Assembly (NCBI GenBank): GCA_045535815.1
Contig: JAZSMJ010000068.1
Coordinates: 5,459-69,458 of the forward strand
DNA from: Eubacteriales bacterium
GTDB lineage: Bacteria > Bacillota > Clostridia > Oscillospirales > CAG-272
Length of the DNA: 64,000 nt
Direction: 5' to 3'
How positions within the stretch are numbered: position 1 is the stretch's first letter; each line of letters begins with the position of its first letter. The notes beneath the pieces are model-generated. The model saw nothing but the letters and a program-made list of their open reading frames with translations. It did not search any database and was not told the DNA's origin. Shown here piece after piece: positions 1-64,000 of the stretch. Made by a program: the position numbers and the translations under genes.

Positions 1-19
1 TTTTGTTCTTTCTCTTCAT
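1..19 (-). CDS. First ~6 codons of an unidentified gene that runs off the left edge
   Basis: CAT at 17-19 (ATG on the minus strand) is preceded by a GGAGGT RBS (acctcc at 26-31) with 6-nt spacing. Confidence 0.3.
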
Positions 20-127
20 GGTAATACCTCCGTAATGGTAAAGTCTGTGATCGTAATACTTGTCGAAACAAGCAAATAGCTTATCTTTATTATCTCATAT
101 ATATGCCGTATTGTCAAGATTAATTAA

Positions 128-159
128 GCTTTTGCAGGCTCAACCATTGGTTGCAAAAA
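128..159 (+). repeat. Copy A of a direct repeat. It is 31/32 identical to 6451-6482, and a weaker resemblance to copy B extends upstream to about 72.
   Basis: By eye, gcttttgcaggctcaacCattggttgcaaaaa matches gcttttgcaggctcaacTattggttgcaaaaa at 6451-6482. Confidence 0.8.
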
Positions 160-186
160 AAACAAGCGGTGCGGTATCGTTTTATA

Positions 187-233
187 AAAGAAAAAATATT
201 CCCTTGCGAAACACTTCAGGTATTTCGCAAGGG
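187..233 (-). terminator. Rho-independent terminator of the aldolase-sialidase gene
   Basis: Hairpin cccttgcgaaa...tttcgcaaggg at 201-233, followed on the minus strand by a U-rich run (A-rich 187-200 on plus). Confidence 0.7.
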
Positions 234-253
234 AAATCGGTATTCAGCTTTTA

Positions 254-2182
254 TTAATCGCCCGAAACGAAGAAGTTATCGGAATTTTTACTGCCCTCGC
301 CCTTTACGACAAGCTTCTTTATGAACGAATTCTTATCGGTAATGCTTCCGTTCATCATATCTTCCTCTGTAAAGCTTGCAAGGAATATCTCTTTATCGTC
401 AACCCTGTTGAAATCGTAGGTAACGAAAGCTCTTCCGCTTTCGTCGATATGGCCTGCCGGGTAGGAGGTCCATGCACGCTCGTCGAGAAGAAGCTTAGGC
501 TGCCACGTGCGGCACTCGTCCGTGGATATGAACGCCGTCATATTCGAGCGGATATTCGTGTCGTTGTTTGTGACGAGCAGATAATTTCCCGAGGGGAATC
601 TTGCCATATAGCTTCTTGATGAGCAGTGATCCATCAGCTTCTGCGGCTTGCTCCAGTCTCGGCCGAAGTTGAACGATTCGGTGTATGCGATATAATTATC
701 GCATCTGATTATCATATAAATGCTTCCGTCCGATCTCTGAACGATAGCGTTTTCATCAAACGTAGATCTTTCATCGAAGGTGCCGCCAACACGGGTAAGC
801 GGCTTATCGGGGCTCTCGGTTATATAGACGCTTGAATCGCCCCAGTTGGGATAATCGTGGATCTGTCCCTTCCATCTCTGCCAAATGCTTACCGGAAGCA
901 TTACTTTGCCGTCTGCGAGAGTTATCGGAGGGGTTGCCATAACTCCGCTGCAAAGTCTCTTGGGAGCGCTCCATTTAATGCAGTCTCCGTCAATGTCAAG
1001 CTTAATTGCCCAAACTCCGCCTCTGCCGTCCCACCAGTTGTAGGACTGCGCCCAGAAGTGCCATACCGTACCCGCATTGTCACACCACATTATCGGCTCG
1101 TGCATTCTTACCGAATCAATATGGTCGAGAATGCATACGGTCTGCCAGCTGTTACCGTTATCACGGCTTCTCATAATTACGTTGTAATTGTTCGGAGCCT
1201 CGTCTCCGCCAAAGTTGTCTCCGGAAAAAGCACACAGAAGACTGCCGTCAGATGCTCTGCAGGTGCTGGGAGCAGATTGCCATCTTCTGTTTTTGGTGTT
1301 GTAGCAGTCGGCTTCAGACGCTTCTGCTCCGAATATATTTGGGGGAAGCATCGAGCAGTTGACGTCAGGGGTAAGGTTTTCTTTCGTGAAGAATGTCTTA
1401 TTTTTGTAAAGAGAGGATGTGTTACAAGCTCTCTCAAGCTTCCTTCTTGTGTTGAGAGCCTCTTGCTGTATATAGCCTACGTCAACACCGGCAGATATCA
1501 TATCGATTCCCATATTGCTCCAATGCTCGAGCGTCGAAACTGCCGTATCTCCGATTGAAATACCGACATATTTTCCGTTTGCCTTGAGTCTGGAGACGGT
1601 ATCCTCAATAAGATGAGTAGTATTTTCACCGAATATGTTACAAAGCTCGTTTATCGAGCCTGAAAGATCCATCGGACCAAAAATATATCCGTCAATATAT
1701 TCATTCTTCATTATCTCGTCAAGCTCGGCGATGGCATCGGTATGCTCTATCTGAATGAATCTTAAAAGGTTATCTTTTGTATTCCTAACGTAAAACTCAA
1801 CGTCAGAGAAGCCGAAATCTATAGCGTTCATGGGACCGAAGCCTCTGTTTCCATACGGAGGATAGAGAGTAGAGGCTATTCTTTCGTTAGCCTGTTTTGC
1901 AGATCTTATCATAGGGAATATTATTCCGTCCGGCCCCATTTCAAGAACCTTTTTCGTATAGGTAAGATCGTCCTGCGGAACACGGACTATTACTGCAGTT
2001 CCGGTCGTTTTTATGGCGATGATGGCAGACATAAGGCTTTCAAGAGACAAATACGTATGCTCAAGGTCTACCCAGATATAATCGAATCCTGCAAGCCCGG
2101 ATATTCTTGCAGATGCGACATCATTCATATTTAAATGCGTTCCGATGATCTTTTCACCGTTTTTTATCTTTTCTTTTAACAT
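254..2182 (-). CDS. Fusion protein: N-terminal HpcH/HpaI-family (class II 2-keto-3-deoxy-acid) aldolase plus C-terminal sialidase-fold/BNR glycosidase-like domain
   Basis: 642-aa ORF with an AAGGAG RBS. The N-terminal ~250 aa carry HpcH/HpaI motifs (AGFDYIWVDLEH, VIVRVP, YPPYGNRGFG, FIQIEH, IDGYIFGPMDLS). The C-terminal ~370 aa have Asp-box-like motifs (SRDNGNSW, STDECRTW) and are paralogous to the N-terminus of 3143..5221. No signal peptide. Confidence 0.75.
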   Translation of the reverse strand: MLKEKIKNGEKIIGTHLNMNDVASARISGLAGFDYIWVDLEHTYLSLESLMSAIIAIKTTGTAVIVRVPQDDLTYTKKVLEMGPDGIIFPMIRSAKQANERIASTLYPPYGNRGFGPMNAIDFGFSDVEFYVRNTKDNLLRFIQIEHTDAIAELDEIMKNEYIDGYIFGPMDLSGSINELCNIFGENTTHLIEDTVSRLKANGKYVGISIGDTAVSTLEHWSNMGIDMISAGVDVGYIQQEALNTRRKLERACNTSSLYKNKTFFTKENLTPDVNCSMLPPNIFGAEASEADCYNTKNRRWQSAPSTCRASDGSLLCAFSGDNFGGDEAPNNYNVIMRSRDNGNSWQTVCILDHIDSVRMHEPIMWCDNAGTVWHFWAQSYNWWDGRGGVWAIKLDIDGDCIKWSAPKRLCSGVMATPPITLADGKVMLPVSIWQRWKGQIHDYPNWGDSSVYITESPDKPLTRVGGTFDERSTFDENAIVQRSDGSIYMIIRCDNYIAYTESFNFGRDWSKPQKLMDHCSSRSYMARFPSGNYLLVTNNDTNIRSNMTAFISTDECRTWQPKLLLDERAWTSYPAGHIDESGRAFVTYDFNRVDDKEIFLASFTEEDMMNGSITDKNSFIKKLVVKGEGSKNSDNFFVSGD

Positions 2183-2324
2183 TGCATCTTTGCTCCTTTT
2201 TTGTGGATAATTCTATTTTAAAATAACAAATAACGAAAGTAAATTGAATAATTGGCAAAAAACATTGCGTTTCTTGCTGTTATCTGTTATAATAACTTTG
2301 CAAAAAGTAAGGGTAGAGAGATTT

Positions 2325-3128
2325 ATGGCAAGAAATGTGAACTTTTCGTTTAACTCCTCATCGGTAGATTTCGTATATACCGTTGGCAAAAAAAACGTAT
2401 ATAGCGAAATGCAGCTTCATCCGTATTTTGAGCTGTACTTTTTTATCGGCGGAAGCGTAGAATACATAGACGGACATATCCAGCAAAAACTTTCTCCAAA
2501 CAGCCTCGTTGTGATTCAGCCGGGAAGCTATCACCGCTTTCACGTTCCGGGTAATATCGATATATACGAGCGCTGCGTGCTCAATATAAGGCATGACCTT
2601 TTGGAAGGAACCGACCTTGTATCTTTTCTTCGGCAAAGGAGGATACTTGAGCTGTCGGAAAATGACAGAATAACTCAGCATTTCAAATATCTCATATCGT
2701 GCATACCGAATACCGATGTGAAGGATTTTGAGGCAATACTGACCGCTGTAGCATCAGATATACTTTATCTGATAAAATACAGCAGGGAGGGTGAGCCTTC
2801 GGATAAGCCGTCAAGCATTTCCTCTCTTGCAGGGGATATAATGAGCTATATCGACCGAAATTATCAAAAGCAATTAAATCTTGAAGAGCTCTCGGTGACG
2901 TTTAACTATTCGGTATCGCATATAACTCACGTTTTTAAAGAGAAATTTGGTATCAGCATAAAAAATTATATTATACAAAGGCGTCTGAGCTCAGCTCAAT
3001 CGCAGATGCTTTTGGGTGTAAAGACTCAGCAGGCTGCGGCTGGTTGCGGCTTTTCCGATTACGCCTCGTTTTACAGAGCCTACAAAAAGGCATACGGGAG
3101 CTTGCCATCCGAATTGAAGAAGAAATAA
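2325..3128 (+). CDS. AraC-family transcriptional regulator (cupin sensor + HTH_AraC)
   Basis: The C-terminus carries an AraC HTH (LEELSVTFNYSVSHITHVFKEKFGISIKNYIIQRRL...GFSDYASFYRAYKKAYG). The N-terminus is cupin-like. The ATG at 2325 has a better RBS than the TTG at 2244. Confidence 0.85.
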   Translation: MARNVNFSFNSSSVDFVYTVGKKNVYSEMQLHPYFELYFFIGGSVEYIDGHIQQKLSPNSLVVIQPGSYHRFHVPGNIDIYERCVLNIRHDLLEGTDLVSFLRQRRILELSENDRITQHFKYLISCIPNTDVKDFEAILTAVASDILYLIKYSREGEPSDKPSSISSLAGDIMSYIDRNYQKQLNLEELSVTFNYSVSHITHVFKEKFGISIKNYIIQRRLSSAQSQMLLGVKTQQAAAGCGFSDYASFYRAYKKAYGSLPSELKKK

Positions 3129-3142
3129 GATCAAGGTGAAGA

Positions 3143-5221
3143 TCAAGCCTTGATTTTTTCTTTTACGGCAGCAAATATTTCACCTGACGTTATGGTGGCT
3201 GCACCCTCAAGCTCAATTTTTCCGTTGTTTTGGCATTGGCTTTCGGTTGCTGATACAGCGTTTCCGCATATACCGCCTGCACATATATGCTCTATGCAGC
3301 AAATGGATGATACGGTGCCGTTGTTTATGCAGGACTCCATGTGGGAATTTTCCGCAGTTCCTGCTATACCGCCAAGATGCGCAATATCGGCATTGCGTGA
3401 GCATATGCTTCCGTCATTTAGGTTATTTGTAAAACTGATTTTTCCTCCCTTTGCAAAACCGGCTATACCGCCTGCGTGTATGAAGTTGTTGCCTGCAGTA
3501 AACGGAGAATATATATTTGCACTGTTATGGCAATCAGTAACAGCAACGTTGCCGTCGGCTCTGCCAACTATACCTCCCAAAAATTCATATCCTATGACAG
3601 ACACGTCTTTTCCGACCGAGCACGAGCTGACAGTTATCTCATTCTCTCCGTTTGAGTCTGCCCAACCGATGAGCGCTGCGGTATTGTTTCTGCCTTTGAA
3701 ATATGCATTTTCAATATTTACGTTTTTTATTGAACCTGCAGTAACGTATCCGAACAGAGCACGAGTGTGAAGCTCGGGTGCTATCTGCGTAAAATTGGAT
3801 ATTGAGTAGCCTTTTCCGTCATAATGCCCCCTGAATGCTGCCACATTTGAGCCGTGTTGTAAAAAATATCCTATAGGCTGTATATTTGTGCCGCCAAAAT
3901 CTATATCTGCTCGCTGCTCTAAAAACATACCGTCAAACGATATACCTGATGATACGCTTTTAGCAACGTAGCTCAGATGCTGAGGCTTTTCTATCAGAAT
4001 AGGATCGTTCTTCGTGCCGGAGCCTATCGGCTTTTCTGTGTCGGGGAAGGCTGCGGGATGACCCTTTATGCCGGTTTTATCCTTGATTATAAATTTGGTA
4101 CCCGATCCTTCGGTTATAAATTCGCGAGCCAGAACGTCCTCCTCTTTAAATCTTGCAAAAAGTATTTCTGCAGCAACCGTGCGTTCTCTGTCATATTGTA
4201 CGAATACCGTCCCGTCGTCTGCTATCGCTATATCCGGATAAGAAACTCCTTCTCTCTCGTCGAGCATAAGCCCGCCCAGCCAACACTCACCGCCGTCCTT
4301 TGACACGAAAGCGCAAAGCTTGCATCTTGAAGAAGGGGCGGTATCAAAGCTTTCGCCGTGCTTTATGAGAAGTATATTTCCGGAAGGAAGCGTTCGTATC
4401 ATTGCAAGACTTCCAACATGCGGAAATGCTTCCTTCTCGGGAGTCCAGGTAATGCCCCAGTCGCTCGAATACGACTTCTTTATTGACTGACATCGGGAGT
4501 ACATCATAATGCGACCGTCGCAAAGCTCGACTATAGAGTGCTCGTTGAACTGACTGTCCTTGAAGGTTATACCGCCTCTTCTGTGCCAGGTTTCGCCCTG
4601 ATCGACCGAGGCATAAACGTGTGCCCCTCTTAAGCTGTCAAGGTCTGTATGGCATTTTTTTAATATTCTGCAAACGTGCCATCTTTCCCACACTGATACG
4701 GGCAGGAGCCATTCGCCCTTTGAAGTAACTATAGGCTTTTTTAAAGATGCTCCGATGCTTATATATTTAGGATCACTCCATATGGGCTCTTCTGCATCGG
4801 GGTTATCGCATATAATAGCGTAATTTGCTCCTTCTCCATCCCACATTCCGAAAGACTGCTGATAGAAAAGCCAAAGCCTTCCGAGAGGATCCTGCCAAAG
4901 ACATCCAATGTGTGTGTTCATAATAAAAGGATTATTATCGTTATGAGGATCGATTATCAGCTTGATATTATTCCAGCTTTCTCCTCTGTCATCACTGTAT
5001 GTTGCTATAAGATAAGCTCCGGATCCGTCTTCTCCGCCTATCCAGCAGCTCCACAGTCTTCCTTTTTTTGTTATTTCAATGCTTGCCTGCATTGCGAAAT
5101 ACTTATAATTCTGAAAATACTCCACTGACGGCGAAAGCTTTATCTGCGCAGGCTTTTTTATTAGCGCCAAAGCCTCGTTTGAATATATTTTATCGGTTGT
5201 GCATTTTTTTTCAATGATCAT
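3143..5221 (-). CDS. Sialidase-fold/BNR glycosidase-like protein with C-terminal GLUG-motif repeats
   Basis: The N-terminal ~380 aa have Asp-box motifs (YSDDRGESW, SVDQGETW, SSDWGITW, SKDGGECW). The C-terminal ~250 aa have GGIVG/GGIAG/GGIAG/GGICG repeats roughly every 25-30 aa (GLUG type). ATG at 5219-5221 lies 9 nt after a GGAGAGG RBS. No signal peptide. Confidence 0.75.
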   Translation of the reverse strand: MIIEKKCTTDKIYSNEALALIKKPAQIKLSPSVEYFQNYKYFAMQASIEITKKGRLWSCWIGGEDGSGAYLIATYSDDRGESWNNIKLIIDPHNDNNPFIMNTHIGCLWQDPLGRLWLFYQQSFGMWDGEGANYAIICDNPDAEEPIWSDPKYISIGASLKKPIVTSKGEWLLPVSVWERWHVCRILKKCHTDLDSLRGAHVYASVDQGETWHRRGGITFKDSQFNEHSIVELCDGRIMMYSRCQSIKKSYSSDWGITWTPEKEAFPHVGSLAMIRTLPSGNILLIKHGESFDTAPSSRCKLCAFVSKDGGECWLGGLMLDEREGVSYPDIAIADDGTVFVQYDRERTVAAEILFARFKEEDVLAREFITEGSGTKFIIKDKTGIKGHPAAFPDTEKPIGSGTKNDPILIEKPQHLSYVAKSVSSGISFDGMFLEQRADIDFGGTNIQPIGYFLQHGSNVAAFRGHYDGKGYSISNFTQIAPELHTRALFGYVTAGSIKNVNIENAYFKGRNNTAALIGWADSNGENEITVSSCSVGKDVSVIGYEFLGGIVGRADGNVAVTDCHNSANIYSPFTAGNNFIHAGGIAGFAKGGKISFTNNLNDGSICSRNADIAHLGGIAGTAENSHMESCINNGTVSSICCIEHICAGGICGNAVSATESQCQNNGKIELEGAATITSGEIFAAVKEKIKA

Positions 5222-5385
5222 AGTCAATAACCTCTCCTTTGTTCAAAATCTGTACCGTATTTTCAGTATATCACCTGCTTGAGAGTCAGTCAATTTCAAG
5301 AGAGTGTACTTAATTGGTATTTTTTTGCGAAAAAGGTTGAGAAAATTATACTTTTGTGTTATAATCTGTGTGGAGGTGTTAAACG

Positions 5386-6390
5386 GTGTTTGATACCAAT
5401 AAAAATATAAATCGATACGGAGATATGCTTTTTGATCTATCCGATCCTGAGACCCGAGAAGGGCTCATATCAGCCGCAAAAGCTATTTCGCATCCTCTGA
5501 GGATCGAAATGCTTAATCAGATAATAAGAATGCCAAGATCTATAACCGATCTTTCAAAGCTTAATCACGTAAGCAATTCGACCGTTATTTTTCATTTGAA
5601 TATTCTTGAGGAAAGCGGGCTTGTTTTCAGCAAGGTTAAACCGAATAAAAAAGGGAAAACCCTGATGTTTTATATAAATTTCTCACATATGAGCTTTGTG
5701 CTGGAAAACAACAAGTCGAATGATTCGGTAACCGTATCTGAGCAAAGCATGGGCGTGGGAAACTATATATCCGCATCTGTTGACGAATATATCAGAATAG
5801 CAACACAAAGCAGATTTACCGTTTTTGAAAAAGATGATATGTATAATCCCGAAAGATTTGATGCAGGGCTCATCTGTATTGATAACGGAGAGATATCCTA
5901 TGCTTTTTCCAATGCCTTTGCCAAGAAAAATAAAGTTGATAAAATAGAATTTTCAATGGAATTATCCTCAGAATCTCCTTATTACTGCAACGATTGGAAG
6001 AGTGAAATATTTTTTTCGGTCTGCGGTGTGGAGGTAGCCTCATATCTTTCGTTGGGAGATTTCGGAGGAGAACGCGGAAAGCTGAATCCGTCGTGGTGGG
6101 ACAGTAAGTATTCGCAGTACGGAGTGCTTACAACGGTCGGCGTCGATGAGGAGGGGGTAACCCTTAACGGAAGAAGGGTCCGTTCGGATCTGACTTTGTC
6201 AGATATAGATCTGTCCGAAGGCGATTATATAACCCTTTCATTAAGGACCGATCCTAAATCTCAGTATGCAAGCGGCTTTAATATATACGGCAGATATTTT
6301 GGAAATGAAAAGCAGGATATTCTGATGAAATTTATATCGTATGATAGATGTAAAAACAAGCTTGCCTCAACGGAGAAGGAAAATGAATGA
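5386..6390 (+). CDS. ArsR-type winged-helix regulator with a large uncharacterised C-terminal domain
   Basis: The N-terminus ISHPLRIEMLNQIIRMPRSITDLSKLNHVSNSTVIFHLNILEESGLV is an ArsR-like HTH. About 230 aa of unassigned C-terminal domain follow. GTG start follows a GGAGGTG RBS. Confidence 0.65.
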   Translation: MFDTNKNINRYGDMLFDLSDPETREGLISAAKAISHPLRIEMLNQIIRMPRSITDLSKLNHVSNSTVIFHLNILEESGLVFSKVKPNKKGKTLMFYINFSHMSFVLENNKSNDSVTVSEQSMGVGNYISASVDEYIRIATQSRFTVFEKDDMYNPERFDAGLICIDNGEISYAFSNAFAKKNKVDKIEFSMELSSESPYYCNDWKSEIFFSVCGVEVASYLSLGDFGGERGKLNPSWWDSKYSQYGVLTTVGVDEEGVTLNGRRVRSDLTLSDIDLSEGDYITLSLRTDPKSQYASGFNIYGRYFGNEKQDILMKFISYDRCKNKLASTEKENE

Positions 6391-6482
6391 CTGTAAATTG
6401 AAAAATAGATATTCGCCTCTTCTGCTTCTGATAGCCGTTATTACAGCGCTGCTTTTGCAGGCTCAACTATTGGTTGCAAAAA
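6382..6482 (+). repeat. Copy B: non-functional remnant of the 5' end (start codon + signal sequence) of the VanY-type lipoprotein gene, fused to the copy-A tail
   Basis: 6395-6461 is about 90% identical to 11636-11702. 6451-6482 is 31/32 identical to 128-159. It reads as a 39-codon ORF (6383-6502, MNDCKLKNRYSPLLLLIAVITALLLQAQ...) that lacks the lipobox Cys. Confidence 0.8.
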
Positions 6483-6525
6483 TCCCCATCGGAAGACATT
6501 AAACGCACTTCCGATGGGGATTTTA
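6476..6525. terminator. Bidirectional rho-independent terminator
   Basis: 14-bp stem atccccatcggaag/cttccgatggggat, flanked by an A-run and a T-run. Confidence 0.75.
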
Positions 6526-6529
6526 GGTA

Positions 6530-7438
6530 TCAGAGTTGTTTTGACGACCTTTTATTTACGGCCGATATGCCTATGCTGACCAGCACGAGCGAGAGAGCAT
6601 ATTGCCAGGTAAATATATTTTCCGAGAGAAAGATTCCCGAGAGGATAGTTCCGGAAATCGGTATGACAAAGGCAAAAACGCTGACCGTGCCAAGCGGATA
6701 GCTTTTTAAAAGATAGCTCCACAGAGTAAATCCGACAGAGGATACCATAACAAGATACAAGAGCACCAAAATGCCCTGAATCGAAACCGTAAAAGGCTCC
6801 TTTGTACCTATAGCTCCGACGGCTATAAGAAGCGCACCGCCTATCAGAAGATTGTATCCGCTGACGTTATAGCAGGAGCTTTTTGCAGTTGCCTTTTTGT
6901 TTATAATTGAGCCTATAACGAAGAATAACGAGGCGAAGCAGATGAAGCCCTCTCCAAGAAAGGAAACTACGTTCACATTGCCGTTTGCAAAGCAGGCGAT
7001 TACTACACCTGCAAAGCCGATAATGCTGCCAATCAGCTTTCCCGGGCTCATTTTGTCGTTTTTATAAATGAAATGAGAGATTATCACCGACATAAACACA
7101 GACGTCGAGGATACTACAGATCCAGATGCTCCCGTGGTGTTTGAAAGACCTACGTAGAAGAATATATACTGCAAAAAGGTGTAGGTTATGGCAAGCAGAA
7201 GAATATTCCTTCCGTTTCCCTTCGGTATGCGCGGAAGACTGCGACACCGTATCGCTTCAAATAAAAGAACCACGATGCCCGATATGAAAAATCTTATTCC
7301 GGCAAAGAGAATCTTCTGAAAAACGCTCTCACCTATTCCGAAAAGCTGATAACCTATCTTTATCGCAGGAAAGGCGCTTCCGAAAAGAATATTGCAGAAA
7401 ACCGCGTAAAGTATAGCTTTTGCGTCGAGGATTTTCAT
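6530..7438 (-). CDS. EamA/DMT-family transporter
   Basis: Multi-TM protein of about 300 aa with two EamA-like halves. Its ATG overlaps the upstream stop codon (ATGA at 7435-7438), which suggests translational coupling. Confidence 0.8.
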   Translation of the reverse strand: MKILDAKAILYAVFCNILFGSAFPAIKIGYQLFGIGESVFQKILFAGIRFFISGIVVLLFEAIRCRSLPRIPKGNGRNILLLAITYTFLQYIFFYVGLSNTTGASGSVVSSTSVFMSVIISHFIYKNDKMSPGKLIGSIIGFAGVVIACFANGNVNVVSFLGEGFICFASLFFVIGSIINKKATAKSSCYNVSGYNLLIGGALLIAVGAIGTKEPFTVSIQGILVLLYLVMVSSVGFTLWSYLLKSYPLGTVSVFAFVIPISGTILSGIFLSENIFTWQYALSLVLVSIGISAVNKRSSKQL

Positions 7439-8487
7439 TCGGATACACTCTTGCAAATGCTTTCTACAGGCAGTATAGCAAGCTCGCAGTCCTCTTTGTT
7501 CTTGGCATATACGACATAAAGAAAGCCGCCGTCCTCATATGCATAGGGATAGCACCATTCGTTTGCAAGCCAATATTTTGGCGGAGCATCAAAGCCGTGT
7601 CGGATAAGATACGATTTTTCAAAGCTTCCGTTTTTACCTACCGCAATGCAGAGCGTATCTCTGTGATTTTCCTTCTTGGTGCTGTATACGAGATAGTCTA
7701 TGCCGTTTGACAGACTGCCGGCATACATTTTACTTGGTGTAATAGGGAAGTTGGTCATTTCAAGAGGAGTCCAGCTCGTTCCGAAATCGCTGCTGCGGCT
7801 GATAAGTGCACAACCTATTTCGTCAGAGCTGCGGATTATGGCGAGTAATTCTTTGCCACAGCTTAAAACGGTCGTCTCTCCCCATATTGCAAGTCCCTGA
7901 GGATTGGGAATGATCTTCATCTCCCATTTTGTGATGTCCTCTCCGTCGCATACTGCAACTGCTGCCTGTGCATCGAGAGTCTTTAGGCCTGCCATTATAA
8001 TAGTGCCGTTATCTGCCTTAAAGGGCTCGCAAAGCGGCCAGAAATCAGCATCAAGAACTACCCCGAGAGGAGTGTATGAGCCGTTTTCTTCAAGACGGTA
8101 CCCCTCCGTTACAAGATCGGGATAACCGGGGCCGTGACCGTATCTTGCCTTGGGGCAAAATGCGTAAAGAGTGCCGCCGTTCTCAAAATAAACCCCGTGA
8201 CTTCTGCCCCAGCCATCCGTCTTATCGGATATGCGCTTGTAATCTCCCCATGAAATGCCGTCATAAGAGCATTTTTCGGCAAGTATGGTATTGTCATCGT
8301 TTTCAAATCGGTATGAGTTGGCAAAGGAGATTCGAAGAAGTCCGTTATGCTTAACTATTGCGGCCCCCAAAAGGAACTGATAGTCACCGTCTATAGCGGT
8401 GTGAACCTCTATATGTCTTATTCCTTCTATATTTGACAGCTCTCCGAAGGCAGGAAAAGAGCTTTTTCCATTCCATAAGTTATACAT
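7435..8487 (-). CDS. Sialidase-fold/BNR protein (standalone catalytic-type domain, second paralog type)
   Basis: 350 aa with Asp-box SSDFGTSW. It aligns along its whole length with residues ~215-560 of 8507..10726 (HFLLGA.I.KH.G.L, FWPLCEP, VWGET, VVYAKNKEDCELAI). No signal peptide. Confidence 0.7.
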   Translation of the reverse strand: MYNLWNGKSSFPAFGELSNIEGIRHIEVHTAIDGDYQFLLGAAIVKHNGLLRISFANSYRFENDDNTILAEKCSYDGISWGDYKRISDKTDGWGRSHGVYFENGGTLYAFCPKARYGHGPGYPDLVTEGYRLEENGSYTPLGVVLDADFWPLCEPFKADNGTIIMAGLKTLDAQAAVAVCDGEDITKWEMKIIPNPQGLAIWGETTVLSCGKELLAIIRSSDEIGCALISRSSDFGTSWTPLEMTNFPITPSKMYAGSLSNGIDYLVYSTKKENHRDTLCIAVGKNGSFEKSYLIRHGFDAPPKYWLANEWCYPYAYEDGGFLYVVYAKNKEDCELAILPVESICKSVSE

Positions 8488-8506
8488 AATATTCGGCCTT
8501 TCTTTT

Positions 8507-10726
8507 TTATTCTGTAATTTCTACAAGCTTAAGTGAGGATATTGCAAAAACGGTGTCACCCTCCGAGAGAGCGTTATCGTTTCCAAAAATAATGAAGAAT
8601 GAATTGAAATCACGAACATTGAAGGAGCCGCCTATAGAATTAAAGGTGATAAACCAGGTGTTCCAGCCTTTTTCAATGCTTTTCCAAAGCTGTTTGCTGC
8701 TGCTTACTCCGTAATCAAGGCGGGTCTTGATATCATAATCTCCCGGCTTTGAAAGATTATTTCCGGATTTAGATACAGAATTGCCCCAGAACATACGGTA
8801 TACAGTAGAGGGATCGGTGATTTTCTTTGAGCTGTAAAAGGTCATAACGAAGCCGAGGCGGTCTATATCAGTCTTTGACAGATCAACGTTAAAGTGACGT
8901 CTCAGTGTTTGGTTGCCGGCTGATATGGCGGTTGAAGACTGCTTGCGGCATACTGCGTTAACACCGTCTATTTTTTCATAGGCAACGTTATTTTTACCCG
9001 TAGAGCCGTCGCCTGTCCACCATGAGTCCGAGTCAACAAGCTCGCAGATAACTGTATGCTCGGGAATGGCAACATCCTTACCTGCGTATGCCTGCTCGTA
9101 GAGTACGGACTGATAGTTGGGATCGTAATCCTTAGGCTCTATAGATGAAAGAGGTACTATAGCAAGCTCGCAGTCCTCTTTGTTTTTGGCGTATACCACG
9201 TAGAGATTTCCGTCTGCCTCGTATGCATAAGGGTAGCTCCACTCATTCGACGCCCAGTAAACAGGCTTGGAATCAAATACGTTTTTGAGAATATATGACG
9301 TGGTAAATCCATAGGATCCGTCCTTTTCTCCTACCGATATCATCATAGTTGCACGCGAACCTAAGTTGTAAACTATATATTTGCTTCCTGTGCTGAGAGT
9401 ACCGCCGTATACCTTTGAATCGGCAATATTGAAATCTGAAAGAGTAAACGAGGTCCACGTTTCACCGTTGTCAAAGCTTTGGCTTACCGCCATTTTTGAA
9501 GATGCCGATCTTATAAATGCAACAAGTCTGTCACCGTAATCGACGACCGATGTCTCTCCCCACACAGAAAGATTGTTTTTGTTCGGAAGTGTTATCATTC
9601 TCCACGAGGTAAGGTCATCTCCGTCAGATATTGCAACTGCCGGAGCAGCACCGCTTTTGCAGTTGAGCCCTGCAATAAGAATGTTTCCGTTTTCAAGCAC
9701 CATAGGCTCGCAAAGAGGCCAGAAATTCTCATCAAGGACGGTGCCGTGCGATTCCCAACTCATATCCTCGCAAAGTGTATATGCTTCCATAACCAGACCG
9801 GGGTATCCTCCACCGTGACCGTACATCGCCTTGGGGGCAAACGCCCAGACTGTGTTCTCGTATTCAAACAGAACTCCGTGGCTTCTTGAATAGCGTCCTT
9901 CAGGACCCGCTATTACAACCTCTTCGCTCCATGTCTTACCCATGTCGTAGGAATACTTGCAGGCAAATCGTGAGCCTGAATCGTTTTCGGTAAGGAGTCC
10001 CTGGCCGTAGGCGCAGATAAGAAAACCGTCGTGCTTTATGATAGATGCGCCCAAAAGGAAATGGTGTCCGTCTGCCTGAGCCTTATGTACGGAAACGTAT
10101 TCAATATCCTCAGCAAAGGTAACATCGCCGTTTTTGGGGTTAAGCTTTGCGTTATTTATAAGCTCCATATCAGGGTAGATCTCCTCCGTGGGTTTTTTAA
10201 GCAGGTTAAATGACAAAATTGAAACGTCAATAGCATCTATAAACATATCGGAATTTATATCAGCTGATGCGTATGCAGCCGGTCCTGCAGACTTTCCGAT
10301 ATCGTATGATAAAGCCGAAACGTCACCGGCGTCAATAAAGCCGTCTCCGGTAATGTCACCGGGAGTAAGAGCAATTTCCGATATTCCGGGAATATACGTC
10401 TCGGTAAGATCAATGCTTGAGCTTACGTCGATGCCCTTTACAGTGTATCCAAGATTGTTACCGCCAGATATAACAAGATCGTATATACCGCTCTCAAGTC
10501 CCGAGAGAGAGAATTTACGTTCGATAGCATCAGAGCTCTTTACGGGCTCAAGGATAGTGTGGCATATCTCAATTCCGTTACAAAGGGCGGTAATTTTAGT
10601 TTCGGAATAGTTGAAATAACCGATTATGTTTCCGCTTATACCGAAGTCAGCTGCATAAACTGTAAACGATACTGATAATAGAATTAAAGCAAAAGCAAAG
10701 GTAAATAAAATCTTAATTTTTTTCAT
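8507..10726 (-). CDS. Secreted dockerin-containing sialidase-fold/BNR protein with a C-terminal CBM-like domain
   Basis: Signal peptide MKKIKILFTFAFALILLSVSFTVYA, then an Ig-like module. A dockerin duplicated motif follows (GDITGDGFIDAGDVS...ADINSDMFIDAIDVS). The BNR domain has SYDMGKTW and SFDNGETW. The last ~190 aa are beta-rich. Confidence 0.75.
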   Translation of the reverse strand: MKKIKILFTFAFALILLSVSFTVYAADFGISGNIIGYFNYSETKITALCNGIEICHTILEPVKSSDAIERKFSLSGLESGIYDLVISGGNNLGYTVKGIDVSSSIDLTETYIPGISEIALTPGDITGDGFIDAGDVSALSYDIGKSAGPAAYASADINSDMFIDAIDVSILSFNLLKKPTEEIYPDMELINNAKLNPKNGDVTFAEDIEYVSVHKAQADGHHFLLGASIIKHDGFLICAYGQGLLTENDSGSRFACKYSYDMGKTWSEEVVIAGPEGRYSRSHGVLFEYENTVWAFAPKAMYGHGGGYPGLVMEAYTLCEDMSWESHGTVLDENFWPLCEPMVLENGNILIAGLNCKSGAAPAVAISDGDDLTSWRMITLPNKNNLSVWGETSVVDYGDRLVAFIRSASSKMAVSQSFDNGETWTSFTLSDFNIADSKVYGGTLSTGSKYIVYNLGSRATMMISVGEKDGSYGFTTSYILKNVFDSKPVYWASNEWSYPYAYEADGNLYVVYAKNKEDCELAIVPLSSIEPKDYDPNYQSVLYEQAYAGKDVAIPEHTVICELVDSDSWWTGDGSTGKNNVAYEKIDGVNAVCRKQSSTAISAGNQTLRRHFNVDLSKTDIDRLGFVMTFYSSKKITDPSTVYRMFWGNSVSKSGNNLSKPGDYDIKTRLDYGVSSSKQLWKSIEKGWNTWFITFNSIGGSFNVRDFNSFFIIFGNDNALSEGDTVFAISSLKLVEITE

Positions 10727-10748
10727 TTTCTGTATGACCTCATTTTAT

Positions 10749-11435
10749 TTATTGTTTTTCGGTTAAATCACTCAGGTTATTGAATATGCCGTTTACGTGG
10801 AAAATCATAGCCTTTTCTGCCTCATTTGCAGATCCCTTGGCTATTGCCGAGACAATATCCTTATGCATTGATATCGCGTGCACGCCGTTTCCTTCAACAG
10901 CGAAAAGGTTAGCTCTGTAATCGGTAAGCTTTTCGTTCAGTATAGATAATATGGAGATCAGCACCTCGTTTTTTGAAAGCTCGGCTATCTTCATATGAAG
11001 ACGGTCGTCACTCTCCGCCATGCCGATGGGGTCATTTTTAGCATATGCATCCTCGTATCTGTAAAGCAGTCCCCAAAGGAACGTAACCTCATCCTCGCTT
11101 GCGTTTTTGGCTGCAAGTGATGCGCAGAGCGGTTCGATAGCTCTTCTTGCTTCAAGGATATCCTTTAAAGCGTACTTATTTTTTGCAAGCCAGCCTGATG
11201 CACTTTTGCTTTCACTCGGCAAATCTTCAGATACGAACGCACCGCGACCGGGCTTTATTTCAACGTATCCCGCCGCCTCAAGTGAGCGCAAAGCCTCTCT
11301 GAGACTTGTTCTGCTGACCGATAGAGTGGAGCAAAGCACTGCTTCAGACGGAAGCTTTTCTCCAAGCGGATACGCTCCCGACTTTATGTTTTTTCTAAGC
11401 TGTTCAAAAACGGTATTTGCAACTGTTTTTTTCAT
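10749..11435 (-). CDS. GntR-family regulator, FadR subfamily (FCD domain)
   Basis: The N-terminus is a GntR HTH (LPSEAVLCSTLSVSRTSLREALRSLEAAGYVEIKPGRGAFV). The C-terminus is an all-helical FCD-like domain. Confidence 0.85.
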   Translation of the reverse strand: MKKTVANTVFEQLRKNIKSGAYPLGEKLPSEAVLCSTLSVSRTSLREALRSLEAAGYVEIKPGRGAFVSEDLPSESKSASGWLAKNKYALKDILEARRAIEPLCASLAAKNASEDEVTFLWGLLYRYEDAYAKNDPIGMAESDDRLHMKIAELSKNEVLISILSILNEKLTDYRANLFAVEGNGVHAISMHKDIVSAIAKGSANEAEKAMIFHVNGIFNNLSDLTEKQ

Positions 11436-11622
11436 ATGGACCTACCTTAAAGTTGTGATATTGTATGACATCGTACAATATTATAACACGACGATATCAT
11501 TTTGTCAATAGATTATCAGGAACACCCACAAACTTAATTGAAAAACTATTGTTTTTCCTGCAAAGATTAGTTATAATAATGTTGATAACGTGTAAAAAAA
11601 AGTCAGATAAACGGAGAATTAT

Positions 11623-11702
11623 AATGAATTACCGTAAGTTAAAAAATAGATATTCGCCTCTTCTGCTTCTGATAGCTGTTATTTTAGCGCTGATTTTGCA
11701 GG
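11623..11702 (+). repeat. Copy C: the intact, functional version of the repeated signal-sequence segment, inside the VanY-type gene
   Basis: See copy B. It encodes MNYRKLKNRYSPLLLLIAVILALILQGC with an intact lipobox. Confidence 0.8.
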
Positions 11703-12691
11703 GCTGTGACGGCAGCGAGGGCGCTGTTATAACCGAGCAGACGAGCGAGGGCACGGATGCCGAAGCCGTTATCGAGATGACTAGGGCCGAGCAGGATGAA
11801 ACGGAGGAAACCGTTGAATATACCGAAACGGAACCCGAAGTGCAGAGTGAAACAGAGCCTGAATCTCTTACGGAAACAGAGCCCGAATCGGAGGACGAGG
11901 TATATACAGAGCAAAGCGTCGGTGTGACCGATATAAGCCTTTCAACCTATGACGTCAGCATAATAGTAGGGCAGTCAAAAATGCCTATCGTTACCATGTA
12001 TCCCGAAAATGCCACCGATAAGGGCGAGAAATGGGTAAGCTCGGATGAATCGGTCGCAAGCGTTAATTGGTACGGTGATATCCTGGGAGTCTCCGAGGGT
12101 GAATGCACCGTAACGGTCACCTCGACGGATAATCCAGAGGTGTTTGCAACCGTAAACGTTAAGGTAACGCCGGACGTTGAGTGCACCTACATAGATGGAA
12201 TACTCATAGTTAACAAGACCTATCCGCTTCCCATGAGCTATGCTCCCGGGAACGATCAGGAGGCGGTGGATGCGCTGTACGTTATGTTTGCCGCCGCAAA
12301 GGAGGAGGGTCTTACGCTTTTTGTCAAATCGGGCTACAGAAGCTATATCGACCAGAAGATAATATATAACGATTACGTTGCAAGAGACGGACAGTCGGTC
12401 GCCGACAGATATTCCGCACGCCCCGGACATTCGGAGCATCAGAGCGGTCTTGCCTTTGATCTGAACTCGCTTATGCAGGATTTCGGAGAGAGCCCGGAGG
12501 GAATATGGCTTGCCGAAAACTGCTATAAATACGGATTTATCATAAGATACCCCAAGGATAAAGAAGAAATAACCGGCTATATGTACGAGCCCTGGCACGT
12601 TCGCTATCTTGGAATAGATACGGCAGAGAAGGTATATGAAAGCGGCCTATGCCTTGAGGAATATCTCGGGATAACGTCGTCGTATTCGTGA
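11624..12691 (+). CDS. Lipoprotein D-alanyl-D-alanine carboxypeptidase (peptidase M15B/VanY family) with acidic linker and Big_2-like domain
   Basis: Lipobox LILQGC, an ETEPE-type acidic repeat linker and a Big_2-like segment. VanY motifs are SGYRSY, SEHQSGLAFD and EPWHVRYLG. The ATG at 11624 has an RBS, and the longer annotated N-terminus is unlikely. Confidence 0.8.
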   Translation: MNYRKLKNRYSPLLLLIAVILALILQGCDGSEGAVITEQTSEGTDAEAVIEMTRAEQDETEETVEYTETEPEVQSETEPESLTETEPESEDEVYTEQSVGVTDISLSTYDVSIIVGQSKMPIVTMYPENATDKGEKWVSSDESVASVNWYGDILGVSEGECTVTVTSTDNPEVFATVNVKVTPDVECTYIDGILIVNKTYPLPMSYAPGNDQEAVDALYVMFAAAKEEGLTLFVKSGYRSYIDQKIIYNDYVARDGQSVADRYSARPGHSEHQSGLAFDLNSLMQDFGESPEGIWLAENCYKYGFIIRYPKDKEEITGYMYEPWHVRYLGIDTAEKVYESGLCLEEYLGITSSYS

Positions 12692-12734
12692 TATTTGCAA
12701 AAAAACTTTTAGAAAAAATACAGGAGCTTTAAAA

Positions 12735-13958
12735 ATGAACGGTACAAAACAAAATCTTTCGGTGCGCTTTGCATATTTGGTTATAGGCGTTATTGCTATG
12801 CTGTTTGCAGGTATACTGTACGCATGGTCTATTTTGAAATCGCCCCTGTCATCCGAGTTTGGCTGGGGTGCATCTCAGCTCGCTCTGAACTTTACGCTTG
12901 CTATGAGCTTTTTCTGTATAGGCGGACTGCTTGGAGCCAAGCTGTCAGGACGGTTTGGTCATCGGATAGCACTGATCGTCAGCGGTATACTGTCTGCGCT
13001 GGGATTCGTAATGACCGCCCTTTTGCCCGGCACGTACGTATGGATGCTTTACGTTACGTACGGAGTTTTGGCAGGCACGGGGATTGGTATAGCGTATAAC
13101 GTAGTTATCGCTACGGTAAGCGCTTGGTTCCCGGATAAGAAGGGGCTTTGTTCAGGATGTCTTATGATGGGCTTTGGCGCCTCTGCGCTGTTGCTCGGTA
13201 ACGTGGCAGATGCAATGTTCAAGGGCAGCTTCGGATGGCGCAAGACCTATATGATATTGGGGGCGGCGATCTGTGCCGTTATGATAATCGCAGGATTTTT
13301 ACTCAGAAAGCCCGGCTCTGACGTGATCTTCCCGCAGCCGACTGCTTCTAAAGCATCGTCGGGTGAGAGCTTTGAGCGCAAGGATTATACGTCGACTCAG
13401 ATGCTGAAGCGTCCGTCCTTTTGGATGGCGTTCGTATGCATTTCATTTCTTGCGGCGGTCGGAAGCTCGGTCATAAGCTTTGCAAAGGATCTGGCTCTGT
13501 CTGTGAATGCTCCCGAATCCCTTGCGGTGTCCTTGGTTGGAGTTTTGTCTGTCTGTAACGGCATTGGACGAATAATCACAGGTGCTGTTTTTGATGCCAT
13601 CGGGCGCAGAAAAACCATGCTGTGTGCAAATTTCCTTACCGTCTGTGCCGCTACCGTTACCCTGATAGCAGTAACCGTAGGATCCTTGCCGCTGTGTATT
13701 GCAGGACTGTGCCTGACGGGAATATCGTACGGATCGTGTCCCACCATCACCGCCGCCTTTACGTCTTCGTTTTTTGGAATGAAGCATTTCTCAACCAATA
13801 TGGCGCTTATGACGTTTACGGTAATGGGCGGATCGCTTATAGCAACCGTGTCAAATAAAGTTTTAGAGGCAACGGGCGGATATACCGCCGCATTTGCGAT
13901 GCTTCTTTTGCTTACGCTGACGGCATTGGTGCTGAATTTCTTTATTCGCAAGCCATAA
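12735..13958 (+). CDS. MFS transporter, oxalate/formate antiporter (OFA)-like
   Basis: 12-TM profile. The N-terminal motif VIGVIAMLFAGILYAWSILKSPLSSEFGW is typical of OFA-type MFS proteins. Confidence 0.8.
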   Translation: MNGTKQNLSVRFAYLVIGVIAMLFAGILYAWSILKSPLSSEFGWGASQLALNFTLAMSFFCIGGLLGAKLSGRFGHRIALIVSGILSALGFVMTALLPGTYVWMLYVTYGVLAGTGIGIAYNVVIATVSAWFPDKKGLCSGCLMMGFGASALLLGNVADAMFKGSFGWRKTYMILGAAICAVMIIAGFLLRKPGSDVIFPQPTASKASSGESFERKDYTSTQMLKRPSFWMAFVCISFLAAVGSSVISFAKDLALSVNAPESLAVSLVGVLSVCNGIGRIITGAVFDAIGRRKTMLCANFLTVCAATVTLIAVTVGSLPLCIAGLCLTGISYGSCPTITAAFTSSFFGMKHFSTNMALMTFTVMGGSLIATVSNKVLEATGGYTAAFAMLLLLTLTALVLNFFIRKP

Positions 13959-13963
13959 AACGG

Positions 13964-13992
13964 TTGCAACGGCTAAGTGCGTATGCTATAAT
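13964..13992 (+). promoter_or_regulatory. Sigma-A-type promoter driving the retron ncRNA/RT
   Basis: TTGCAA (13964-13969), 17-nt spacer, TATAAT (13987-13992). Confidence 0.65.
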
Positions 13993-13996
13993 AAAG

Positions 13997-14181
13997 TGAA
14001 CAATAGTGTTATTCCGCTAAGGCAGAAGCCGTAAGCGAGTCGCTTACGGTATACAAAAAATTGATCGTATTCGCAAGCTCAGATGAAAATGCTCGGAGTA
14101 ATCCCACACTTCGTGTGTCAATGCGGCCCTGCCGCATGACATTACACCTGCGCTTTTCATTATACAAATTAGTATTGTTCA
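13997..14181 (+). ncRNA. Candidate retron msr-msd non-coding RNA
   Basis: It lies between the promoter and the RT start. The terminal inverted repeats are a1 tgaacaata (13997-14005) and a2 tattgttca (14173-14181). Internal hairpins are ccgtaagcg/cgcttacgg (14029-14049) and an imperfect stem tgtcaatgcggc/gccgcatgaca (14116-14141). Confidence 0.6.
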
Positions 14182-14193
14182 AGGATTTTTGTT

Positions 14194-15120
14194 ATGATAG
14201 TGTACAAGGAGCTTTCTTCAATCGAGAGGGATCTCGGTATCCCTGCAAAAACGCTCTACGGAGTCAGTAATAATATATCGGCACATTACCGAAAGGTTAA
14301 GATTCCCAAAAGGGACGGAAGCTACCGTGTGCTGTCCGTTCCGGACGAGGTGCTGAAAAGGATACAGCGATCTATCGCCCTGAATCTTTTGGCATACGAG
14401 GAGATCTCGGTATACGCAAAGGCCTACAAGATAGGTGCAGGCGTGAAAAATAACGCTCTGCCGCATATCGGAAAGAGCTCTGTGCTAAAGCTGGATATAC
14501 GGAATTTTTTTGACAGCATTACCTATTCCTCGGTAAAAGAAAAGGTCTTTCCCGAAAATAAATATTCGGAAAAGATCAGAATACTTCTATCCATGCTCTG
14601 CTATTGCGGTGAGGTGCTTCCTCAGGGTGCGCCTACCTCGCCCGTCATTACCAATATCATAATGAGGGATTTTGACGAGACAGTCGGCGCATGGTGCGCT
14701 CTGCGCTCGGTAAGCTATACAAGATACTGCGACGATATGACCTTCTCGGGAGAGCTTGATACCGATGAGATCATAGAGTTCGTTTCGGATCAGCTTAAAA
14801 AGCGCGGCTTGTTTTTGAATAAAAGCAAGACTAAGCACGCACGTTTTGGTCAAAGACAGACCGTTACCGGAATAGTCGTAAACCAAAAGATAAATATATC
14901 GAGCGAATATAAGCGCAAGATAAGGCAGGAGGTCTTTTATTGCCGTAAATTCGGTGTAGAGGGGCATCTTGCGAGGATAGGGGAGGATATTTCACCCGCA
15001 AAATATTTAAGCAGTCTTATGGGACGCATAAACTACGTTTTGCAGATGCTTCCCGAAAACGAGGAGTTCAAAGGCTACAGATCAGCCGTCTCCGATATGA
15101 TAAAAAATGAAAATAAATAA
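14194..15120 (+). CDS. Retron-type reverse transcriptase
   Basis: 308 aa with motifs NALPH (NAxxH), LDIRNFFDSI, LPQGAPTSPVITNI, YTRYCDDMTFS (YxDD) and the retron-typical VTGIVVN. Confidence 0.85.
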   Translation: MIVYKELSSIERDLGIPAKTLYGVSNNISAHYRKVKIPKRDGSYRVLSVPDEVLKRIQRSIALNLLAYEEISVYAKAYKIGAGVKNNALPHIGKSSVLKLDIRNFFDSITYSSVKEKVFPENKYSEKIRILLSMLCYCGEVLPQGAPTSPVITNIIMRDFDETVGAWCALRSVSYTRYCDDMTFSGELDTDEIIEFVSDQLKKRGLFLNKSKTKHARFGQRQTVTGIVVNQKINISSEYKRKIRQEVFYCRKFGVEGHLARIGEDISPAKYLSSLMGRINYVLQMLPENEEFKGYRSAVSDMIKNENK

Positions 15121-15143
15121 GATCCGAGGCACAGCCTCGGATC
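15121..15143. terminator. Bidirectional terminator shared by the RT gene and spoIVB
   Basis: gatccgaggc-aca-gcctcggatc, a 10-bp perfect stem. Confidence 0.7.
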
Positions 15144-15147
15144 TTAT

Positions 15148-16392
15148 TTATGATGCCGCTTCAAGCATATTTTCTATAAAGATTCCGTAGCCTCTCGTAG
15201 GGTCGTTTACAAGAACGTGGGTCACTGCTCCGATTATACGTCCGTCCTGTATGATGGGTGAGCCGCTCATTCCCTGAACGATTCCGCCGGTTGCTTGAAG
15301 AAGAGCCGGATCGGTGACCTCAACTATAAAGTTTTTCGTTTGAGAATTCATATCGCAGATGCGTTCTATATTTACCGAATACTGATTTACCTTGTTATCG
15401 TCAAGGGTGCAGTATATAAATGCCTCGCCTTCCTTGACCTCGCTCTTGAGAGCGATAGGTATTGCATTTGATGCAAGGCTTTGCGGTATCGAATCTATTT
15501 TACCGTAAACTCCGGTTCCTGTATTGGCTGAAAGTGTTCCTATATTTGCAGTGCCGAAAAAGCCCTTGAGCTCTCCCGGAGTGCCTTTTATTCCCTTGGT
15601 TATTCCGCTGACGGTAACGTTTACCACAGATCCCTTTAAAAGAGGCATCAGCTCCTCGGTGTCTATATCGCATATGCCGTGTCCCAGCCCCGCAAACGCA
15701 CCGCTTGAGGGATCTATATAGGTAACGGTGCCTATTCCTGCGGTGCTGTCTCTTATCCATATACCTGCCTTGTATTTTCCGTCAGATGATGAATACACGG
15801 GCCTTAGTGTAAAATTACATTCATTCTCGCCACGCATCAGCTTGATCGTTACGGCACTGCCGTTACATTCTTCAATAGCTGCACTCACCTGCGCCGCTGA
15901 GTTTACCTCCTTGCCGTTTATCTCGGTAATTATATCCTTTATCCGTATACCTGCATCGGAAGCGGGATTTGAGGTGCTGCCGTCATCCGAGACAACGTCT
16001 GACAGTCCGACGACTATGACTCCCTTGGTATAAAGCTTCACACCGAACGCCATCCCGCCGGGATAGAGAACGGCACGGTCATAGACTCGAACGTCCACCT
16101 CCTTTATATTTATCGAATCAAAAAGCTTAGCGGCGGCGGTATAGCTTCCGACAAAGCCGTTTGAAGAGGCGGGCAGCTCGTTCATTTGGTCGGACGAGAC
16201 CGTTATAAACGGGCAATTTATACTCGGTGTGTCTGCGGCATAAACGGATATGCTGTCCGGTATGGCATTATCAAGCACACCGCAGACGGCACATATCGAC
16301 GCAAACAGCGAAAACAGCAGTATCGGAAGCGAAGGCATTCGTTTTTTGAAGTGAGGCATTGTTTTGCGTGCTTTAAAAATAGAAAAATTCAT
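15148..16392 (-). CDS. spoIVB: SpoIVB peptidase (S55, PDZ-containing stage IV sporulation signalling protease)
   Basis: The C-terminus GGIVQGMSGSPIIQDGRIIGAVTHVLVNDPTRGYGIFIENML is diagnostic, and there is a PDZ-like middle region. The start may be a downstream Met. Confidence 0.85.
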   Translation of the reverse strand: MNFSIFKARKTMPHFKKRMPSLPILLFSLFASICAVCGVLDNAIPDSISVYAADTPSINCPFITVSSDQMNELPASSNGFVGSYTAAAKLFDSINIKEVDVRVYDRAVLYPGGMAFGVKLYTKGVIVVGLSDVVSDDGSTSNPASDAGIRIKDIITEINGKEVNSAAQVSAAIEECNGSAVTIKLMRGENECNFTLRPVYSSSDGKYKAGIWIRDSTAGIGTVTYIDPSSGAFAGLGHGICDIDTEELMPLLKGSVVNVTVSGITKGIKGTPGELKGFFGTANIGTLSANTGTGVYGKIDSIPQSLASNAIPIALKSEVKEGEAFIYCTLDDNKVNQYSVNIERICDMNSQTKNFIVEVTDPALLQATGGIVQGMSGSPIIQDGRIIGAVTHVLVNDPTRGYGIFIENMLEAAS

Positions 16393-16564
16393 TGCAGATC
16401 CTCGTTTTTCCGATTTGTCAAATTATTGATTATGAGTACTTTCTTTAAAAAAGAGAATACATAGATAATGTGTTCCGTATCGGTTTTTTTATGTGTTGCA
16501 AAATTTAGATATAAAACCGATATTTTTTGATATAAATATAATATGATCGTAAAATGATATTTTT

Positions 16565-16600
16565 AAACAAAAAAGCATCGGAAGATTTCTCTTCCGATGC
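16565..16600 (-). terminator. Terminator of kdgK
   Basis: gcatcggaag-atttct-cttccgatgc, followed by a U-run on the minus strand. Confidence 0.7.
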
Positions 16601-16616
16601 ATAAATTCTATTGGTC

Positions 16617-17636
16617 TTATCTTTGTACACGGGCATTTTGATTGCTAAAGGCAAGAGCGGATATCTCTTCCTTTGTAAGCAGACTCTGATCTCCCTGAAT
16701 TGTGTGCTTGAGACAGCATGCCGCAGCTGCAAATTCTATTGATTTATCAGCTTCCATTCCGTCTTCGATCGCATAGATAAGTGCTGCCGCAAATGCATCT
16801 CCTGCACCGAGGCGGTCAACTATATTTATGGTGTATTTTTTGGATGAGCAGAGCCTTCCGCTCTCGTAAAGCTTTGCGCAGAAGGTATTTACCTCGGATG
16901 AGACCGTTCTTCTTTCGGTTATGGCAACCGTTTTGATGCCGTATTTTTCGTCAAATGCGCGTGCTATCTGCATATAGCCCTTTTCGGTAACGTCATCTCC
17001 GTTTATCTCTGATATAGAGGGAGATATGCCGAACAGCTTTGCCGAATGGTCCTCGTTTGTGATAAGTATGTCTATGTACTTGGTAAACTGCTCTATAACC
17101 GACGTCGCCTTTTCATAGCTCCAAAGCTTTGTGCGGTGATTGGGATCAAAGGAGACCTTAACTCCCATTCTTTTAGCGGTGCGACATGCGTCGTGACATA
17201 TATCGATAAGATTGTTTCCGAGAGCAAGCGTTATGCCGGTAAAATGAAAAACGTCTGCACCCGAAAGCAGCTCCTCCCAGTTGAATTCATCGGGCGAAGC
17301 TTTTGATATTGCAGAGCCTGCACGGTCGTATATTACCTTTGAGGGACGCTGGGATGCGCCCTTTTCTATAAAATAAATACCAAGCTTATCCCCGCATCTC
17401 ACTATTCTGTCGCATTTAACACCGTACCTGCGAAGAGAGTTTATTGCCGCTTGTGCTATATCGTTTTCGGGCATACGGGTGATATATTCGGAATCAGCTC
17501 CTAAAAGGGCGAGCTGAAGCGCGGTGTTTGCCTCCGCTCCGCCAAATGTCGCTTCATACGACGGGGCGTCAAGAAACCGTCCAAAGCCTGCAGGTGAAAG
17601 ACGGAGCATTATCTCTCCGAAGGAAACTATTTTCAT
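16617..17636 (-). CDS. kdgK: 2-dehydro-3-deoxygluconokinase (PfkB family)
   Basis: PfkB motifs (GGAEANTA, DRLGAGDAFAAALIY), length 339 aa, and it overlaps eda. Confidence 0.8.
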   Translation of the reverse strand: MKIVSFGEIMLRLSPAGFGRFLDAPSYEATFGGAEANTALQLALLGADSEYITRMPENDIAQAAINSLRRYGVKCDRIVRCGDKLGIYFIEKGASQRPSKVIYDRAGSAISKASPDEFNWEELLSGADVFHFTGITLALGNNLIDICHDACRTAKRMGVKVSFDPNHRTKLWSYEKATSVIEQFTKYIDILITNEDHSAKLFGISPSISEINGDDVTEKGYMQIARAFDEKYGIKTVAITERRTVSSEVNTFCAKLYESGRLCSSKKYTINIVDRLGAGDAFAAALIYAIEDGMEADKSIEFAAAACCLKHTIQGDQSLLTKEEISALAFSNQNARVQR

Positions 17637-18235
17637 TTTAATACCTCCAAAAGTTTTTTGCAGTTTTCACGGATATTTCCTTTTGTGATAAAGCTTCCGC
17701 CGACTGCGGCTATTTTATCGCAGCTCAAAAAATCTTTTATGTTTGAAATATCAACGCCGCCCGTCGGAATGAATCTTATCTGAGGAAAGGGGGCAGAAAG
17801 GGCACGTATTGCCGAAAGCCCTCCGTATATATCTGCGGGAAAGAATTTAACTGTGGTTATACCAAGTGATATTGCTTTGATGATCTCGGTAGGTGTAACG
17901 CATCCGGGTATGTAGGGGATATCGTTTTTTCGGCATACCGACAGAACATCCTCGCTAAGTCCGGGCGAGACGATAAATTCAGCGCCGCAATCGATTGCAA
18001 TCTCTGCCTGCTCCGAATTTATTACGGTGCCTGCGCCTATCTTCATATCCTTAAAGCTTTCACATCCAAGCTTTATTGCGTCAGCGGCGCACTTGGTTCT
18101 GAAGGTTATCTCTGCGCAGGGAATTCCTGAATCCTCGAGCGCGGTGAGGGTAGGCAGGGTGTCACTTATATCGTTTATGACTACGACCGGTATCACTCTG
18201 CATGCGGGTATTATCTTATCCGTTATATCAAACAT
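17633..18235 (-). CDS. eda: KDPG/KHG aldolase
   Basis: Eda-family motifs (IPVVVI, EITFRT, GAGTV, FIVSPG, VKFFPA). The start is taken at MFDITDK. Confidence 0.8.
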   Translation of the reverse strand: MFDITDKIIPACRVIPVVVINDISDTLPTLTALEDSGIPCAEITFRTKCAADAIKLGCESFKDMKIGAGTVINSEQAEIAIDCGAEFIVSPGLSEDVLSVCRKNDIPYIPGCVTPTEIIKAISLGITTVKFFPADIYGGLSAIRALSAPFPQIRFIPTGGVDISNIKDFLSCDKIAAVGGSFITKGNIRENCKKLLEVLK

Positions 18236-18417
18236 GTTTTTCTCCGTTAAAATTTCAGTATTCAATAATGCATATACTATTATATAACTTCGATGTGTAA
18301 AAATCAAATACAATATTGCTATTTTTAAAATATATTGTGCTTTTTTTATACATCGGTTGACCTTGGCGCAAAAAAATGATAAAATTATAAAAGAATTATA
18401 ATATCGGAGGTAGATTT

Positions 18418-19869
18418 ATGCCGGTTGAATATATTATACACGGGAAAGAGCCAAAGGAGCTCTTCCGATTTTTTGAGGATATAAGCGCTATTCCGAGAGG
18501 CTCGGGAAACGAGAGCGGAGTTGCCGACTATCTTTGCGACTTTGCTGAAAAGAGAGGACTTTGGTATCGAAGAGACACTTTGCATAACGTTCTGATAAAA
18601 AAATCAGCAACCTGTGGTTATGAGGGAAAGGGAGCAGTAATGCTCCAGGGTCATACCGATATGGTGTGCGAGAAAAATTCCGATACCGAGCACGATTTCG
18701 AGCGTGAGGGACTTAAGCTTGCCATAGACGGTGACCTGCTTTATGCAAAGGGAACAACCCTTGGCGGAGACGACGGTATAGCAGTTGCAATGATGCTTGC
18801 AATACTTGATTCCGACAGCATCTCGCATCCCGATATAGAATGCCTGTTTACAGTGCAGGAGGAAACGGGGCTCGGCGGAGCAGAGGGATTCGACTATTCG
18901 GATATAAAGGCAAGGACGGTCATAAACCTTGACAGCGAGAACGAATACGAGGCAACTGCAGGCTGTGCAGGCGGTGAAAGAGTTGAGATAAAGCACCGCT
19001 TTGATACCGTTTCATTCGCTAATAAGGCGTTAAAAATAAGCGTAAGCGGACTTGCTGGCGGTCATTCGGGCGTTGACATAAACAAGTGCCGTTCAAACTC
19101 CAACAAAATGATGGGAAGGATACTTTCCGCACTTTATCAAAAGGAGCCGTTTAATCTTATCAGCATAAACGGCGGAAATAAGGATAACGCCATACCGAGA
19201 GAGTGCGAGGCGGTGATATCGGTCTTTGACAGAGATCAGGCTACGGACTTTATAAAGAGCATATCCGATTTGATAAAGAAGGAGCAGTCAAAGGATGATA
19301 AGGGCCTGAGGATAAGGGTATCAAAGGCAAGCGGATTTGATAAAATGATGACCTTCAGGTCAACCAGCCGTGTGCTTTCGGTCATCTCGCTTTGCCCGTC
19401 GGGAGTTCTTTCGCTCTGTCCGGATGATACGTCGCTTGTCGAATCCTCCTCTAACCTCGGGGTAATAACGACCGATGAGGACAGCGTCAGATTTGATTTT
19501 TCAAACCGTTCGTCCGTAGAGAGCGTTATGAGTGATATTGCGCTTCGGTTCGATATGCTTGCAAAGGCGCTCGACTGTGAGATATCGCATTCGGGCAGAT
19601 ATCCGGGCTGGAGATACGTAAAGGGCACCGACGTTCAGAGGCTGTATGCAAGATCTGCAAAAGAGGTGCTGGGTGACGGCTTTGAGCCGAGGATAATAGC
19701 CATTCACGCAGGGCTTGAGTGCGGTATTATTTTAAGCAAGCTGGGTGAGGACGCTCAGGCAATATCGATAGGTCCTACCATGTACGATATCCACACACCC
19801 AAGGAAAGACTGAGCCTTTCCTCCTGCGAGCGAACCTATAAGCTGGTATGCAGGATGCTTGAGGGGTAA
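18418..19869 (+). CDS. pepD: Aminoacyl-histidine dipeptidase (M20 family, PepD-like)
   Basis: 483 aa. It has the N-terminal FEDISAIPRGSGNE, HTDMV and EETGLGGA motifs typical of PepD. Confidence 0.8.
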   Translation: MPVEYIIHGKEPKELFRFFEDISAIPRGSGNESGVADYLCDFAEKRGLWYRRDTLHNVLIKKSATCGYEGKGAVMLQGHTDMVCEKNSDTEHDFEREGLKLAIDGDLLYAKGTTLGGDDGIAVAMMLAILDSDSISHPDIECLFTVQEETGLGGAEGFDYSDIKARTVINLDSENEYEATAGCAGGERVEIKHRFDTVSFANKALKISVSGLAGGHSGVDINKCRSNSNKMMGRILSALYQKEPFNLISINGGNKDNAIPRECEAVISVFDRDQATDFIKSISDLIKKEQSKDDKGLRIRVSKASGFDKMMTFRSTSRVLSVISLCPSGVLSLCPDDTSLVESSSNLGVITTDEDSVRFDFSNRSSVESVMSDIALRFDMLAKALDCEISHSGRYPGWRYVKGTDVQRLYARSAKEVLGDGFEPRIIAIHAGLECGIILSKLGEDAQAISIGPTMYDIHTPKERLSLSSCERTYKLVCRMLEG

Positions 19870-20031
19870 ATCTAAGATATATTTATAATTATATATATAA
19901 ATTGAAAATTTTTATAATATATATTTACAAATAAGGGAAAATAAGGTACAATAATCTAAGTGGGGATCTTTTTGCGAAGGATCTTTCGTGATCAGAATGT
20001 AAAAATCATGGAAATGAGAGGTGTCAAAGCA

Positions 20032-20769
20032 ATGCAGAAGACAGATAAACCTCTTTACAAAAGAGTGTTGTTAAAATTATCCGGAGAAGCCCTTGCAACC
20101 GGAGGAGACGGTATTATCAATTATGATTTTGTCAGCGAGATATGCCACGCGGTAAAAAGATGTGTTGATATAGGCGTTCAGGTTGCTATAGTTGTGGGTG
20201 CCGGAAATATATGGAGAGGCCGTCAGGGTGCAAAGATGGACCGCACGAGAGCGGACCATATGGGTATGCTGGCAACCACGATAAACGCTCTTGCACTTCA
20301 GGATGCGCTTGAACAGCACGGAATGAATACGAGAGTTATGACCGCTATCGAGATGAGACAGTTTGCAGAGCCCTATATAAGAAATAAGGCAGTTTCCCAT
20401 CTCGAAAAGGGAAGAGTTGTTATTTTCGGATGCGGAATAGGAAACCCCTTCTTCTCGACCGATACTGCATCGGTAATGAGAGCGGCTGAGATAAATGCAG
20501 ATATAGTAATGCTTGCTAAAAACATCGACGGCGTATATACCGCCGATCCCAAGCTTCATCCCGAAGCTAAGAAGATCGACTCGATGGACTTTATGCAGAT
20601 ACTTTCAAACGGACTTACCGTTATCGATTCAACTGCGGCATCGTTCTGTATGGATAACGATATTCCGATACTCTTGTTTGCTCTGAACGATCCCGAAAAT
20701 ATCGTAAGAGCAGTTAACGGCGAAAAAATTGGAACCATAGTAAAGGGAGGAAATAAACATGAAACTTGA
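20032..20769 (+). CDS. pyrH: UMP kinase
   Basis: [23 protein letters not shown]. Start taken at MQKTDK, which has an RBS. Confidence 0.9.
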
Positions 20770-21313
20770 CGTTAAAGAATTTGAAGCAAAGATGAAGCGT
20801 ACCACTGAGGTGTACGCATCCGAGCTTGCTTCCATAAGAGCAGGTAAGGCAAGCGCTGCCGTGCTTGATAAGGTAACTGTTGACTACTACGGCGCTCCCA
20901 GCGCTATAAATCAGATCGCAGAGGTCAAGACTGCGGATGCACGCACGCTGGTTATTCAGCCTTGGGACGCATCAATGCTCAAGAGCATTGAAAAGGCGAT
21001 CATCGTTTCCGATATAGGAATTCAGCCCGCAAACGACGGTAAGGTATTGAGACTCGTATTCCCTCAGCTTACAGAGGAGAGAAGAAAAGAGCTTACAAAG
21101 CAGACCGCCAAGATGGGTGAGGAAGCAAAGGTTGCAGTCAGAAACATAAGAAGAGATGCTAACGAAAAGTGCAAGCTGATGAAGAAGAACGGCGAAATGA
21201 CAGAGGATGAACAGAAGGCGTCCGAAAAGAGCGTTCAGGATCTTACCGATAAGTACATCAAAGAGGTTGATGCTATAACTGCGGCTAAGGACAAGGAAAT
21301 AATGTCCATCTGA
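20759..21313 (+). CDS. frr: Ribosome recycling factor
   Basis: 184 aa with a typical Frr sequence ([24 protein letters not shown]). Confidence 0.9.
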
Positions 21314-21390
21314 CGTTTTTTAACAGTATAAATATTTTACTGAAAGATAGGGGATGCGGATATCCGCGTCCCCTTAAATGGAATTTAGAG

Positions 21391-22104
21391 ATGTTTGGTT
21401 TTCACAGAAAAAAGGCAGAGAAGGCTCCGTCCTCGCTTCGTCACATTGCTTTTATAATGGACGGAAACGGAAGATGGGCATCGAAAAAGGGTATGCCCAG
21501 AGAGTACGGACACAGCGTCGGGGCTCAGACCTTTGAAAAGATAGCGCAGTATTGCGGTGATATAGGAATTGAATATATAACGGTATACGCTTTTTCTACC
21601 GAAAACTGGAAGCGGCCTGAGCGTGAGGTTGGCGAGATAATGAGATTGTTCAGAGAATATCTCAAGCGAGCTCGTGACAATTTCGTCGAAAAGGATATGC
21701 GTATTCGTATAATAGGCGATACGCAATGCTTTGACGCTGAGACCAAGGCGCTGATAGAGGAGATCGAGGTCGCCTCTGCCAAAAACAGAAAAAAGGTCAA
21801 CATCGCTATGAATTACGGCGGAAGACAGGAGATAGTCAGCGCCGTAAACAAGCTTATCGCAAGCGGTGCAGACAGCGTTACCGAGGATGATATAGAATGC
21901 GCGCTTTATACCGCAGGAATACCCGAGCCGGATCTTATAGTGCGCACGGGCAATGAGAAGAGAACGTCCAATTTTCTCATGTGGCAGTCTGCCTATTCCG
22001 AGCTTTATTTTACCGAAACGCTCTGGCCGGATATGACGTGTGAGGACGTTGACAGAGCGATCAGCGATTTTTCAAAGAGAAAACGCCGATACGGCGGAAT
22101 ATAA
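21391..22104 (+). CDS. uppS: Isoprenyl transferase / undecaprenyl-diphosphate synthase
   Basis: HIAFIMDGNGRWA, FSTENWKRP, RTGNEKRTSNFLMWQ. Confidence 0.9.
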   Translation: MFGFHRKKAEKAPSSLRHIAFIMDGNGRWASKKGMPREYGHSVGAQTFEKIAQYCGDIGIEYITVYAFSTENWKRPEREVGEIMRLFREYLKRARDNFVEKDMRIRIIGDTQCFDAETKALIEEIEVASAKNRKKVNIAMNYGGRQEIVSAVNKLIASGADSVTEDDIECALYTAGIPEPDLIVRTGNEKRTSNFLMWQSAYSELYFTETLWPDMTCEDVDRAISDFSKRKRRYGGI

Positions 22105-22128
22105 CGGTACGGAGGAAATGCGTTCCAT

Positions 22129-22962
22129 ATGAAGACAAGAATACTTACGGCTATTATACTGATAGCTATCGCAATACCGTTCCTTTATTTTTCGCATACC
22201 GTTGCATTCAACGTGGTGATAGCCCTTGTAGCCTTCGTCGGCGCTTACGAGATACTTAACTGCACGGGACAGAAGAACAGCGCCTTGGTGTCTGTTCCTA
22301 CATACGCAATATCCGTTCTGATTCCGTTTATGACGAGATATGCGGGAAGCACGGAAAGGTTTTTTGCGATATCATTTATTGCTGTATTCGTCTATCTTTT
22401 TTGGATGTTTGCAGTATCGGCCTTCTGCAATGCCAAGATAAACGTTAAGGATTCGGCAATTACCTTTGCATTTACCTCGTATACGGTAATAGGACTTTCG
22501 ATAATAATATTATTCAGGGATATGGACCTTGGAAGGTATATGTATCTTCTCGTGTTCTTCTATGCGTGGATATGCGATTCCTTTGCATATTTCACAGGAA
22601 GAGCTATCGGAAAGCATAAGCTTATCCCGTCGGTAAGCCCCAAAAAGACGGTAGAGGGTGCGATAGGCGGAATTGTATTTACCGCACTTTTCTCGCTCCT
22701 TTACGGATTTGTGATAGGCGTATTTTTCGACGTTACTCCCAATTATCTTACGCTTGCCGTTATGGGAACGGTGGCCGCAGTGGTATCGCAGTGCGGAGAC
22801 CTTATAGCGTCTCAGATAAAAAGGACGTACGGCATCAAGGACTTCGGATATATCTTCCCCGGACACGGCGGAGTTCTTGACAGATTTGACAGCGTCCTTG
22901 CGGTAGCTCCGTTCTTGTATTTTCTGGTTGAGATGCTTCCGCTTAAGGCAATGTTTTTCTAA
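22129..22962 (+). CDS. cdsA: Phosphatidate cytidylyltransferase
   Basis: Polytopic protein with the CdsA signature SPKKTVEGAIGG...GDLIASQIKR...PGHGGVLDRFDS. Confidence 0.9.
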   Translation: MKTRILTAIILIAIAIPFLYFSHTVAFNVVIALVAFVGAYEILNCTGQKNSALVSVPTYAISVLIPFMTRYAGSTERFFAISFIAVFVYLFWMFAVSAFCNAKINVKDSAITFAFTSYTVIGLSIIILFRDMDLGRYMYLLVFFYAWICDSFAYFTGRAIGKHKLIPSVSPKKTVEGAIGGIVFTALFSLLYGFVIGVFFDVTPNYLTLAVMGTVAAVVSQCGDLIASQIKRTYGIKDFGYIFPGHGGVLDRFDSVLAVAPFLYFLVEMLPLKAMFF

Positions 22963-22989
22963 TTAAGTTTTGATTTTTGAGGATAATAT

Positions 22990-24147
22990 ATGATTAAAGG
23001 CGATATGAGCATATCCGTTTTCGGCTCTACCGGGTCGGTCGGAATGCAGGCGCTTGACGTTGCCCGTTTCAGAGGTACCGGGGTAGATGCCCTTTGCGCT
23101 ATGAAGAATATAAAGCTGCTCGAAGAGCAGATCCGTGAATTCAGGCCAAGGTTTTGCGCAGTAGCAGACCCTTTGGCTGCAAAAGAGCTAAGGGATCGCA
23201 TAGGAGATACCGACACGGTTGTGTATTCGGGAAAAGAGGGCGTTGAAGAGCTTGCAGGCATAGTTGAATCCGATATACTTTTAAATTCGATAGTCGGTGT
23301 AGCCGGACTTCGCACCACTCTTGCAAGAGTTAAAACGGGGCGCACGCTCGCACTTGCGAATAAAGAATCGCTGGTGGCGGCAGGCGAGCTCGTTATGAAA
23401 ACGGCAAGAGAAAACAATACGCAGATACTCCCGGTAGACAGTGAGCACTGTGCGATATTTCAATGTCTTCGTGCAGGCAGAGAAAGTGAGATCAAAAGGA
23501 TAATTCTCACCGCATCGGGAGGTCCTTTTTTCGGTAAGAGTGCAGATGAGCTCAAAAACGCATGTGCCGCTCAGGCTCTTGCCCATCCTACCTGGAGCAT
23601 GGGAAGCAAGATAACCGTTGACTGCGCAACTCTTATGAATAAGGGCTTTGAGGTCATTGAGGCGGCTCATCTTTTTGGAGTTCCTGCCTCGGATATAGAC
23701 GTCGTCGTTCACAGAGAGAGCATAATACACTCTATGGTGGAATATGTTGACAATGCAGTAATAGCGCAGATGTCAAAGCCCGATATGCGTATGTGCGTTC
23801 AGTATGCGCTTACCTATCCCGAAAGGGAGGCGGGGCAGACGGCGCCTATCGACTTTGCTTCTCTTGGCTCTCTCAGCTTTTATTCCCCCGATAAGCAAAC
23901 CTTCAAGCTGCTCCCGCTTGCATACAAGGCGTTTGATATGGGCGGTGATGCAGGTGCGGCGCTCAATGCCGCAAACGAGGCTGCGGTCGGCTATTTCCTT
24001 TGCGACAAAATATCGTTTTCCGATATTTCCGATATCGTTTGCGATACGGTCAATAATTATAAGAGCAAGGACTACAGCTCGGCTGAGCAGATAGAAGAAA
24101 CTGATTTTGAGATAAGACAGACAGTTTGCGATATGATTAAACTATAA
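22990..24147 (+). CDS. dxr: 1-deoxy-D-xylulose-5-phosphate reductoisomerase
   Basis: GSTGSVG, LANKESLV, PVDSEH, HPTWSMG. Confidence 0.9.
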   Translation: MIKGDMSISVFGSTGSVGMQALDVARFRGTGVDALCAMKNIKLLEEQIREFRPRFCAVADPLAAKELRDRIGDTDTVVYSGKEGVEELAGIVESDILLNSIVGVAGLRTTLARVKTGRTLALANKESLVAAGELVMKTARENNTQILPVDSEHCAIFQCLRAGRESEIKRIILTASGGPFFGKSADELKNACAAQALAHPTWSMGSKITVDCATLMNKGFEVIEAAHLFGVPASDIDVVVHRESIIHSMVEYVDNAVIAQMSKPDMRMCVQYALTYPEREAGQTAPIDFASLGSLSFYSPDKQTFKLLPLAYKAFDMGGDAGAALNAANEAAVGYFLCDKISFSDISDIVCDTVNNYKSKDYSSAEQIEETDFEIRQTVCDMIKL

Positions 24148-24183
24148 TGGAGATGAATTGAGATAACTATCGTAATTGCTTTA

Positions 24184-25191
24184 TTGGTCTTTGGTGTGCT
24201 GATATTCGTACACGAGCTCGGTCATTATATTGCCGCGCGTTCCTTTAACGTTTCGATTAAGGAATTCGCAATAGGTATGGGACCTAAATTAATATCAAGA
24301 AGGTCTGAAAAAACAGGCATAGTATATTCTCTGAGGCTTTTACCCATCGGAGGATTCGTCAGTATGGTCGGCGAGGATGAGGCATCCGATGACGAGGGTG
24401 CGCTGATAAACAAGCCGGTATGGCAGAGAATGATCATTACTGCCGCAGGAGCGGCAATGAACCTCGTCCTCGGTATTATTCTGATGGCAGTTATGGTAAT
24501 GGCATCCGATAAGCTCGGCTCAACCGAGATAGTCAAGTTTGAGAGCGAGGACGCATCGTCCTATCAGAGCGGACTTGAGGTCGGAGACAGAGTTGTCAAG
24601 ATAAACGACAGAAGCACGCATATTTCATACGAGCTTTTATACGAGATAATGCATCAGGGCAGTGAGCCCATCGACGTTACGGTTATAAGAGACGGCGAGA
24701 GAGTGCTTGTAGAGGACGTTGAATTTGAAAAGATAACCGAAGAGGGAATAGTTTTCGGTGAGATAGATTTTTACGTAAGAGCTGAAGAGAAAAGCTTTGC
24801 AAACGTAATAAAGCACGGCTTTTATCAGTCGACTGCATCCATCAAGCTGGTGTGGGATTCGCTTATCGACTTTATAAGCGGTAAATACGGCGTGGATCAG
24901 GTATCGGGTCCGGTCGGTGTTACGACTGCAATAGGAAATGCCGCAAAGCAGAGCACTGTCAGTCTTTTATACCTTTGCGGTATTATAACCATAAATCTCG
25001 GTATGTTCAATCTGATCCCAATACCTGCGCTTGACGGCGGAAGACTGCTGTTCCAGCTTATCGAGCTTATCAGAAGAAAGCCGGTAAAGCCGGAGATAGA
25101 GGGATATATACACTTTATCGGTATAGTTATACTGATGCTGTTTATGGTATTCGTATCCTTTAAGGATATTATTAAATTATTTGCCAAATAG
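24184..25191 (+). CDS. rseP: RIP site-2 metalloprotease (M50, RseP/RasP-type) with PDZ domain
   Basis: HELGHY zinc motif very near the N-terminus, and the NLIPIPALDGG motif. The true start codon is uncertain: TTG at 24184, or a non-canonical codon a few codons upstream. Confidence 0.85.
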   Translation: MVFGVLIFVHELGHYIAARSFNVSIKEFAIGMGPKLISRRSEKTGIVYSLRLLPIGGFVSMVGEDEASDDEGALINKPVWQRMIITAAGAAMNLVLGIILMAVMVMASDKLGSTEIVKFESEDASSYQSGLEVGDRVVKINDRSTHISYELLYEIMHQGSEPIDVTVIRDGERVLVEDVEFEKITEEGIVFGEIDFYVRAEEKSFANVIKHGFYQSTASIKLVWDSLIDFISGKYGVDQVSGPVGVTTAIGNAAKQSTVSLLYLCGIITINLGMFNLIPIPALDGGRLLFQLIELIRRKPVKPEIEGYIHFIGIVILMLFMVFVSFKDIIKLFAK

Positions 25192-25210
25192 GGCAAAAGG
25201 AAGGTTTTGA

Positions 25211-26287
25211 ATGGATTATAACGCTATCAGGCGCAAAAGCAGAAGGATACGTATAGGAAATATTTATATAGGTGCAGATCAGCCGATAGCGGTTCAGTCT
25301 ATGACCAACACCGACCCTCACGACTATGACAAAACGCTTTCTCAGGTAAGAGAGCTTGAGGCGGCAGGCTGTGATATCGTAAGACTTGCTATACCCGACC
25401 TTGAGGCTGTGAGGGTAATTTCAAAAATAAAAGAATACGGCGGCATTTCGGTGCCGCTCGTTGCAGATATACACTACGATCACAAGCTGGCTCTTGAGTG
25501 CGTTTCCGCCGGTGTTGATAAGATAAGGATCAACCCGGGAAATATAGGTGACGATAAAAAGGTAGAGCTTGTGGCAAAAAAATGTGCAGAGCACGGCGTG
25601 CCTATAAGAATAGGGGTAAACAGCGGCTCTCTTGAGAGGCATATACTCGAAAAGCACGGGGCTCCTACGGCTCAGGCACTTGCGGAAAGCGCGCTTTATC
25701 ATGCGTCACTGCTTGAAAAGAACGGATTTTTCGATATCGTTTTGGCAGTCAAGTCATCAGACGTTGCGACTATGATAAACGCCACCAGAATAATTGCCGA
25801 TGCGACCGATTATCCGATACATTTAGGAGTTACCGAGGCAGGCACTCCTCACGATGGGGTTATCAAATCTGCGATAGGTATAGGCTCGCTTATCTGCGAC
25901 GGTATCGGTGATACCATAAGGGTATCGCTGACTGCTCCGCCTGCTCTTGAGGTGAAGGAGGGCAGAGCGCTTCTTCGTAATATAGGTATAGGCGGTGGGA
26001 TAAGAGTTACGTCATGTCCTACCTGCGGAAGAACCAAGATAGATCTGATAGAGCTTTGCGAGGCTTTTGAGGAGCGTATAGCACGTGGCGACGTAAGATC
26101 TGACAGACCGTTGCACGTTGCAATAATGGGCTGTGCGGTAAACGGACCGGGTGAAGCAAGAGAGGCTGATATAGGCATAGCAGGCGGTGTCGGAGAGGGA
26201 CTCCTTTTCAGACACGGTGAGATAATAAGAAAAATTCCGCAAAACGAGATAATAGATCAATTGATCAAAGAAATCAACGATATGTGA
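25211..26287 (+). CDS. ispG: 4-hydroxy-3-methylbut-2-en-1-yl diphosphate synthase
   Basis: VQSMTNT, RINPGNIG, CPTCGR, MGCAVNGPGEA. Confidence 0.9.
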   Translation: MDYNAIRRKSRRIRIGNIYIGADQPIAVQSMTNTDPHDYDKTLSQVRELEAAGCDIVRLAIPDLEAVRVISKIKEYGGISVPLVADIHYDHKLALECVSAGVDKIRINPGNIGDDKKVELVAKKCAEHGVPIRIGVNSGSLERHILEKHGAPTAQALAESALYHASLLEKNGFFDIVLAVKSSDVATMINATRIIADATDYPIHLGVTEAGTPHDGVIKSAIGIGSLICDGIGDTIRVSLTAPPALEVKEGRALLRNIGIGGGIRVTSCPTCGRTKIDLIELCEAFEERIARGDVRSDRPLHVAIMGCAVNGPGEAREADIGIAGGVGEGLLFRHGEIIRKIPQNEIIDQLIKEINDM

Positions 26288-26323
26288 TAAGCTCGCATAA
26301 ATGCGAAAAAAGGACGGTTCAAA

Positions 26324-29300
26324 ATGGCAGGGAAAACGCTTCTTGATGTTTTTAATAAATATGCTCCGGGTGACGAATTCAAGGCTATACTTGAGAGCGC
26401 AACGGATATCTCCGTTCGTGCGGACAGAGAGCGCAAGCTTGTCGAGGCGCAGGCGTTTTTTCCGGAAACCATAGAAAAGAAAAAGCTCTACCGTCTCGAA
26501 GAGGAGATAAGGGAAGCGTATAAGATAAACTCTGTGCGCATACTCCCGAAATATTCTCCCGATAAGTTCAATAGCGAATACATAACTCAGGTAATGGTAG
26601 AGGCGCAGCGCTTAGGCGCTGTTTCGAGAGGTTTTTTCAACGATTACGACGTTTCACTCGAGGGCAATCATATCAAGATAGATATTGCGTTTGCAAACGG
26701 CGGTATCGAGCTTTTGTACAGCGCAAAGACCCACGAGATAATCGAGGGGATAATTTTAAGAGAATTCGGGCTGAATTATACTGTGGAGATAACGAGATCG
26801 CAGGGCTTTGAGGGCGGATACGAGGATTTTGTAAAGCACAGAGACGAGTATCTTTCATCCGAAATGAAGGAAGCGGTTAAGCGGATAGAAGCAAGTGCTG
26901 CCGCTAACGCAGCAGCGGCGAGCGCTTCTTCTGCGCAGAATGCCAAAAAGCTTGCCGCTGACGGCAGTGAGCTTAAGAGAATGAACTCGCTTTACGAAAC
27001 CTCTGACAGTCAGTGCGATTGGCTTGACGAGACTACCGTTATATCGGGAAAGATCAAATTTTCGGTGGCAGAGCCTACCGAGATCCACGGAAGTGCATTT
27101 CCGATAACTCCTTCGCCTATCTCGACCTTTACCTCTCCTCAAAAAAGCGTTATTGCGGTCGGTGAGGTCTTTCAGGTAGAGCTCAGAGAAACCAGAAGGG
27201 GCGACAGCGTAACCGTTATTTTCGGCATTACCGATAAGGAATCCTCGGTATACGTGCGCATATCAGCAGATCCCGAGACGGCGGACGGTATAAAATCCGC
27301 ACTCGGAATAGGAAGCGCAGTTGCCGTCAGAGGTGCGCTCAGAAACGAAAATAAAGAGAGCGCAGAGCTTGCAATATTTGCATACGATATACTTAAGATA
27401 AAAAAGATAACCAGAAAAGATAATGCGCCCGAAAAGAGAGTCGAGCTTCATCTGCATACTGCAATGTCGGCAATGGATGCGACTATGCAGCCAGACGTGG
27501 TTGTAAAAACTGCAAAGGCGTGGGGTCATCCTGCCGTTGCCTTTACCGATCACGGAAACGTTCAGGCGTTTCCCGAGGCTATGCTTGCTGCAGAAAAGCT
27601 TGGTGATATAAAGGTCATATACGGTATGGAGGGCTATTACGTCGACGATACGGCAAGAGCCGTATACGGAGACAAGCTTTGCTTGTTTACCGATCAGTTT
27701 ACCGTTTTTGATATAGAAACCACCGGACTTTCGGCTATAAATAATAAAATAACAGAAATAGGTGCGGTCAAGATAAAGGGCGGAGAGGTTATTGACAGAT
27801 TCAATACCTTCGTTGACCCAAGGGAGCATATCCCCGAAAAGATAACCGAGCTTACCGGCATAACCGACGAGATGGTTGCAGGTGCACCTGAAGAGTGCGA
27901 GGCGGTAAAGAGCTTCCTCGAATTTGCAGGTGACGATATGCTGATAGCCCATAACGCATCCTTTGATACCAGCTTTATCAGAAGGGTGTGCGATGAGCAC
28001 AGAATGCCCTTTACCAGCTCCTATCTTGACACAGTTGCTATGTCGAGATATGCAAATCCAGAGCTTTCAAAGCATAGGCTTGACGTTTTGGCAGAGTATT
28101 ATAAGCTCGGTGATTTCAATCATCACAGAGCCTGTGATGACGCAGAAATGCTTGCTCACATATTCTTTGCAATGACCGATAAGCTCCGCAAGGAAGGTGT
28201 TTTCGGAATTGCCGATATGAATCAGGCAATGAGTGAGAGAGCCGATCCGCTCAAGCTCAGGTCCTATCATATGATACTGCTCGTCAAGAATCAGACGGGA
28301 CTTAAAAACCTTTACAAAATGGTATCCGACGGATATCTGAAATATTTCAGAAAGCATCCGAGAATACCCAGGACCGTGCTTGAAGCTCACCGTGAGGGAC
28401 TTATAATAGGATCTGCCTGCTCGGAGGGCGAGCTCTTCTCGGCTATACTTGAAAACAAATCCTTTGGCGATCTCAAAAAGATAGCGAGCTTTTACGACTA
28501 TCTTGAGATACAGCCTCTTTGCAATAACGCCTATCTTATAAGAAACGGCTCGGTTGCAAACGAGGAGAAGCTGAAGGAAATAAATAAGACCATAATCAAA
28601 ATTGCCGACAGTCTCGGCAAGCCGGTCGTTGCAACCTGCGACGCTCACTTCCTTGAAGCAGACGACGAGATATACCGTCAGATACTGATGAAGGGTATGG
28701 GCTTCTCGGATACCGATAACGAAAGCGGTATTTATTTCAGAACGACCGAGGAGATGCTTCGTGAGTTTGAATATCTCGGTGAGGAAAAGGCTTACGAGGT
28801 GGTCGTAAAAAATACCAATCTAATAAGCGATATGATAGAAAACGTCCGCCCGATACCTAAAGGAAGCTTCCCGCCTAAGCTCGAGGGATCGGATGAAAAT
28901 CTGTCAGAGATGTGCTGGGCAAAGGCGAAGGAGCTTTACGGCGATCCGCTTCCCGAGGTGGTCTCAACAAGACTTGAAAGAGAGCTTGTTCCTATCATCA
29001 ACAACGGCTTTGCCGTTATGTATATGATAGCGCAGAAGCTTATTGAAAACAGTGAAAAAGCAGGCTATCTCGTCGGCTCAAGAGGCTCGGTAGGCTCGTC
29101 CTTTACCGCCACCATGTGCGGAGTTTCGGAGGTCAATCCGCTTCCGCCACATTACCGTTGCCCAAAATGCAGACACAGCGAATTCCAGGATGACAGCTGG
29201 GAGATAAAATACGGCTCGGGATACGATATGCCCAATAAGGACTGTCCCGTTTGCGGTGAGCGTATGATAGGTGACGGACACGATATTCCGTTTGAGACCT

Positions 29301-30748
29301 TCCTTGGCTTCAGCGGTGAAAAATCTCCCGATATCGACCTTAACTTCTCGGGTGACGTTCAGGGCGATGCACATAAATTCACCGAGGTTCTGTTCGGAAG
29401 CGAAAACGTCTTCAGAGCAGGAACTATAGGTACTATTGCCGATAAGACGGCATACGGATACGTTGCGAAGTATCTTGAGGAGAAGGGAATATCTCTGCCG
29501 AGAGCCGAGATGTTCAGGCTTATAAGCGGATGCGTCGGTGTCAAGAGAACTACGGGTCAGCATCCCGGCGGCGTTATCGTCGTTCCGAGAGAATACGATA
29601 TATACGATTTTTCACCCGTTCAGCATCCTGCCGATAAATCGGCGTCCGATACAGTCACAACGCACTTTGCGTTCACATATCTGCACGATACGCTTCTGAA
29701 GCTCGATATTCTCGGGCACGATGTGCCGACCAAGTACAAAAAGCTTCAGGACCTTACCGGCATAGACGTGCGTGACGTTCCAATGCACGATGAGGACGTT
29801 ATGGAGCTGTTTCTGTCGACAAAGTCACTCGGAGTAAAGCCGAGTGATATAGGAAGCGAGGTCGGAACCTTCGGTCTTCCCGAATTCGGTACAAACTTCG
29901 TTCGTCAGATGCTTGTTGACACAAAGCCGAAATGCTTTGCCGATCTTCTTCAGATATCAGGTCTTTCGCACGGTACGGGAGTTTGGCTGGGCAACGCTCA
30001 GGACCTTATCAAAAACGGCACCTGCACTATATCCGAGGTTATCGGAACGAGAGACAATATAATGCTTGAGCTTATAAATTACGGTCTTGAAAAGGGACTT
30101 GCCTTCAATATAATGGAAAAGGTGCGTAAGGGTAAGGGACTTACCCCCGAATTCGAGGCGGCTATGAGGGCATGCAACGTGCCTGAGTGGTATATAGATT
30201 CCTGCAAGAAGATTAAATATATGTTCCCGAAGGCTCATGCCGCGGCGTACGATATTGCGTCTCTTCGTCTCGGATGGTTCAAGGTGCACCGTCCTCTTGA
30301 GTTTTATGCGGTATTCTTCACTCTCGCAAAGGAAGGCTTTGATGCTCAGATAGTAATGAAGGGCAAGAACGAGGTCGTCCGTGTTATGAAGGAGATAGAA
30401 AATAAAGGAAAGGACTCAACGCAGAAGGACGATGCAATGTACAGCACCCTTCAGCTTGTTAATGAATATCTGGCAAGAGGAATGCAGTTCCTGCCCGTTG
30501 ACCTTTACAAATCGGGGGCACACGACTTCCTTCCCGATAACGGCAAGATAAGACTGCCGTTCTCATCTCTTCCCGGTCTTGGCGAGAACGCCGCAGAAAA
30601 GATAGTTTCCGTAAGAGACGAGGGAGAGCTTCTCTCTATAGAGGAGCTTCAGACAAGGGCGCACATTCCGAAGTCTGTTATAGATATTCTCAAGACAAAC
30701 GGAGTGCTTGATAAGCTTAGTGAAACCAATCAGATAACGTTCTTCTGA
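26324..30748 (+). CDS. polC: DNA polymerase III alpha, PolC type (PHP + internal DEDDh exonuclease)
   Basis: 1474 aa. Exonuclease motifs FDIETTGL and HNASFD sit inside the PHP/polymerase core, the typical Firmicute PolC architecture. Confidence 0.95.
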   Translation: MAGKTLLDVFNKYAPGDEFKAILESATDISVRADRERKLVEAQAFFPETIEKKKLYRLEEEIREAYKINSVRILPKYSPDKFNSEYITQVMVEAQRLGAVSRGFFNDYDVSLEGNHIKIDIAFANGGIELLYSAKTHEIIEGIILREFGLNYTVEITRSQGFEGGYEDFVKHRDEYLSSEMKEAVKRIEASAAANAAAASASSAQNAKKLAADGSELKRMNSLYETSDSQCDWLDETTVISGKIKFSVAEPTEIHGSAFPITPSPISTFTSPQKSVIAVGEVFQVELRETRRGDSVTVIFGITDKESSVYVRISADPETADGIKSALGIGSAVAVRGALRNENKESAELAIFAYDILKIKKITRKDNAPEKRVELHLHTAMSAMDATMQPDVVVKTAKAWGHPAVAFTDHGNVQAFPEAMLAAEKLGDIKVIYGMEGYYVDDTARAVYGDKLCLFTDQFTVFDIETTGLSAINNKITEIGAVKIKGGEVIDRFNTFVDPREHIPEKITELTGITDEMVAGAPEECEAVKSFLEFAGDDMLIAHNASFDTSFIRRVCDEHRMPFTSSYLDTVAMSRYANPELSKHRLDVLAEYYKLGDFNHHRACDDAEMLAHIFFAMTDKLRKEGVFGIADMNQAMSERADPLKLRSYHMILLVKNQTGLKNLYKMVSDGYLKYFRKHPRIPRTVLEAHREGLIIGSACSEGELFSAILENKSFGDLKKIASFYDYLEIQPLCNNAYLIRNGSVANEEKLKEINKTIIKIADSLGKPVVATCDAHFLEADDEIYRQILMKGMGFSDTDNESGIYFRTTEEMLREFEYLGEEKAYEVVVKNTNLISDMIENVRPIPKGSFPPKLEGSDENLSEMCWAKAKELYGDPLPEVVSTRLERELVPIINNGFAVMYMIAQKLIENSEKAGYLVGSRGSVGSSFTATMCGVSEVNPLPPHYRCPKCRHSEFQDDSWEIKYGSGYDMPNKDCPVCGERMIGDGHDIPFETFLGFSGEKSPDIDLNFSGDVQGDAHKFTEVLFGSENVFRAGTIGTIADKTAYGYVAKYLEEKGISLPRAEMFRLISGCVGVKRTTGQHPGGVIVVPREYDIYDFSPVQHPADKSASDTVTTHFAFTYLHDTLLKLDILGHDVPTKYKKLQDLTGIDVRDVPMHDEDVMELFLSTKSLGVKPSDIGSEVGTFGLPEFGTNFVRQMLVDTKPKCFADLLQISGLSHGTGVWLGNAQDLIKNGTCTISEVIGTRDNIMLELINYGLEKGLAFNIMEKVRKGKGLTPEFEAAMRACNVPEWYIDSCKKIKYMFPKAHAAAYDIASLRLGWFKVHRPLEFYAVFFTLAKEGFDAQIVMKGKNEVVRVMKEIENKGKDSTQKDDAMYSTLQLVNEYLARGMQFLPVDLYKSGAHDFLPDNGKIRLPFSSLPGLGENAAEKIVSVRDEGELLSIEELQTRAHIPKSVIDILKTNGVLDKLSETNQITFF

Positions 30749-30764
30749 TTTTTCACAAAAGGTA

Positions 30765-30793
30765 TTGACAATACCTTTATATTGTGCTAATAT
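30765..30793 (+). promoter_or_regulatory. Sigma-A-type promoter of the his operon
   Basis: TTGACA (30765-30770), 17 nt, TAATAT (30788-30793). The -35 sits inside a 9-3-9 palindrome, aaaggtatt-gac-aataccttt. Confidence 0.55.
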
Positions 30794-30912
30794 ATTAGCA
30801 AGATAAAGCAAGAAAGTGCCGCATCGCTCAGTCGATGCGGCAGTCTTGGGTGTTTTAAGACTTTTGATATCTAAAAAATCAACGGGAGCTGATTGAAATA
30901 AACAAGTGGAAT

Positions 30913-32094
30913 ATGAACATCCCCGAGGGTACGAGGGATATAATTTACGATGATGCGCTGGTATATGAGGATATATCGCAAAGGCTTTCAAGCGTCTATG
31001 CAAAAAACGGCTTCAGACCGGTAATGACCCCTGCCGTCGAATACTATGACGTCTTTGGCTTTGAGGGTCAGCCGATAAGCCAGGAGAGCATGTATAAGTT
31101 TACCGATATGAGCGGAAGACTTATCGTTTTGAGAGCGGATAATACAACTCCTCTTGCAAGAGTGGCGGCAACAAAGCTCCGCTCTGCTCAGCTTCCTCAG
31201 AAGATATGCTATAATCAGAATATATACAGAATTAATTCAGAGCATTCGGGAAGAAGAAACGAGATACTTCAAAGCGGTGTCGAGATAATCGGTGCGGCAG
31301 GTATTAAGAGCGACATCATCTGTCTTGCCGTTGCTCTTGAGGCGCTCAGGAGCCTCGGTGTCGATTTCAAGATAGAGATAGGCACGGTCGGTTTTTACAA
31401 TGCGCTGATAAAGGAGCTGGACCTCAGCGAAAAGGAAACCGATATAGTCAGAGAATACGTTGACACAAAGAATACCGTTTCACTTGATTTAATGAAGCGC
31501 AGAAACGGATTTGAAAAGATAAAGCGCCTTCCCATGCTTTACGGCGGAGAAGAGGTTTTTGATGAGGCTTATTCGATAGCAGGCGATAATGCCGAGGCTA
31601 TAGAGGCTCTCGATTATATTAAAAAGCTTTACGGTGCGCTTGCAAGCTCGGGATATGCCGACAATATAATGATAGATCTCGGTCTTGTTCATAAGATCGA
31701 TTATTATACAGGCGTAGTTTTCAGAGGATATATTGAGGGCGCAGGCGAGGCGGTGCTCAGCGGCGGAAGATACGATAATCTTATAAACCATTTCGGATAT
31801 AACGCAGTTGCAACAGGATTTGCAATAAACGTCGGTCTTTGCGCTGATACAATTATAAAGAATATGAAGGAAGAGGTCAGGGTTGGCGCTGATTATCTTA
31901 TCTTCTTTGAAGCAGACGGATTCAAGTATGCCGATGAATATAAGACGGAGCTTGATAAAAAGGGCTTTACAAGCGAATTTTCAAGCGCTTGCTCGATAGA
32001 GGATGCGCTTGCGTATGCAAGAGAGGCAAGAATCCAGAAGCTTGCAATTATAGGAAGTGACGGCAGCATCGATATAAAGGAGGCGGCAGAGTGA
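30913..32094 (+). CDS. hisZ: ATP phosphoribosyltransferase regulatory subunit (HisRS paralog)
   Basis: HisS-like class II core without an anticodon-binding domain. It lies immediately upstream of, and overlaps, a short-form hisG. Confidence 0.85.
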   Translation: MNIPEGTRDIIYDDALVYEDISQRLSSVYAKNGFRPVMTPAVEYYDVFGFEGQPISQESMYKFTDMSGRLIVLRADNTTPLARVAATKLRSAQLPQKICYNQNIYRINSEHSGRRNEILQSGVEIIGAAGIKSDIICLAVALEALRSLGVDFKIEIGTVGFYNALIKELDLSEKETDIVREYVDTKNTVSLDLMKRRNGFEKIKRLPMLYGGEEVFDEAYSIAGDNAEAIEALDYIKKLYGALASSGYADNIMIDLGLVHKIDYYTGVVFRGYIEGAGEAVLSGGRYDNLINHFGYNAVATGFAINVGLCADTIIKNMKEEVRVGADYLIFFEADGFKYADEYKTELDKKGFTSEFSSACSIEDALAYAREARIQKLAIIGSDGSIDIKEAAE

Positions 32095-32726
32095 TAAGGA
32101 TCGCGCTCACAAAGGGCAGAATAGAAAAAAAGGCAATTGAAATTCTTACCCGTGCCGGCTATGATATGAGCTGTCTCAATGAAGAGAATAAGGGAAGAAA
32201 GCTTCTGTTTAAGGTGGATAACGCCGATATAGAGATAGTGCTTGCAAAGGCGGCAGACGTTATGACCTACGTTGAGCACGGCGTTTGTGACGTCGGTATA
32301 GTAGGCGAGGATACCGTTCTTGAGAGCGGTAAATCGGTATACGAGCTTCTTGACCTCGGCTTCGGCAGGTGCAGATTTGCTCTTGCAGGAATAAAGGGAA
32401 AGAATTTTTACGACGGATATTCTCACAAGGTCATAGCATCGAAATATCCGAATATAACCAAGAGCTATTTTAACAGCAGAGGTATAGACGTTGAGGTCGT
32501 AAAGATAGAGGGCTCGGTAGAGCTTGCTCCTCTGCTCGGCCTTTCGGATGCTATCGCAGATATAGTTGAAACAGGCTCAACGCTTAAGGCAAACGGTCTT
32601 GAGGTGTACGAGGATATCGTAAACATCTCTGCAAGGCTTGTCGCAAACATTGCGGCGGCAAAGCTTAAAAAGGCAGAGATAGATGATCTGCTTTCCAGAG
32701 TGTCGGGAGCTCTTGCTTCCGAATAA
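32091..32726 (+). CDS. hisG: ATP phosphoribosyltransferase, short form
   Basis: 211 aa: IALTKGR, DVGIVGED, DIVETGSTLKANGL. Confidence 0.9.
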   Translation: MIRIALTKGRIEKKAIEILTRAGYDMSCLNEENKGRKLLFKVDNADIEIVLAKAADVMTYVEHGVCDVGIVGEDTVLESGKSVYELLDLGFGRCRFALAGIKGKNFYDGYSHKVIASKYPNITKSYFNSRGIDVEVVKIEGSVELAPLLGLSDAIADIVETGSTLKANGLEVYEDIVNISARLVANIAAAKLKKAEIDDLLSRVSGALASE

Positions 32727-32748
32727 CGTCAATTTATGAGGTTTTCAG

Positions 32749-34029
32749 ATGTTAAAATTATACAGTAAAGATAATATTCAAGAATTATACGCTCTGCTTG
32801 AGCGCCGTGCAGACAGCGTGACTGCAGAGCTTACCCGTGCAGTATCGGACGTTATATGTGACGTTCGTGAAAACGGTGACGAGGCACTTTACCGCCTGAC
32901 GGAAAAATTTGATAAAATAAGACCCGAAACGCTTATATTAAGCGAAGCGGAAAAGAAAAAGCTGCTTGATAAGGTGCCAGCCGAGCTTCGTCGTACTATG
33001 GAAAGAGCGGCTGAAAACATCTTTGCCTTCCATGAAAAGCAAAAGCAAAACAGCCGTATCGACTGTGAAAACGGCAGGATAATGGGTCAGAGAGTTATAC
33101 CGCTCAAAAGAGTCGGACTTTACGTTCCGGGCGGTACGGCGGCATATCCCTCATCGGTTTTGATGAATGCAATTCCCGCAAAGGTCGCAGGAGTTGACGA
33201 GATAGTTATAACGACACCGCCTAAAAGCGAGGGAATATCTCCTGCGGTCGTTTGTGCGGCTGATATAGCTGGCGTTAAGGAGATAATAACGGTGGGCGGA
33301 GCGCAGGCAGTTGCGGCTCTTGCATACGGAACGCAGAGCGTCAGACGTGTTGATAAGATAGTAGGACCCGGCAACATTTTCGTTGCTATAGCTAAAAGAC
33401 TCGTTTTCGGCTCGGTTGATATTGATATGTTTGCAGGACCGAGTGAGGTGCTTGTTATCGCTGATGAGAGTGCAGATCCCGCATACCTTGCCGCAGACCT
33501 TATGTCTCAGGCGGAGCACGATCCGATGGCGGCATCCATACTTATTGCAACCTCTGAAGATATAATTGATAAGGTAAACGTTGAGATAGAAAAGCAGCTT
33601 GCAACCCTTTCAAGAGGCGATATAATCAGAAGATCACTTGAGAGCTACGGAAGTGCGGTCGTTGTCGGCGATCTTTCGGAGGCGGCTGAGATATCGGATG
33701 TCGTTGCACCCGAGCATCTTGAGCTTGCGGTTGCGCAGCCGTTTGAGCTTCTTCCCAAGATAAGAAACGCAGGCTCGGTATTCCTTGGAAAATATACGCC
33801 TGAGCCACTCGGCGACTATTATGCAGGACCTAATCACGTTCTTCCCACCAACGGAACGGCGAGATTCTCCTCCCCCTTGTCGGTAGACAGCTTTATCAAA
33901 AAATCGAGCTTCCTTTATTACGAAAAGAGCGCACTCTTATCCGCAGGAGACGATATAATATCGTTTGCAAATGCGGAAGGGCTTGATGCTCACGCAAATT
34001 CAATAAAAGTCAGAATGAGAGATAAATAA
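32749..34029 (+). CDS. hisD: Histidinol dehydrogenase
   Basis: [29 protein letters not shown]. Confidence 0.9.
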
Positions 34030-34036
34030 AAAGAAA

Positions 34037-35119
34037 ATGTCTAACAGATTTATATCGGATAAGATAAATAAAATGGAGGAGTACAATCCGTGCTCCGCAA
34101 AATATCAAGTTCGGCTTGATGCCAACGAAAGCCCGTTTGAGCTTTCGCAAGAGATACTGTCGGAGTTTTGCGAGGCGATAAAGGATATTGACTATAACAG
34201 ATATCCCGATCCGAGAGCAAGCGAGCTTACCGAAAAGTTTGCCGCCATATATAACGTAAAAAGTGAAAACGTAGTTTGCGGAAACGGCTCGGACGAGCTT
34301 ATCAGTCTTATCTGCACAGGATTTTTAGATCCGGGGGATAAGCTTATAACCATAACTCCCGATTTTTCAATGTATCAGTTTTACGCAGAGCTTGCAGGAG
34401 CTGAGGTCATCAATTTCTATAAGACCCACGATTTTCAGTTCGATTTCGGAAGACTTATAGACACAGTAATGAAAAAGAAGGCTAAGGCGGTCATATTCTC
34501 CAATCCCTGCAATCCGACCTCTGCGGTATGCTCAAAAGAGGATATATTAACTCTTGTTAAGGCTTGCAGTGAAAGCGGATGCCTGGTTATTGCAGACGAG
34601 GCTTATATGGAGTTTTGCGATACCGATGAGAGCATGATACCGTATGTTGAAGAGTTTGATAATCTTATCGTTTTGAAAACGCTCTCAAAGGCATTCGGAC
34701 TTGCAGCGCTCAGAGTGGGATTTATGATAAGTAATCCCGATATTATTCTTGCGGTACGCAAGTTCAAAAGTCCGTATAATCTGAACTCGCTCTCGCAAAG
34801 GCTTGCAGGAATAGTTCTTGACCATTTTGATGAGATAAAAAATAACATTCAACTGATCAAAAAGGGCACCCGTGAGCTTTATGAGAGTGTAAAGGCGCTT
34901 GAGGATGTAGGCAATTTTACCGTTCAAAAGCCGTACGCCAATTTTATAACCCTTGCTTTTGAGGATAAAGAGGTGGCTGCTTCTGTATCCGAAAAGCTGC
35001 ATGATTACGGAATAGCCGTGAGATTTACAAGCGGTCTTCTCCGCATAAACTGCGGAAAAGAGGATGAAAATAAAAAATTCGTTGACAGCTTTACTGAAAT
35101 TGTCGGAGGTAAGTTATGA
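34037..35119 (+). CDS. hisC: Histidinol-phosphate aminotransferase
   Basis: Class II aminotransferase (LDANESP, NPCNPT, TLSKAFGLAALRVG) in his-operon context. Confidence 0.85.
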   Translation: MSNRFISDKINKMEEYNPCSAKYQVRLDANESPFELSQEILSEFCEAIKDIDYNRYPDPRASELTEKFAAIYNVKSENVVCGNGSDELISLICTGFLDPGDKLITITPDFSMYQFYAELAGAEVINFYKTHDFQFDFGRLIDTVMKKKAKAVIFSNPCNPTSAVCSKEDILTLVKACSESGCLVIADEAYMEFCDTDESMIPYVEEFDNLIVLKTLSKAFGLAALRVGFMISNPDIILAVRKFKSPYNLNSLSQRLAGIVLDHFDEIKNNIQLIKKGTRELYESVKALEDVGNFTVQKPYANFITLAFEDKEVAASVSEKLHDYGIAVRFTSGLLRINCGKEDENKKFVDSFTEIVGGKL

Positions 35120-35700
35120 GATATGCATGTATTACCAGAAATACACGTGAAACGCAGATAACAATGTCACTTGAGCTTGACAGAGTCGGTGCAGGTGCGC
35201 TTGAGGGAACGAGCGGAGTTGGATTTTTCGATCATATGCTCAACTCCTTCTGTGTACACGGTGGATTTTATATTAAGCTTGATATGAGCGGAGACTTAAA
35301 CGTTGACTGTCATCACACTATAGAGGACGTAGGTATAGTTTTAGGCAAGCTTTTTGATCAGATACTTGCCGATAAGGGCGGCATCTGCCGCTTCGGTGAG
35401 GCTAATCTTCCTATGGATGAGGCTCTCGTTTTTTCTGCAGTCGATATTTCGGGCAGACCTTATCTCGTGTGTGACCTTCCCGTAGCTCAGCCTATGATAG
35501 GTGATTACGATACACAGATGACACGCGAGTTCTTCAGAGCACTTGCCTTTAATATGCAGGCAACTCTGCACGTCAGAATGATATACGGTGAGAATGCTCA
35601 CCACGTAACAGAGGCAGCGTTCAAGGCGGTTGCACGTGCGATATCTGCGGCAGTAAAGACGAGCGATACAGGTGTTTTATCTGCCAAAGGGGTACTTTAA
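35116..35700 (+). CDS. hisB: Imidazoleglycerol-phosphate dehydratase
   Basis: TRETQI, HHTIEDVGI, NAHHVTEAAFKA. Confidence 0.9.
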   Translation: MRYACITRNTRETQITMSLELDRVGAGALEGTSGVGFFDHMLNSFCVHGGFYIKLDMSGDLNVDCHHTIEDVGIVLGKLFDQILADKGGICRFGEANLPMDEALVFSAVDISGRPYLVCDLPVAQPMIGDYDTQMTREFFRALAFNMQATLHVRMIYGENAHHVTEAAFKAVARAISAAVKTSDTGVLSAKGVL

Positions 35701-35702
35701 TA

Positions 35703-36329
35703 ATGCCGAGAATAGGAATAATCGACTATGGAATAGGCAATCTTCACAGCGTAAAGAATGCCTTTGACTATATTGGTTGCGATGCGTTTATATCATCGGA
35801 TGCAAAGGAGCTTGAAAAATCAGACGGAATACTTCTTCCCGGAGTGGGCGCATTTCCCGACGGAATGAGAGCTCTTGTAAATACCGGGCTTGCAGATTTC
35901 GTAAAAAGTGAGGCAGCGCTCGGCAAACCCTTGCTCGGAATATGCCTTGGTATGCAGCTTCTGTTTGACGTAAGCTACGAGTTTGAGGAGTGCAGCGGCC
36001 TTGGTCTTATCAGCGGCAGTGTCGAGAGGATGAAGGCGTGCGATGCCGATAAACGCTATAAGCTTCCGCATATAGGCTGGAATACCCTTGAATTTGTACG
36101 AACCTCTCCTCTTTGCAAGGATATAACGGCTGAAAAGCAGGTGTATTTCGTCCATTCGTACTATGCGGTAATGCCGAGTGATGATGATCTTATCGCATAT
36201 ACCGAGTATGGCGAGAGAGTAACTGCCATAGTTGGCAAGGGAAACGTTTTCGGAACTCAGTTCCATCCCGAAAAAAGCGGCAAGGTAGGGCTTGAGATGT
36301 TGAAGGGCTTTGCCGAATTCTGCAAATGA
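35703..36329 (+). CDS. hisH: Imidazole glycerol phosphate synthase, glutamine amidotransferase subunit
   Basis: GNLHSV, LPGVGAF, GICLGMQLL, FHPEKS. Confidence 0.9.
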   Translation: MPRIGIIDYGIGNLHSVKNAFDYIGCDAFISSDAKELEKSDGILLPGVGAFPDGMRALVNTGLADFVKSEAALGKPLLGICLGMQLLFDVSYEFEECSGLGLISGSVERMKACDADKRYKLPHIGWNTLEFVRTSPLCKDITAEKQVYFVHSYYAVMPSDDDLIAYTEYGERVTAIVGKGNVFGTQFHPEKSGKVGLEMLKGFAEFCK

Positions 36330-36345
36330 TCAGTGTGAGGTTGTT

Positions 36346-37080
36346 ATGATTATTTTACCTGCAATAGATATACTGAACGGCAACTGCGTCCGTCTTCAAA
36401 AGGGTGAGTACGACAGTGCGCATAAGGTGGCGGCTGACGCGATAGAGACAGCCAAGGCTTTTGAGGCAGACGGCGCAGAATATATCCACGTAGTCGATCT
36501 TAACGGTGCAAAGGACGGACAAAAAATAAACAATGATCTTATCTGTCGCATAGCGTCAAGCGTAAACGTGCCGATAGAGGTCGGCGGTGGCATAAGACAG
36601 CTTGAGGACGTTGAGTATTACCTCGAGAGAGGGGTATCAAGGGTTATAATCGGCTCTGCCGCTTATACCAATCCCGAGCTTGTGAAAAGATCTGCCGATA
36701 AATACGGCGCAAGAATTGCCGTCGGAATAGATGCAAGGGGCGGCAAGGTCAGCACGCAGGGCTGGACGCAGACCTCTGATATCGGCTATACCGAATTTGC
36801 AGTCGAGATGGAGAAGCTGGGTATAGGCAACATTATTTTTACCGAAATAGAGAGAGACGGTATGCTTTCCGGTATAGATGCAGATAAGTACGCCGATCTT
36901 ATGAGGGCAGTAAAGCTTGATATTACCGCAAGCGGCGGTATTAAGGATATCGAGGATATAAAAGCACTTGCGGATATAGGCGTTTACGGTGCAATATGCG
37001 GAAAGTCGATATACAGCGGAAGTCTTTCGCTTCCGCAGGCTATAAAATGCGCAAAGGAAGCTATCGGAGATAAAAAATGA
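36346..37080 (+). CDS. hisA: ProFAR isomerase
   Basis: [16 protein letters not shown]. Start taken at the ATG at 36346, which follows a GTGAGG RBS. Confidence 0.88.
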
Positions 37081-37856
37081 TATCAAAAAGAATTATCCCC
37101 TGCCTTGACGTCAAGGACGGAAGGGTTGTAAAGGGAGTAAATTTCGTAAATCTCAGAGATGCGGGCGACGTCGTTGAGAATGCAAAGTTCTATAATTCTC
37201 AGGGAGCGGACGAGCTTGTGTTTCTTGATATAACTGCCTCTCACGAGCAGAGAAAGACTATAACCGACGTCGTTGAGCGCACTGCCAAGGAGGTATTTAT
37301 GCCTCTTACGGTAGGCGGCGGAATACGCAGCTGTGACGATTTTCGTGAGATACTTCTTGCAGGTGCAGATAAGGTAGCGGTCAACTCTGCCGCAGTAAAG
37401 GACAAAAGCCTTATAAGTGCAGCGGCAGACAAATTCGGAAGTCAGTGCGTCGTGCTTGCAATGGATGCAAGGCGTGTGTCCGAGGGTAAATACAATATCT
37501 TTATAAACGGCGGACGTGTTGACACCGGAATAGACGCTCTTGAGTGGGCAATGGAAGCAGAGCGACTCGGAGCAGGGGAGATACTGCTTACCTCAATGGA
37601 TGCAGACGGCACCAAAAAGGGCTTTGATATAGAGCTTACCCGTGCGGTGACTGACAGAGTAAGCATACCCGTTATCGCCTCGGGCGGTGGCGGCAGTAAG
37701 GAGCATTTCTACGACGTTCTATGTGAGGACGGTGCAAACGCCGATGCTGCACTTGCGGCAACGCTCTTCCATTACAGAGAGCTTTCTGTTGGTGAGGTAA
37801 AGGAATACCTGCGTGACCGTGGAATACGGGTCAGAATGACAGAGGAGGAGCAGTAA
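37077..37856 (+). CDS. hisF: Imidazole glycerol phosphate synthase, cyclase subunit
   Basis: [31 protein letters not shown]. Confidence 0.9.
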
Positions 37857-38227
37857 TGAAGGAGATAAAGAGGATAGACGACTTTTTTGTAAAGGGCGAG
37901 CTTATCCCCGCAATAGTACAGGACTGTGATAACGGCGAGGTGCTGATGCTTGCATATATGAACCGTGAATCCCTTGCACTCACGCTTGAGGAGGGCAAGA
38001 CATGGTTTTACAGCCGTTCAAGAAATCAGCTTTGGAACAAGGGTGCAACGTCGGGGCATCTGCAGTACGTAAAGTCGGTATTCTATGACTGCGATGACGA
38101 TACCCTTCTTGTAAAGGTCCGTCAGGTAGGGCCTGCCTGCCATACCGGCAAGAGAAGCTGTTTCCATAATGAAATGCCTGAAATAGACGTTGACGGCAGG
38201 ATAATAAAGCCGAAATATGAGGAGTGA
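37856..38227 (+). CDS. hisI: Phosphoribosyl-AMP cyclohydrolase (separate from hisE)
   Basis: [36 protein letters not shown]. Confidence 0.88.
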
Positions 38228-38232
38228 ATATA

Positions 38233-38562
38233 ATGAACACAAAGGTAATAGAGGATCTTTATAACGTGGTGGCACAGCGTAAGGCAGAGCCGCAGGAGGG
38301 CTCGTATACCTGCTATCTTTTCGATAAGGGTATCGATAAGATACTCAAAAAGGTTGGCGAGGAGTGCGCCGAAACGATAATTGCCGCTAAAAACGGCAAG
38401 AGCGACGAGATAACCCTTGAGGTATGCGACCTTATATATCATCTGATGGTAATGCTCAATCAATGCGAGGTGCCGCTTGAGGACGTTATCGCAGAGCTTG
38501 AGCAGCGCTCGCTTAAGATAGGTAATCTCAAACAGTTCAAAAACGTTGATAAAAACACCTAA
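38233..38562 (+). CDS. hisE: Phosphoribosyl-ATP pyrophosphatase
   Basis: SYTCYLF, KVGEECAETIIAAKN, DLIYHLMVML. ATG at 38233 lies 8 nt after a GAGGAG RBS. Confidence 0.88.
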   Translation: MNTKVIEDLYNVVAQRKAEPQEGSYTCYLFDKGIDKILKKVGEECAETIIAAKNGKSDEITLEVCDLIYHLMVMLNQCEVPLEDVIAELEQRSLKIGNLKQFKNVDKNT

Positions 38563-38609
38563 GATATGATTTACACACCTTTTTTACGGCAATAATAGCC
38601 GTAAGAGAG

Positions 38610-38807
38610 GTGTTTGTTATTTTAGTGAGAAGATACCTGAACGGAGAAGAAACAAGCCCTGAGGGGCTTGTTATTGCCGCACAAAACAGTGCTGCTTTTG
38701 ATGAAGAGGTAAAAAGGGCAAGACAACGGATAATCAAGGATAAGAGCCGTTTCATGCACGGTATTTCTTCAAGGGGCGAGAGTGCATACAAAATAAATGA
38801 AAAGTAA
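38610..38807 (+). CDS. Small hypothetical ORF overlapping the recombinase start. Coding status is uncertain.
   Basis: 65-codon ORF ending 11 nt inside the recombinase gene. The RBS geometry for the GTG start is poor and no recognisable domain is present. Confidence 0.25.
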   Translation: MFVILVRRYLNGEETSPEGLVIAAQNSAAFDEEVKRARQRIIKDKSRFMHGISSRGESAYKINEK

Positions 38808-40173
38808 AAAGACGGCGGCTCTGTATGCAAGAGTCTCGACCGAGGCGCAGTGGGAAGAGGGCTATTCGATAGATGCACAGAAGGATATGCTGATAGCCTG
38901 CTGCCGTGCAAAGGGAATAGAGAACTTTGAGCTTTATATAGACGGCGGATATTCGGGAAGCACACTTGACAGACCCGAGATAAAAAGACTTTGCTCTGAC
39001 GTTAAAAACGGAAGGATAGACTGCGTTATCGTCTATAAGCTTGACAGACTTTCGAGAAGTCAGAAGGACACCCTATATCTTATTGAAGACGTATTCAATC
39101 CAAACGGTGTGGATTTTATCTCTCTCAATGAGAATATGGACACCGCAACTCCGATAGGCAGAGCAATGCTCGGCATAATGTCCGCCTTTGCACAGCTCGA
39201 GCGTGAGACCATAAAGGAAAGAACGAGAATGGGAATGCTTGAGCGTGTGAAGCAGGGATATTGGATGGGCGGCGGAAGAATCCCGTTTGGATACGATTAC
39301 GATAAGGAAAAGGGAATACTCGTGCCCAACAGCGATGCCGCAGTTGTAAAAAGGGTGTACGAGCTGTATCTTGCAGGATATTCGCTTATGAGTATTGCAA
39401 ATAAACTTGGGCTCGGTTACGAGCGTCTTGCACGGCAGATACTATTAAGAAAGACAAACGCAGGGTATATAGTCTACAACGGAAAGGAATACAAGGGGCT
39501 TCATCAGCCGATAATCGACGAGGCTACCTATAACAAAGCGATAGCTCTTTTTGAAAAGCGGTCAAGGGGAAGGCTTAAGGGTGCTGACAATCTTTTGACA
39601 GGGCTTATATACTGCGGTGTTTGCGGAGCAAAAATGCGGTATCAGAAATGGGGCAGGAGCGGTTATAAAATATACTGCTATTCGCAGGATAAGGGAAAGC
39701 CCCATCTGTCAAGGTCGGACGAGTGCGACAATCATAAAATATGGGCGCACGAGCTTGAGGATATCGTAACCGAGGACCTTTTCAGAATGGCGCATAAAAA
39801 GGTCAGCGGTGAGATAGAAGAGGGCGAGGTATCGGATATTGAAATACTGAAGGGCAGGCGAGAGGGAGCAGTTAAGCGCCTGAGGCGCTTATACAAGCTT
39901 TATTCTCAGTCTGATGACAGTGTTCTTATCGACGCCATAAATGAAATAAAGGAAGAAATATCAGAGATAGATGCAAGGATAGAAGCAGAAGAAAAGCTCC
40001 TGTCAAAAAGCACGGCAGATATTGAAAGCTACGAAGAGCTTGCAACTATGGAGGGCGTCTGGCAGTATATGACAAAAAAGGAAAAGCAGCACGTGTTCAG
40101 AAGCTATATCGATAAGATAGTGGTAAGCTACGATAAGGTGGACATATACTATACGCTCCCTGCGAAAACGTAA
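38797..40173 (+). CDS. Large serine recombinase (resolvase catalytic domain + recombinase domain + zinc ribbon + coiled coil), SpoIVCA/CisA-like architecture
   Basis: The N-terminus AALYARVSTEAQ...YSIDAQ contains the catalytic Ser. Also present are VIVYKLDRLSRS and SAFAQLERETIKERT. The zinc ribbon is CGVCG...C...C, followed by a C-terminal coiled coil. Confidence 0.9.
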   Translation: MKSKKTAALYARVSTEAQWEEGYSIDAQKDMLIACCRAKGIENFELYIDGGYSGSTLDRPEIKRLCSDVKNGRIDCVIVYKLDRLSRSQKDTLYLIEDVFNPNGVDFISLNENMDTATPIGRAMLGIMSAFAQLERETIKERTRMGMLERVKQGYWMGGGRIPFGYDYDKEKGILVPNSDAAVVKRVYELYLAGYSLMSIANKLGLGYERLARQILLRKTNAGYIVYNGKEYKGLHQPIIDEATYNKAIALFEKRSRGRLKGADNLLTGLIYCGVCGAKMRYQKWGRSGYKIYCYSQDKGKPHLSRSDECDNHKIWAHELEDIVTEDLFRMAHKKVSGEIEEGEVSDIEILKGRREGAVKRLRRLYKLYSQSDDSVLIDAINEIKEEISEIDARIEAEEKLLSKSTADIESYEELATMEGVWQYMTKKEKQHVFRSYIDKIVVSYDKVDIYYTLPAKT

Positions 40174-40209
40174 AAACAGACGATACGATGTTTCCACCGT
40201 ATCGGCTGT
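40172..40209 (-). terminator. Terminator of nhaC, abutting the recombinase stop codon
   Basis: 12-bp stem acagacgatacg/cgtatcggctgt with 1 mismatch. The U-run on the minus strand corresponds to the A-run at 40172-40176. Confidence 0.65.
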
Positions 40210-40229
40210 ATTGATTTTATGCGATAATT

Positions 40230-41783
40230 TTATTTTGCCGTATTTCTTGCACGCTGTCTTAAGAAGAGAACTGCAACGGCAAAGATAACGAGTGCTACTA
40301 CCCACATGATTACGCAGCAGATAAGTCCGCCGAGCGAAGCGGCAAGACCTGCAACGAGGTAAGCGATAGCAGCTATAACTGCTACCAGGCCTGCGTACGG
40401 AAGCTGTGTGTTAACATGGTCAACGTGGTTACACTGCGCACCTGCAGAAGCGAGGATGGTGGTATCGGAAATGGGAGAAATGTGGTCTCCGAATACCGCA
40501 CCGCCAAGTGTTGCGGAAACGGTGAGTATGGCAAGTGTACCGCTGCCGCCGAGAATTGTAACTGCTATAGGAACGAGAACGCCGAAGGTTCCCCATGAAG
40601 TACCTGTAGCAAATGCTATAGCACCTGCAAGGATAAAGAATATTGCAGGGAAGAGGAACTGCGGGAATGCGCTGTTTGCAAGGTTAGCTTCAACGAATGA
40701 CTGAGCGTCAAGATATCCGCCCTTTGCACCCATGATACCGGAAATGGACCATGCAAACGTAAGAATAAGTATAGCGGGAACCATTGCCTTGAAGCCCTCT
40801 GTAAAGCTTCCGGTAATTTCCTTGAAGGAAACTACCTTTGTAAGCATATAGTAAACCGAGATTATAATAAGTGCGATAGTAGAACCGATAGCAAGGGACA
40901 TACCTGCATCACAGTTGGAGAAAGCTTCGATAACGTTTGCAGACTGAAGCTCTGTGTCGATAAGACCGGTATCCCAGTTGTAGTAGAAGCCTGTGAATAT
41001 CATACCGCCTATGCAGCAGATGATAAGAATGATAACGGGAATGACGAGGTGACGAACCTTACCCTTGGGGTTAGCCTTGATCTCATCATTGCTTTCGGCG
41101 TCTTCGGTTTCACCTGCGAAAAGGTCACCTGTGGTTTCAGCTACGTACTCGTTCTTCTTCATCTTTGCGAAATCGAACTTGAAGAAGCAAAGAGCAAATA
41201 CCATTATAATGGTAAGAAGCGCATAAACGTTAAAGGGGATAGTGCTTATAAATACCATAAGACCGTCGCCCTCAAGCTCACCTGCTACTGCAGCAGCCCA
41301 GCTGGATATGGGAGCGATGATACATACGGGAGCGGCAGTTGCATCAATTATGTATGCAAGCTTTGCTCTTGATACCTTAAATTTGTCTGTAACGGGACGC
41401 ATAACCGATCCGACTGTAAGGCAGTTGAAATAGTCGTCAACGAAAATGAGACAGCCAAGTCCTGCCGTAGCAGCAAGAGCACCGCTCTTTGACTTGATCT
41501 TTTTGCCTGCCCAGTCACCGTAAGCCTTAGCGCCTCCGGACTTCTGCATAAGAACAACGAGTATACCGAGGACTACGAGGAATACGATGATCGTGGTGTT
41601 AGCACCAACCTTTTCGCTCATAACCTGGTAAAGTGTGAATAACGCCTTAAGCGGATTACCGCCTGCGTACATGAATGAGCCGACGAGGATACCGAGGAAT
41701 AACGAAACGTAAACCTGCTTGGTAGCCAGAGCCAGCACAATGGCAATAAGTGCGGGTAAAAACGCCCATAATGTACCTGCCAT
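40230..41783 (-). CDS. nhaC: NhaC-family Na+/H+ antiporter-type transporter, possibly a lysine or basic-amino-acid transporter given its riboswitch
   Basis: 517 aa with about 12 TM segments and NhaC-family sequence character. It is preceded by an L-box leader. Confidence 0.8.
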   Translation of the reverse strand: MAGTLWAFLPALIAIVLALATKQVYVSLFLGILVGSFMYAGGNPLKALFTLYQVMSEKVGANTTIIVFLVVLGILVVLMQKSGGAKAYGDWAGKKIKSKSGALAATAGLGCLIFVDDYFNCLTVGSVMRPVTDKFKVSRAKLAYIIDATAAPVCIIAPISSWAAAVAGELEGDGLMVFISTIPFNVYALLTIIMVFALCFFKFDFAKMKKNEYVAETTGDLFAGETEDAESNDEIKANPKGKVRHLVIPVIILIICCIGGMIFTGFYYNWDTGLIDTELQSANVIEAFSNCDAGMSLAIGSTIALIIISVYYMLTKVVSFKEITGSFTEGFKAMVPAILILTFAWSISGIMGAKGGYLDAQSFVEANLANSAFPQFLFPAIFFILAGAIAFATGTSWGTFGVLVPIAVTILGGSGTLAILTVSATLGGAVFGDHISPISDTTILASAGAQCNHVDHVNTQLPYAGLVAVIAAIAYLVAGLAASLGGLICCVIMWVVALVIFAVAVLFLRQRARNTAK

Positions 41784-41821
41784 GTGTTTTTTCCTCCTTA
41801 AAAATTATAATGGAAAAATAA

Positions 41822-42030
41822 AAAATCACGGCACTATCAAATACCGTGATCAAACGACCAAATATCCAATAGCACAACACTTAAAAAAGTGACAGTCGCA
41901 CCGATGTTATCGTTGCGCCCGAATCTGAACGCCCGGGCAACGTTCAAACTCTCGGTGACCATTCCTTTACCGCGCAGACCAAGTCCCCGTCTGCGTTTAT
42001 CATAATGACCACGCCTCTATTGTGATTTAT
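41822..42030 (-). promoter_or_regulatory. Lysine riboswitch (L-box) with intrinsic terminator expression platform
   Basis: On the minus strand: ATAGAGGCG..., GGTAAAGG, GTCACCGAGAG, CCCGGGCG and GCGACTGTCAC resemble the conserved L-box blocks AGAGGCGC, CTGAAAGG, GCCGAAG, CCTGG and ACTGTCA. A terminator atcacgg...ccgtgat+U7 follows at 41826-41852. Confidence 0.65.
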
Positions 42031-42036
42031 GTAGAA

Positions 42037-42065
42037 AGTATAGCATAGTATGACATATTTGTCAA
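42037..42065 (-). promoter_or_regulatory. Sigma-A-type promoter of the L-box-nhaC unit
   Basis: On the minus strand: TTGACA (42060-42065), 17 nt, TATACT (42037-42042). Confidence 0.6.
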
Positions 42066-42117
42066 TAATTTTTAAAAATTATAAGGCAAAGCAAACGAAT
42101 TTTGTTATTTTATATAT

Positions 42118-42160
42118 AAAAAACGGATATAACGCATAAAACTGCGGAATATCCGTTTTT
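42118..42160. terminator. Terminator after the DUF4145/HsdR-fragment gene
   Basis: acggatat...atatccgt stem flanked by an A-run and a T-run. Confidence 0.5.
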
Positions 42161-42161
42161 A

Positions 42162-42821
42162 CTATTCATTAAATCCGTTTGATATTATATCGTCCCTGTA
42201 GGAATCGTCGTACTGCATATAATCGTCGTATATCCTTTTCGTTTTGTCTATAGTCATATCAACAGGCTTTGGGATATAAGTTTGACGGTGCTCTGCTCGG
42301 CGTGCGGTCAGCTCCTCACGCAGCGACTTGTTTTCTTTTATAAGAGCTCCTATATCAACGCTTGAATTCGGAACGAATGAAAGCGCTTCGGCAACCGTCA
42401 GCTCGAGTAGCGACTCATCAAAATCACGCTTTTCGTATTCTGTAGCATAGCAGTATGCAAGAAAGTCAAGAAAAACGAAAAGATTCTCAAGGCAGAGCCG
42501 AGCTTCGTCACGGCTTATCTCCTTATCGCCGTGAGCGGCTGCGTTTCCTATCTTGCGGACTATGTCCATGCGCATCCAGATATCTTCTCCGACCAAAGAC
42601 CTGAACTCGTCCTCACGCATAAGCGAATAGAGCGATTGCTCTCCGTGGCACTCAAGCTCGCTGTCCACCGAAAACATCCATTTAACAGCAAATTCCATAG
42701 CTCTTCTGCAGTTAAGAACGCAGGCGTCAACGTCGATATGTAAAAGCTGCTCGGCAGAGATCGCAACGTCAGCAAAAGAAGCAAAATCGGGTGTCTTAAG
42801 TAAAAAATCGAAATTTGTCAC
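42162..42821 (-). pseudogene. DUF4145-type domain + coiled coil. Probably the truncated N-terminal fragment of a type I restriction enzyme R subunit (hsdR).
   Basis: The GTG start has a GGAGG RBS. The sequence NFDFL...FASFADVAISAEQLL...CVLNCRRAMEFAVKWMF...IRKIGNAAAHG resembles the N-terminal DUF4145 module of HsdR proteins. The ORF ends where the HsdR nuclease/helicase core would begin. Family name is from memory. Confidence 0.5.
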
Positions 42822-42881
42822 GGTCTCCTCCTTTGAATATTTCTTGTACCTATATATTATACACTCAGCCGTGTGCAAATG

Positions 42882-43208
42882 TCAATCGGTAAGATCCCTT
42901 TTTCCACATCCGATATTCATCGGCACAGCGTAAGTGGAAAACTTAACGTCAAGCTCGGTATTGAAGTTATCAACCGCCTTTATAAGTCCTATACAGCCGA
43001 CCTGAAACAGATCGTCAAGATTCTCGCCTCGGTTTGTAAATCTCTGAATTATACTCAGAACCAAACGGAGATTTCCGTCAATAAGCTCCCGTCGTGCCTC
43101 GCCGTCTCCCGCAGCGGCCTTTTTGAGCAGATCTGTTTTTTCGGCGTCAGTCAGCGTTTTGAGCTTAGCGGTGTTAACACCGCATATTTCGACTTTATTA
43201 TAATGCAT
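42882..43208 (-). pseudogene. sigG: 5' fragment of the forespore sigma factor gene sigG (regions 1.2-2.4 only)
   Basis: MHYNKVEICGVNTAKL...GNLRLVLSIIQRFTNRGENLDDLFQVGCIGLIKAVDNF...KFSTYAVPM matches SigG. After PM (42918) the expected IIGEIRRYLRD is replaced by NIGCGKRDLTD-stop. A GGAGGG RBS lies 8 nt upstream of the ATG at 43206-43208. Confidence 0.8.
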
Positions 43209-43369
43209 GGAAGCAGCCCTCCGATAGAGCAAATATATTGAAATTATTACATAAAAAGTATTGCCGACCATACGCTTTGCTTATTCAGAAAAGAGCTTAT
43301 TTCCTAAAATAGGAAATGGGAGAAAGGGAAGGAAATTATTCAATATTCACCAGCGAAGCGACTTCATTT

Positions 43370-43414
43370 TTCATTATTCATTTGAAAATCCGTTCTTGCC
43401 GAATGAATAATGAA
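43370..43414. repeat. 13-bp perfect inverted repeat (ttcattattcatt / aatgaataatgaa) with a 19-nt spacer. A third, direct copy lies at 43443-43454.
   Basis: Read directly from the sequence. Confidence 0.8.
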
Positions 43415-43461
43415 TAGTGAAATGCAGTTGCAAGCAACTGCCATGAATAATGAATAATACA

Positions 43462-43499
43462 AACAAAAATCCGCCCTCTTGCGAGAACGGATTTTTATT
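43462..43499 (-). terminator. Terminator downstream of tRNA-Thr
   Basis: Hairpin 43469-43492 pairs fully on the minus strand using G-U wobbles. It is followed by a U-run. Confidence 0.6.
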
Positions 43500-43575
43500 T
43501 GGAGCTACTACCCAGATTCGAACTGGGGACCTCATCCTTACCAAGGATGTGCTCTACCAACTGAGCCATAGTAGC
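43500..43575 (-). tRNA. tRNA-Thr (anticodon GGU) with encoded CCA
   Basis: The reverse complement gctactatggctcagttggtagagcacatccttGGTaaggatgaggtccccagttcgaatctgggtagtagctcca folds as a cloverleaf (7-bp acceptor stem, anticodon loop ttGGTaa, T-loop gttcgaatc). Confidence 0.9.
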
Positions 43576-43691
43576 AACTGCAAAATAGTATACCAAAACT
43601 TTATCGATTTGTCAAGTGTTTTGGCAAAAAAATAACGGCAGGCTGTTTTAAAGCCTGCCATCATAATAAAGCGTTTGTCATAAGGTCAAGA

Positions 43692-43928
43692 TCACTTGAT
43701 CTCTACTGTTACACGCTTGCCCTCGGAGTTGGCTGCTGCCTTCATAACGGTACGGATAGCCTTGGCTATTCTTCCGTGGCGACCGATGATCTTGCCCATA
43801 TCCTCCTCAGCAACGCTGAGCTCAAGGGTAACGTCATCGCCCTCTACCGTTTCAAGTATAACGACCTCTTCCGGCTTGTTTACAAGAGACTTTGCAATAT
43901 CCTGTAATAAATCCTTAAGTACGATCAT
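43692..43928 (-). CDS. khpA: KH-domain RNA-binding protein (YlqC/KhpA family)
   Basis: 78 aa with the GKIIGRHGRIAKAIRTV KH motif, located downstream of rpsP. Confidence 0.85.
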   Translation of the reverse strand: MIVLKDLLQDIAKSLVNKPEEVVILETVEGDDVTLELSVAEEDMGKIIGRHGRIAKAIRTVMKAAANSEGKRVTVEIK

Positions 43929-43948
43929 AAGAAAAACCCCGTTTGAGA

Positions 43949-44194
43949 TTATTCAATTATGCCGTTCTTCTTAAGCAAGGATCTAACAGTGTCTGTGGGC
44001 TGAGCACCGTTCTTTATCCACTGAGCTGCCTTTTCAGAGTCTATCTTAACGTCAGCGGGATTTGTAAGGGGGTTGTAGTAACCGATCTCTTCGATGAATC
44101 TGCCATCACGGGGAGATCTGGAATCTGCAACAACGATACGGTAAAAGGGAGCCTTCTTCATTCCCATTCTTCTAAGTCTGATTTTAACTGCCAT
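43949..44194 (-). CDS. rpsP: 30S ribosomal protein S16
   Basis: [35 protein letters not shown]. Confidence 0.95.
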
Positions 44195-44241
44195 TTTGAG
44201 TTTCCTCCAATATTATAAATATAAATTTTTGATTTTTTTAT

Positions 44242-45579
44242 TTAAAAAGGTAGCTTGAATCTGCCTTTTTTGCTCAATTTATTCATGTTCTTTCCCGAGA
44301 ACTGCTTCATCAGCTTCTGAGTCTGATCAAACTGCTTGAGCAGTCTGTTTACTGCCTCGACCGTATTTCCGCTTCCCTGAGCGATACGCTTTTTACGTGA
44401 GGACGATATTATCTCAGGCTTGTCACGCTCCTCCTGTGTCATTGAGAGGATGATCGCCTTTGTTCTTTCGATCTGCTTTTCGTCTACACGAAGATCCTTC
44501 ATTGCAGACGGCTTAACGCCGGGCATCATAGAGAGTATCTGCTCCATAGAGCCCATATTTTTCATCTGCTCAAACTGATCGAGAAAGTCTGATAAGGTAA
44601 ACCTTGATTCTCTGAGCTTCTTTTCAAGCTCAGCTGCCTTCTTCTCGTCGTAAGCGGATTCGGCTTTTTCAATAAGAGAGAGGATATCTCCCATACCGAG
44701 TATTCTCGAAGCCATTCTGTCGGGGTGGAAGGGCTCGATCATATCGAGCTTTTCGCCCATACCAACGAATTTGATGGGCTTTCCTGTAACGTATTTTACC
44801 GAGAGGGCCGCACCGCCTCGTGTGTCACCGTCCAGCTTTGTAAGAATAACGCCGGTGATATCAAGAAGCTCGTTAAAGGTCTGAGCAACGTTAACTGCGT
44901 CCTGACCCGTCATCGAGTCAACTACAAGCAATATCTCGTCCGGCTCAACAGCCGCTTTGATGTTGCAAAGCTCCTGCATCATTTCTTCGTCAACGTGCAG
45001 ACGGCCTGCTGTATCTATGATAACGACGTCGTTACCGTGCTTTTGAGCGTGGGCTATCGCTTGTTTGGATATATCGACCGGAGAGGTCTTATCACCCATT
45101 GTGAAAACGGGGATATCGAGCTGTGCGCCTACCACCTCAAGCTGCTTTATAGCGGCAGGACGGTAGATATCGCAGGCAACGAGTATGGGGCGCTTGCCCT
45201 GCTTTTTGAGCATACCGCCAAGCTTTGCGGCGTGCGTCGTTTTACCTGCACCCTGAAGACCTGTCATCATAATGACTGTCGGCGGCTTTGAAGCTATGGT
45301 AAGCTTTGACTGCGTACCGCCCATCAGGTTTGTGAGCTCTTCGTTTACTATTTTAATTATCTGCTGAGCAGGCATAAGGCTTTCAAGAACCTCTGCGCCT
45401 ACCGCTCTTTCGGAAACTATCTTTACGAATTCCTTAACGACCTTGAAGTTAACGTCAGCCTCAAGCAAAGCAAGCTTGACCTCACGCATACCTTCCTTTA
45501 CATCGGCTTCCGAAAGTTTGCCTTTATTTTTGAATTTTTTAAAAGCATTTGCCAGCTTGTCGGAAAGACCTTCAAACAT
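44242..45579 (-). CDS. ffh: Signal recognition particle protein
   Basis: GLQGAGKTT, DTAGRL, and a Met-rich M domain. Confidence 0.95.
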   Translation of the reverse strand: MFEGLSDKLANAFKKFKNKGKLSEADVKEGMREVKLALLEADVNFKVVKEFVKIVSERAVGAEVLESLMPAQQIIKIVNEELTNLMGGTQSKLTIASKPPTVIMMTGLQGAGKTTHAAKLGGMLKKQGKRPILVACDIYRPAAIKQLEVVGAQLDIPVFTMGDKTSPVDISKQAIAHAQKHGNDVVIIDTAGRLHVDEEMMQELCNIKAAVEPDEILLVVDSMTGQDAVNVAQTFNELLDITGVILTKLDGDTRGGAALSVKYVTGKPIKFVGMGEKLDMIEPFHPDRMASRILGMGDILSLIEKAESAYDEKKAAELEKKLRESRFTLSDFLDQFEQMKNMGSMEQILSMMPGVKPSAMKDLRVDEKQIERTKAIILSMTQEERDKPEIISSSRKKRIAQGSGNTVEAVNRLLKQFDQTQKLMKQFSGKNMNKLSKKGRFKLPF

Positions 45580-45647
45580 AAAAACTCCATTTGGCGGTTT
45601 GTATTTGCGCCCACCTCAAACCGCCCTATCGGGGTGGCGCCAAATTA

Positions 45648-45989
45648 TCAATCGAGACAGCTTTTTGCAAGCTCTATCATTTTCTGTATATCTTCGGTAG
45701 AGCATTCGTCTATATGCTCAAGCCCGTAAACTATCTTTGCGATGTTTTCCTTCATCTGCGAAAACGTGCTGACCAAGGAAAGCTTGCTCTCGGCATCTGT
45801 AAGTATCTTTTCGGCTTTTTTTATTCTGTCACGGATACCCTGACGGGTGAAGCCGGTTATCTCGGAAATCTCCTGCAGGGAAAGATCCTCGTTATAATAA
45901 TATTCGAGAGCCTCACGCTGAGTAGGTGAGAGAAGCTCGCCGTAAAAGTCCAAAAGAAGAACGATGTCAGTGTTTTTGGCTTGTGCCAT
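45648..45989 (-). CDS. ylxM: YlxM/UPF0122 putative DNA-binding protein
   Basis: 113 aa with a sigma-70 region-4-like HTH, in the conserved position upstream of ffh. Confidence 0.8.
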   Translation of the reverse strand: MAQAKNTDIVLLLDFYGELLSPTQREALEYYYNEDLSLQEISEITGFTRQGIRDRIKKAEKILTDAESKLSLVSTFSQMKENIAKIVYGLEHIDECSTEDIQKMIELAKSCLD

Positions 45990-46076
45990 ATAATCATCGC
46001 CTCACTTTATATGCTGTAAAGCAAAACACTTTACATATTATAGCATCGCATATCCGTTTTGTCAAGGGGAAAATTT

Positions 46077-46106
46077 AAAAAAAGTCCCGATTGATCGGGA
46101 CTTTTT
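46077..46106 (-). terminator. Terminator of the dockerin-esterase gene
   Basis: agtcccga-ttga-tcgggact flanked by A7/T7. Confidence 0.75.
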
Positions 46107-48842
46107 TTACTCGCCGTAGCCTATAAGTGTCTGAATGACCGTATGAGCGTATGCACGCATTACGAAGTCGGTGGGATGGCAGATGTTATCGCTGAAATCA
46201 CGGTATCTCTTAGAATCGCATATTGAAAGGCTGAGTGACGTCATGGTTGCAACGGCACAGCTCTTGCCTTGCTCTGCAAAATCCTCACAAACGTCTATAT
46301 AGACGTCCTCAAACAGATGCTGATTCTTATACCAGTTGGTAGAGTCGATATTAGGAACCATGGTAGCAACCTGGAGAACGGGAAGATCCGGATCCATCTC
46401 GAACACCTTATTCATAAGCTGAGTGAATACTTCCTTCTCTTTTTCAACCGTGTAATCTCCGTCGTTCATACCGAAGCCGAGAACGAGAAGATCGCATCCG
46501 TACTCATCCGCAAGCTCCTTCACGTGCGTATTGAATGCGCTGATCGCATTCTCTCCCGTCCAGCCGGGAACGCCTGCGTTAAGCATATGTATGGTGCCGT
46601 TATCACCTAAAACTATCTCTTTTTCAACTATCTCTCTTGCACCTATAACCGAAAGCGGATGAAAATGAACCGTGTATCCGTATTTCTGAGCAAGATAGAG
46701 AACGACAAGCTCATTCCACGAGGGCATTCTCGGCTCACCGAAGGAAACGCTTGATGCCGCCGCACCGTAGGTTATGCTGTCACCGAAGAAGAGCACGGTA
46801 ACGTCCTCACCGCTCTCAAGCTTGTTTATAAAGCTATCGAAGCGCTCGGACCTGCACTCGACCTCATGACCGCTCCACTCTTCAGTATGCTTATAAGTAA
46901 CCACTACCTGATAGGTTGCGGTAGCGCCGAATGCGGTAGAGCGCTCAACGTCACCGTCCATGGTAAGAACGGTGTTTGAGGTATCGCTGAAATAGTAGTA
47001 TTCACGTGTCATATACGGAATGGACGTGCCCTCTAAAAGCACTATCTTTCCGTCCTCAACATCATAGTCAACGCCCTGCGTATAGGTCGTTTTGAGGTCA
47101 AAGCTCTTGACGGAGATTATCTCGGATATAGGGTAGAGCAGAGGTGCTTTATCCTCAAGTGTCAAGAAATTGACGGTCTCGTTATATACAGTGTCACCCG
47201 ACCATACTGGTGTCATATACTGATCAAAATCAAAGCTGAAATTAAGTCCTTCTATTATATCGTACATAGGTATGTCTCCTCCGGTAACGCCTCGCCAGTT
47301 GTCAACACCCCAGCTGCAAGCGCCGTTTGTATTCAATGTGAAATTAATATACTGTACCTTTTCGGGATCGAACGATGCTCCCGTTTCTGCGCCGTTCAAT
47401 CGAAGCGTAAGCGTGTTCCATCCGTCTTTTAATTTTGAAGTGTCGGGCAGCCATTTTGCCGTGTGCGTAGCTACCGGACCGTTTCTGCAGCTTGACATAT
47501 AGATCTCAAGTGAGCTTACCTTCGATTCATCCGAAACGTAGAGATCTATCTGCATATACGCTTCCTTGGTGATATCCGTATATGCCGCACTCTCTATTGG
47601 ATAGTCGGGAAGATCGGGAACTGTCGCAGCCCCCGGCTTTTCGGCATGTATATTTCCGCAGATAATGCTTGAGGCTGCAGAATCAGTCTGATTTGAAAGC
47701 CATCCGTCACCCTCGTTTTGTCCAAAGGAGCTCCACTGCATTCCCTGCGTTCCCCACCATACTCCGTTCTGAGCAGAGTCAAAGGTATGAAGCGTGGTAG
47801 AGGATTCCTGCTGAGAGCCGCCCATGGCTTCAAGATAAAGATCGTCTATATATACGTCCATTTCCTCGGTGGTATAAACGAAAAATCTGAAGGATGAAAG
47901 CGAGCTGTAGGCTATGGTATCGGTAGCGGCGCTTATATCAAGCGTGTAATCCACCCAGCCGTCCTGCGTGCTCGATAAGAAATAGTACCAGCAGGCAGGC
48001 TTTCCGTCTGCATCGTAAAGCTCAAGAGAGCTTACCGGAGCAGCCGAGGCCTTGCCTAAGTATACCGAAACGTGTATCTGACCGTTTATATATTCAAGTG
48101 CGTTCATTCCGCCAAGATTACCTGCAACGAGATAAAGATAATACGGAGCGGAATAGACGGGATCTATCATCTTAATCGAAGCCGAGCCCTCACGCATAAC
48201 CTCACCCGATGCCTCAAGATCAGATCCTATATTGGTGGTCAAGGCACCGACCTCTTCAAAGGTGCAAAGCTGAAGCTTTTTGGTCTGAGAGGGATATTCT
48301 GCAGACTGCGCTGTTTTGAGAAGATTGAATGCTATCAGACTTACGTCAAGTGCATCTCTGAATCCGTCACCGTTTAGGTCGGAGGCAGGGTAGGTTGCTT
48401 GTGCCGGGCTTTTGCCCATATCGAAGGCTATCTGCGAAACGTCAACGCTATCTATAAATCCGTCTCCCGTAATATCGCCGGGGATGAGCTCAGGTGATGA
48501 TATTTCGGGATCGCCCGATGCGGTAAGGTCTATATTTCCGTTTACCGTGATACCGGTGATCTTATAGGATAGCGCTCCGGGCTTTGATATAACGAGATCG
48601 TACTCTCCGCCGTTTGGTACTGATATGGAAAAGGTCTCGGTGTTCTTTCCTTTTTCAATAGCGGGATCGAGCGTTATTTCGGATACAGTTTCATCGCGTT
48701 GCATAATTTTAATGCTTGTCTCAAATCCGTTATTATAAGCGGTAAAGCTTCCGCTTATTTCATAATCCGAGGCAAAGATCGGCAAAGCGCAGATGCAAAG
48801 GGATGCCAATATCATAATTGCAAATTTTAATAAATGTCTCAT
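46107..48842 (-). CDS. Secreted dockerin-containing protein with two CBM-like beta-sandwich domains and a C-terminal SGNH/GDSL hydrolase (carbohydrate esterase-like)
   Basis: It has a signal peptide. The N-terminal Ig-like + dockerin module (GDITGDGFIDSVDVS...DLNGDGFRDALDVS) is homologous to that of 8507..10726. The C-terminus has SGNH blocks FFGDSITYG, GFGMNDG and a terminal CHPTD. Confidence 0.75.
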   Translation of the reverse strand: MRHLLKFAIMILASLCICALPIFASDYEISGSFTAYNNGFETSIKIMQRDETVSEITLDPAIEKGKNTETFSISVPNGGEYDLVISKPGALSYKITGITVNGNIDLTASGDPEISSPELIPGDITGDGFIDSVDVSQIAFDMGKSPAQATYPASDLNGDGFRDALDVSLIAFNLLKTAQSAEYPSQTKKLQLCTFEEVGALTTNIGSDLEASGEVMREGSASIKMIDPVYSAPYYLYLVAGNLGGMNALEYINGQIHVSVYLGKASAAPVSSLELYDADGKPACWYYFLSSTQDGWVDYTLDISAATDTIAYSSLSSFRFFVYTTEEMDVYIDDLYLEAMGGSQQESSTTLHTFDSAQNGVWWGTQGMQWSSFGQNEGDGWLSNQTDSAASSIICGNIHAEKPGAATVPDLPDYPIESAAYTDITKEAYMQIDLYVSDESKVSSLEIYMSSCRNGPVATHTAKWLPDTSKLKDGWNTLTLRLNGAETGASFDPEKVQYINFTLNTNGACSWGVDNWRGVTGGDIPMYDIIEGLNFSFDFDQYMTPVWSGDTVYNETVNFLTLEDKAPLLYPISEIISVKSFDLKTTYTQGVDYDVEDGKIVLLEGTSIPYMTREYYYFSDTSNTVLTMDGDVERSTAFGATATYQVVVTYKHTEEWSGHEVECRSERFDSFINKLESGEDVTVLFFGDSITYGAAASSVSFGEPRMPSWNELVVLYLAQKYGYTVHFHPLSVIGAREIVEKEIVLGDNGTIHMLNAGVPGWTGENAISAFNTHVKELADEYGCDLLVLGFGMNDGDYTVEKEKEVFTQLMNKVFEMDPDLPVLQVATMVPNIDSTNWYKNQHLFEDVYIDVCEDFAEQGKSCAVATMTSLSLSICDSKRYRDFSDNICHPTDFVMRAYAHTVIQTLIGYGE

Positions 48843-48869
48843 AGGCTTTCATTTTCTAAATTATAGAGT

Positions 48870-51176
48870 CTATTTGATATATTCTCTCGGTACTAATACC
48901 GCAACCATTTCGTCACTATCGGTCATAAGACAAATGAACGCAGGCCAAGAGAGATCACTCAAATCACCCTTATTGAATGGAGGCTCATCATAATTTTCAA
49001 TATTGAGAATTCGACATTTTTTCGGATCTATTTCTTTGGTATATTCCGTAAAAGTACTCTCATTCCAATAATTGAAATTCTCATCTATAACGCAATACTG
49101 AGCACTATTCTGCCAGCCCTCCTCGAAAAGATCGTCAATAATCAATTCCTCGCCCGTTTCTGTGTTAAAGTAAAAAGTAAAATTGAAGCGTCGGTAATGG
49201 CCGTCAAGGATCGGCAGCTCTCCGTATTCGTCATTATTGTTATAGATTAGCGTATTTGTTCCGTCGAACTCGATATATCTGTTACCGTGAACGGACAGAT
49301 AGAAGTTCGGGAAAGGACCGACTTCCATACTTTCATAGATAATGCCAGCATTGTTTAGCAGCTCGGCAAGCTTTTCATTTGTAAAATGATCTTCGTAGGT
49401 ATTTTTTACAAACGAATTGATTTTGTCACATACTTCGTCGGAAATAGAGGTCTTATCCTTATCGAGATACCAAATTCCCATTCTGTCTATCTCTTCACCA
49501 TATCCGATATCGGAAGATGAGTAGATGTCCAAACATTTATAAACTGGGGTTTCTTCATCTATAGGTCCTGCCATATCACGAGGCACGCTTGTTACCATAT
49601 GTTTGTAAATTCCGTAAAGGGATAACTCCACTCCGTCTGCAAAGCATGTCCCTGGTTTAAATATGATACTGTCTATTGTAAAAGCAAAGTTTCCATCATA
49701 AAGCCCCTTGAAATCGCTTAGCATATCATGTGTGGATCCCCAGCTTGAATATGGCATTTCTGCTTCGCTTGCAAGGTGTTTATTAAGCAGCGGAACAAAA
49801 TCATCTCCCTCAAAAAACAGATCGGACAGTTCAAGCTGCTTACCTGTATAGATATCAAATACAGCAGTACGAACATCATAGTAGTAAAAAGGGGAATCTT
49901 GAACGCCGAAGCTATATCTCAATCCTACAGCAACGCTCAAATAACCGTTTAATATCTTTTTTTCAGTAAGTATGGTAGTATCACAATATGCAGAACGGGA
50001 ATCAAGAAACTCTTGCATCTTATCTTTGTCGATTTTCGATAACTCATCTGTAGCTTTGGTTATAAAATCTTCGATCTGTTGATCAAGGCCCTCAATGGTG
50101 AATGAGTTGCTTGACCATGCTTTGCACTGATAGTAGCAGTCTGCCACTGTCTCTGGCTTTGCAATACCTGAGGTGCCAAGCGAGGTATATAATGTTTTTC
50201 CTGTAGACTCCGGCAGGGTAAGTCCGTCAACCTTACGGTAAGGTATGTATCCGGCATCAGCAATCACCTGCTGTCCTTCGTCCGATTGAATCCATTTCAC
50301 AAGGGCGCGTACATTAGAGTCATCAGGTTCATCTGCGGAAAATACCGCGTAGTTATATCCGAGAAGAGGGTAACTTCCGTCTGCAAGAGTTGTAAGCGAC
50401 GGCTCAACACCGTTTACCTTGATGTATTTGATTTTTGAAATATTCTCATACATTCCATCGGAATATGCATAAACAGAATATCCGATAGCATCAATGCCGT
50501 TATCGTAATTTGCGATTACATCAAGAATTCCGGACATTGTGGCGGGTATTTCGTCGGTTATCGGCTTCATAAGCTTGGTATCGCCCATAAAGGACAGCAT
50601 ATAGTTCTGACTGCCGGAATCGGCATTGCGCTGATATGCGATGATCTCTGCATCATTGCCACCGACATCTTTCCAGTTTGTGATCTCACCGGAGTAGATT
50701 CTCTTAAGTTGTTCAACAGTGAGAGTATCTACGGGATTATCCTTATTTACCACGAATACAAATCCTTCTCCCGCAACCGGTTCAGCTTCATGGAAAAAAA
50801 CATCGCGCTCCATTATTCGAAGCTGCTCTGCAGACAGAGGAGTAGTAAAAATCAGCTCGCATTTACCCTCAAGCAGATTATAAAACGCGGTATAGGTTTT
50901 TGAATGTGATGAAAGTTGTTCGCCACCTAGAATGGCGCTTTTTACTGCGTTGTCCAAATTGATTGTTGAAGTTGAACCGTCAGTAATCGGGTAGACAAAA
51001 TCTTCGGGAAGTGTATATGTATTTGGCATTACAGTATCAGGAGAGCAGGAATTTGCAGTTGTTTCTTCGATGATTGAATCGTGATTAATTGGATTATCAT
51101 CGTTATTTGGCGTTGTATTGCATGCACTGAGAAAAAGCACCGCGCACAGTAAAATTATAAGTGTTGTTTTTTTCAT
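48870..51176 (-). CDS. Lipoprotein: PstS-like periplasmic-binding domain fused to two DUF3298/RsiV-like modules
   Basis: Lipobox LSAC. The segment LTVEQLKRIYSGEITNWKDVGGNDAEIIAYQRNADSGSQ is typical of PstS-family binding domains. Two C-terminal segments end in ...TGKQLELSDLF and ...TGEELIIDDLF (family names from memory). ATG at 51176 follows an AAGGAGAG RBS. Confidence 0.6.
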   Translation of the reverse strand: MKKTTLIILLCAVLFLSACNTTPNNDDNPINHDSIIEETTANSCSPDTVMPNTYTLPEDFVYPITDGSTSTINLDNAVKSAILGGEQLSSHSKTYTAFYNLLEGKCELIFTTPLSAEQLRIMERDVFFHEAEPVAGEGFVFVVNKDNPVDTLTVEQLKRIYSGEITNWKDVGGNDAEIIAYQRNADSGSQNYMLSFMGDTKLMKPITDEIPATMSGILDVIANYDNGIDAIGYSVYAYSDGMYENISKIKYIKVNGVEPSLTTLADGSYPLLGYNYAVFSADEPDDSNVRALVKWIQSDEGQQVIADAGYIPYRKVDGLTLPESTGKTLYTSLGTSGIAKPETVADCYYQCKAWSSNSFTIEGLDQQIEDFITKATDELSKIDKDKMQEFLDSRSAYCDTTILTEKKILNGYLSVAVGLRYSFGVQDSPFYYYDVRTAVFDIYTGKQLELSDLFFEGDDFVPLLNKHLASEAEMPYSSWGSTHDMLSDFKGLYDGNFAFTIDSIIFKPGTCFADGVELSLYGIYKHMVTSVPRDMAGPIDEETPVYKCLDIYSSSDIGYGEEIDRMGIWYLDKDKTSISDEVCDKINSFVKNTYEDHFTNEKLAELLNNAGIIYESMEVGPFPNFYLSVHGNRYIEFDGTNTLIYNNNDEYGELPILDGHYRRFNFTFYFNTETGEELIIDDLFEEGWQNSAQYCVIDENFNYWNESTFTEYTKEIDPKKCRILNIENYDEPPFNKGDLSDLSWPAFICLMTDSDEMVAVLVPREYIK

Positions 51177-51244
51177 AATCTCTCCTTTCAAAGCGCAAAA
51201 GATTTGTTTACTTCATTATATATTTAACAGCAGACTTTGTCAAC

Positions 51245-51267
51245 AAAAAAACATCGCACAGCGATGT
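51245..51267 (-). terminator. Terminator of thrS
   Basis: acatcgc-aca-gcgatgt plus a U-run on the minus strand. Confidence 0.6.
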
Positions 51268-51286
51268 ACGATGTTTTTTGAATCTA

Positions 51287-53179
51287 TCAGAATTTTTCAA
51301 ACGTTTCGATCTGCTTGAGGGCCATTTCGATAAAGTCTGCCTTGGACATAACGCCCTTATCGACACCGCCTCTCTGACGTACCGCAACCGTGCCGTCAGC
51401 AACCTCTTTTTCACCGATAACGAGCATATAAGGTACCTTCTGAAGCTGTGCTTCTCTTATCTTATAGCCGATCTTTTCGTTTCTTGCATCAAGCTCAACT
51501 CTCATGCCGTTCTTTTCAAGCTCTTTCTTGAACTCTTCTGCATATGCAACGTGATCGTTTCCGATGGGAAGAAGCTTGATCTGAGTGGGAGCCATCCAGA
51601 GAGGAAGTGCGCCTGCATATTTTTCGATAAGAAGCGCAAGCGTTCTCTCGTAGCATCCGAGGGAGGTTCTGTGGATAATGTAAGGAGTAGCGGCCTGGTT
51701 ATTGCTGTCAGTATACTCCATACCGAACTTCTTTGCGAGAAGCATATCTATCTGTATGGTAATAAGGGTATCTTCCTTACCGTAAACGTTCTTTATCTGG
51801 ATATCGAGCTTAGGTCCGTAGAATGCCGCCTCGTCTATACCTATCTTATAGTCGATGCCGAGCTTGTCAAGAAGCTCACCCATTATGCGCTGAGCCTCAT
51901 CCCACTGCTCCGCAGTTCCTTCGTACTTAGCAGTGTTGTTGGGATCCCACTGAGAGAATCTGAAGGATGCGTCCTCGTAAAGTCCGAGAGTCTTGAGCAT
52001 ATAAACCGCAAGGTCAAGACAGCCCTTGAATTCCTCCTCGAGCTGATCGGGAGTAAGGATTAGATGTCCTTCGGATATTGTAAACTGACGCACTCTTATA
52101 AGACCGTGCATCTCGCCCGAATCCTCGTTACGGAAGAGGGTTGACGTTTCGCCAAGTCTCATGGGGAGATCTCTGTACGAACGCTTTTTGTTTAAGAATA
52201 CCTGATACTGGAAGGGGCAGGTCATAGGTCTTAATGCAAAGCATTCCTTGGTTTCATCGTTGGGATCTCCGAGAACGAACATTCCGTCAAGGTAGTGATC
52301 CCAGTGACCGGAGATCTTATAAAGGTCAGACTTTGCCATAAGAGGAGTCTTTGTCAGAAGATAACCTCTTCTCTGTTCCTCGTCCTCAACGAATCTCTGA
52401 AGTATCTGTATAGTTCTTGCGCCCTTGGGGAGCATTATCGGCAGACCCTGACCGATAACGTCAACGGTCGTGAAGTATTCGAGCTCACGTCCGAGCTTGT
52501 TGTGGTCTCTCTTTCTTGCCTCAGCAACCTGCTCAAGATAAGCGTTCAGCTCGTCCTTCTTGGGGAATGCAGTACCGTATACTCTCTGAAGGACTTTATT
52601 GTTCGAGTTTCCTTCCCAGTAAGCGCCCGTGCACTGCGTAAGCTTGAATGCCTTAACCGCACCGGTAGAGAAGAGGTGCGGGCCTGCGCACAGATCAACG
52701 AAGTCGCCCTGGCGGTAGAAGGAGATATCGTCTCCCTCGGGAATTCTGTCTATAAGAAGAACCTTGTAGGGCTCGTTCTTTTCTTCCATAAGCTTTTTAG
52801 CTTCATCTCTCGGAAGGGTAAATCTTTCGATCTTAAGGTCTTCCTTTACTATCTTAGCCATCTCACCCTCTATCTTTTCAAGGATATCGGGGGAGAAGGC
52901 GGTATCGCTGTCGATATCGTAATAGAATCCGTTGTCAACGGACGGACCTATAGTCAGCTTTGCATCGGGGTAAAGGCGCTTGACTGCCTGCGCAAGAATA
53001 TGGGATGCGGTATGCCAGAAAACCTTTTTGCCTTCTGCGTCTTCAAATGTCAGAGGCTTAACGGTATCGTTATCACCTATCTCGCAGGTGAGAGCAACTG
53101 TAGCTCCGTTTACCTCGGCAGCGATAACGGCACGGCTCATAAGGCCGGCATCTTTAAGAAATTCGTAAGCTGTTTTCAT
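51287..53179 (-). CDS. thrS: Threonyl-tRNA synthetase
   Basis: 630 aa with TGS, editing, class II core and anticodon domains. It is preceded by a T-box with an ACC specifier candidate. Confidence 0.95.
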   Translation of the reverse strand: MKTAYEFLKDAGLMSRAVIAAEVNGATVALTCEIGDNDTVKPLTFEDAEGKKVFWHTASHILAQAVKRLYPDAKLTIGPSVDNGFYYDIDSDTAFSPDILEKIEGEMAKIVKEDLKIERFTLPRDEAKKLMEEKNEPYKVLLIDRIPEGDDISFYRQGDFVDLCAGPHLFSTGAVKAFKLTQCTGAYWEGNSNNKVLQRVYGTAFPKKDELNAYLEQVAEARKRDHNKLGRELEYFTTVDVIGQGLPIMLPKGARTIQILQRFVEDEEQRRGYLLTKTPLMAKSDLYKISGHWDHYLDGMFVLGDPNDETKECFALRPMTCPFQYQVFLNKKRSYRDLPMRLGETSTLFRNEDSGEMHGLIRVRQFTISEGHLILTPDQLEEEFKGCLDLAVYMLKTLGLYEDASFRFSQWDPNNTAKYEGTAEQWDEAQRIMGELLDKLGIDYKIGIDEAAFYGPKLDIQIKNVYGKEDTLITIQIDMLLAKKFGMEYTDSNNQAATPYIIHRTSLGCYERTLALLIEKYAGALPLWMAPTQIKLLPIGNDHVAYAEEFKKELEKNGMRVELDARNEKIGYKIREAQLQKVPYMLVIGEKEVADGTVAVRQRGGVDKGVMSKADFIEMALKQIETFEKF

Positions 53180-53235
53180 AAATAAACCTCCATTTTCCGC
53201 AATATGCGGTATATCTAAAATTATTTTTTTTCAAC

Positions 53236-53514
53236 AAAAAACGGCAGACCGAAAAGGTCTGCCGGGGTGTGGATTCATAGTTATCCGCACGGTTCCACCC
53301 GAGAGTTTAACTCATTTAAGAACATATTAACGTAGGATACCGGTGGTACCTCTTACGGTTTTACGGCGGAGCTTTCAGCCTGCAGACTCCGTTCTCTGTG
53401 CGTAAAATAATCGCAAAAGACATGTCCTGTATCCGGGCACTTCCTTGACAAAAGGGACTTTTTGTGATAGACTGATAAAGTTAAATATCACGAAAAAAAG
53501 CCTTTCTATGCCTT
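53236..53514 (-). promoter_or_regulatory. T-box leader (Thr) with terminator/antiterminator
   Basis: The minus-strand T-box core CTCTCGGGTGGAACCGTGCGG is the reverse complement of 53285-53305. The terminator cggcagacc-gaaaa-ggtctgccg plus U-run lies at 53236-53264. The candidate specifier is AAAACCG, containing the ACC codon. Confidence 0.75.
53445..53473 (+). promoter_or_regulatory. Possible divergent promoter for 53598..54539
   Basis: TTGACA-17 nt-TAGACT. Confidence 0.4.
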
Positions 53515-53520
53515 TTAATG

Positions 53521-53549
53521 AGTATAGCACAGACTTTTTCGGATGTCAA
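53521..53549 (-). promoter_or_regulatory. Sigma-A-type promoter of the thrS leader
   Basis: On the minus strand: TTGACA (53544-53549), 17 nt, TATACT (53521-53526). Confidence 0.6.
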
Positions 53550-53597
53550 GCATTTTTTGATTTAATTTTTTTGGCAAAGCGGTAAAGAACGTATATC

Positions 53598-54539
53598 ATG
53601 GACAGTATTTTGGATAAATTTGAATTTGACGAAAAGAACATAAAAAATTCCGATTACACACGCAGTATCCTATCGGAAGCGGTGCGGTGCGGTGTTATAT
53701 CCCAAGCTGAAATGCAAACGGTGAGAAACGGCATGAGTGAGCTTTTCGGCGAGATAATGAAGGGATATGACAAATATATCGGCATCAGACCCGATGCAGA
53801 TATATTTTCGGGTCAGCTTTTTATATTTGACGTGTATCTTCGTTCACTTGATTCGCATATGGAAGCAGTGAAGGCACTCATTTCAAGACCCTTGCAGGAT
53901 ATCAGAGCCGAAGGAGTAAAACTGCTCAAAAAGACTGTCGCTGAGACTATGGCGCTATTGGTTAAGGCAAGGCAGACGAGGCTGCCCATCGACTGCAGAG
54001 TATATTCACAAACGCTTGAATGCACTCTGAAAAACGCACTCAGACAGTACGATACAGAATACTTTCCGCAGATGATATGCGAAGGTGCGGAGTATCCCAT
54101 ATATTCTCCTCCGTACGGTCTTAGGGGCATCTTTTATCTCAGAGCGTACGTGCTGGGTCTGATAGTTGAAAATGAGTTCTGTATGTCCTACGGTAAGGAT
54201 GAGCTCGCTTCGCTCTACAGCTCTCTCTGTTCAATGCGAGGAGTAGCGGAGGATGAGTTTGCGGATAATATATACTCCGCAGTTTATGCAAACGCACTGC
54301 TTTGCGAATATCTGAAAAAGGATCCCCTCAGTATAACGGCATACGACTGTCACGTTATTGAAAATCTTCTGGGGCATATGAGCGAGAGCGAGGAGAAGGC
54401 AATACTTCAAAGGGCAGCAGATCTTTTGCCCTGCAGCAAGCTGCCGTACAGCCTGCGCAGTCATTCAAAAATGCTCCCGGGTATGCTGAAGGCGGTAAGA
54501 CATAAGCGGCTTAATAAATATCTGGTAATTACGGAATGA
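53598..54539 (+). CDS. Hypothetical protein (all-helical, no recognised domain)
   Basis: 313-aa ORF in a coding-like context. No motif was recognised. Confidence 0.5.
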   Translation: MDSILDKFEFDEKNIKNSDYTRSILSEAVRCGVISQAEMQTVRNGMSELFGEIMKGYDKYIGIRPDADIFSGQLFIFDVYLRSLDSHMEAVKALISRPLQDIRAEGVKLLKKTVAETMALLVKARQTRLPIDCRVYSQTLECTLKNALRQYDTEYFPQMICEGAEYPIYSPPYGLRGIFYLRAYVLGLIVENEFCMSYGKDELASLYSSLCSMRGVAEDEFADNIYSAVYANALLCEYLKKDPLSITAYDCHVIENLLGHMSESEEKAILQRAADLLPCSKLPYSLRSHSKMLPGMLKAVRHKRLNKYLVITE

Positions 54540-54567
54540 TAAACTTCATATTTATTGGAGAAAGTAT

Positions 54568-55260
54568 ATGATACGTATTGATGACGAAAGCCCGATGACA
54601 GAGCAAAAATACAACCTCGTTATCCCTATTGACGTTATTTGCTATAAGGACGGAAGAGAGGAGATATTCGTCTATCCTTCATTTAAAAATACTGCCGAAA
54701 TGCTTGAGAGGGATCATTCGGGTGCTCTTATATCAGAGGAGACGATAGAGCTTATCCATTCGCAGATAAAGGATAAGGTAAGAGAATACGGATATGAGGC
54801 GGATGAGCAAACACGTAAGAATACGCTTCACGTTTATTCGGTGCCCGATATATCCGAGCTTGAGGCAGATGAGCTTTATTGCGAGCTTATACAGGAGAAT
54901 ACCGTTTCTGCGCAGGAGATCAGCGGCATAGAGGATATGGAAAATCTGACAGACCTTCCGATAGATACGGATATTGCCTTCGTTACAGTAGAGGACGGTA
55001 AGATAGTTTCCGTGGCAACCTTAAATCCGCACGAGGACGGAGATATAATGCCCGAGATAACCGCCACCACCGCACAGGGCTATGAGGGCAGGGGGTACGG
55101 AACGTCAAACGTATGTGCTCTTGCGCTTTGGCTTATTTCAAACGGAATGGGCGGCTCGTACACCTGCGAGAGTGACAATCCTTCATCTGAAAGGATCGCC
55201 TTAAAGGCAGGCTTTACACACGATGCAGACGCATATTATTACGTCTGCTATGAGATTTGA
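54568..55260 (+). CDS. Hypothetical protein with a GNAT-acetyltransferase-like C-terminus
   Basis: The C-terminus ...AQGYEGRGYGTSNVCALALWLISNG...ERIALKAGF resembles the GNAT acetyl-CoA-binding motif. Confidence 0.5.
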   Translation: MIRIDDESPMTEQKYNLVIPIDVICYKDGREEIFVYPSFKNTAEMLERDHSGALISEETIELIHSQIKDKVREYGYEADEQTRKNTLHVYSVPDISELEADELYCELIQENTVSAQEISGIEDMENLTDLPIDTDIAFVTVEDGKIVSVATLNPHEDGDIMPEITATTAQGYEGRGYGTSNVCALALWLISNGMGGSYTCESDNPSSERIALKAGFTHDADAYYYVCYEI

Positions 55261-55280
55261 TTTTGATCGGAGAATAGAAA

Positions 55281-57011
55281 ATGGCATTTGACGCCGGCAT
55301 GGTTGCCGCAGTTGCAAACGAACTCAGAATAAAGCTGACCGGAGCAAGAGTCGAAAAGGTACAGCAGCCCGAAAAGGATGAAATAGTGCTTGTTATGCAC
55401 AGCGGCAGAGAGAATTACAGGCTCTGCCTTTCGGCAGGTGTCGGAAGCGCAAGAGTAAATCTGACGGCTGTGCAAAAGGAAAATCCGCAGTCTGCACCTA
55501 TGTTCTGTATGCTTTTGAGAAAGCATCTGACAGGGTCTAGGCTGCAGAATATTACTCAGCTCGGATTTGAGAGAGTGCTTGAATTTGAATTTGAAGGCTA
55601 TGACGAGATGGGATTTATCTCCAAAAGATATATCATAGCCGAGATAATGGGCAAGTGCAGTAATATCATATTTACAAATGAAGAAAAAAAGGTGCTCGGA
55701 GCTGTCAAGACGGTTGATTTCACCACCAGCCGTCTGAGACAGGTGCTTCCGGGTATGATATACGAAATGCCTCCGTCTCAGGAGGGCAAGACAGACCCCT
55801 TGAGTATGGAACGGGACGAGTTTTATTCTCTTTTTGAGAAAAAGGGATTTGACGCTCCCGCAGATAAATTTATACTTAATAATTTTATAGGAATATCTCC
55901 GCTTATATCCCGTGAGATAGCATATCTTGCAGGTGATGAGATAAGTGCACAGTCGCTGTGGAATGCCTTTTCAGCCGTTTGCGACGTTATAAGGAATGCA
56001 GACTTTACACCAATACTTATTAAAGATGAAAGCGGAAAGCCGTTTGAATACAGCTTTATGCCTATAAAGCAGTACGGTATTTCTGCCGATACGGAGGATA
56101 CCGGATCCTTCGGTGCGCTGATAGACGGATATTTCGCAAAGCGTGAAAAGATAGAACGTATAAAGCAGCGCTCGTCCGATATAATGAAGCTCCTTACAAA
56201 TGCAGAGGCACATCTGAGAAGGAAGATAGCTGCTCAGGAAAACGATATCAAGGCGAGTGAGGAGAAGGAGGTATATAAGCGAAACGGCGACCTTATAACG
56301 GCTAATATGTATATGCTGTCAAGAGGTATGACCAGCGCTGAGCTTGTAGATTATTCAGACGAGAATATGCCAACCGTGACCGTCACGCTTGATTCAAGGC
56401 TCACACCTGCGCAGAACGCACAGCGTTATTACAAATACTATAACAAAGCAAAGGCGGCGCAGATCGAGGTTGCAAAGCAGCTTGAGATATCAAAGTCAGA
56501 GCTTGAGTATATATACACCGTTTTTGAAGCGCTTGTCAAGGCGGAAAACGAGGCAGACCTTGCCGAGATAAGAGACGAGCTATACCGTTCGGGCTATGCC
56601 TCCAAAATGAAGAACTATGCCGTAAAAAAGATGAGCGCCTCAAAGCCGCTTGAATTCGTGACCGACGGCGGATACAGAGTTCTGTGCGGTAAGAATAACA
56701 CGCAGAACGATTATATAACCACAAAGCTTGCAGATAAGAACGACTATTGGTTCCACGTAAAGAATATGCCGGGCTCCCACGTTCTTCTCATCTGTGACGA
56801 CGAGCCGGGAGAGATGGATTTCACCCAGGCGGCAATGATTGCGGCGCGTTATTCAAAGGCGTCTGACGGGGTAAACGTTGCGGTGGACTACACCAAAGCG
56901 AGATACGTAAAGAAGCCGGGAGGCTCAAAGCCGGGATTCGTTATCTATACCACCAACTGGACAGCCTACGTTACCCCGGATGCAAAAGAAGTAGAAAGAC
57001 TTAAGAAGTAG
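55281..57011 (+). CDS. rqcH: RqcH / NFACT-family ribosome quality-control protein (FbpA-like)
   Basis: N-terminus MAFDAGMVAAVANEL...RVEKVQQPEKDEIVL, a coiled-coil middle region and a C-terminal NFACT-R-like segment (WFHVKNMPGSHV). Confidence 0.85.
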   Translation: MAFDAGMVAAVANELRIKLTGARVEKVQQPEKDEIVLVMHSGRENYRLCLSAGVGSARVNLTAVQKENPQSAPMFCMLLRKHLTGSRLQNITQLGFERVLEFEFEGYDEMGFISKRYIIAEIMGKCSNIIFTNEEKKVLGAVKTVDFTTSRLRQVLPGMIYEMPPSQEGKTDPLSMERDEFYSLFEKKGFDAPADKFILNNFIGISPLISREIAYLAGDEISAQSLWNAFSAVCDVIRNADFTPILIKDESGKPFEYSFMPIKQYGISADTEDTGSFGALIDGYFAKREKIERIKQRSSDIMKLLTNAEAHLRRKIAAQENDIKASEEKEVYKRNGDLITANMYMLSRGMTSAELVDYSDENMPTVTVTLDSRLTPAQNAQRYYKYYNKAKAAQIEVAKQLEISKSELEYIYTVFEALVKAENEADLAEIRDELYRSGYASKMKNYAVKKMSASKPLEFVTDGGYRVLCGKNNTQNDYITTKLADKNDYWFHVKNMPGSHVLLICDDEPGEMDFTQAAMIAARYSKASDGVNVAVDYTKARYVKKPGGSKPGFVIYTTNWTAYVTPDAKEVERLKK

Positions 57012-57020
57012 CAAAATAAA

Positions 57021-57056
57021 AAACAAAACGGACCATCGGTCCGTTTTGTTTTTTTA
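57021..57056. terminator. Bidirectional terminator
   Basis: aaaacggacc-atc-ggtccgtttt flanked by A and T runs. Confidence 0.75.
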
Positions 57057-57096
57057 GAGGTGTTCAGATGTGAAACTGATCGGTATTAAAATGACG

Positions 57097-57336
57097 TCAG
57101 CTTTTTTTCTGCTTTTTTGAAGGTATCTCCCTTGGCGGATGTTTATCGGGGAATTCATACGGAGTCAGCGGGATATTATAAATATCCTCATAGGACTGTG
57201 TTTCGTCCTCATCCTCCGGCATTATTCTTGCAAGCCCCGTGCATTCCGTGCTCGATACCACCGAGCCGCTCATAAGGTCGTTTTCATACGGCTCATGCTT
57301 GAATGGATCGGTTATTGGAAAATCATCTTTTTTCAT
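57097..57336 (-). CDS. Small acidic hypothetical protein
   Basis: 79-aa ORF with a GGAGGCG RBS 8 nt upstream. Confidence 0.45.
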   Translation of the reverse strand: MKKDDFPITDPFKHEPYENDLMSGSVVSSTECTGLARIMPEDEDETQSYEDIYNIPLTPYEFPDKHPPREIPSKKQKKS

Positions 57337-57408
57337 AAAATAATCGCCTCCGTCCGATATTAGTATTATCGGATAGAGGCGATATATTATAGGTAATTTT
57401 TTCTTTTG

Positions 57409-58290
57409 TTATCCTTTTGATTTTCTCTTAAGGAACGAAAGCTGTGTTTCGGAAATGACGATGGCGATAAATATCATAATGAAGCCTATAGCCAGACGAA
57501 GAGTGAATTCCTCGTCTGCATAAAAAATGAGCGAGAATATTATGCCGAATACCGACTCAAGACTGAGAATAAGCGATGCGGCAGAAGGGGAGGTTCCTTT
57601 TTGTCCGACGTTCTGCAAAAGAAGGCAGAGGGCGGTAGGGAATACCGCAAGATAGAAAAGCCAGGTCCAGCTTGATGCAGAAGCAGAAATACTCCAGCTC
57701 TCAGAGCACGCTGAGAAGATCCACGAAAGCACCGCCGAGGTCGCAAACTGAAGTATGGTTAGTATTACGGGATCGTGGTCACGGCTGAGCTTGGATATTG
57801 CTATCATATGTGCAGCAAAGAAAAATCCGCCGATAAGAGTAAAGCTGTCTCCGAAGCTCATTGTGAATCCGCCCTTGAGCGAAACGAGACCTATACCCGA
57901 AAGGCAGATAACTGCCGCTATGAAGTTGTAGATCGAGGGTCTTACCCTGTTTACTATCCACGCCATAAAGGGCACCATTATGCAGTACGATGCGGTAAGA
58001 AATGCATTTTTACCGGGAGTGGTATCGGTGATACCTATGGTCTGGGTAGCGTATGCTGCAAAAAGGAATACTCCAATAACAACGCCCCTCCACAGATGGC
58101 TGACGTCTGTGGTGCTGAACTTTTTCCAAAAAATAAGTATAAGTATTGCGGAGCCTATTGTGAAACGGACCCCGAGAAGCATAAACGGCGGAAAAACGTC
58201 CACCGAGTTTTTCATAAGTACGAATGACGTTCCCCAGATAAGTGCGGCGGCAAAAAGAGCGAGCTGGGGTAAAAATTTGATTTTTTTCAT
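57409..58290 (-). CDS. EamA/DMT-family transporter
   Basis: 10-TM profile with duplicated EamA halves. Confidence 0.8.
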   Translation of the reverse strand: MKKIKFLPQLALFAAALIWGTSFVLMKNSVDVFPPFMLLGVRFTIGSAILILIFWKKFSTTDVSHLWRGVVIGVFLFAAYATQTIGITDTTPGKNAFLTASYCIMVPFMAWIVNRVRPSIYNFIAAVICLSGIGLVSLKGGFTMSFGDSFTLIGGFFFAAHMIAISKLSRDHDPVILTILQFATSAVLSWIFSACSESWSISASASSWTWLFYLAVFPTALCLLLQNVGQKGTSPSAASLILSLESVFGIIFSLIFYADEEFTLRLAIGFIMIFIAIVISETQLSFLKRKSKG

Positions 58291-58314
58291 AAAGATATTT
58301 CCTTGCGATAATAG

Positions 58315-58749
58315 TTAAAGTGAACTTATAATATCCTTTTCCGACTCACCTATAACGGTTATGCCGTTTGAGATAAGCAGAGCTGCGGTTATCCCGTCTC
58401 CGACCTTGAGCGACCTTGAAAAGCTGCCGTCGTATACCCGTCCTTTTCCGCAGGATGGGCTTTTTTCTTTCAGTATAGCAAGCGTACATCCGTTTTCAAG
58501 TGCGATTTCAAGCGCTTTTTGCGCACCGAGAGAATACTGTGCGGTAACGTCCTTGCCTTCGCTGTTGATTACACGGCTGCCGCATATCTCAGCAGGCGCT
58601 CTTGGCGTCTGAAGACCGCCGAGTACCTCTGGACAGACGGGTATAAGCTCATGACGCCCCTCGAGTGCGATTATATCCGATTCCGGCTTTGACATGCCGT
58701 CATATCGGCAGCGCTCGCCGAGCAGACAGGCACTTACGAGTATTTTCAT
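58315..58749 (-). CDS. DUF523-family protein (YbbK-like)
   Basis: MKILVSACLLGERCRYDG...PVCPEVLGGLQTPR is typical of DUF523. Start taken at MKIL. Confidence 0.7.
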   Translation of the reverse strand: MKILVSACLLGERCRYDGMSKPESDIIALEGRHELIPVCPEVLGGLQTPRAPAEICGSRVINSEGKDVTAQYSLGAQKALEIALENGCTLAILKEKSPSCGKGRVYDGSFSRSLKVGDGITAALLISNGITVIGESEKDIISSL

Positions 58750-58768
58750 ATAAGTATCTCCTTGCTTT

Positions 58769-59623
58769 TTAGAGAAGAGCAACTGCTATACCGCATATTA
58801 TCACTGCGGCGCAAAGCAGTCTGTATGCAGTATCCTTTTCCTTAAAGAATATCCTTCCGCCTGCTATTACTACCACGGCGCTCGACTGCTTAAGCAGAGC
58901 CATCAGCGTTACCATGCTTGAGCTCTGAGCACAAGCCTCAAAAAGCGCACGGTCAGCAGCTATCAGCAAAAGGCTCATCAGCCATATTCTTATATCCTTT
59001 ATAAGCCTTACGAAGCGTATTTTGCTGTGCGTTATCAAAACGTATACCGACGTAAACAGCAGCAGAAGAAGCATAAACCAGAACTGAAGCTGCTTTGAAT
59101 TTAGCTGTGACATTATTATCTTATCGAGCGTACCCGAGGTCGAATTCATAATGCAGGATATCAGCATAAGAGCTATGCTGATATTTCTTTTCTTTGCGTT
59201 ATCCTCAGATAAGGCCTTTTTTCTCGGAAGCTTTAGCATAATAAGACCTGCGCTGACGAGCACGAGACCGATAACCCCGAAAAGCGAGAGCGTTTCGTTT
59301 AGAATAAAGACTCCGAGCAAGGTTGAAAACAAAACTCTCGAAAGGTCTACCACCCCGTACAGGCTGACCGGCAGATGCTTCAAGGCGTGAAAGCTGAGCG
59401 CAAACGCACCGAATACGCAAAGGGATTTAAGAACTATAAGTGCGCAGTTTTCTGCATTTGGTATCTGCGCACTCGGTATGTTTGGCAATACCATCAAAAA
59501 TGATATAAAGGTATAGGCAAACAGCACCTCGATTGAAGTGAAATCAAAAAGCGCACGCTTCTTTAACAGCTCGCGTGCGCCCTTTGCTGCACCGTAAAAC
59601 AGAACAAGAATTATCCAAAGCAT
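58769..59623 (-). CDS. EamA-like/DMT-superfamily membrane protein
   Basis: About 10 TM segments, 284 aa. Confidence 0.65.
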   Translation of the reverse strand: MLWIILVLFYGAAKGARELLKKRALFDFTSIEVLFAYTFISFLMVLPNIPSAQIPNAENCALIVLKSLCVFGAFALSFHALKHLPVSLYGVVDLSRVLFSTLLGVFILNETLSLFGVIGLVLVSAGLIMLKLPRKKALSEDNAKKRNISIALMLISCIMNSTSGTLDKIIMSQLNSKQLQFWFMLLLLLFTSVYVLITHSKIRFVRLIKDIRIWLMSLLLIAADRALFEACAQSSSMVTLMALLKQSSAVVVIAGGRIFFKEKDTAYRLLCAAVIICGIAVALL

Positions 59624-59637
59624 ATTATTTCAAAGGA

Positions 59638-60585
59638 TCAATAGAAGGTTGCAACCGGGTCGTCGGGCTGAGCTGAGAGCTCTATGGAATCAAGATAGAG
59701 CACGGGTCCCTTGGAATTGTAGGCCTTGTGCTTTTCAAGCTTTATCTTTGCTTCAACTATGACCCAGTCGTACGATTTAAAGTTATCTATACCCTTACCC
59801 TTGACCGCAAGACCGCTGTATGCGATATCGTCAACACAGCAGGTCATAATATGTCTGCCGACGAATATGAAATCATCGGGATATTGATCGTTTTTGGCAA
59901 CAACGCCCTTAAATCTGACAGTCTTTCCGTTGTAGCTTTTCATATTGTCTCCAAGATCTCTGTACCAAAGAGCGTAGTCACGGTCCTCGATCTCGATAAT
60001 CGGAGCGTCTATATCAAAGGGCAGAGGGTCCTCGATATCATCATATTCAATTTTTCCGTCAGCGTGCTCGTAAATTATGTCAACTGCCCTCGAAAGTCCT
60101 CTGACCAGCTTGTGAAGCTCCATTACGTCAAATCCGGCAGGAATGCGGTTGAATGCGACAAGGCTTGCGTTCTGGATCTTGTCGACCACAAGGCTTCTCA
60201 TGTTCGCATTGTAGTTCATTATGGTTGTTGCATCGGCAAAGAACATCTGCTGATAAACCGGCCATTCCTCGGGAAGTGCGTTATATATAGAGGATAACTG
60301 CCACATGCCGTTGTATTCAATTATGACTCTTGTTGCATCGCTTCTGCGACGCATCTTAAGAAGAAGTCCGGGAGTCAGAAGATCCTCTGAGTCAACGGTC
60401 TCTACAGTAACGCAGTCCGAAGCGAAGAGGGAAGGATCGTATTCCTCAATGCCTTCCTCACAAACTACGAGAAGCGTTTTTTCTCCTGAATTGAACTTGG
60501 GATCCTCAAGAGTTTCCTGAATAAACTTGGTTTTACCGCATTCAAGAAATCCGGTAAAGAGATATACGGGTATTTCCTGTGTCAT
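59638..60585 (-). CDS. CobW-like N-terminal domain with a degenerate P-loop, fused to a DUF1980-like C-terminal domain with a CC motif
   Basis: The N-terminus VYLFTGFLECGKTKFI sits where a COG0523 GFLGAGKTT Walker A would be. The C-terminus GRHIMTCCVDDIAYSG resembles the DUF1980/TIGR03943 motif (family names from memory). Confidence 0.55.
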   Translation of the reverse strand: MTQEIPVYLFTGFLECGKTKFIQETLEDPKFNSGEKTLLVVCEEGIEEYDPSLFASDCVTVETVDSEDLLTPGLLLKMRRRSDATRVIIEYNGMWQLSSIYNALPEEWPVYQQMFFADATTIMNYNANMRSLVVDKIQNASLVAFNRIPAGFDVMELHKLVRGLSRAVDIIYEHADGKIEYDDIEDPLPFDIDAPIIEIEDRDYALWYRDLGDNMKSYNGKTVRFKGVVAKNDQYPDDFIFVGRHIMTCCVDDIAYSGLAVKGKGIDNFKSYDWVIVEAKIKLEKHKAYNSKGPVLYLDSIELSAQPDDPVATFY

Positions 60586-60609
60586 ATTGTGTCACCTGTA
60601 AAGCAGTCC

Positions 60610-61734
60610 TCAGACTTCAAAAAGACTGCGTATATTTTCTTCGTTTATTTTTGATCCGATTATGCACAAACGGCCGATAGTTGAAGCAGCGCCGCTTCTG
60701 ACGTCGGGCTCACCGGGAACGTAGTCGAAATGGATCCAGCTTCCGTCCTGTGCGGGAACGATACCCTTGGCACGAAGTATAAAGCCGTATTTGCCCTCGT
60801 CCATAAGTGCTTCAAAAGCGCTGGAAATGAACTCGGCGGTGAATTTCTTGGGAGTTTCAACTCCCCAGCTTGTGAACACCTCATCTGCGTGGTGGTGATG
60901 GTGGTCGTGATCGTGACCGCATCCGCATCCGCACTCGTGATCGTGATGGTGATGATGGTGCTCATGCTCACAGCATTCGTGATCGTGGTCGTGATGATGA
61001 TGCTCATGCTCGCAGCACTCGTGATCGTGGTCGTGATGATGATGCTCATGCTCGCAGCATTCGTGATCATGGTCGTGATGGTGATGCCCGTGATGGTGAG
61101 CGCTTTCCTTTGCAAGATGCTCAAGCTCATCGCAGAGCGTATCCGTATGCTCTATTGCAGAAAGTATCTGTGCACCGGTAAGCTGTTCCCAGGGTGTAGT
61201 AACGATCTCGCAGTCAGCATTTATCTCCTTGAGAAGAGCAACTGCCTTTTCTATCTTTTCATTTGAAAGGTTGGTAGTATGGCTCATGATGATAGTGCTT
61301 GCGTGCTCTATCTGATTATTGAAGAATTCACCGAAGTTCTTCATATACATACGGCACTTGTTGGCATCAACTACCGTAGTAAAGCTGTTTAGCTTTATCT
61401 TATCGGATTTGATGTCCTGAACGGCACGTATAACGTCGCTCAGCTTGCCGACGCCCGACGGCTCTATAAGTATACGGTCGGGAGTATATTCGCTTATTAC
61501 CTTTTCAAGCGCAACTCCGAAATCTCCGACAAGACTGCAGCATATACAACCGGAATTCATCTCGGTTATCTCAATGCCTGCGTCCTGCATAAATCCGCCG
61601 TCAATACCGATCTCGCCGAACTCATTTTCTATAAGCACCAGCTTTTCACCGCTGTAGGCTTCCTTTATAAGCTTTTTTATAAGCGTTGTTTTTCCTGCTC
61701 CGAGAAAACCGGAGAAAATATCAATCTTTATCAT
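60610..61734 (-). CDS. COG0523/CobW-family G3E GTPase metallochaperone with an expanded His/Cys-rich insert
   Basis: GFLGAGKTTL Walker A, ENEFGEIGID, and the GCICCS (CxCC) metal motif. An ~70-aa His/Asp/Cys-rich linker follows, then a CobW_C-like C-terminus. Confidence 0.85.
   Translation of the reverse strand: MIKIDIFSGFLGAGKTTLIKKLIKEAYSGEKLVLIENEFGEIGIDGGFMQDAGIEITEMNSGCICCSLVGDFGVALEKVISEYTPDRILIEPSGVGKLSDVIRAVQDIKSDKIKLNSFTTVVDANKCRMYMKNFGEFFNNQIEHASTIIMSHTTNLSNEKIEKAVALLKEINADCEIVTTPWEQLTGAQILSAIEHTDTLCDELEHLAKESAHHHGHHHHDHDHECCEHEHHHHDHDHECCEHEHHHHDHDHECCEHEHHHHHHDHECGCGCGHDHDHHHHHADEVFTSWGVETPKKFTAEFISSAFEALMDEGKYGFILRAKGIVPAQDGSWIHFDYVPGEPDVRSGAASTIGRLCIIGSKINEENIRSLFEV
60961..61086 (-). 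repeat. Three tandem 42-bp coding repeats. Each encodes approximately HHHHDHDHECCEHE. They sit within a wider His-codon-rich tract (about 60888-61100).
   Basis: Copies at 60961-61002, 61003-61044 and 61045-61086 differ at only a few positions. Confidence 0.9.
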
Positions 61735-61834
61735 AAAATCGCATCCTTTGCTGAATTTATTTCTAATATAATATTATAACACTTATTATTTTCCGTTTCA
61801 AGATATTTATATAAAAAATTCGCCCATGCCTTTA

Positions 61835-61849
61835 TATGCATTATGCATA
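61835..61849. promoter_or_regulatory. Perfect 7-1-7 palindrome TATGCAT-T-ATGCATA; candidate metalloregulator operator
   Basis: It lies about 100 nt upstream of the cobW-like operon start. Additional ATGCA-containing half-sites lie within the next 50 nt. Confidence 0.4.
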
Positions 61850-61969
61850 CAAAAATGAATAAAATGCATTGCTTGGACTAAAAATGCAAAAAATATACAT
61901 TATAATTGATAAACAAACTCTCTTTTTGCTGTTTTATTCGTATAAATATACAAAATGGTGAATTTCCTA

Positions 61970-61998
61970 TTGACAAATCGGTTTTTATGTATTAGAAT
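61970..61998 (+). promoter_or_regulatory. Sigma-A-type promoter of the ABC transporter genes
   Basis: TTGACA-17 nt-TAGAAT. Confidence 0.6.
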
Positions 61999-62046
61999 AG
62001 GTACAGTCTTAAAAGATCACGATATTTTTTACAGGAGGATAATTCA

Positions 62047-62889
62047 ATGAAAAGAATTATATCACTTTTACTTACAGCAGTAATGCTTATCGGATGCGTT
62101 GCAGTATTTGCATCCTGCGGCAAAGAGGATGACGGCGAAAAGCTCGTTATAAACGGCTTCTCCGATCTTAACGGTCTCACCCTTTCATTCCAGGGCGGAA
62201 CAGTTTCCGATGACATCATCACAGCACTTATCGAATCCGGCGAGCTTGAAGCTACCGTTCTTCCCAACGAGAAGATACTCAACTGCTTCACACAGCTTGC
62301 AAACGGCGAAATCGACGCAGTAGTATGCGACAGCACGGTTGCTGAAGGCTACGTTGCAACGAACGGCGACAAGTATGAGATCGCATGGAAGCAGAGCGAT
62401 AACGCTGAAGAATTCGGCGTGGCTATGGGACTTGAAAACAGCGCACTTCAGACAGCTGTAAACCAGGCTCTTTCCGAGCTCAAGGCTGAGGGCTACGTTG
62501 ACGCACTTGTAAACAAGTGGTTCGGTGACGCTTCTGTTGAAGTTCAGATGCCCACAGAAAAGACAGTTGATACAAGCGCAATAACACTTATGTCCGAGGG
62601 TAAGCTCCTTGTAGGTGCCGAGATCGGTTATCCGCCTTTCGAGGATTACGCATCTGACGGTGTTACTCCCGTTGGCTTTGATATCGATCTTATGAAGGGT
62701 ATTGCCGCAAAGCTCGGTCTTGAGGTTGAATTTATCAACACCGCTTGGGAAGGCATATTCCTTGGTATCGACCAGAACTATGACTGCGTATGCTCCGCTG
62801 TATCTATAAACGATGAGCGTAAGCTTACAATGAGCTTCTCTGATCCTTATATTCAGAACTACCAGTCCGTAGTAATCGCAAAGAAATAA
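62047..62889 (+). CDS. Amino-acid ABC transporter substrate-binding lipoprotein (family 3 SBP)
   Basis: Lipobox FASCG. The segment LLVGAEIGYPPFE...GFDIDL...AWEGIFLGIDQNYDCVCSAVSI is typical of polar amino-acid SBPs. Confidence 0.8.
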   Translation: MKRIISLLLTAVMLIGCVAVFASCGKEDDGEKLVINGFSDLNGLTLSFQGGTVSDDIITALIESGELEATVLPNEKILNCFTQLANGEIDAVVCDSTVAEGYVATNGDKYEIAWKQSDNAEEFGVAMGLENSALQTAVNQALSELKAEGYVDALVNKWFGDASVEVQMPTEKTVDTSAITLMSEGKLLVGAEIGYPPFEDYASDGVTPVGFDIDLMKGIAAKLGLEVEFINTAWEGIFLGIDQNYDCVCSAVSINDERKLTMSFSDPYIQNYQSVVIAKK

Positions 62890-62964
62890 GAGCCGATAAA
62901 AATTAAGTATGGCACATGGCCGCTCAACACGACATGTGCCATACCCTGATTTAAGGAAAAAATA

Positions 62965-63999
62965 ATGAATAAAATACTGACTAAACTTAATCCCGCAAAC
63001 TACAAAAAGAAAACGAAGATACTGCTGTCGATAGCAGCAGTTATGCTTGTTATTATAACGGTGCTCGGTATAGCCGCACCTCCTATGACAGATCTTCAGG
63101 ACAGCGCTACCGAAGCTATGAAGGCAGCAATAGCGCAGGATGAAAAAAACGGCACCTTTAACGTTACCGAAACGCTCAATAACCTTTTTGTCATCAAGCT
63201 CGTTCGCTATGAGAAAAAGGGTATGGAGACTGAAAACTACATAGGCTTTTTCGGTCAGATAATGGACGTAGGTCCGCATAACAATGCCGCAAACCTTATT
63301 AATTATACCTACCGTATTCTCGGTATAGGTCAGCCTATAGTATACGGAGCTAAGCTGACCATATTCCTTACCGTCACGTCGGTTATGGCAGGCCTTTTGC
63401 TCAGTACGCTTTTAGCGCTTGGTAAGATGTCTCCTAAAAAATGGATAAGCGGTCCGTGCAGCGCATATATTTTTGTATTCAGAGGCACGCCTCTTATGCT
63501 GCAGCTTCTCTGTATATATTATCTGCTTCCGGCATGGTTCAACTTCAGCTGGAGAGGACTTTTATCGGGCATTATATCAGATAACGGACAGGCTACGATA
63601 TGGGGAGCGTTCATCTGTGCATTCGTCACCTTCAGCTTAAACTCTGCCGCATACTGCGCAGAGATAGTAAGAGCTGCAATACAGTCTATCGATAAGGGTC
63701 AAAGCGAAGCAGGTAAGGCACTCGGTCTTACGGGCGGTCAGGTTATGTCAAACATAATCATTCCGCAGACCTTCCGCAGACTTGTTCCTCCGATAGCGAA
63801 TGAGTTTATTATGGTGCTCAAGGATGCATCGATAGTAACTGTAATATCAATGCAGGATATCACCACTATCTCCAAGACTATAGCAGGTCAGGGCTCGTAT
63901 CTCGTATTCCTTCCCGCTATGATAGTTTATCTGCTTATAACGTGGGTATTCTCAATAGTATTCAACGCGCTCGAGAAGAAATTCTCGATATACGAATAA
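62965..63999 (+). CDS. Amino-acid ABC transporter permease (HisM/GlnP type) with an ~110-aa N-terminal extension
   Basis: The EAA-type loop AAYCAEIVRAAIQSIDKGQSEAGKALGL is typical. An extra N-terminal TM segment plus a soluble segment precede the core. Confidence 0.8.
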   Translation: MNKILTKLNPANYKKKTKILLSIAAVMLVIITVLGIAAPPMTDLQDSATEAMKAAIAQDEKNGTFNVTETLNNLFVIKLVRYEKKGMETENYIGFFGQIMDVGPHNNAANLINYTYRILGIGQPIVYGAKLTIFLTVTSVMAGLLLSTLLALGKMSPKKWISGPCSAYIFVFRGTPLMLQLLCIYYLLPAWFNFSWRGLLSGIISDNGQATIWGAFICAFVTFSLNSAAYCAEIVRAAIQSIDKGQSEAGKALGLTGGQVMSNIIIPQTFRRLVPPIANEFIMVLKDASIVTVISMQDITTISKTIAGQGSYLVFLPAMIVYLLITWVFSIVFNALEKKFSIYE

Positions 64000-64000
64000 A

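Follow-up and report, generated by a model that had tools for sequence, protein, structure and literature searches.

The window considered here, by which we mean the whole 64-kb stretch of DNA that was analysed, contains the first half of the sporulation sigma factor gene sigG close to the gene of a large serine recombinase. The order of genes is the his operon, a small gene, the recombinase gene, a 2.7-kb insertion, a short att arm and, convergent with the recombinase, the 5' half of sigG. The junction at which sigG ends has essential genes to either side: PolC, pyrH and the his operon in one direction, and ffh, rpsP and ThrS in the other. The GC skew across the junction tracks gene orientation and is uninformative. 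The product of sigG acts in the forespore, i.e., in the germ line of the sporulating cell.

The open reading frame (ORF) with the sigG 5' half lies on the minus strand, runs from an ATG at 43208 to a stop at 42884-42882, and encodes 108 aa. Codons 1-97 (42918..43208), assigned with the NCBIfam SigG models and tblastn, cover regions 1.2 to 2.3 and reach into the beginning of region 2.4, and the ribosome binding site (RBS) is GGAGGG at 43222-43217. The promoter (43256..43287, minus strand) consists of a -35 element, TGAATA, at 43287-43282, and a -10 element, GGCAATACTT, at 43265-43256; the coordinates given in the original prediction all check out on the sequence.

Regarding its identity, the 108-aa product has its strongest match in the SigG equivalog model NF006071 (160 bits at E 5e-47, over profile positions 1-108 of 258), followed by the second SigG model, TIGR02850, at 154 bits, whereas the competing models score 109 bits (SigF), about 70 (SigK/SigE) and 54 (the generic sigma70-ECF superfamily), which bears out the earlier call of sigG as opposed to sigF or an ECF sigma gene. 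The score is below the equivalog cut-off of 372 bits; this is half a gene and not a full-length SigG, and Sigma70_r2 is the sole Pfam domain. When a B. subtilis SigG sequence was used as a tblastn query against the 64-kb window, its residues 1-109 matched at 43208-42885 and no second segment was found in any frame, so that regions 3 and 4, i.e., the 3' half, are missing from the window, as had been noted.

The homology to SigG ends after Met97, and the break lies directly past this codon (42920-42918): relatives read ...KFSTYAVPM-IIGEVRRYLRDN at this point, and the window reads ...KFSTYAVPM-NIGCGKRDLTD*. The tail NIGCGKRDLTD and its stop (42882..42917, minus strand) are a translated att arm. 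In other genomes the tails past codon 97 differ from one to the next, except for N[IV] and a G/R-K/N dipeptide, the latter because the GAAAAA of the arm encodes it.

The conservation past codon 97 is therefore one of DNA, not of protein: an arm of about 22 nt is kept at the DNA level whatever the reading frame, even beyond stop codons. The window has the layout of an attL-type junction (42895..42923, minus strand), which would join a gene-side half-site to an element-side arm; the core CCGATGA (42923-42917), formed by the codons of Pro96 and Met97 plus one further base, is followed by the arm ATATCGGATGTGGAAAAA, and on the plus strand the whole reads TTTTTCCACATCCGATATTCAT. This arm, of the pattern TTTTC..C-N-ACATTCAT, is the inverted repeat of the one that precedes orphan 3' halves of sigG in other genomes (TTTTCGAC-N14-CCGATGA). 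The two types of junction thus have a common core of 7 bp, CCGATGA, the kind of short shared sequence that the original prediction had proposed to look for, and the window has both a serine recombinase beside the junction and a short common core with inverted-repeat arms. The original prediction described the break as joined to foreign DNA; the DNA is indeed unrelated to sigG, but that directly at the break is, from its sequence, a conserved putative recombinase-binding arm and not foreign in that sense. A search for extra copies of the arm found none.

The recombinase gene (38797..40173, plus strand) is directed towards the junction and encodes 458 aa with Resolvase, Recombinase and Zn_ribbon_recom domains (PF00239, PF07508 and PF13408), the features of a phage-type large serine recombinase. 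It matches the integrase family phrog_95 (E 2e-119), and its stop codon is 2745 nt from the sigG break. Most of this distance is taken up by the insertion (40230..42878), whose three features, all on the minus strand, are a DUF4145/HsdR-N-like ORF (42162-42878), a lysine riboswitch (41862-42027, 76 bits) and an NhaC-family transporter (40230-41783). No repeats bounding the insertion were found. The block is missing at the syntenic locus of a related genome (L029), in which the recombinase stop and the arm are about 100 nt apart, and from this comparison the block is best read as a later, secondary insertion. The HsdR-like gene, the riboswitch-nhaC unit and the recombinase are thus all present beside the break, as had been noted, the first two as part of a block that does not belong to the original arrangement.

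Immediately upstream of the recombinase is a small ORF (38625..38807, plus strand, GTG start at 38625) encoding 60 aa that begin MRRYLNGEE. It matched no Pfam or PHROG family. In this clade, nearly every recombinase gene has in front of it an ORF of 40-60 aa whose product shows the motif M.I.RY.NGK...A[IV]..V..R, and the window copy can be aligned pairwise with that of locus L025 (E 0.003). By analogy with GirX (PMC5595907), the small protein is a candidate recombination directionality factor. This two-gene cassette has a promoter-like site (38568..38597, plus strand) composed of GATTTA (38568-38573), 14 nt and GGCAATAATA (38588-38597). Of the 54 stretches examined upstream of small ORFs, 22 contain a box of the form G[GT]NAATA[AC]T, compared with a control average of 0.4-0.6 and a control maximum of 4.

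The box of the cassette is of the same type as that in the promoter of the sigG 5' half. In the latter, TGAATA and CAATACT (43263-43257) are separated by 18 nt, and TGnATAA-N16-G[GT]CAATA[AC]TT is kept upstream of 5' halves in unrelated genomic contexts (loci L001, L005 and L102/L103), in line with the earlier proposal that the fragment retains its own forespore-type promoter. We take this promoter to be of the sigma-F/G type by its resemblance to the B. subtilis consensus; its box also agrees with the sigma-A -10 element at five of six positions.

The break is not peculiar to this genome. Among 335 related proteins that were retrieved, 89 break off at this very codon, which is far beyond chance, and 115 orphan 3' halves start at MIIGE and are kept at exactly 161 aa. 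A junction-specific scan of metagenomes confirmed 268 split junctions from termite, ruminant and human gut, the carriers being hundreds of metagenomic, uncultured gut Clostridia; the comparative data consist almost wholly of metagenome-assembled genomes (MAGs) and metagenome contigs. Among the closest 80 relatives of the recombinase in GTDB, which are 53-63% identical to it, 28 abut a sigG half, 18 of them converging on a 5' half and 10 running into a 3' half, mostly with 15-45 nt between the recombinase stop and the half gene. The gene of a more distant recombinase (L009, 49% identical) stops 46 nt short of a sigG 3' half. Together with the roughly 100 nt at the syntenic locus, these distances tie the recombinase to the break, as suspected from the window alone. 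The nearest relatives (L022, L025-L031 and L062; 61-63% identical) have no sigG half within 10 kb, so that recombinases of this clade also have other targets or act at a distance; a search beside such recombinases for a palindrome in the attP state found none. Several of these nearest relatives occupy the same polC-proximal locus.

The locus was compared with related genomes, as had been recommended. L029 and the window have polC, the his operon, the small ORF, the recombinase, the arm and the 5' sigG in common, their proteins being about 55-70% identical. The split is shared by the two and hence predates their divergence. The sigG 5' half of the window is 84-88% identical to other 5' halves; in pairwise comparisons pN is 0.10-0.24 and pS 0.73-0.99, and between the window and L029 the values are 0.165 and 0.92, respectively. 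The half gene is under purifying selection.

These data bear on the alternative raised in the original prediction, namely that the fragment is a dead relic. In its fuller form, phages and their remnants would inactivate sigG and leave their carriers asporogenous, a later rearrangement in this lineage would have left the 5' half isolated, and sigG in intact form would be absent or located elsewhere. Gut Firmicutes have often lost the ability to sporulate, and such an origin would agree with the missing 3' half in 64 kb, with the insertion between recombinase and arm, and with the nearest recombinases that lack an adjacent sigG half. Nonetheless, we consider it improbable: synonymous sites are saturated, yet the 5' half is conserved and open in L029; the arm is intact, as are promoter, RBS, small ORF and recombinase; the sigG halves adjoining recombinase relatives are uninterrupted in 28 of 28 cases; and the constant length of the orphan 3' halves would be out of place in decaying genes. 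Moreover, spoIVB is intact in the window, as predicted (15148-16392, 394 bits against an equivalog cut-off of 305).

In a further alternative, the fragment would act by itself, as a stand-alone protein of about 100 aa with a sigma-2 domain, e.g., a forespore decoy that acts on core RNA polymerase, with no rejoining of the gene. Many ORFs of about 100 aa that have a good promoter and RBS do indeed occur by themselves, in a variety of contexts. However, their C-terminal tails are unrelated and of any length, the conservation past codon 97 is that of DNA and continues beyond the stops, and matching orphan 3' halves and recombinases exist, which makes this function very improbable. In addition, the first protein search gave almost only hits near 100 aa, an excess that is partly an artefact, as the search excludes hits longer than 1.75 times the query.

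Elements with both halves are found in relatives, with precise predicted rejoining, which upholds the analogy with skin that was drawn at the outset. Three mini-elements of 2.5-8.4 kb have the halves in direct orientation: one of 2.5 kb (L084/L180), whose joined product would read ...AVPMIIGEIRRY, one of 2.7 kb (L245) and one of 8.4 kb (L181). In addition, five IMG/VR proviruses of 55.8, 58.2, 60.1, 77.5 and 106 kb lie between direct sigG halves; in the largest, phage lysis and tail genes adjoin the 5' half, and the arms of the 77.5- and 106-kb proviruses are near-perfect inverted repeats. The 5' and 3' segments would join in frame in L084, L181, L245 and the five proviruses. The prophage recombinases are 38-39% identical to that of the window and have no adjacent small ORF. 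The window itself has the 5' segment; its 64 kb contain no 3' segment. Long contigs with both halves of the domesticated type were not recovered, the best 80 matches of the scan being nearly all 3' halves, and an attempt to assign a 5' half and a 3' half to a single contig by sample accession gave no pair. Only one contig (L196) has inverted halves, 2.9 kb apart; it was examined as proof of an inversion switch and downgraded, since inverted repeats of about 300 bp flank the halves and the contig is possibly mis-assembled.

The explanation that we favour, with a probability of roughly 0.6, is that a large serine recombinase has its attachment site at codons 96/97 of sigG and that this site divides the gene, the fragment being the half next to the promoter, that the fragment belongs to a domesticated element, and that sigG is rejoined in the forespore. 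Temperate phages of gut Clostridia integrate at this same site in sigG, and reduced descendants of theirs would retain only the two-gene cassette of small protein and recombinase. The window genome carries a vertically inherited, domesticated form, as does the diverged L029, and its 3' half would lie beyond the window, predicted to appear as TTTTTCCAC-N14-CCGATGATHATHGG followed by the 161-aa ORF; the rejoined gene would read GTGCCGATGATTATCGG.

As to how the gene would be rebuilt, we infer that in the early forespore sigma-F would transcribe both the cassette and the sigG promoter, and that the recombinase, with the small protein as directionality factor, would recombine attL with attR to give an intact sigG. 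Because the junction is bordered by essential genes in both directions, the window genome would need either the inversion of a chromosome arc or a temporary chromosome of two rings, and the recombinase could later bring back the split state when acting without the directionality factor. The complete scheme is tentative and on balance doubtful: a sigma-F-driven recombinase would rebuild sigG in the forespore by inversion of an arc with essential genes or by way of two rings, the split would be restored before or at germination, and the prophages would be the ancestral form, leaving the spore chromosome at each sporulation and being carried in the spore as episomes.

Rejoining could also occur outside the forespore. 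In a phase-variable system, stochastic flipping or excision in growing cells would produce lineages with sigG ON or OFF, a form of bet-hedging that has no forespore-specific step. Serine recombinases are common drivers of phase variation; split and intact sigG alleles at 98% DNA identity occur in different samples (L102 and L103), and three contigs (L016-L018) end exactly at the junction, as mixed populations would give. However, these three contigs belong to a different, ICE-like element, and large serine recombinases differ from small invertases in being directional and in needing a directionality factor. The boxes in front of the cassette and of sigG are both of the sigma-F type, suggesting compartment-specific expression. 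Phase variation is thus unlikely, if somewhat less so than inactivation of sigG in asporogenous carriers. The split/intact polymorphism could also reflect the plain gain and loss of elements.

Rejoining in the forespore would set this system apart from its closest parallels. The sporulation-gene intervening elements described so far are all in mother-cell genes (PMC4191935, PMC5595907, PMC10747680, PMC13492144), and their excision there is held to be harmless because the genome of the mother cell is not passed on and the spore keeps the element. Our literature search found no published report of an interrupted sigG, and the split sigG departs from this rule; its carriers probably must rejoin the gene in the very cell that founds the next generation. 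The skin element of sigK (spoIVCB/spoIIIC, with SpoIVCA, in B. subtilis and Clostridioides difficile) likewise splits a sporulation sigma gene within its coding sequence, with a large serine recombinase near one junction, a short common core, precise predicted rejoining, and elements that range from phage-like to reduced. However, sigK acts in the mother cell, which dies, and the excision of skin is never inherited (PMC4191935, PMC5025042), whereas sigG belongs to the forespore and hence to the germ line. A further difference is that the cassette of the window borders essential chromosome (his operon, polC) and not a dispensable element.

The 56-106-kb sigG proviruses resemble SPbeta, an active temperate phage in the sporulation gene spsM, with a serine integrase (SprA), a small directionality factor (SprB) and sporulation-specific control. 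The spsM rearrangement is restricted to the genome of the mother cell, and the prophage stays in the spore (PMC4191935), whereas a sigG prophage would need to come out of the chromosome of the spore itself. The reduced format has its counterpart in gin, a non-phage mini-element in gerE of Bacillus cereus with the serine recombinase GirC, the 42-aa directionality factor GirX, which has no known motifs, and a core of about 9 bp (PMC5595907). The 2.5-2.7-kb elements L084 and L245 and the cassette of the window match this format; family libraries detected no sequence relation between GirX and the small protein of the window, and gerE, unlike sigG, is a mother-cell gene.

Programmed excision by site-specific recombinases also rebuilds genes in heterocystous cyanobacteria, where the fdxN, nifD and hupL elements are excised by XisF and others. 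The XisF model matches the recombinase of the window with an E value of 1e-43, below the model cut-off; these elements differ in that they act in a terminally differentiated cell, in another phylum and on other target genes. The nearest precedent for a reversible event in the germ line is active lysogeny, in which excision followed by reintegration reversibly switches a host gene on and off in cells that continue to divide, e.g., phi10403S in comK of Listeria or SpyCIM1 in mutL of Streptococcus (PMC13492144). Active lysogeny is neither developmental nor linked to sporulation, and it offers no precedent for inverting or splitting a chromosome arc with essential genes.

A widespread and selectively maintained split of sigG breaks the rule of mother-cell genes in one of two ways: either hundreds of gut Clostridia species recombine their DNA in the founder cell of the next generation, or temperate phages routinely gate the sporulation of their hosts. 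Both readings bear on the host-to-host transmission of spore-forming gut commensals and on the carriage of phages in spores. If true, the former would amount to a programmed, reversible rearrangement of a bacterial germ line, and one cultured carrier would suffice for a direct test. The split also affects how a "sporulation signature" is called in MAGs, because the gene is annotated as two short sigma-70 proteins or missed. Finally, the system provides a set of related serine integrases whose 7-bp core is defined and whose arms are symmetric, along with what may be a new class of tiny directionality factors.

A minor feature of the locus is the hairpin GATACG-ATGTTTCCAC-CGTATC (40180..40205, plus strand), which lies just 3' of the recombinase stop and whose loop contains the arm heptamer TTTCCAC. 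It was considered as a second att site and rejected, the evidence there being a hairpin and a shared 7-mer that are not conserved elsewhere; the hairpin is probably a terminator and possibly a remnant of an arm.

The sigG-bearing ORF of the window runs on the minus strand from an ATG at 43208 to a stop at 42882, behind the ribosome binding site GGAGGG (43222-43217), and its SigG homology comprises the first 97 codons. Its product scores 160 and 154 bits with the NCBIfam SigG equivalogs, 109 with SigF, about 70 with SigK and SigE, and 54 with the sigma70-ECF superfamily, covers only positions 1-108 of the 258 of the SigG profile, and is recognized by Pfam in region 2 alone. At the break point, intact relatives read ...KFSTYAVPMIIGEVRRYLRDN, in contrast to ...KFSTYAVPMNIGCGKRDLTD-stop in the window; a tblastn search with SigG of B. 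subtilis as query found no further sigG sequence in the 64 kb. The predicted promoter elements are in place upstream, with the -10 read as GGCAATACTT (43265-43256). Coordinates, SigG models, and tblastn bear out in every detail the original prediction of a broken sigG fragment that has its promoter and a neighboring recombinase.

Downstream of this 5' half, the minus strand carries a DUF4145/HsdR-N-like ORF, a lysine riboswitch, and an NhaC-family transporter, followed by a large serine recombinase of 458 aa (38797-40173) on the strand opposite to the sigG fragment. Beyond the recombinase are the his operon, PolC, a pyrH-frr-uppS-cdsA-dxr-type cluster, SpoIVB, and a retron-type reverse transcriptase; pyrH and PolC were tested against family models, and the remainder of the cluster was read from gene order and ORF sizes. 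Upstream of the fragment are a tRNA-Thr, a KH-domain gene, rpsP, ffh, ylxM and, further out, thrS.

Among the homologues of the window fragment, many are proteins of about 100 aa encoded on long contigs. The protein search gave no match longer than 1.75 times the query, the match-length distributions are not readable as biology, and the excess of short homologues is partly an artefact of the search; the short proteins themselves are real. All of them are SigG up to ...AVPM and have unrelated tails after it. The 335 homologous proteins retrieved include 89 such 5' halves, with AVPM followed by N[IV] in 55 and I[IV] in 22, and 115 orphan 3' halves that start MIIGE, of which 45 have a length of exactly 161 aa. 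The gene neighborhoods of the 5' halves are unrelated, the promoter is conserved, and about 20 nt past the break are conserved as DNA, irrespective of frame or stop codon: the window reads CCGATGA-ATATCGGAT-GTGGAAAA, and the related contig L001 reads ...ATATACGAT-GTCGAAAA. The mirror image, TTTTCGAC-N14-CCGATGAT..., precedes the orphan 3' halves, so that the core CCGATGA (Pro96, Met97, and one base) is common to both junctions and the arms are inverted repeats. This is recognizable as the anatomy of the attL and attR of a large serine integrase, with the symmetry center probably at the CC of the Pro codon, and the break is best read as a recombination site, not as decay. In public metagenomes from termite, ruminant, and human gut, 268 split junctions were confirmed with the patterns STYAVPMN and F[MI]PMIIGE, which capture split junctions only.

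Regarding the enzyme, the related contigs L008-L011 encode a recombinase 49% identical to that of the window, ending 46 nt before a 3' half. Searches with both recombinases as queries, in one genome per GTDB species, returned 338 relatives, the best 80 of which were inspected (53-63% identical, all from MAGs of gut Clostridia). Among these 80, 18 run head-on into a 5' half and 10 into a 3' half, the distance from stop codon to half being 15-45 nt in most cases, and the sigG half itself is uninterrupted in all 28.

The other 52 of the best 80, several of the closest relatives of the window recombinase among them, have no directly adjacent half, so recombinases of this clade must also act on other targets or over a distance. 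In the related contigs L022, L025-L031, L034, and L062, the recombinase (at about 10001-11356 in most) lies downstream of polC, as in the window, and the cassette shares its small ORF and -10 box with that of the window and ends in a terminator beside an AraC-type gene; no sigG half was found within 10 kb of these recombinases. L029, which is listed in this set, is collinear with the window through polC, his operon, small ORF, recombinase, arm, and 5' sigG half; the proteins are about 55-70% identical, and the arm is about 100 nt past the recombinase stop. L029 lacks the 2.7-kb block of HsdR-like ORF, riboswitch, and nhaC (40230-42878), which in the window is an insertion between recombinase and arm and around which no bounding repeats were found. 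L029 settles the link of the window's recombinase to the sigG break. In L057, a recombinase (1954-3333, plus) that has the -10 box and no recognizable small ORF is transcribed away from a 3' half with a normal arm (7-483, minus), 1.5 kb upstream of it; with respect to the junction, the cassette can thus face either way. Seven nt past the stop of the window's recombinase is a hairpin, GATACG-ATGTTTCCAC-CGTATC (40180-40205), whose loop includes the heptamer TTTCCAC, present also at 42903-42909 in the att arm; the hairpin probably serves as a terminator and may be what is left of the arm at its original position.

In nearly all members of the clade, the recombinase gene comes after an ORF of 40-60 aa with the motif M.I.RY.NGK...A[IV]..V..R (38625-38807 in the window, MRRYLNGEE...), for which no Pfam or PHROG family was found. 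In position and size it is like the directionality factor of the gerE element, GirX (42 aa; PMC5595907), an analogy that suggests the same role for the small protein. The prophage recombinases (38-39% identical) have no adjacent small ORF. A box G[GT]NAATA[AC]T stands 25-45 nt upstream of the small ORFs in 22 of 54 upstream regions (controls: 0.4-0.6 on average, 4 at most), often with G[TA][TA]TA about 15 nt before it, and the window has GATTTA-N14-GGCAATAATA (38568-38597). The box is the same kind of site as that upstream of the sigG 5' halves, and the site in the window fits the B. subtilis sigma-F consensus, GywTA-N15-GGnrAnAnTw. In the related contig L009, a small acid-soluble spore protein gene (PF00269, 7930-8133) lies directly upstream of the unit of small ORF, recombinase, and 3' half; such genes are usually under sigma-G control.

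The fragment could also be a decaying relic, and several observations argue against this. Eleven 5' halves differ at 0.10-0.24 non-synonymous and 0.73-0.99 synonymous changes per site, the latter saturated, and the window and L029 at 0.165 and 0.92. Since both have the derived arrangement, the split predates their divergence, and the rates indicate purifying selection on the half gene ever since. Moreover, the arm, promoter, RBS, small ORF, and recombinase of the window are all intact, its SpoIVB is above the equivalog cut-off, and a split allele (L102) and an intact allele (L103) from different samples share 98% DNA identity. The bolder reading of the original prediction, a possible programmed rearrangement, is better supported than the relic.

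Complete elements add to this picture. L084 (= L180), from a termite-gut Defluviitaleaceae MAG, has both halves on one strand within 2.5 kb, in the order 5' half, arm, 185-aa ORF, tRNA-Thr and tRNA-Trp, small ORF, recombinase, arm, 3' half; joined at the core, the halves are predicted to read ...AVPMIIGEIRRY... in frame. L245 (2.7 kb) and L181 (8.4 kb) have the same build. Both halves are also present, on one strand, in five proviral contigs of IMG/VR, at distances of 55.8, 58.2, 60.1, 77.5, and 106 kb and mostly at the extreme ends of the predicted provirus. The 5' half of the 106-kb provirus (L105) is followed by genes for phage lysis and tail fibers, and the arms of the 77.5- and 106-kb proviruses are near-perfect inverted repeats, e.g., CTTTTTCACCCTCCATA. 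In such related elements, excision would restore sigG. L012-L021 have a recombinase of another, unrelated lineage (532 aa, 31% identical), which belongs to an ICE-like element with ArdC (ArdC-N), HTH, and HsdM genes and joins sigG about 10 nt further 3' (...PMIIE|GGEN; L012:10291-10310). Elements at the site thus range from large prophage to bare cassette, and together with this second lineage they mark the AVPMIIGE-coding stretch as a site at which integration has occurred repeatedly. L016-L018, three independent contigs, end at most 40 nt from the ICE-like element junction, as if the population were mixed.

In L196, the halves are inverted around a 2.9-kb segment containing the recombinase. 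A MITE-like repeat of about 300 bp is present there in three copies (9560-9870, 10600-10900, 12480-12560), two of which, inverted relative to each other, flank the 3' half and make the arrangement ambiguous; it may be a mis-assembly or a flip by homologous recombination. In L109 / L172 (IMGVR_UViG_3300045988_111132, about 41,962-42,219), the sequence directly after a 5' half weakly resembles (31%) the beginning of the C-terminal half of SigG; a diverged copy, a sigma gene of phage origin, or chance could account for this.

With a split sigG of attL anatomy, a cognate recombinase cassette, and selection on the half gene established, a mechanism can be proposed. Sigma-F would transcribe the cassette in the young forespore, the recombinase and small protein would recombine attL with attR, and the rebuilt sigG would then be transcribed from its own sigma-F/G promoter. 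The direct orientation of the halves in mini-elements and prophages means that the product there would be an excised circle; since the cell undergoes no division until germination, the circle need not be lost, and the recombinase alone could reintegrate it. In the window and at least five other species (L039, L061, L068, L074, L077), the genes beside the cassette are ordinary chromosomal genes. Because essential genes flank the window junction on both sides (PolC and pyrH; ffh, rpsP, and thrS), rejoining in this genome is limited to two outcomes: with a 3' half on the opposite strand it would be an inversion, and with one on the same strand it would divide the chromosome into two rings. The predicted 3' half would lie more than 20.7 kb from the junction on one side or more than 38.6 kb on the other.

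As judged from sequence alone, the sigG system would work like skin/sigK, SPbeta/spsM, and gin/gerE, with which it shares the recombinase type and att anatomy, the small ORF being the candidate directionality factor; it departs from that class in one defining feature, its target, which is not a mother-cell gene. The described elements interrupt mother-cell genes, and excision confined to this terminally differentiated cell lets the element be inherited through the spore (PMC4191935, PMC5595907); the yabG element likewise interrupts a mother-cell gene (PMC10747680). A 2026 review has only sigK and spsM as rebuilt sporulation genes and mentions sigG for phage-encoded homologues only (PMC13492144), and full-text literature searches found no published report of an interrupted sigG. 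Reversible events in a dividing lineage have their closest precedent in active lysogeny (comK, mutL). What emerges for sigG is the split of a germ-line gene that is widespread and maintained by selection.

Two smaller features of these loci can be added. The retron-type reverse transcriptase of the window (14194-15120, plus) directly adjoins spoIVB (15148-16392) and scores 218 bits with the retron St85 family model, slightly below the 235-bit cut-off. The tRNA-Thr(GGT) of the window (43500-43575) lies 290 nt upstream of the 5' half, a tRNA-like sequence, judged by eye, is also upstream of the L001 5' half, and the L084 mini-element has tRNA-Thr(GGT) and tRNA-Trp(CCA) at 9500-9689; the recurrence of tRNA sequences near sigG may be coincidence.
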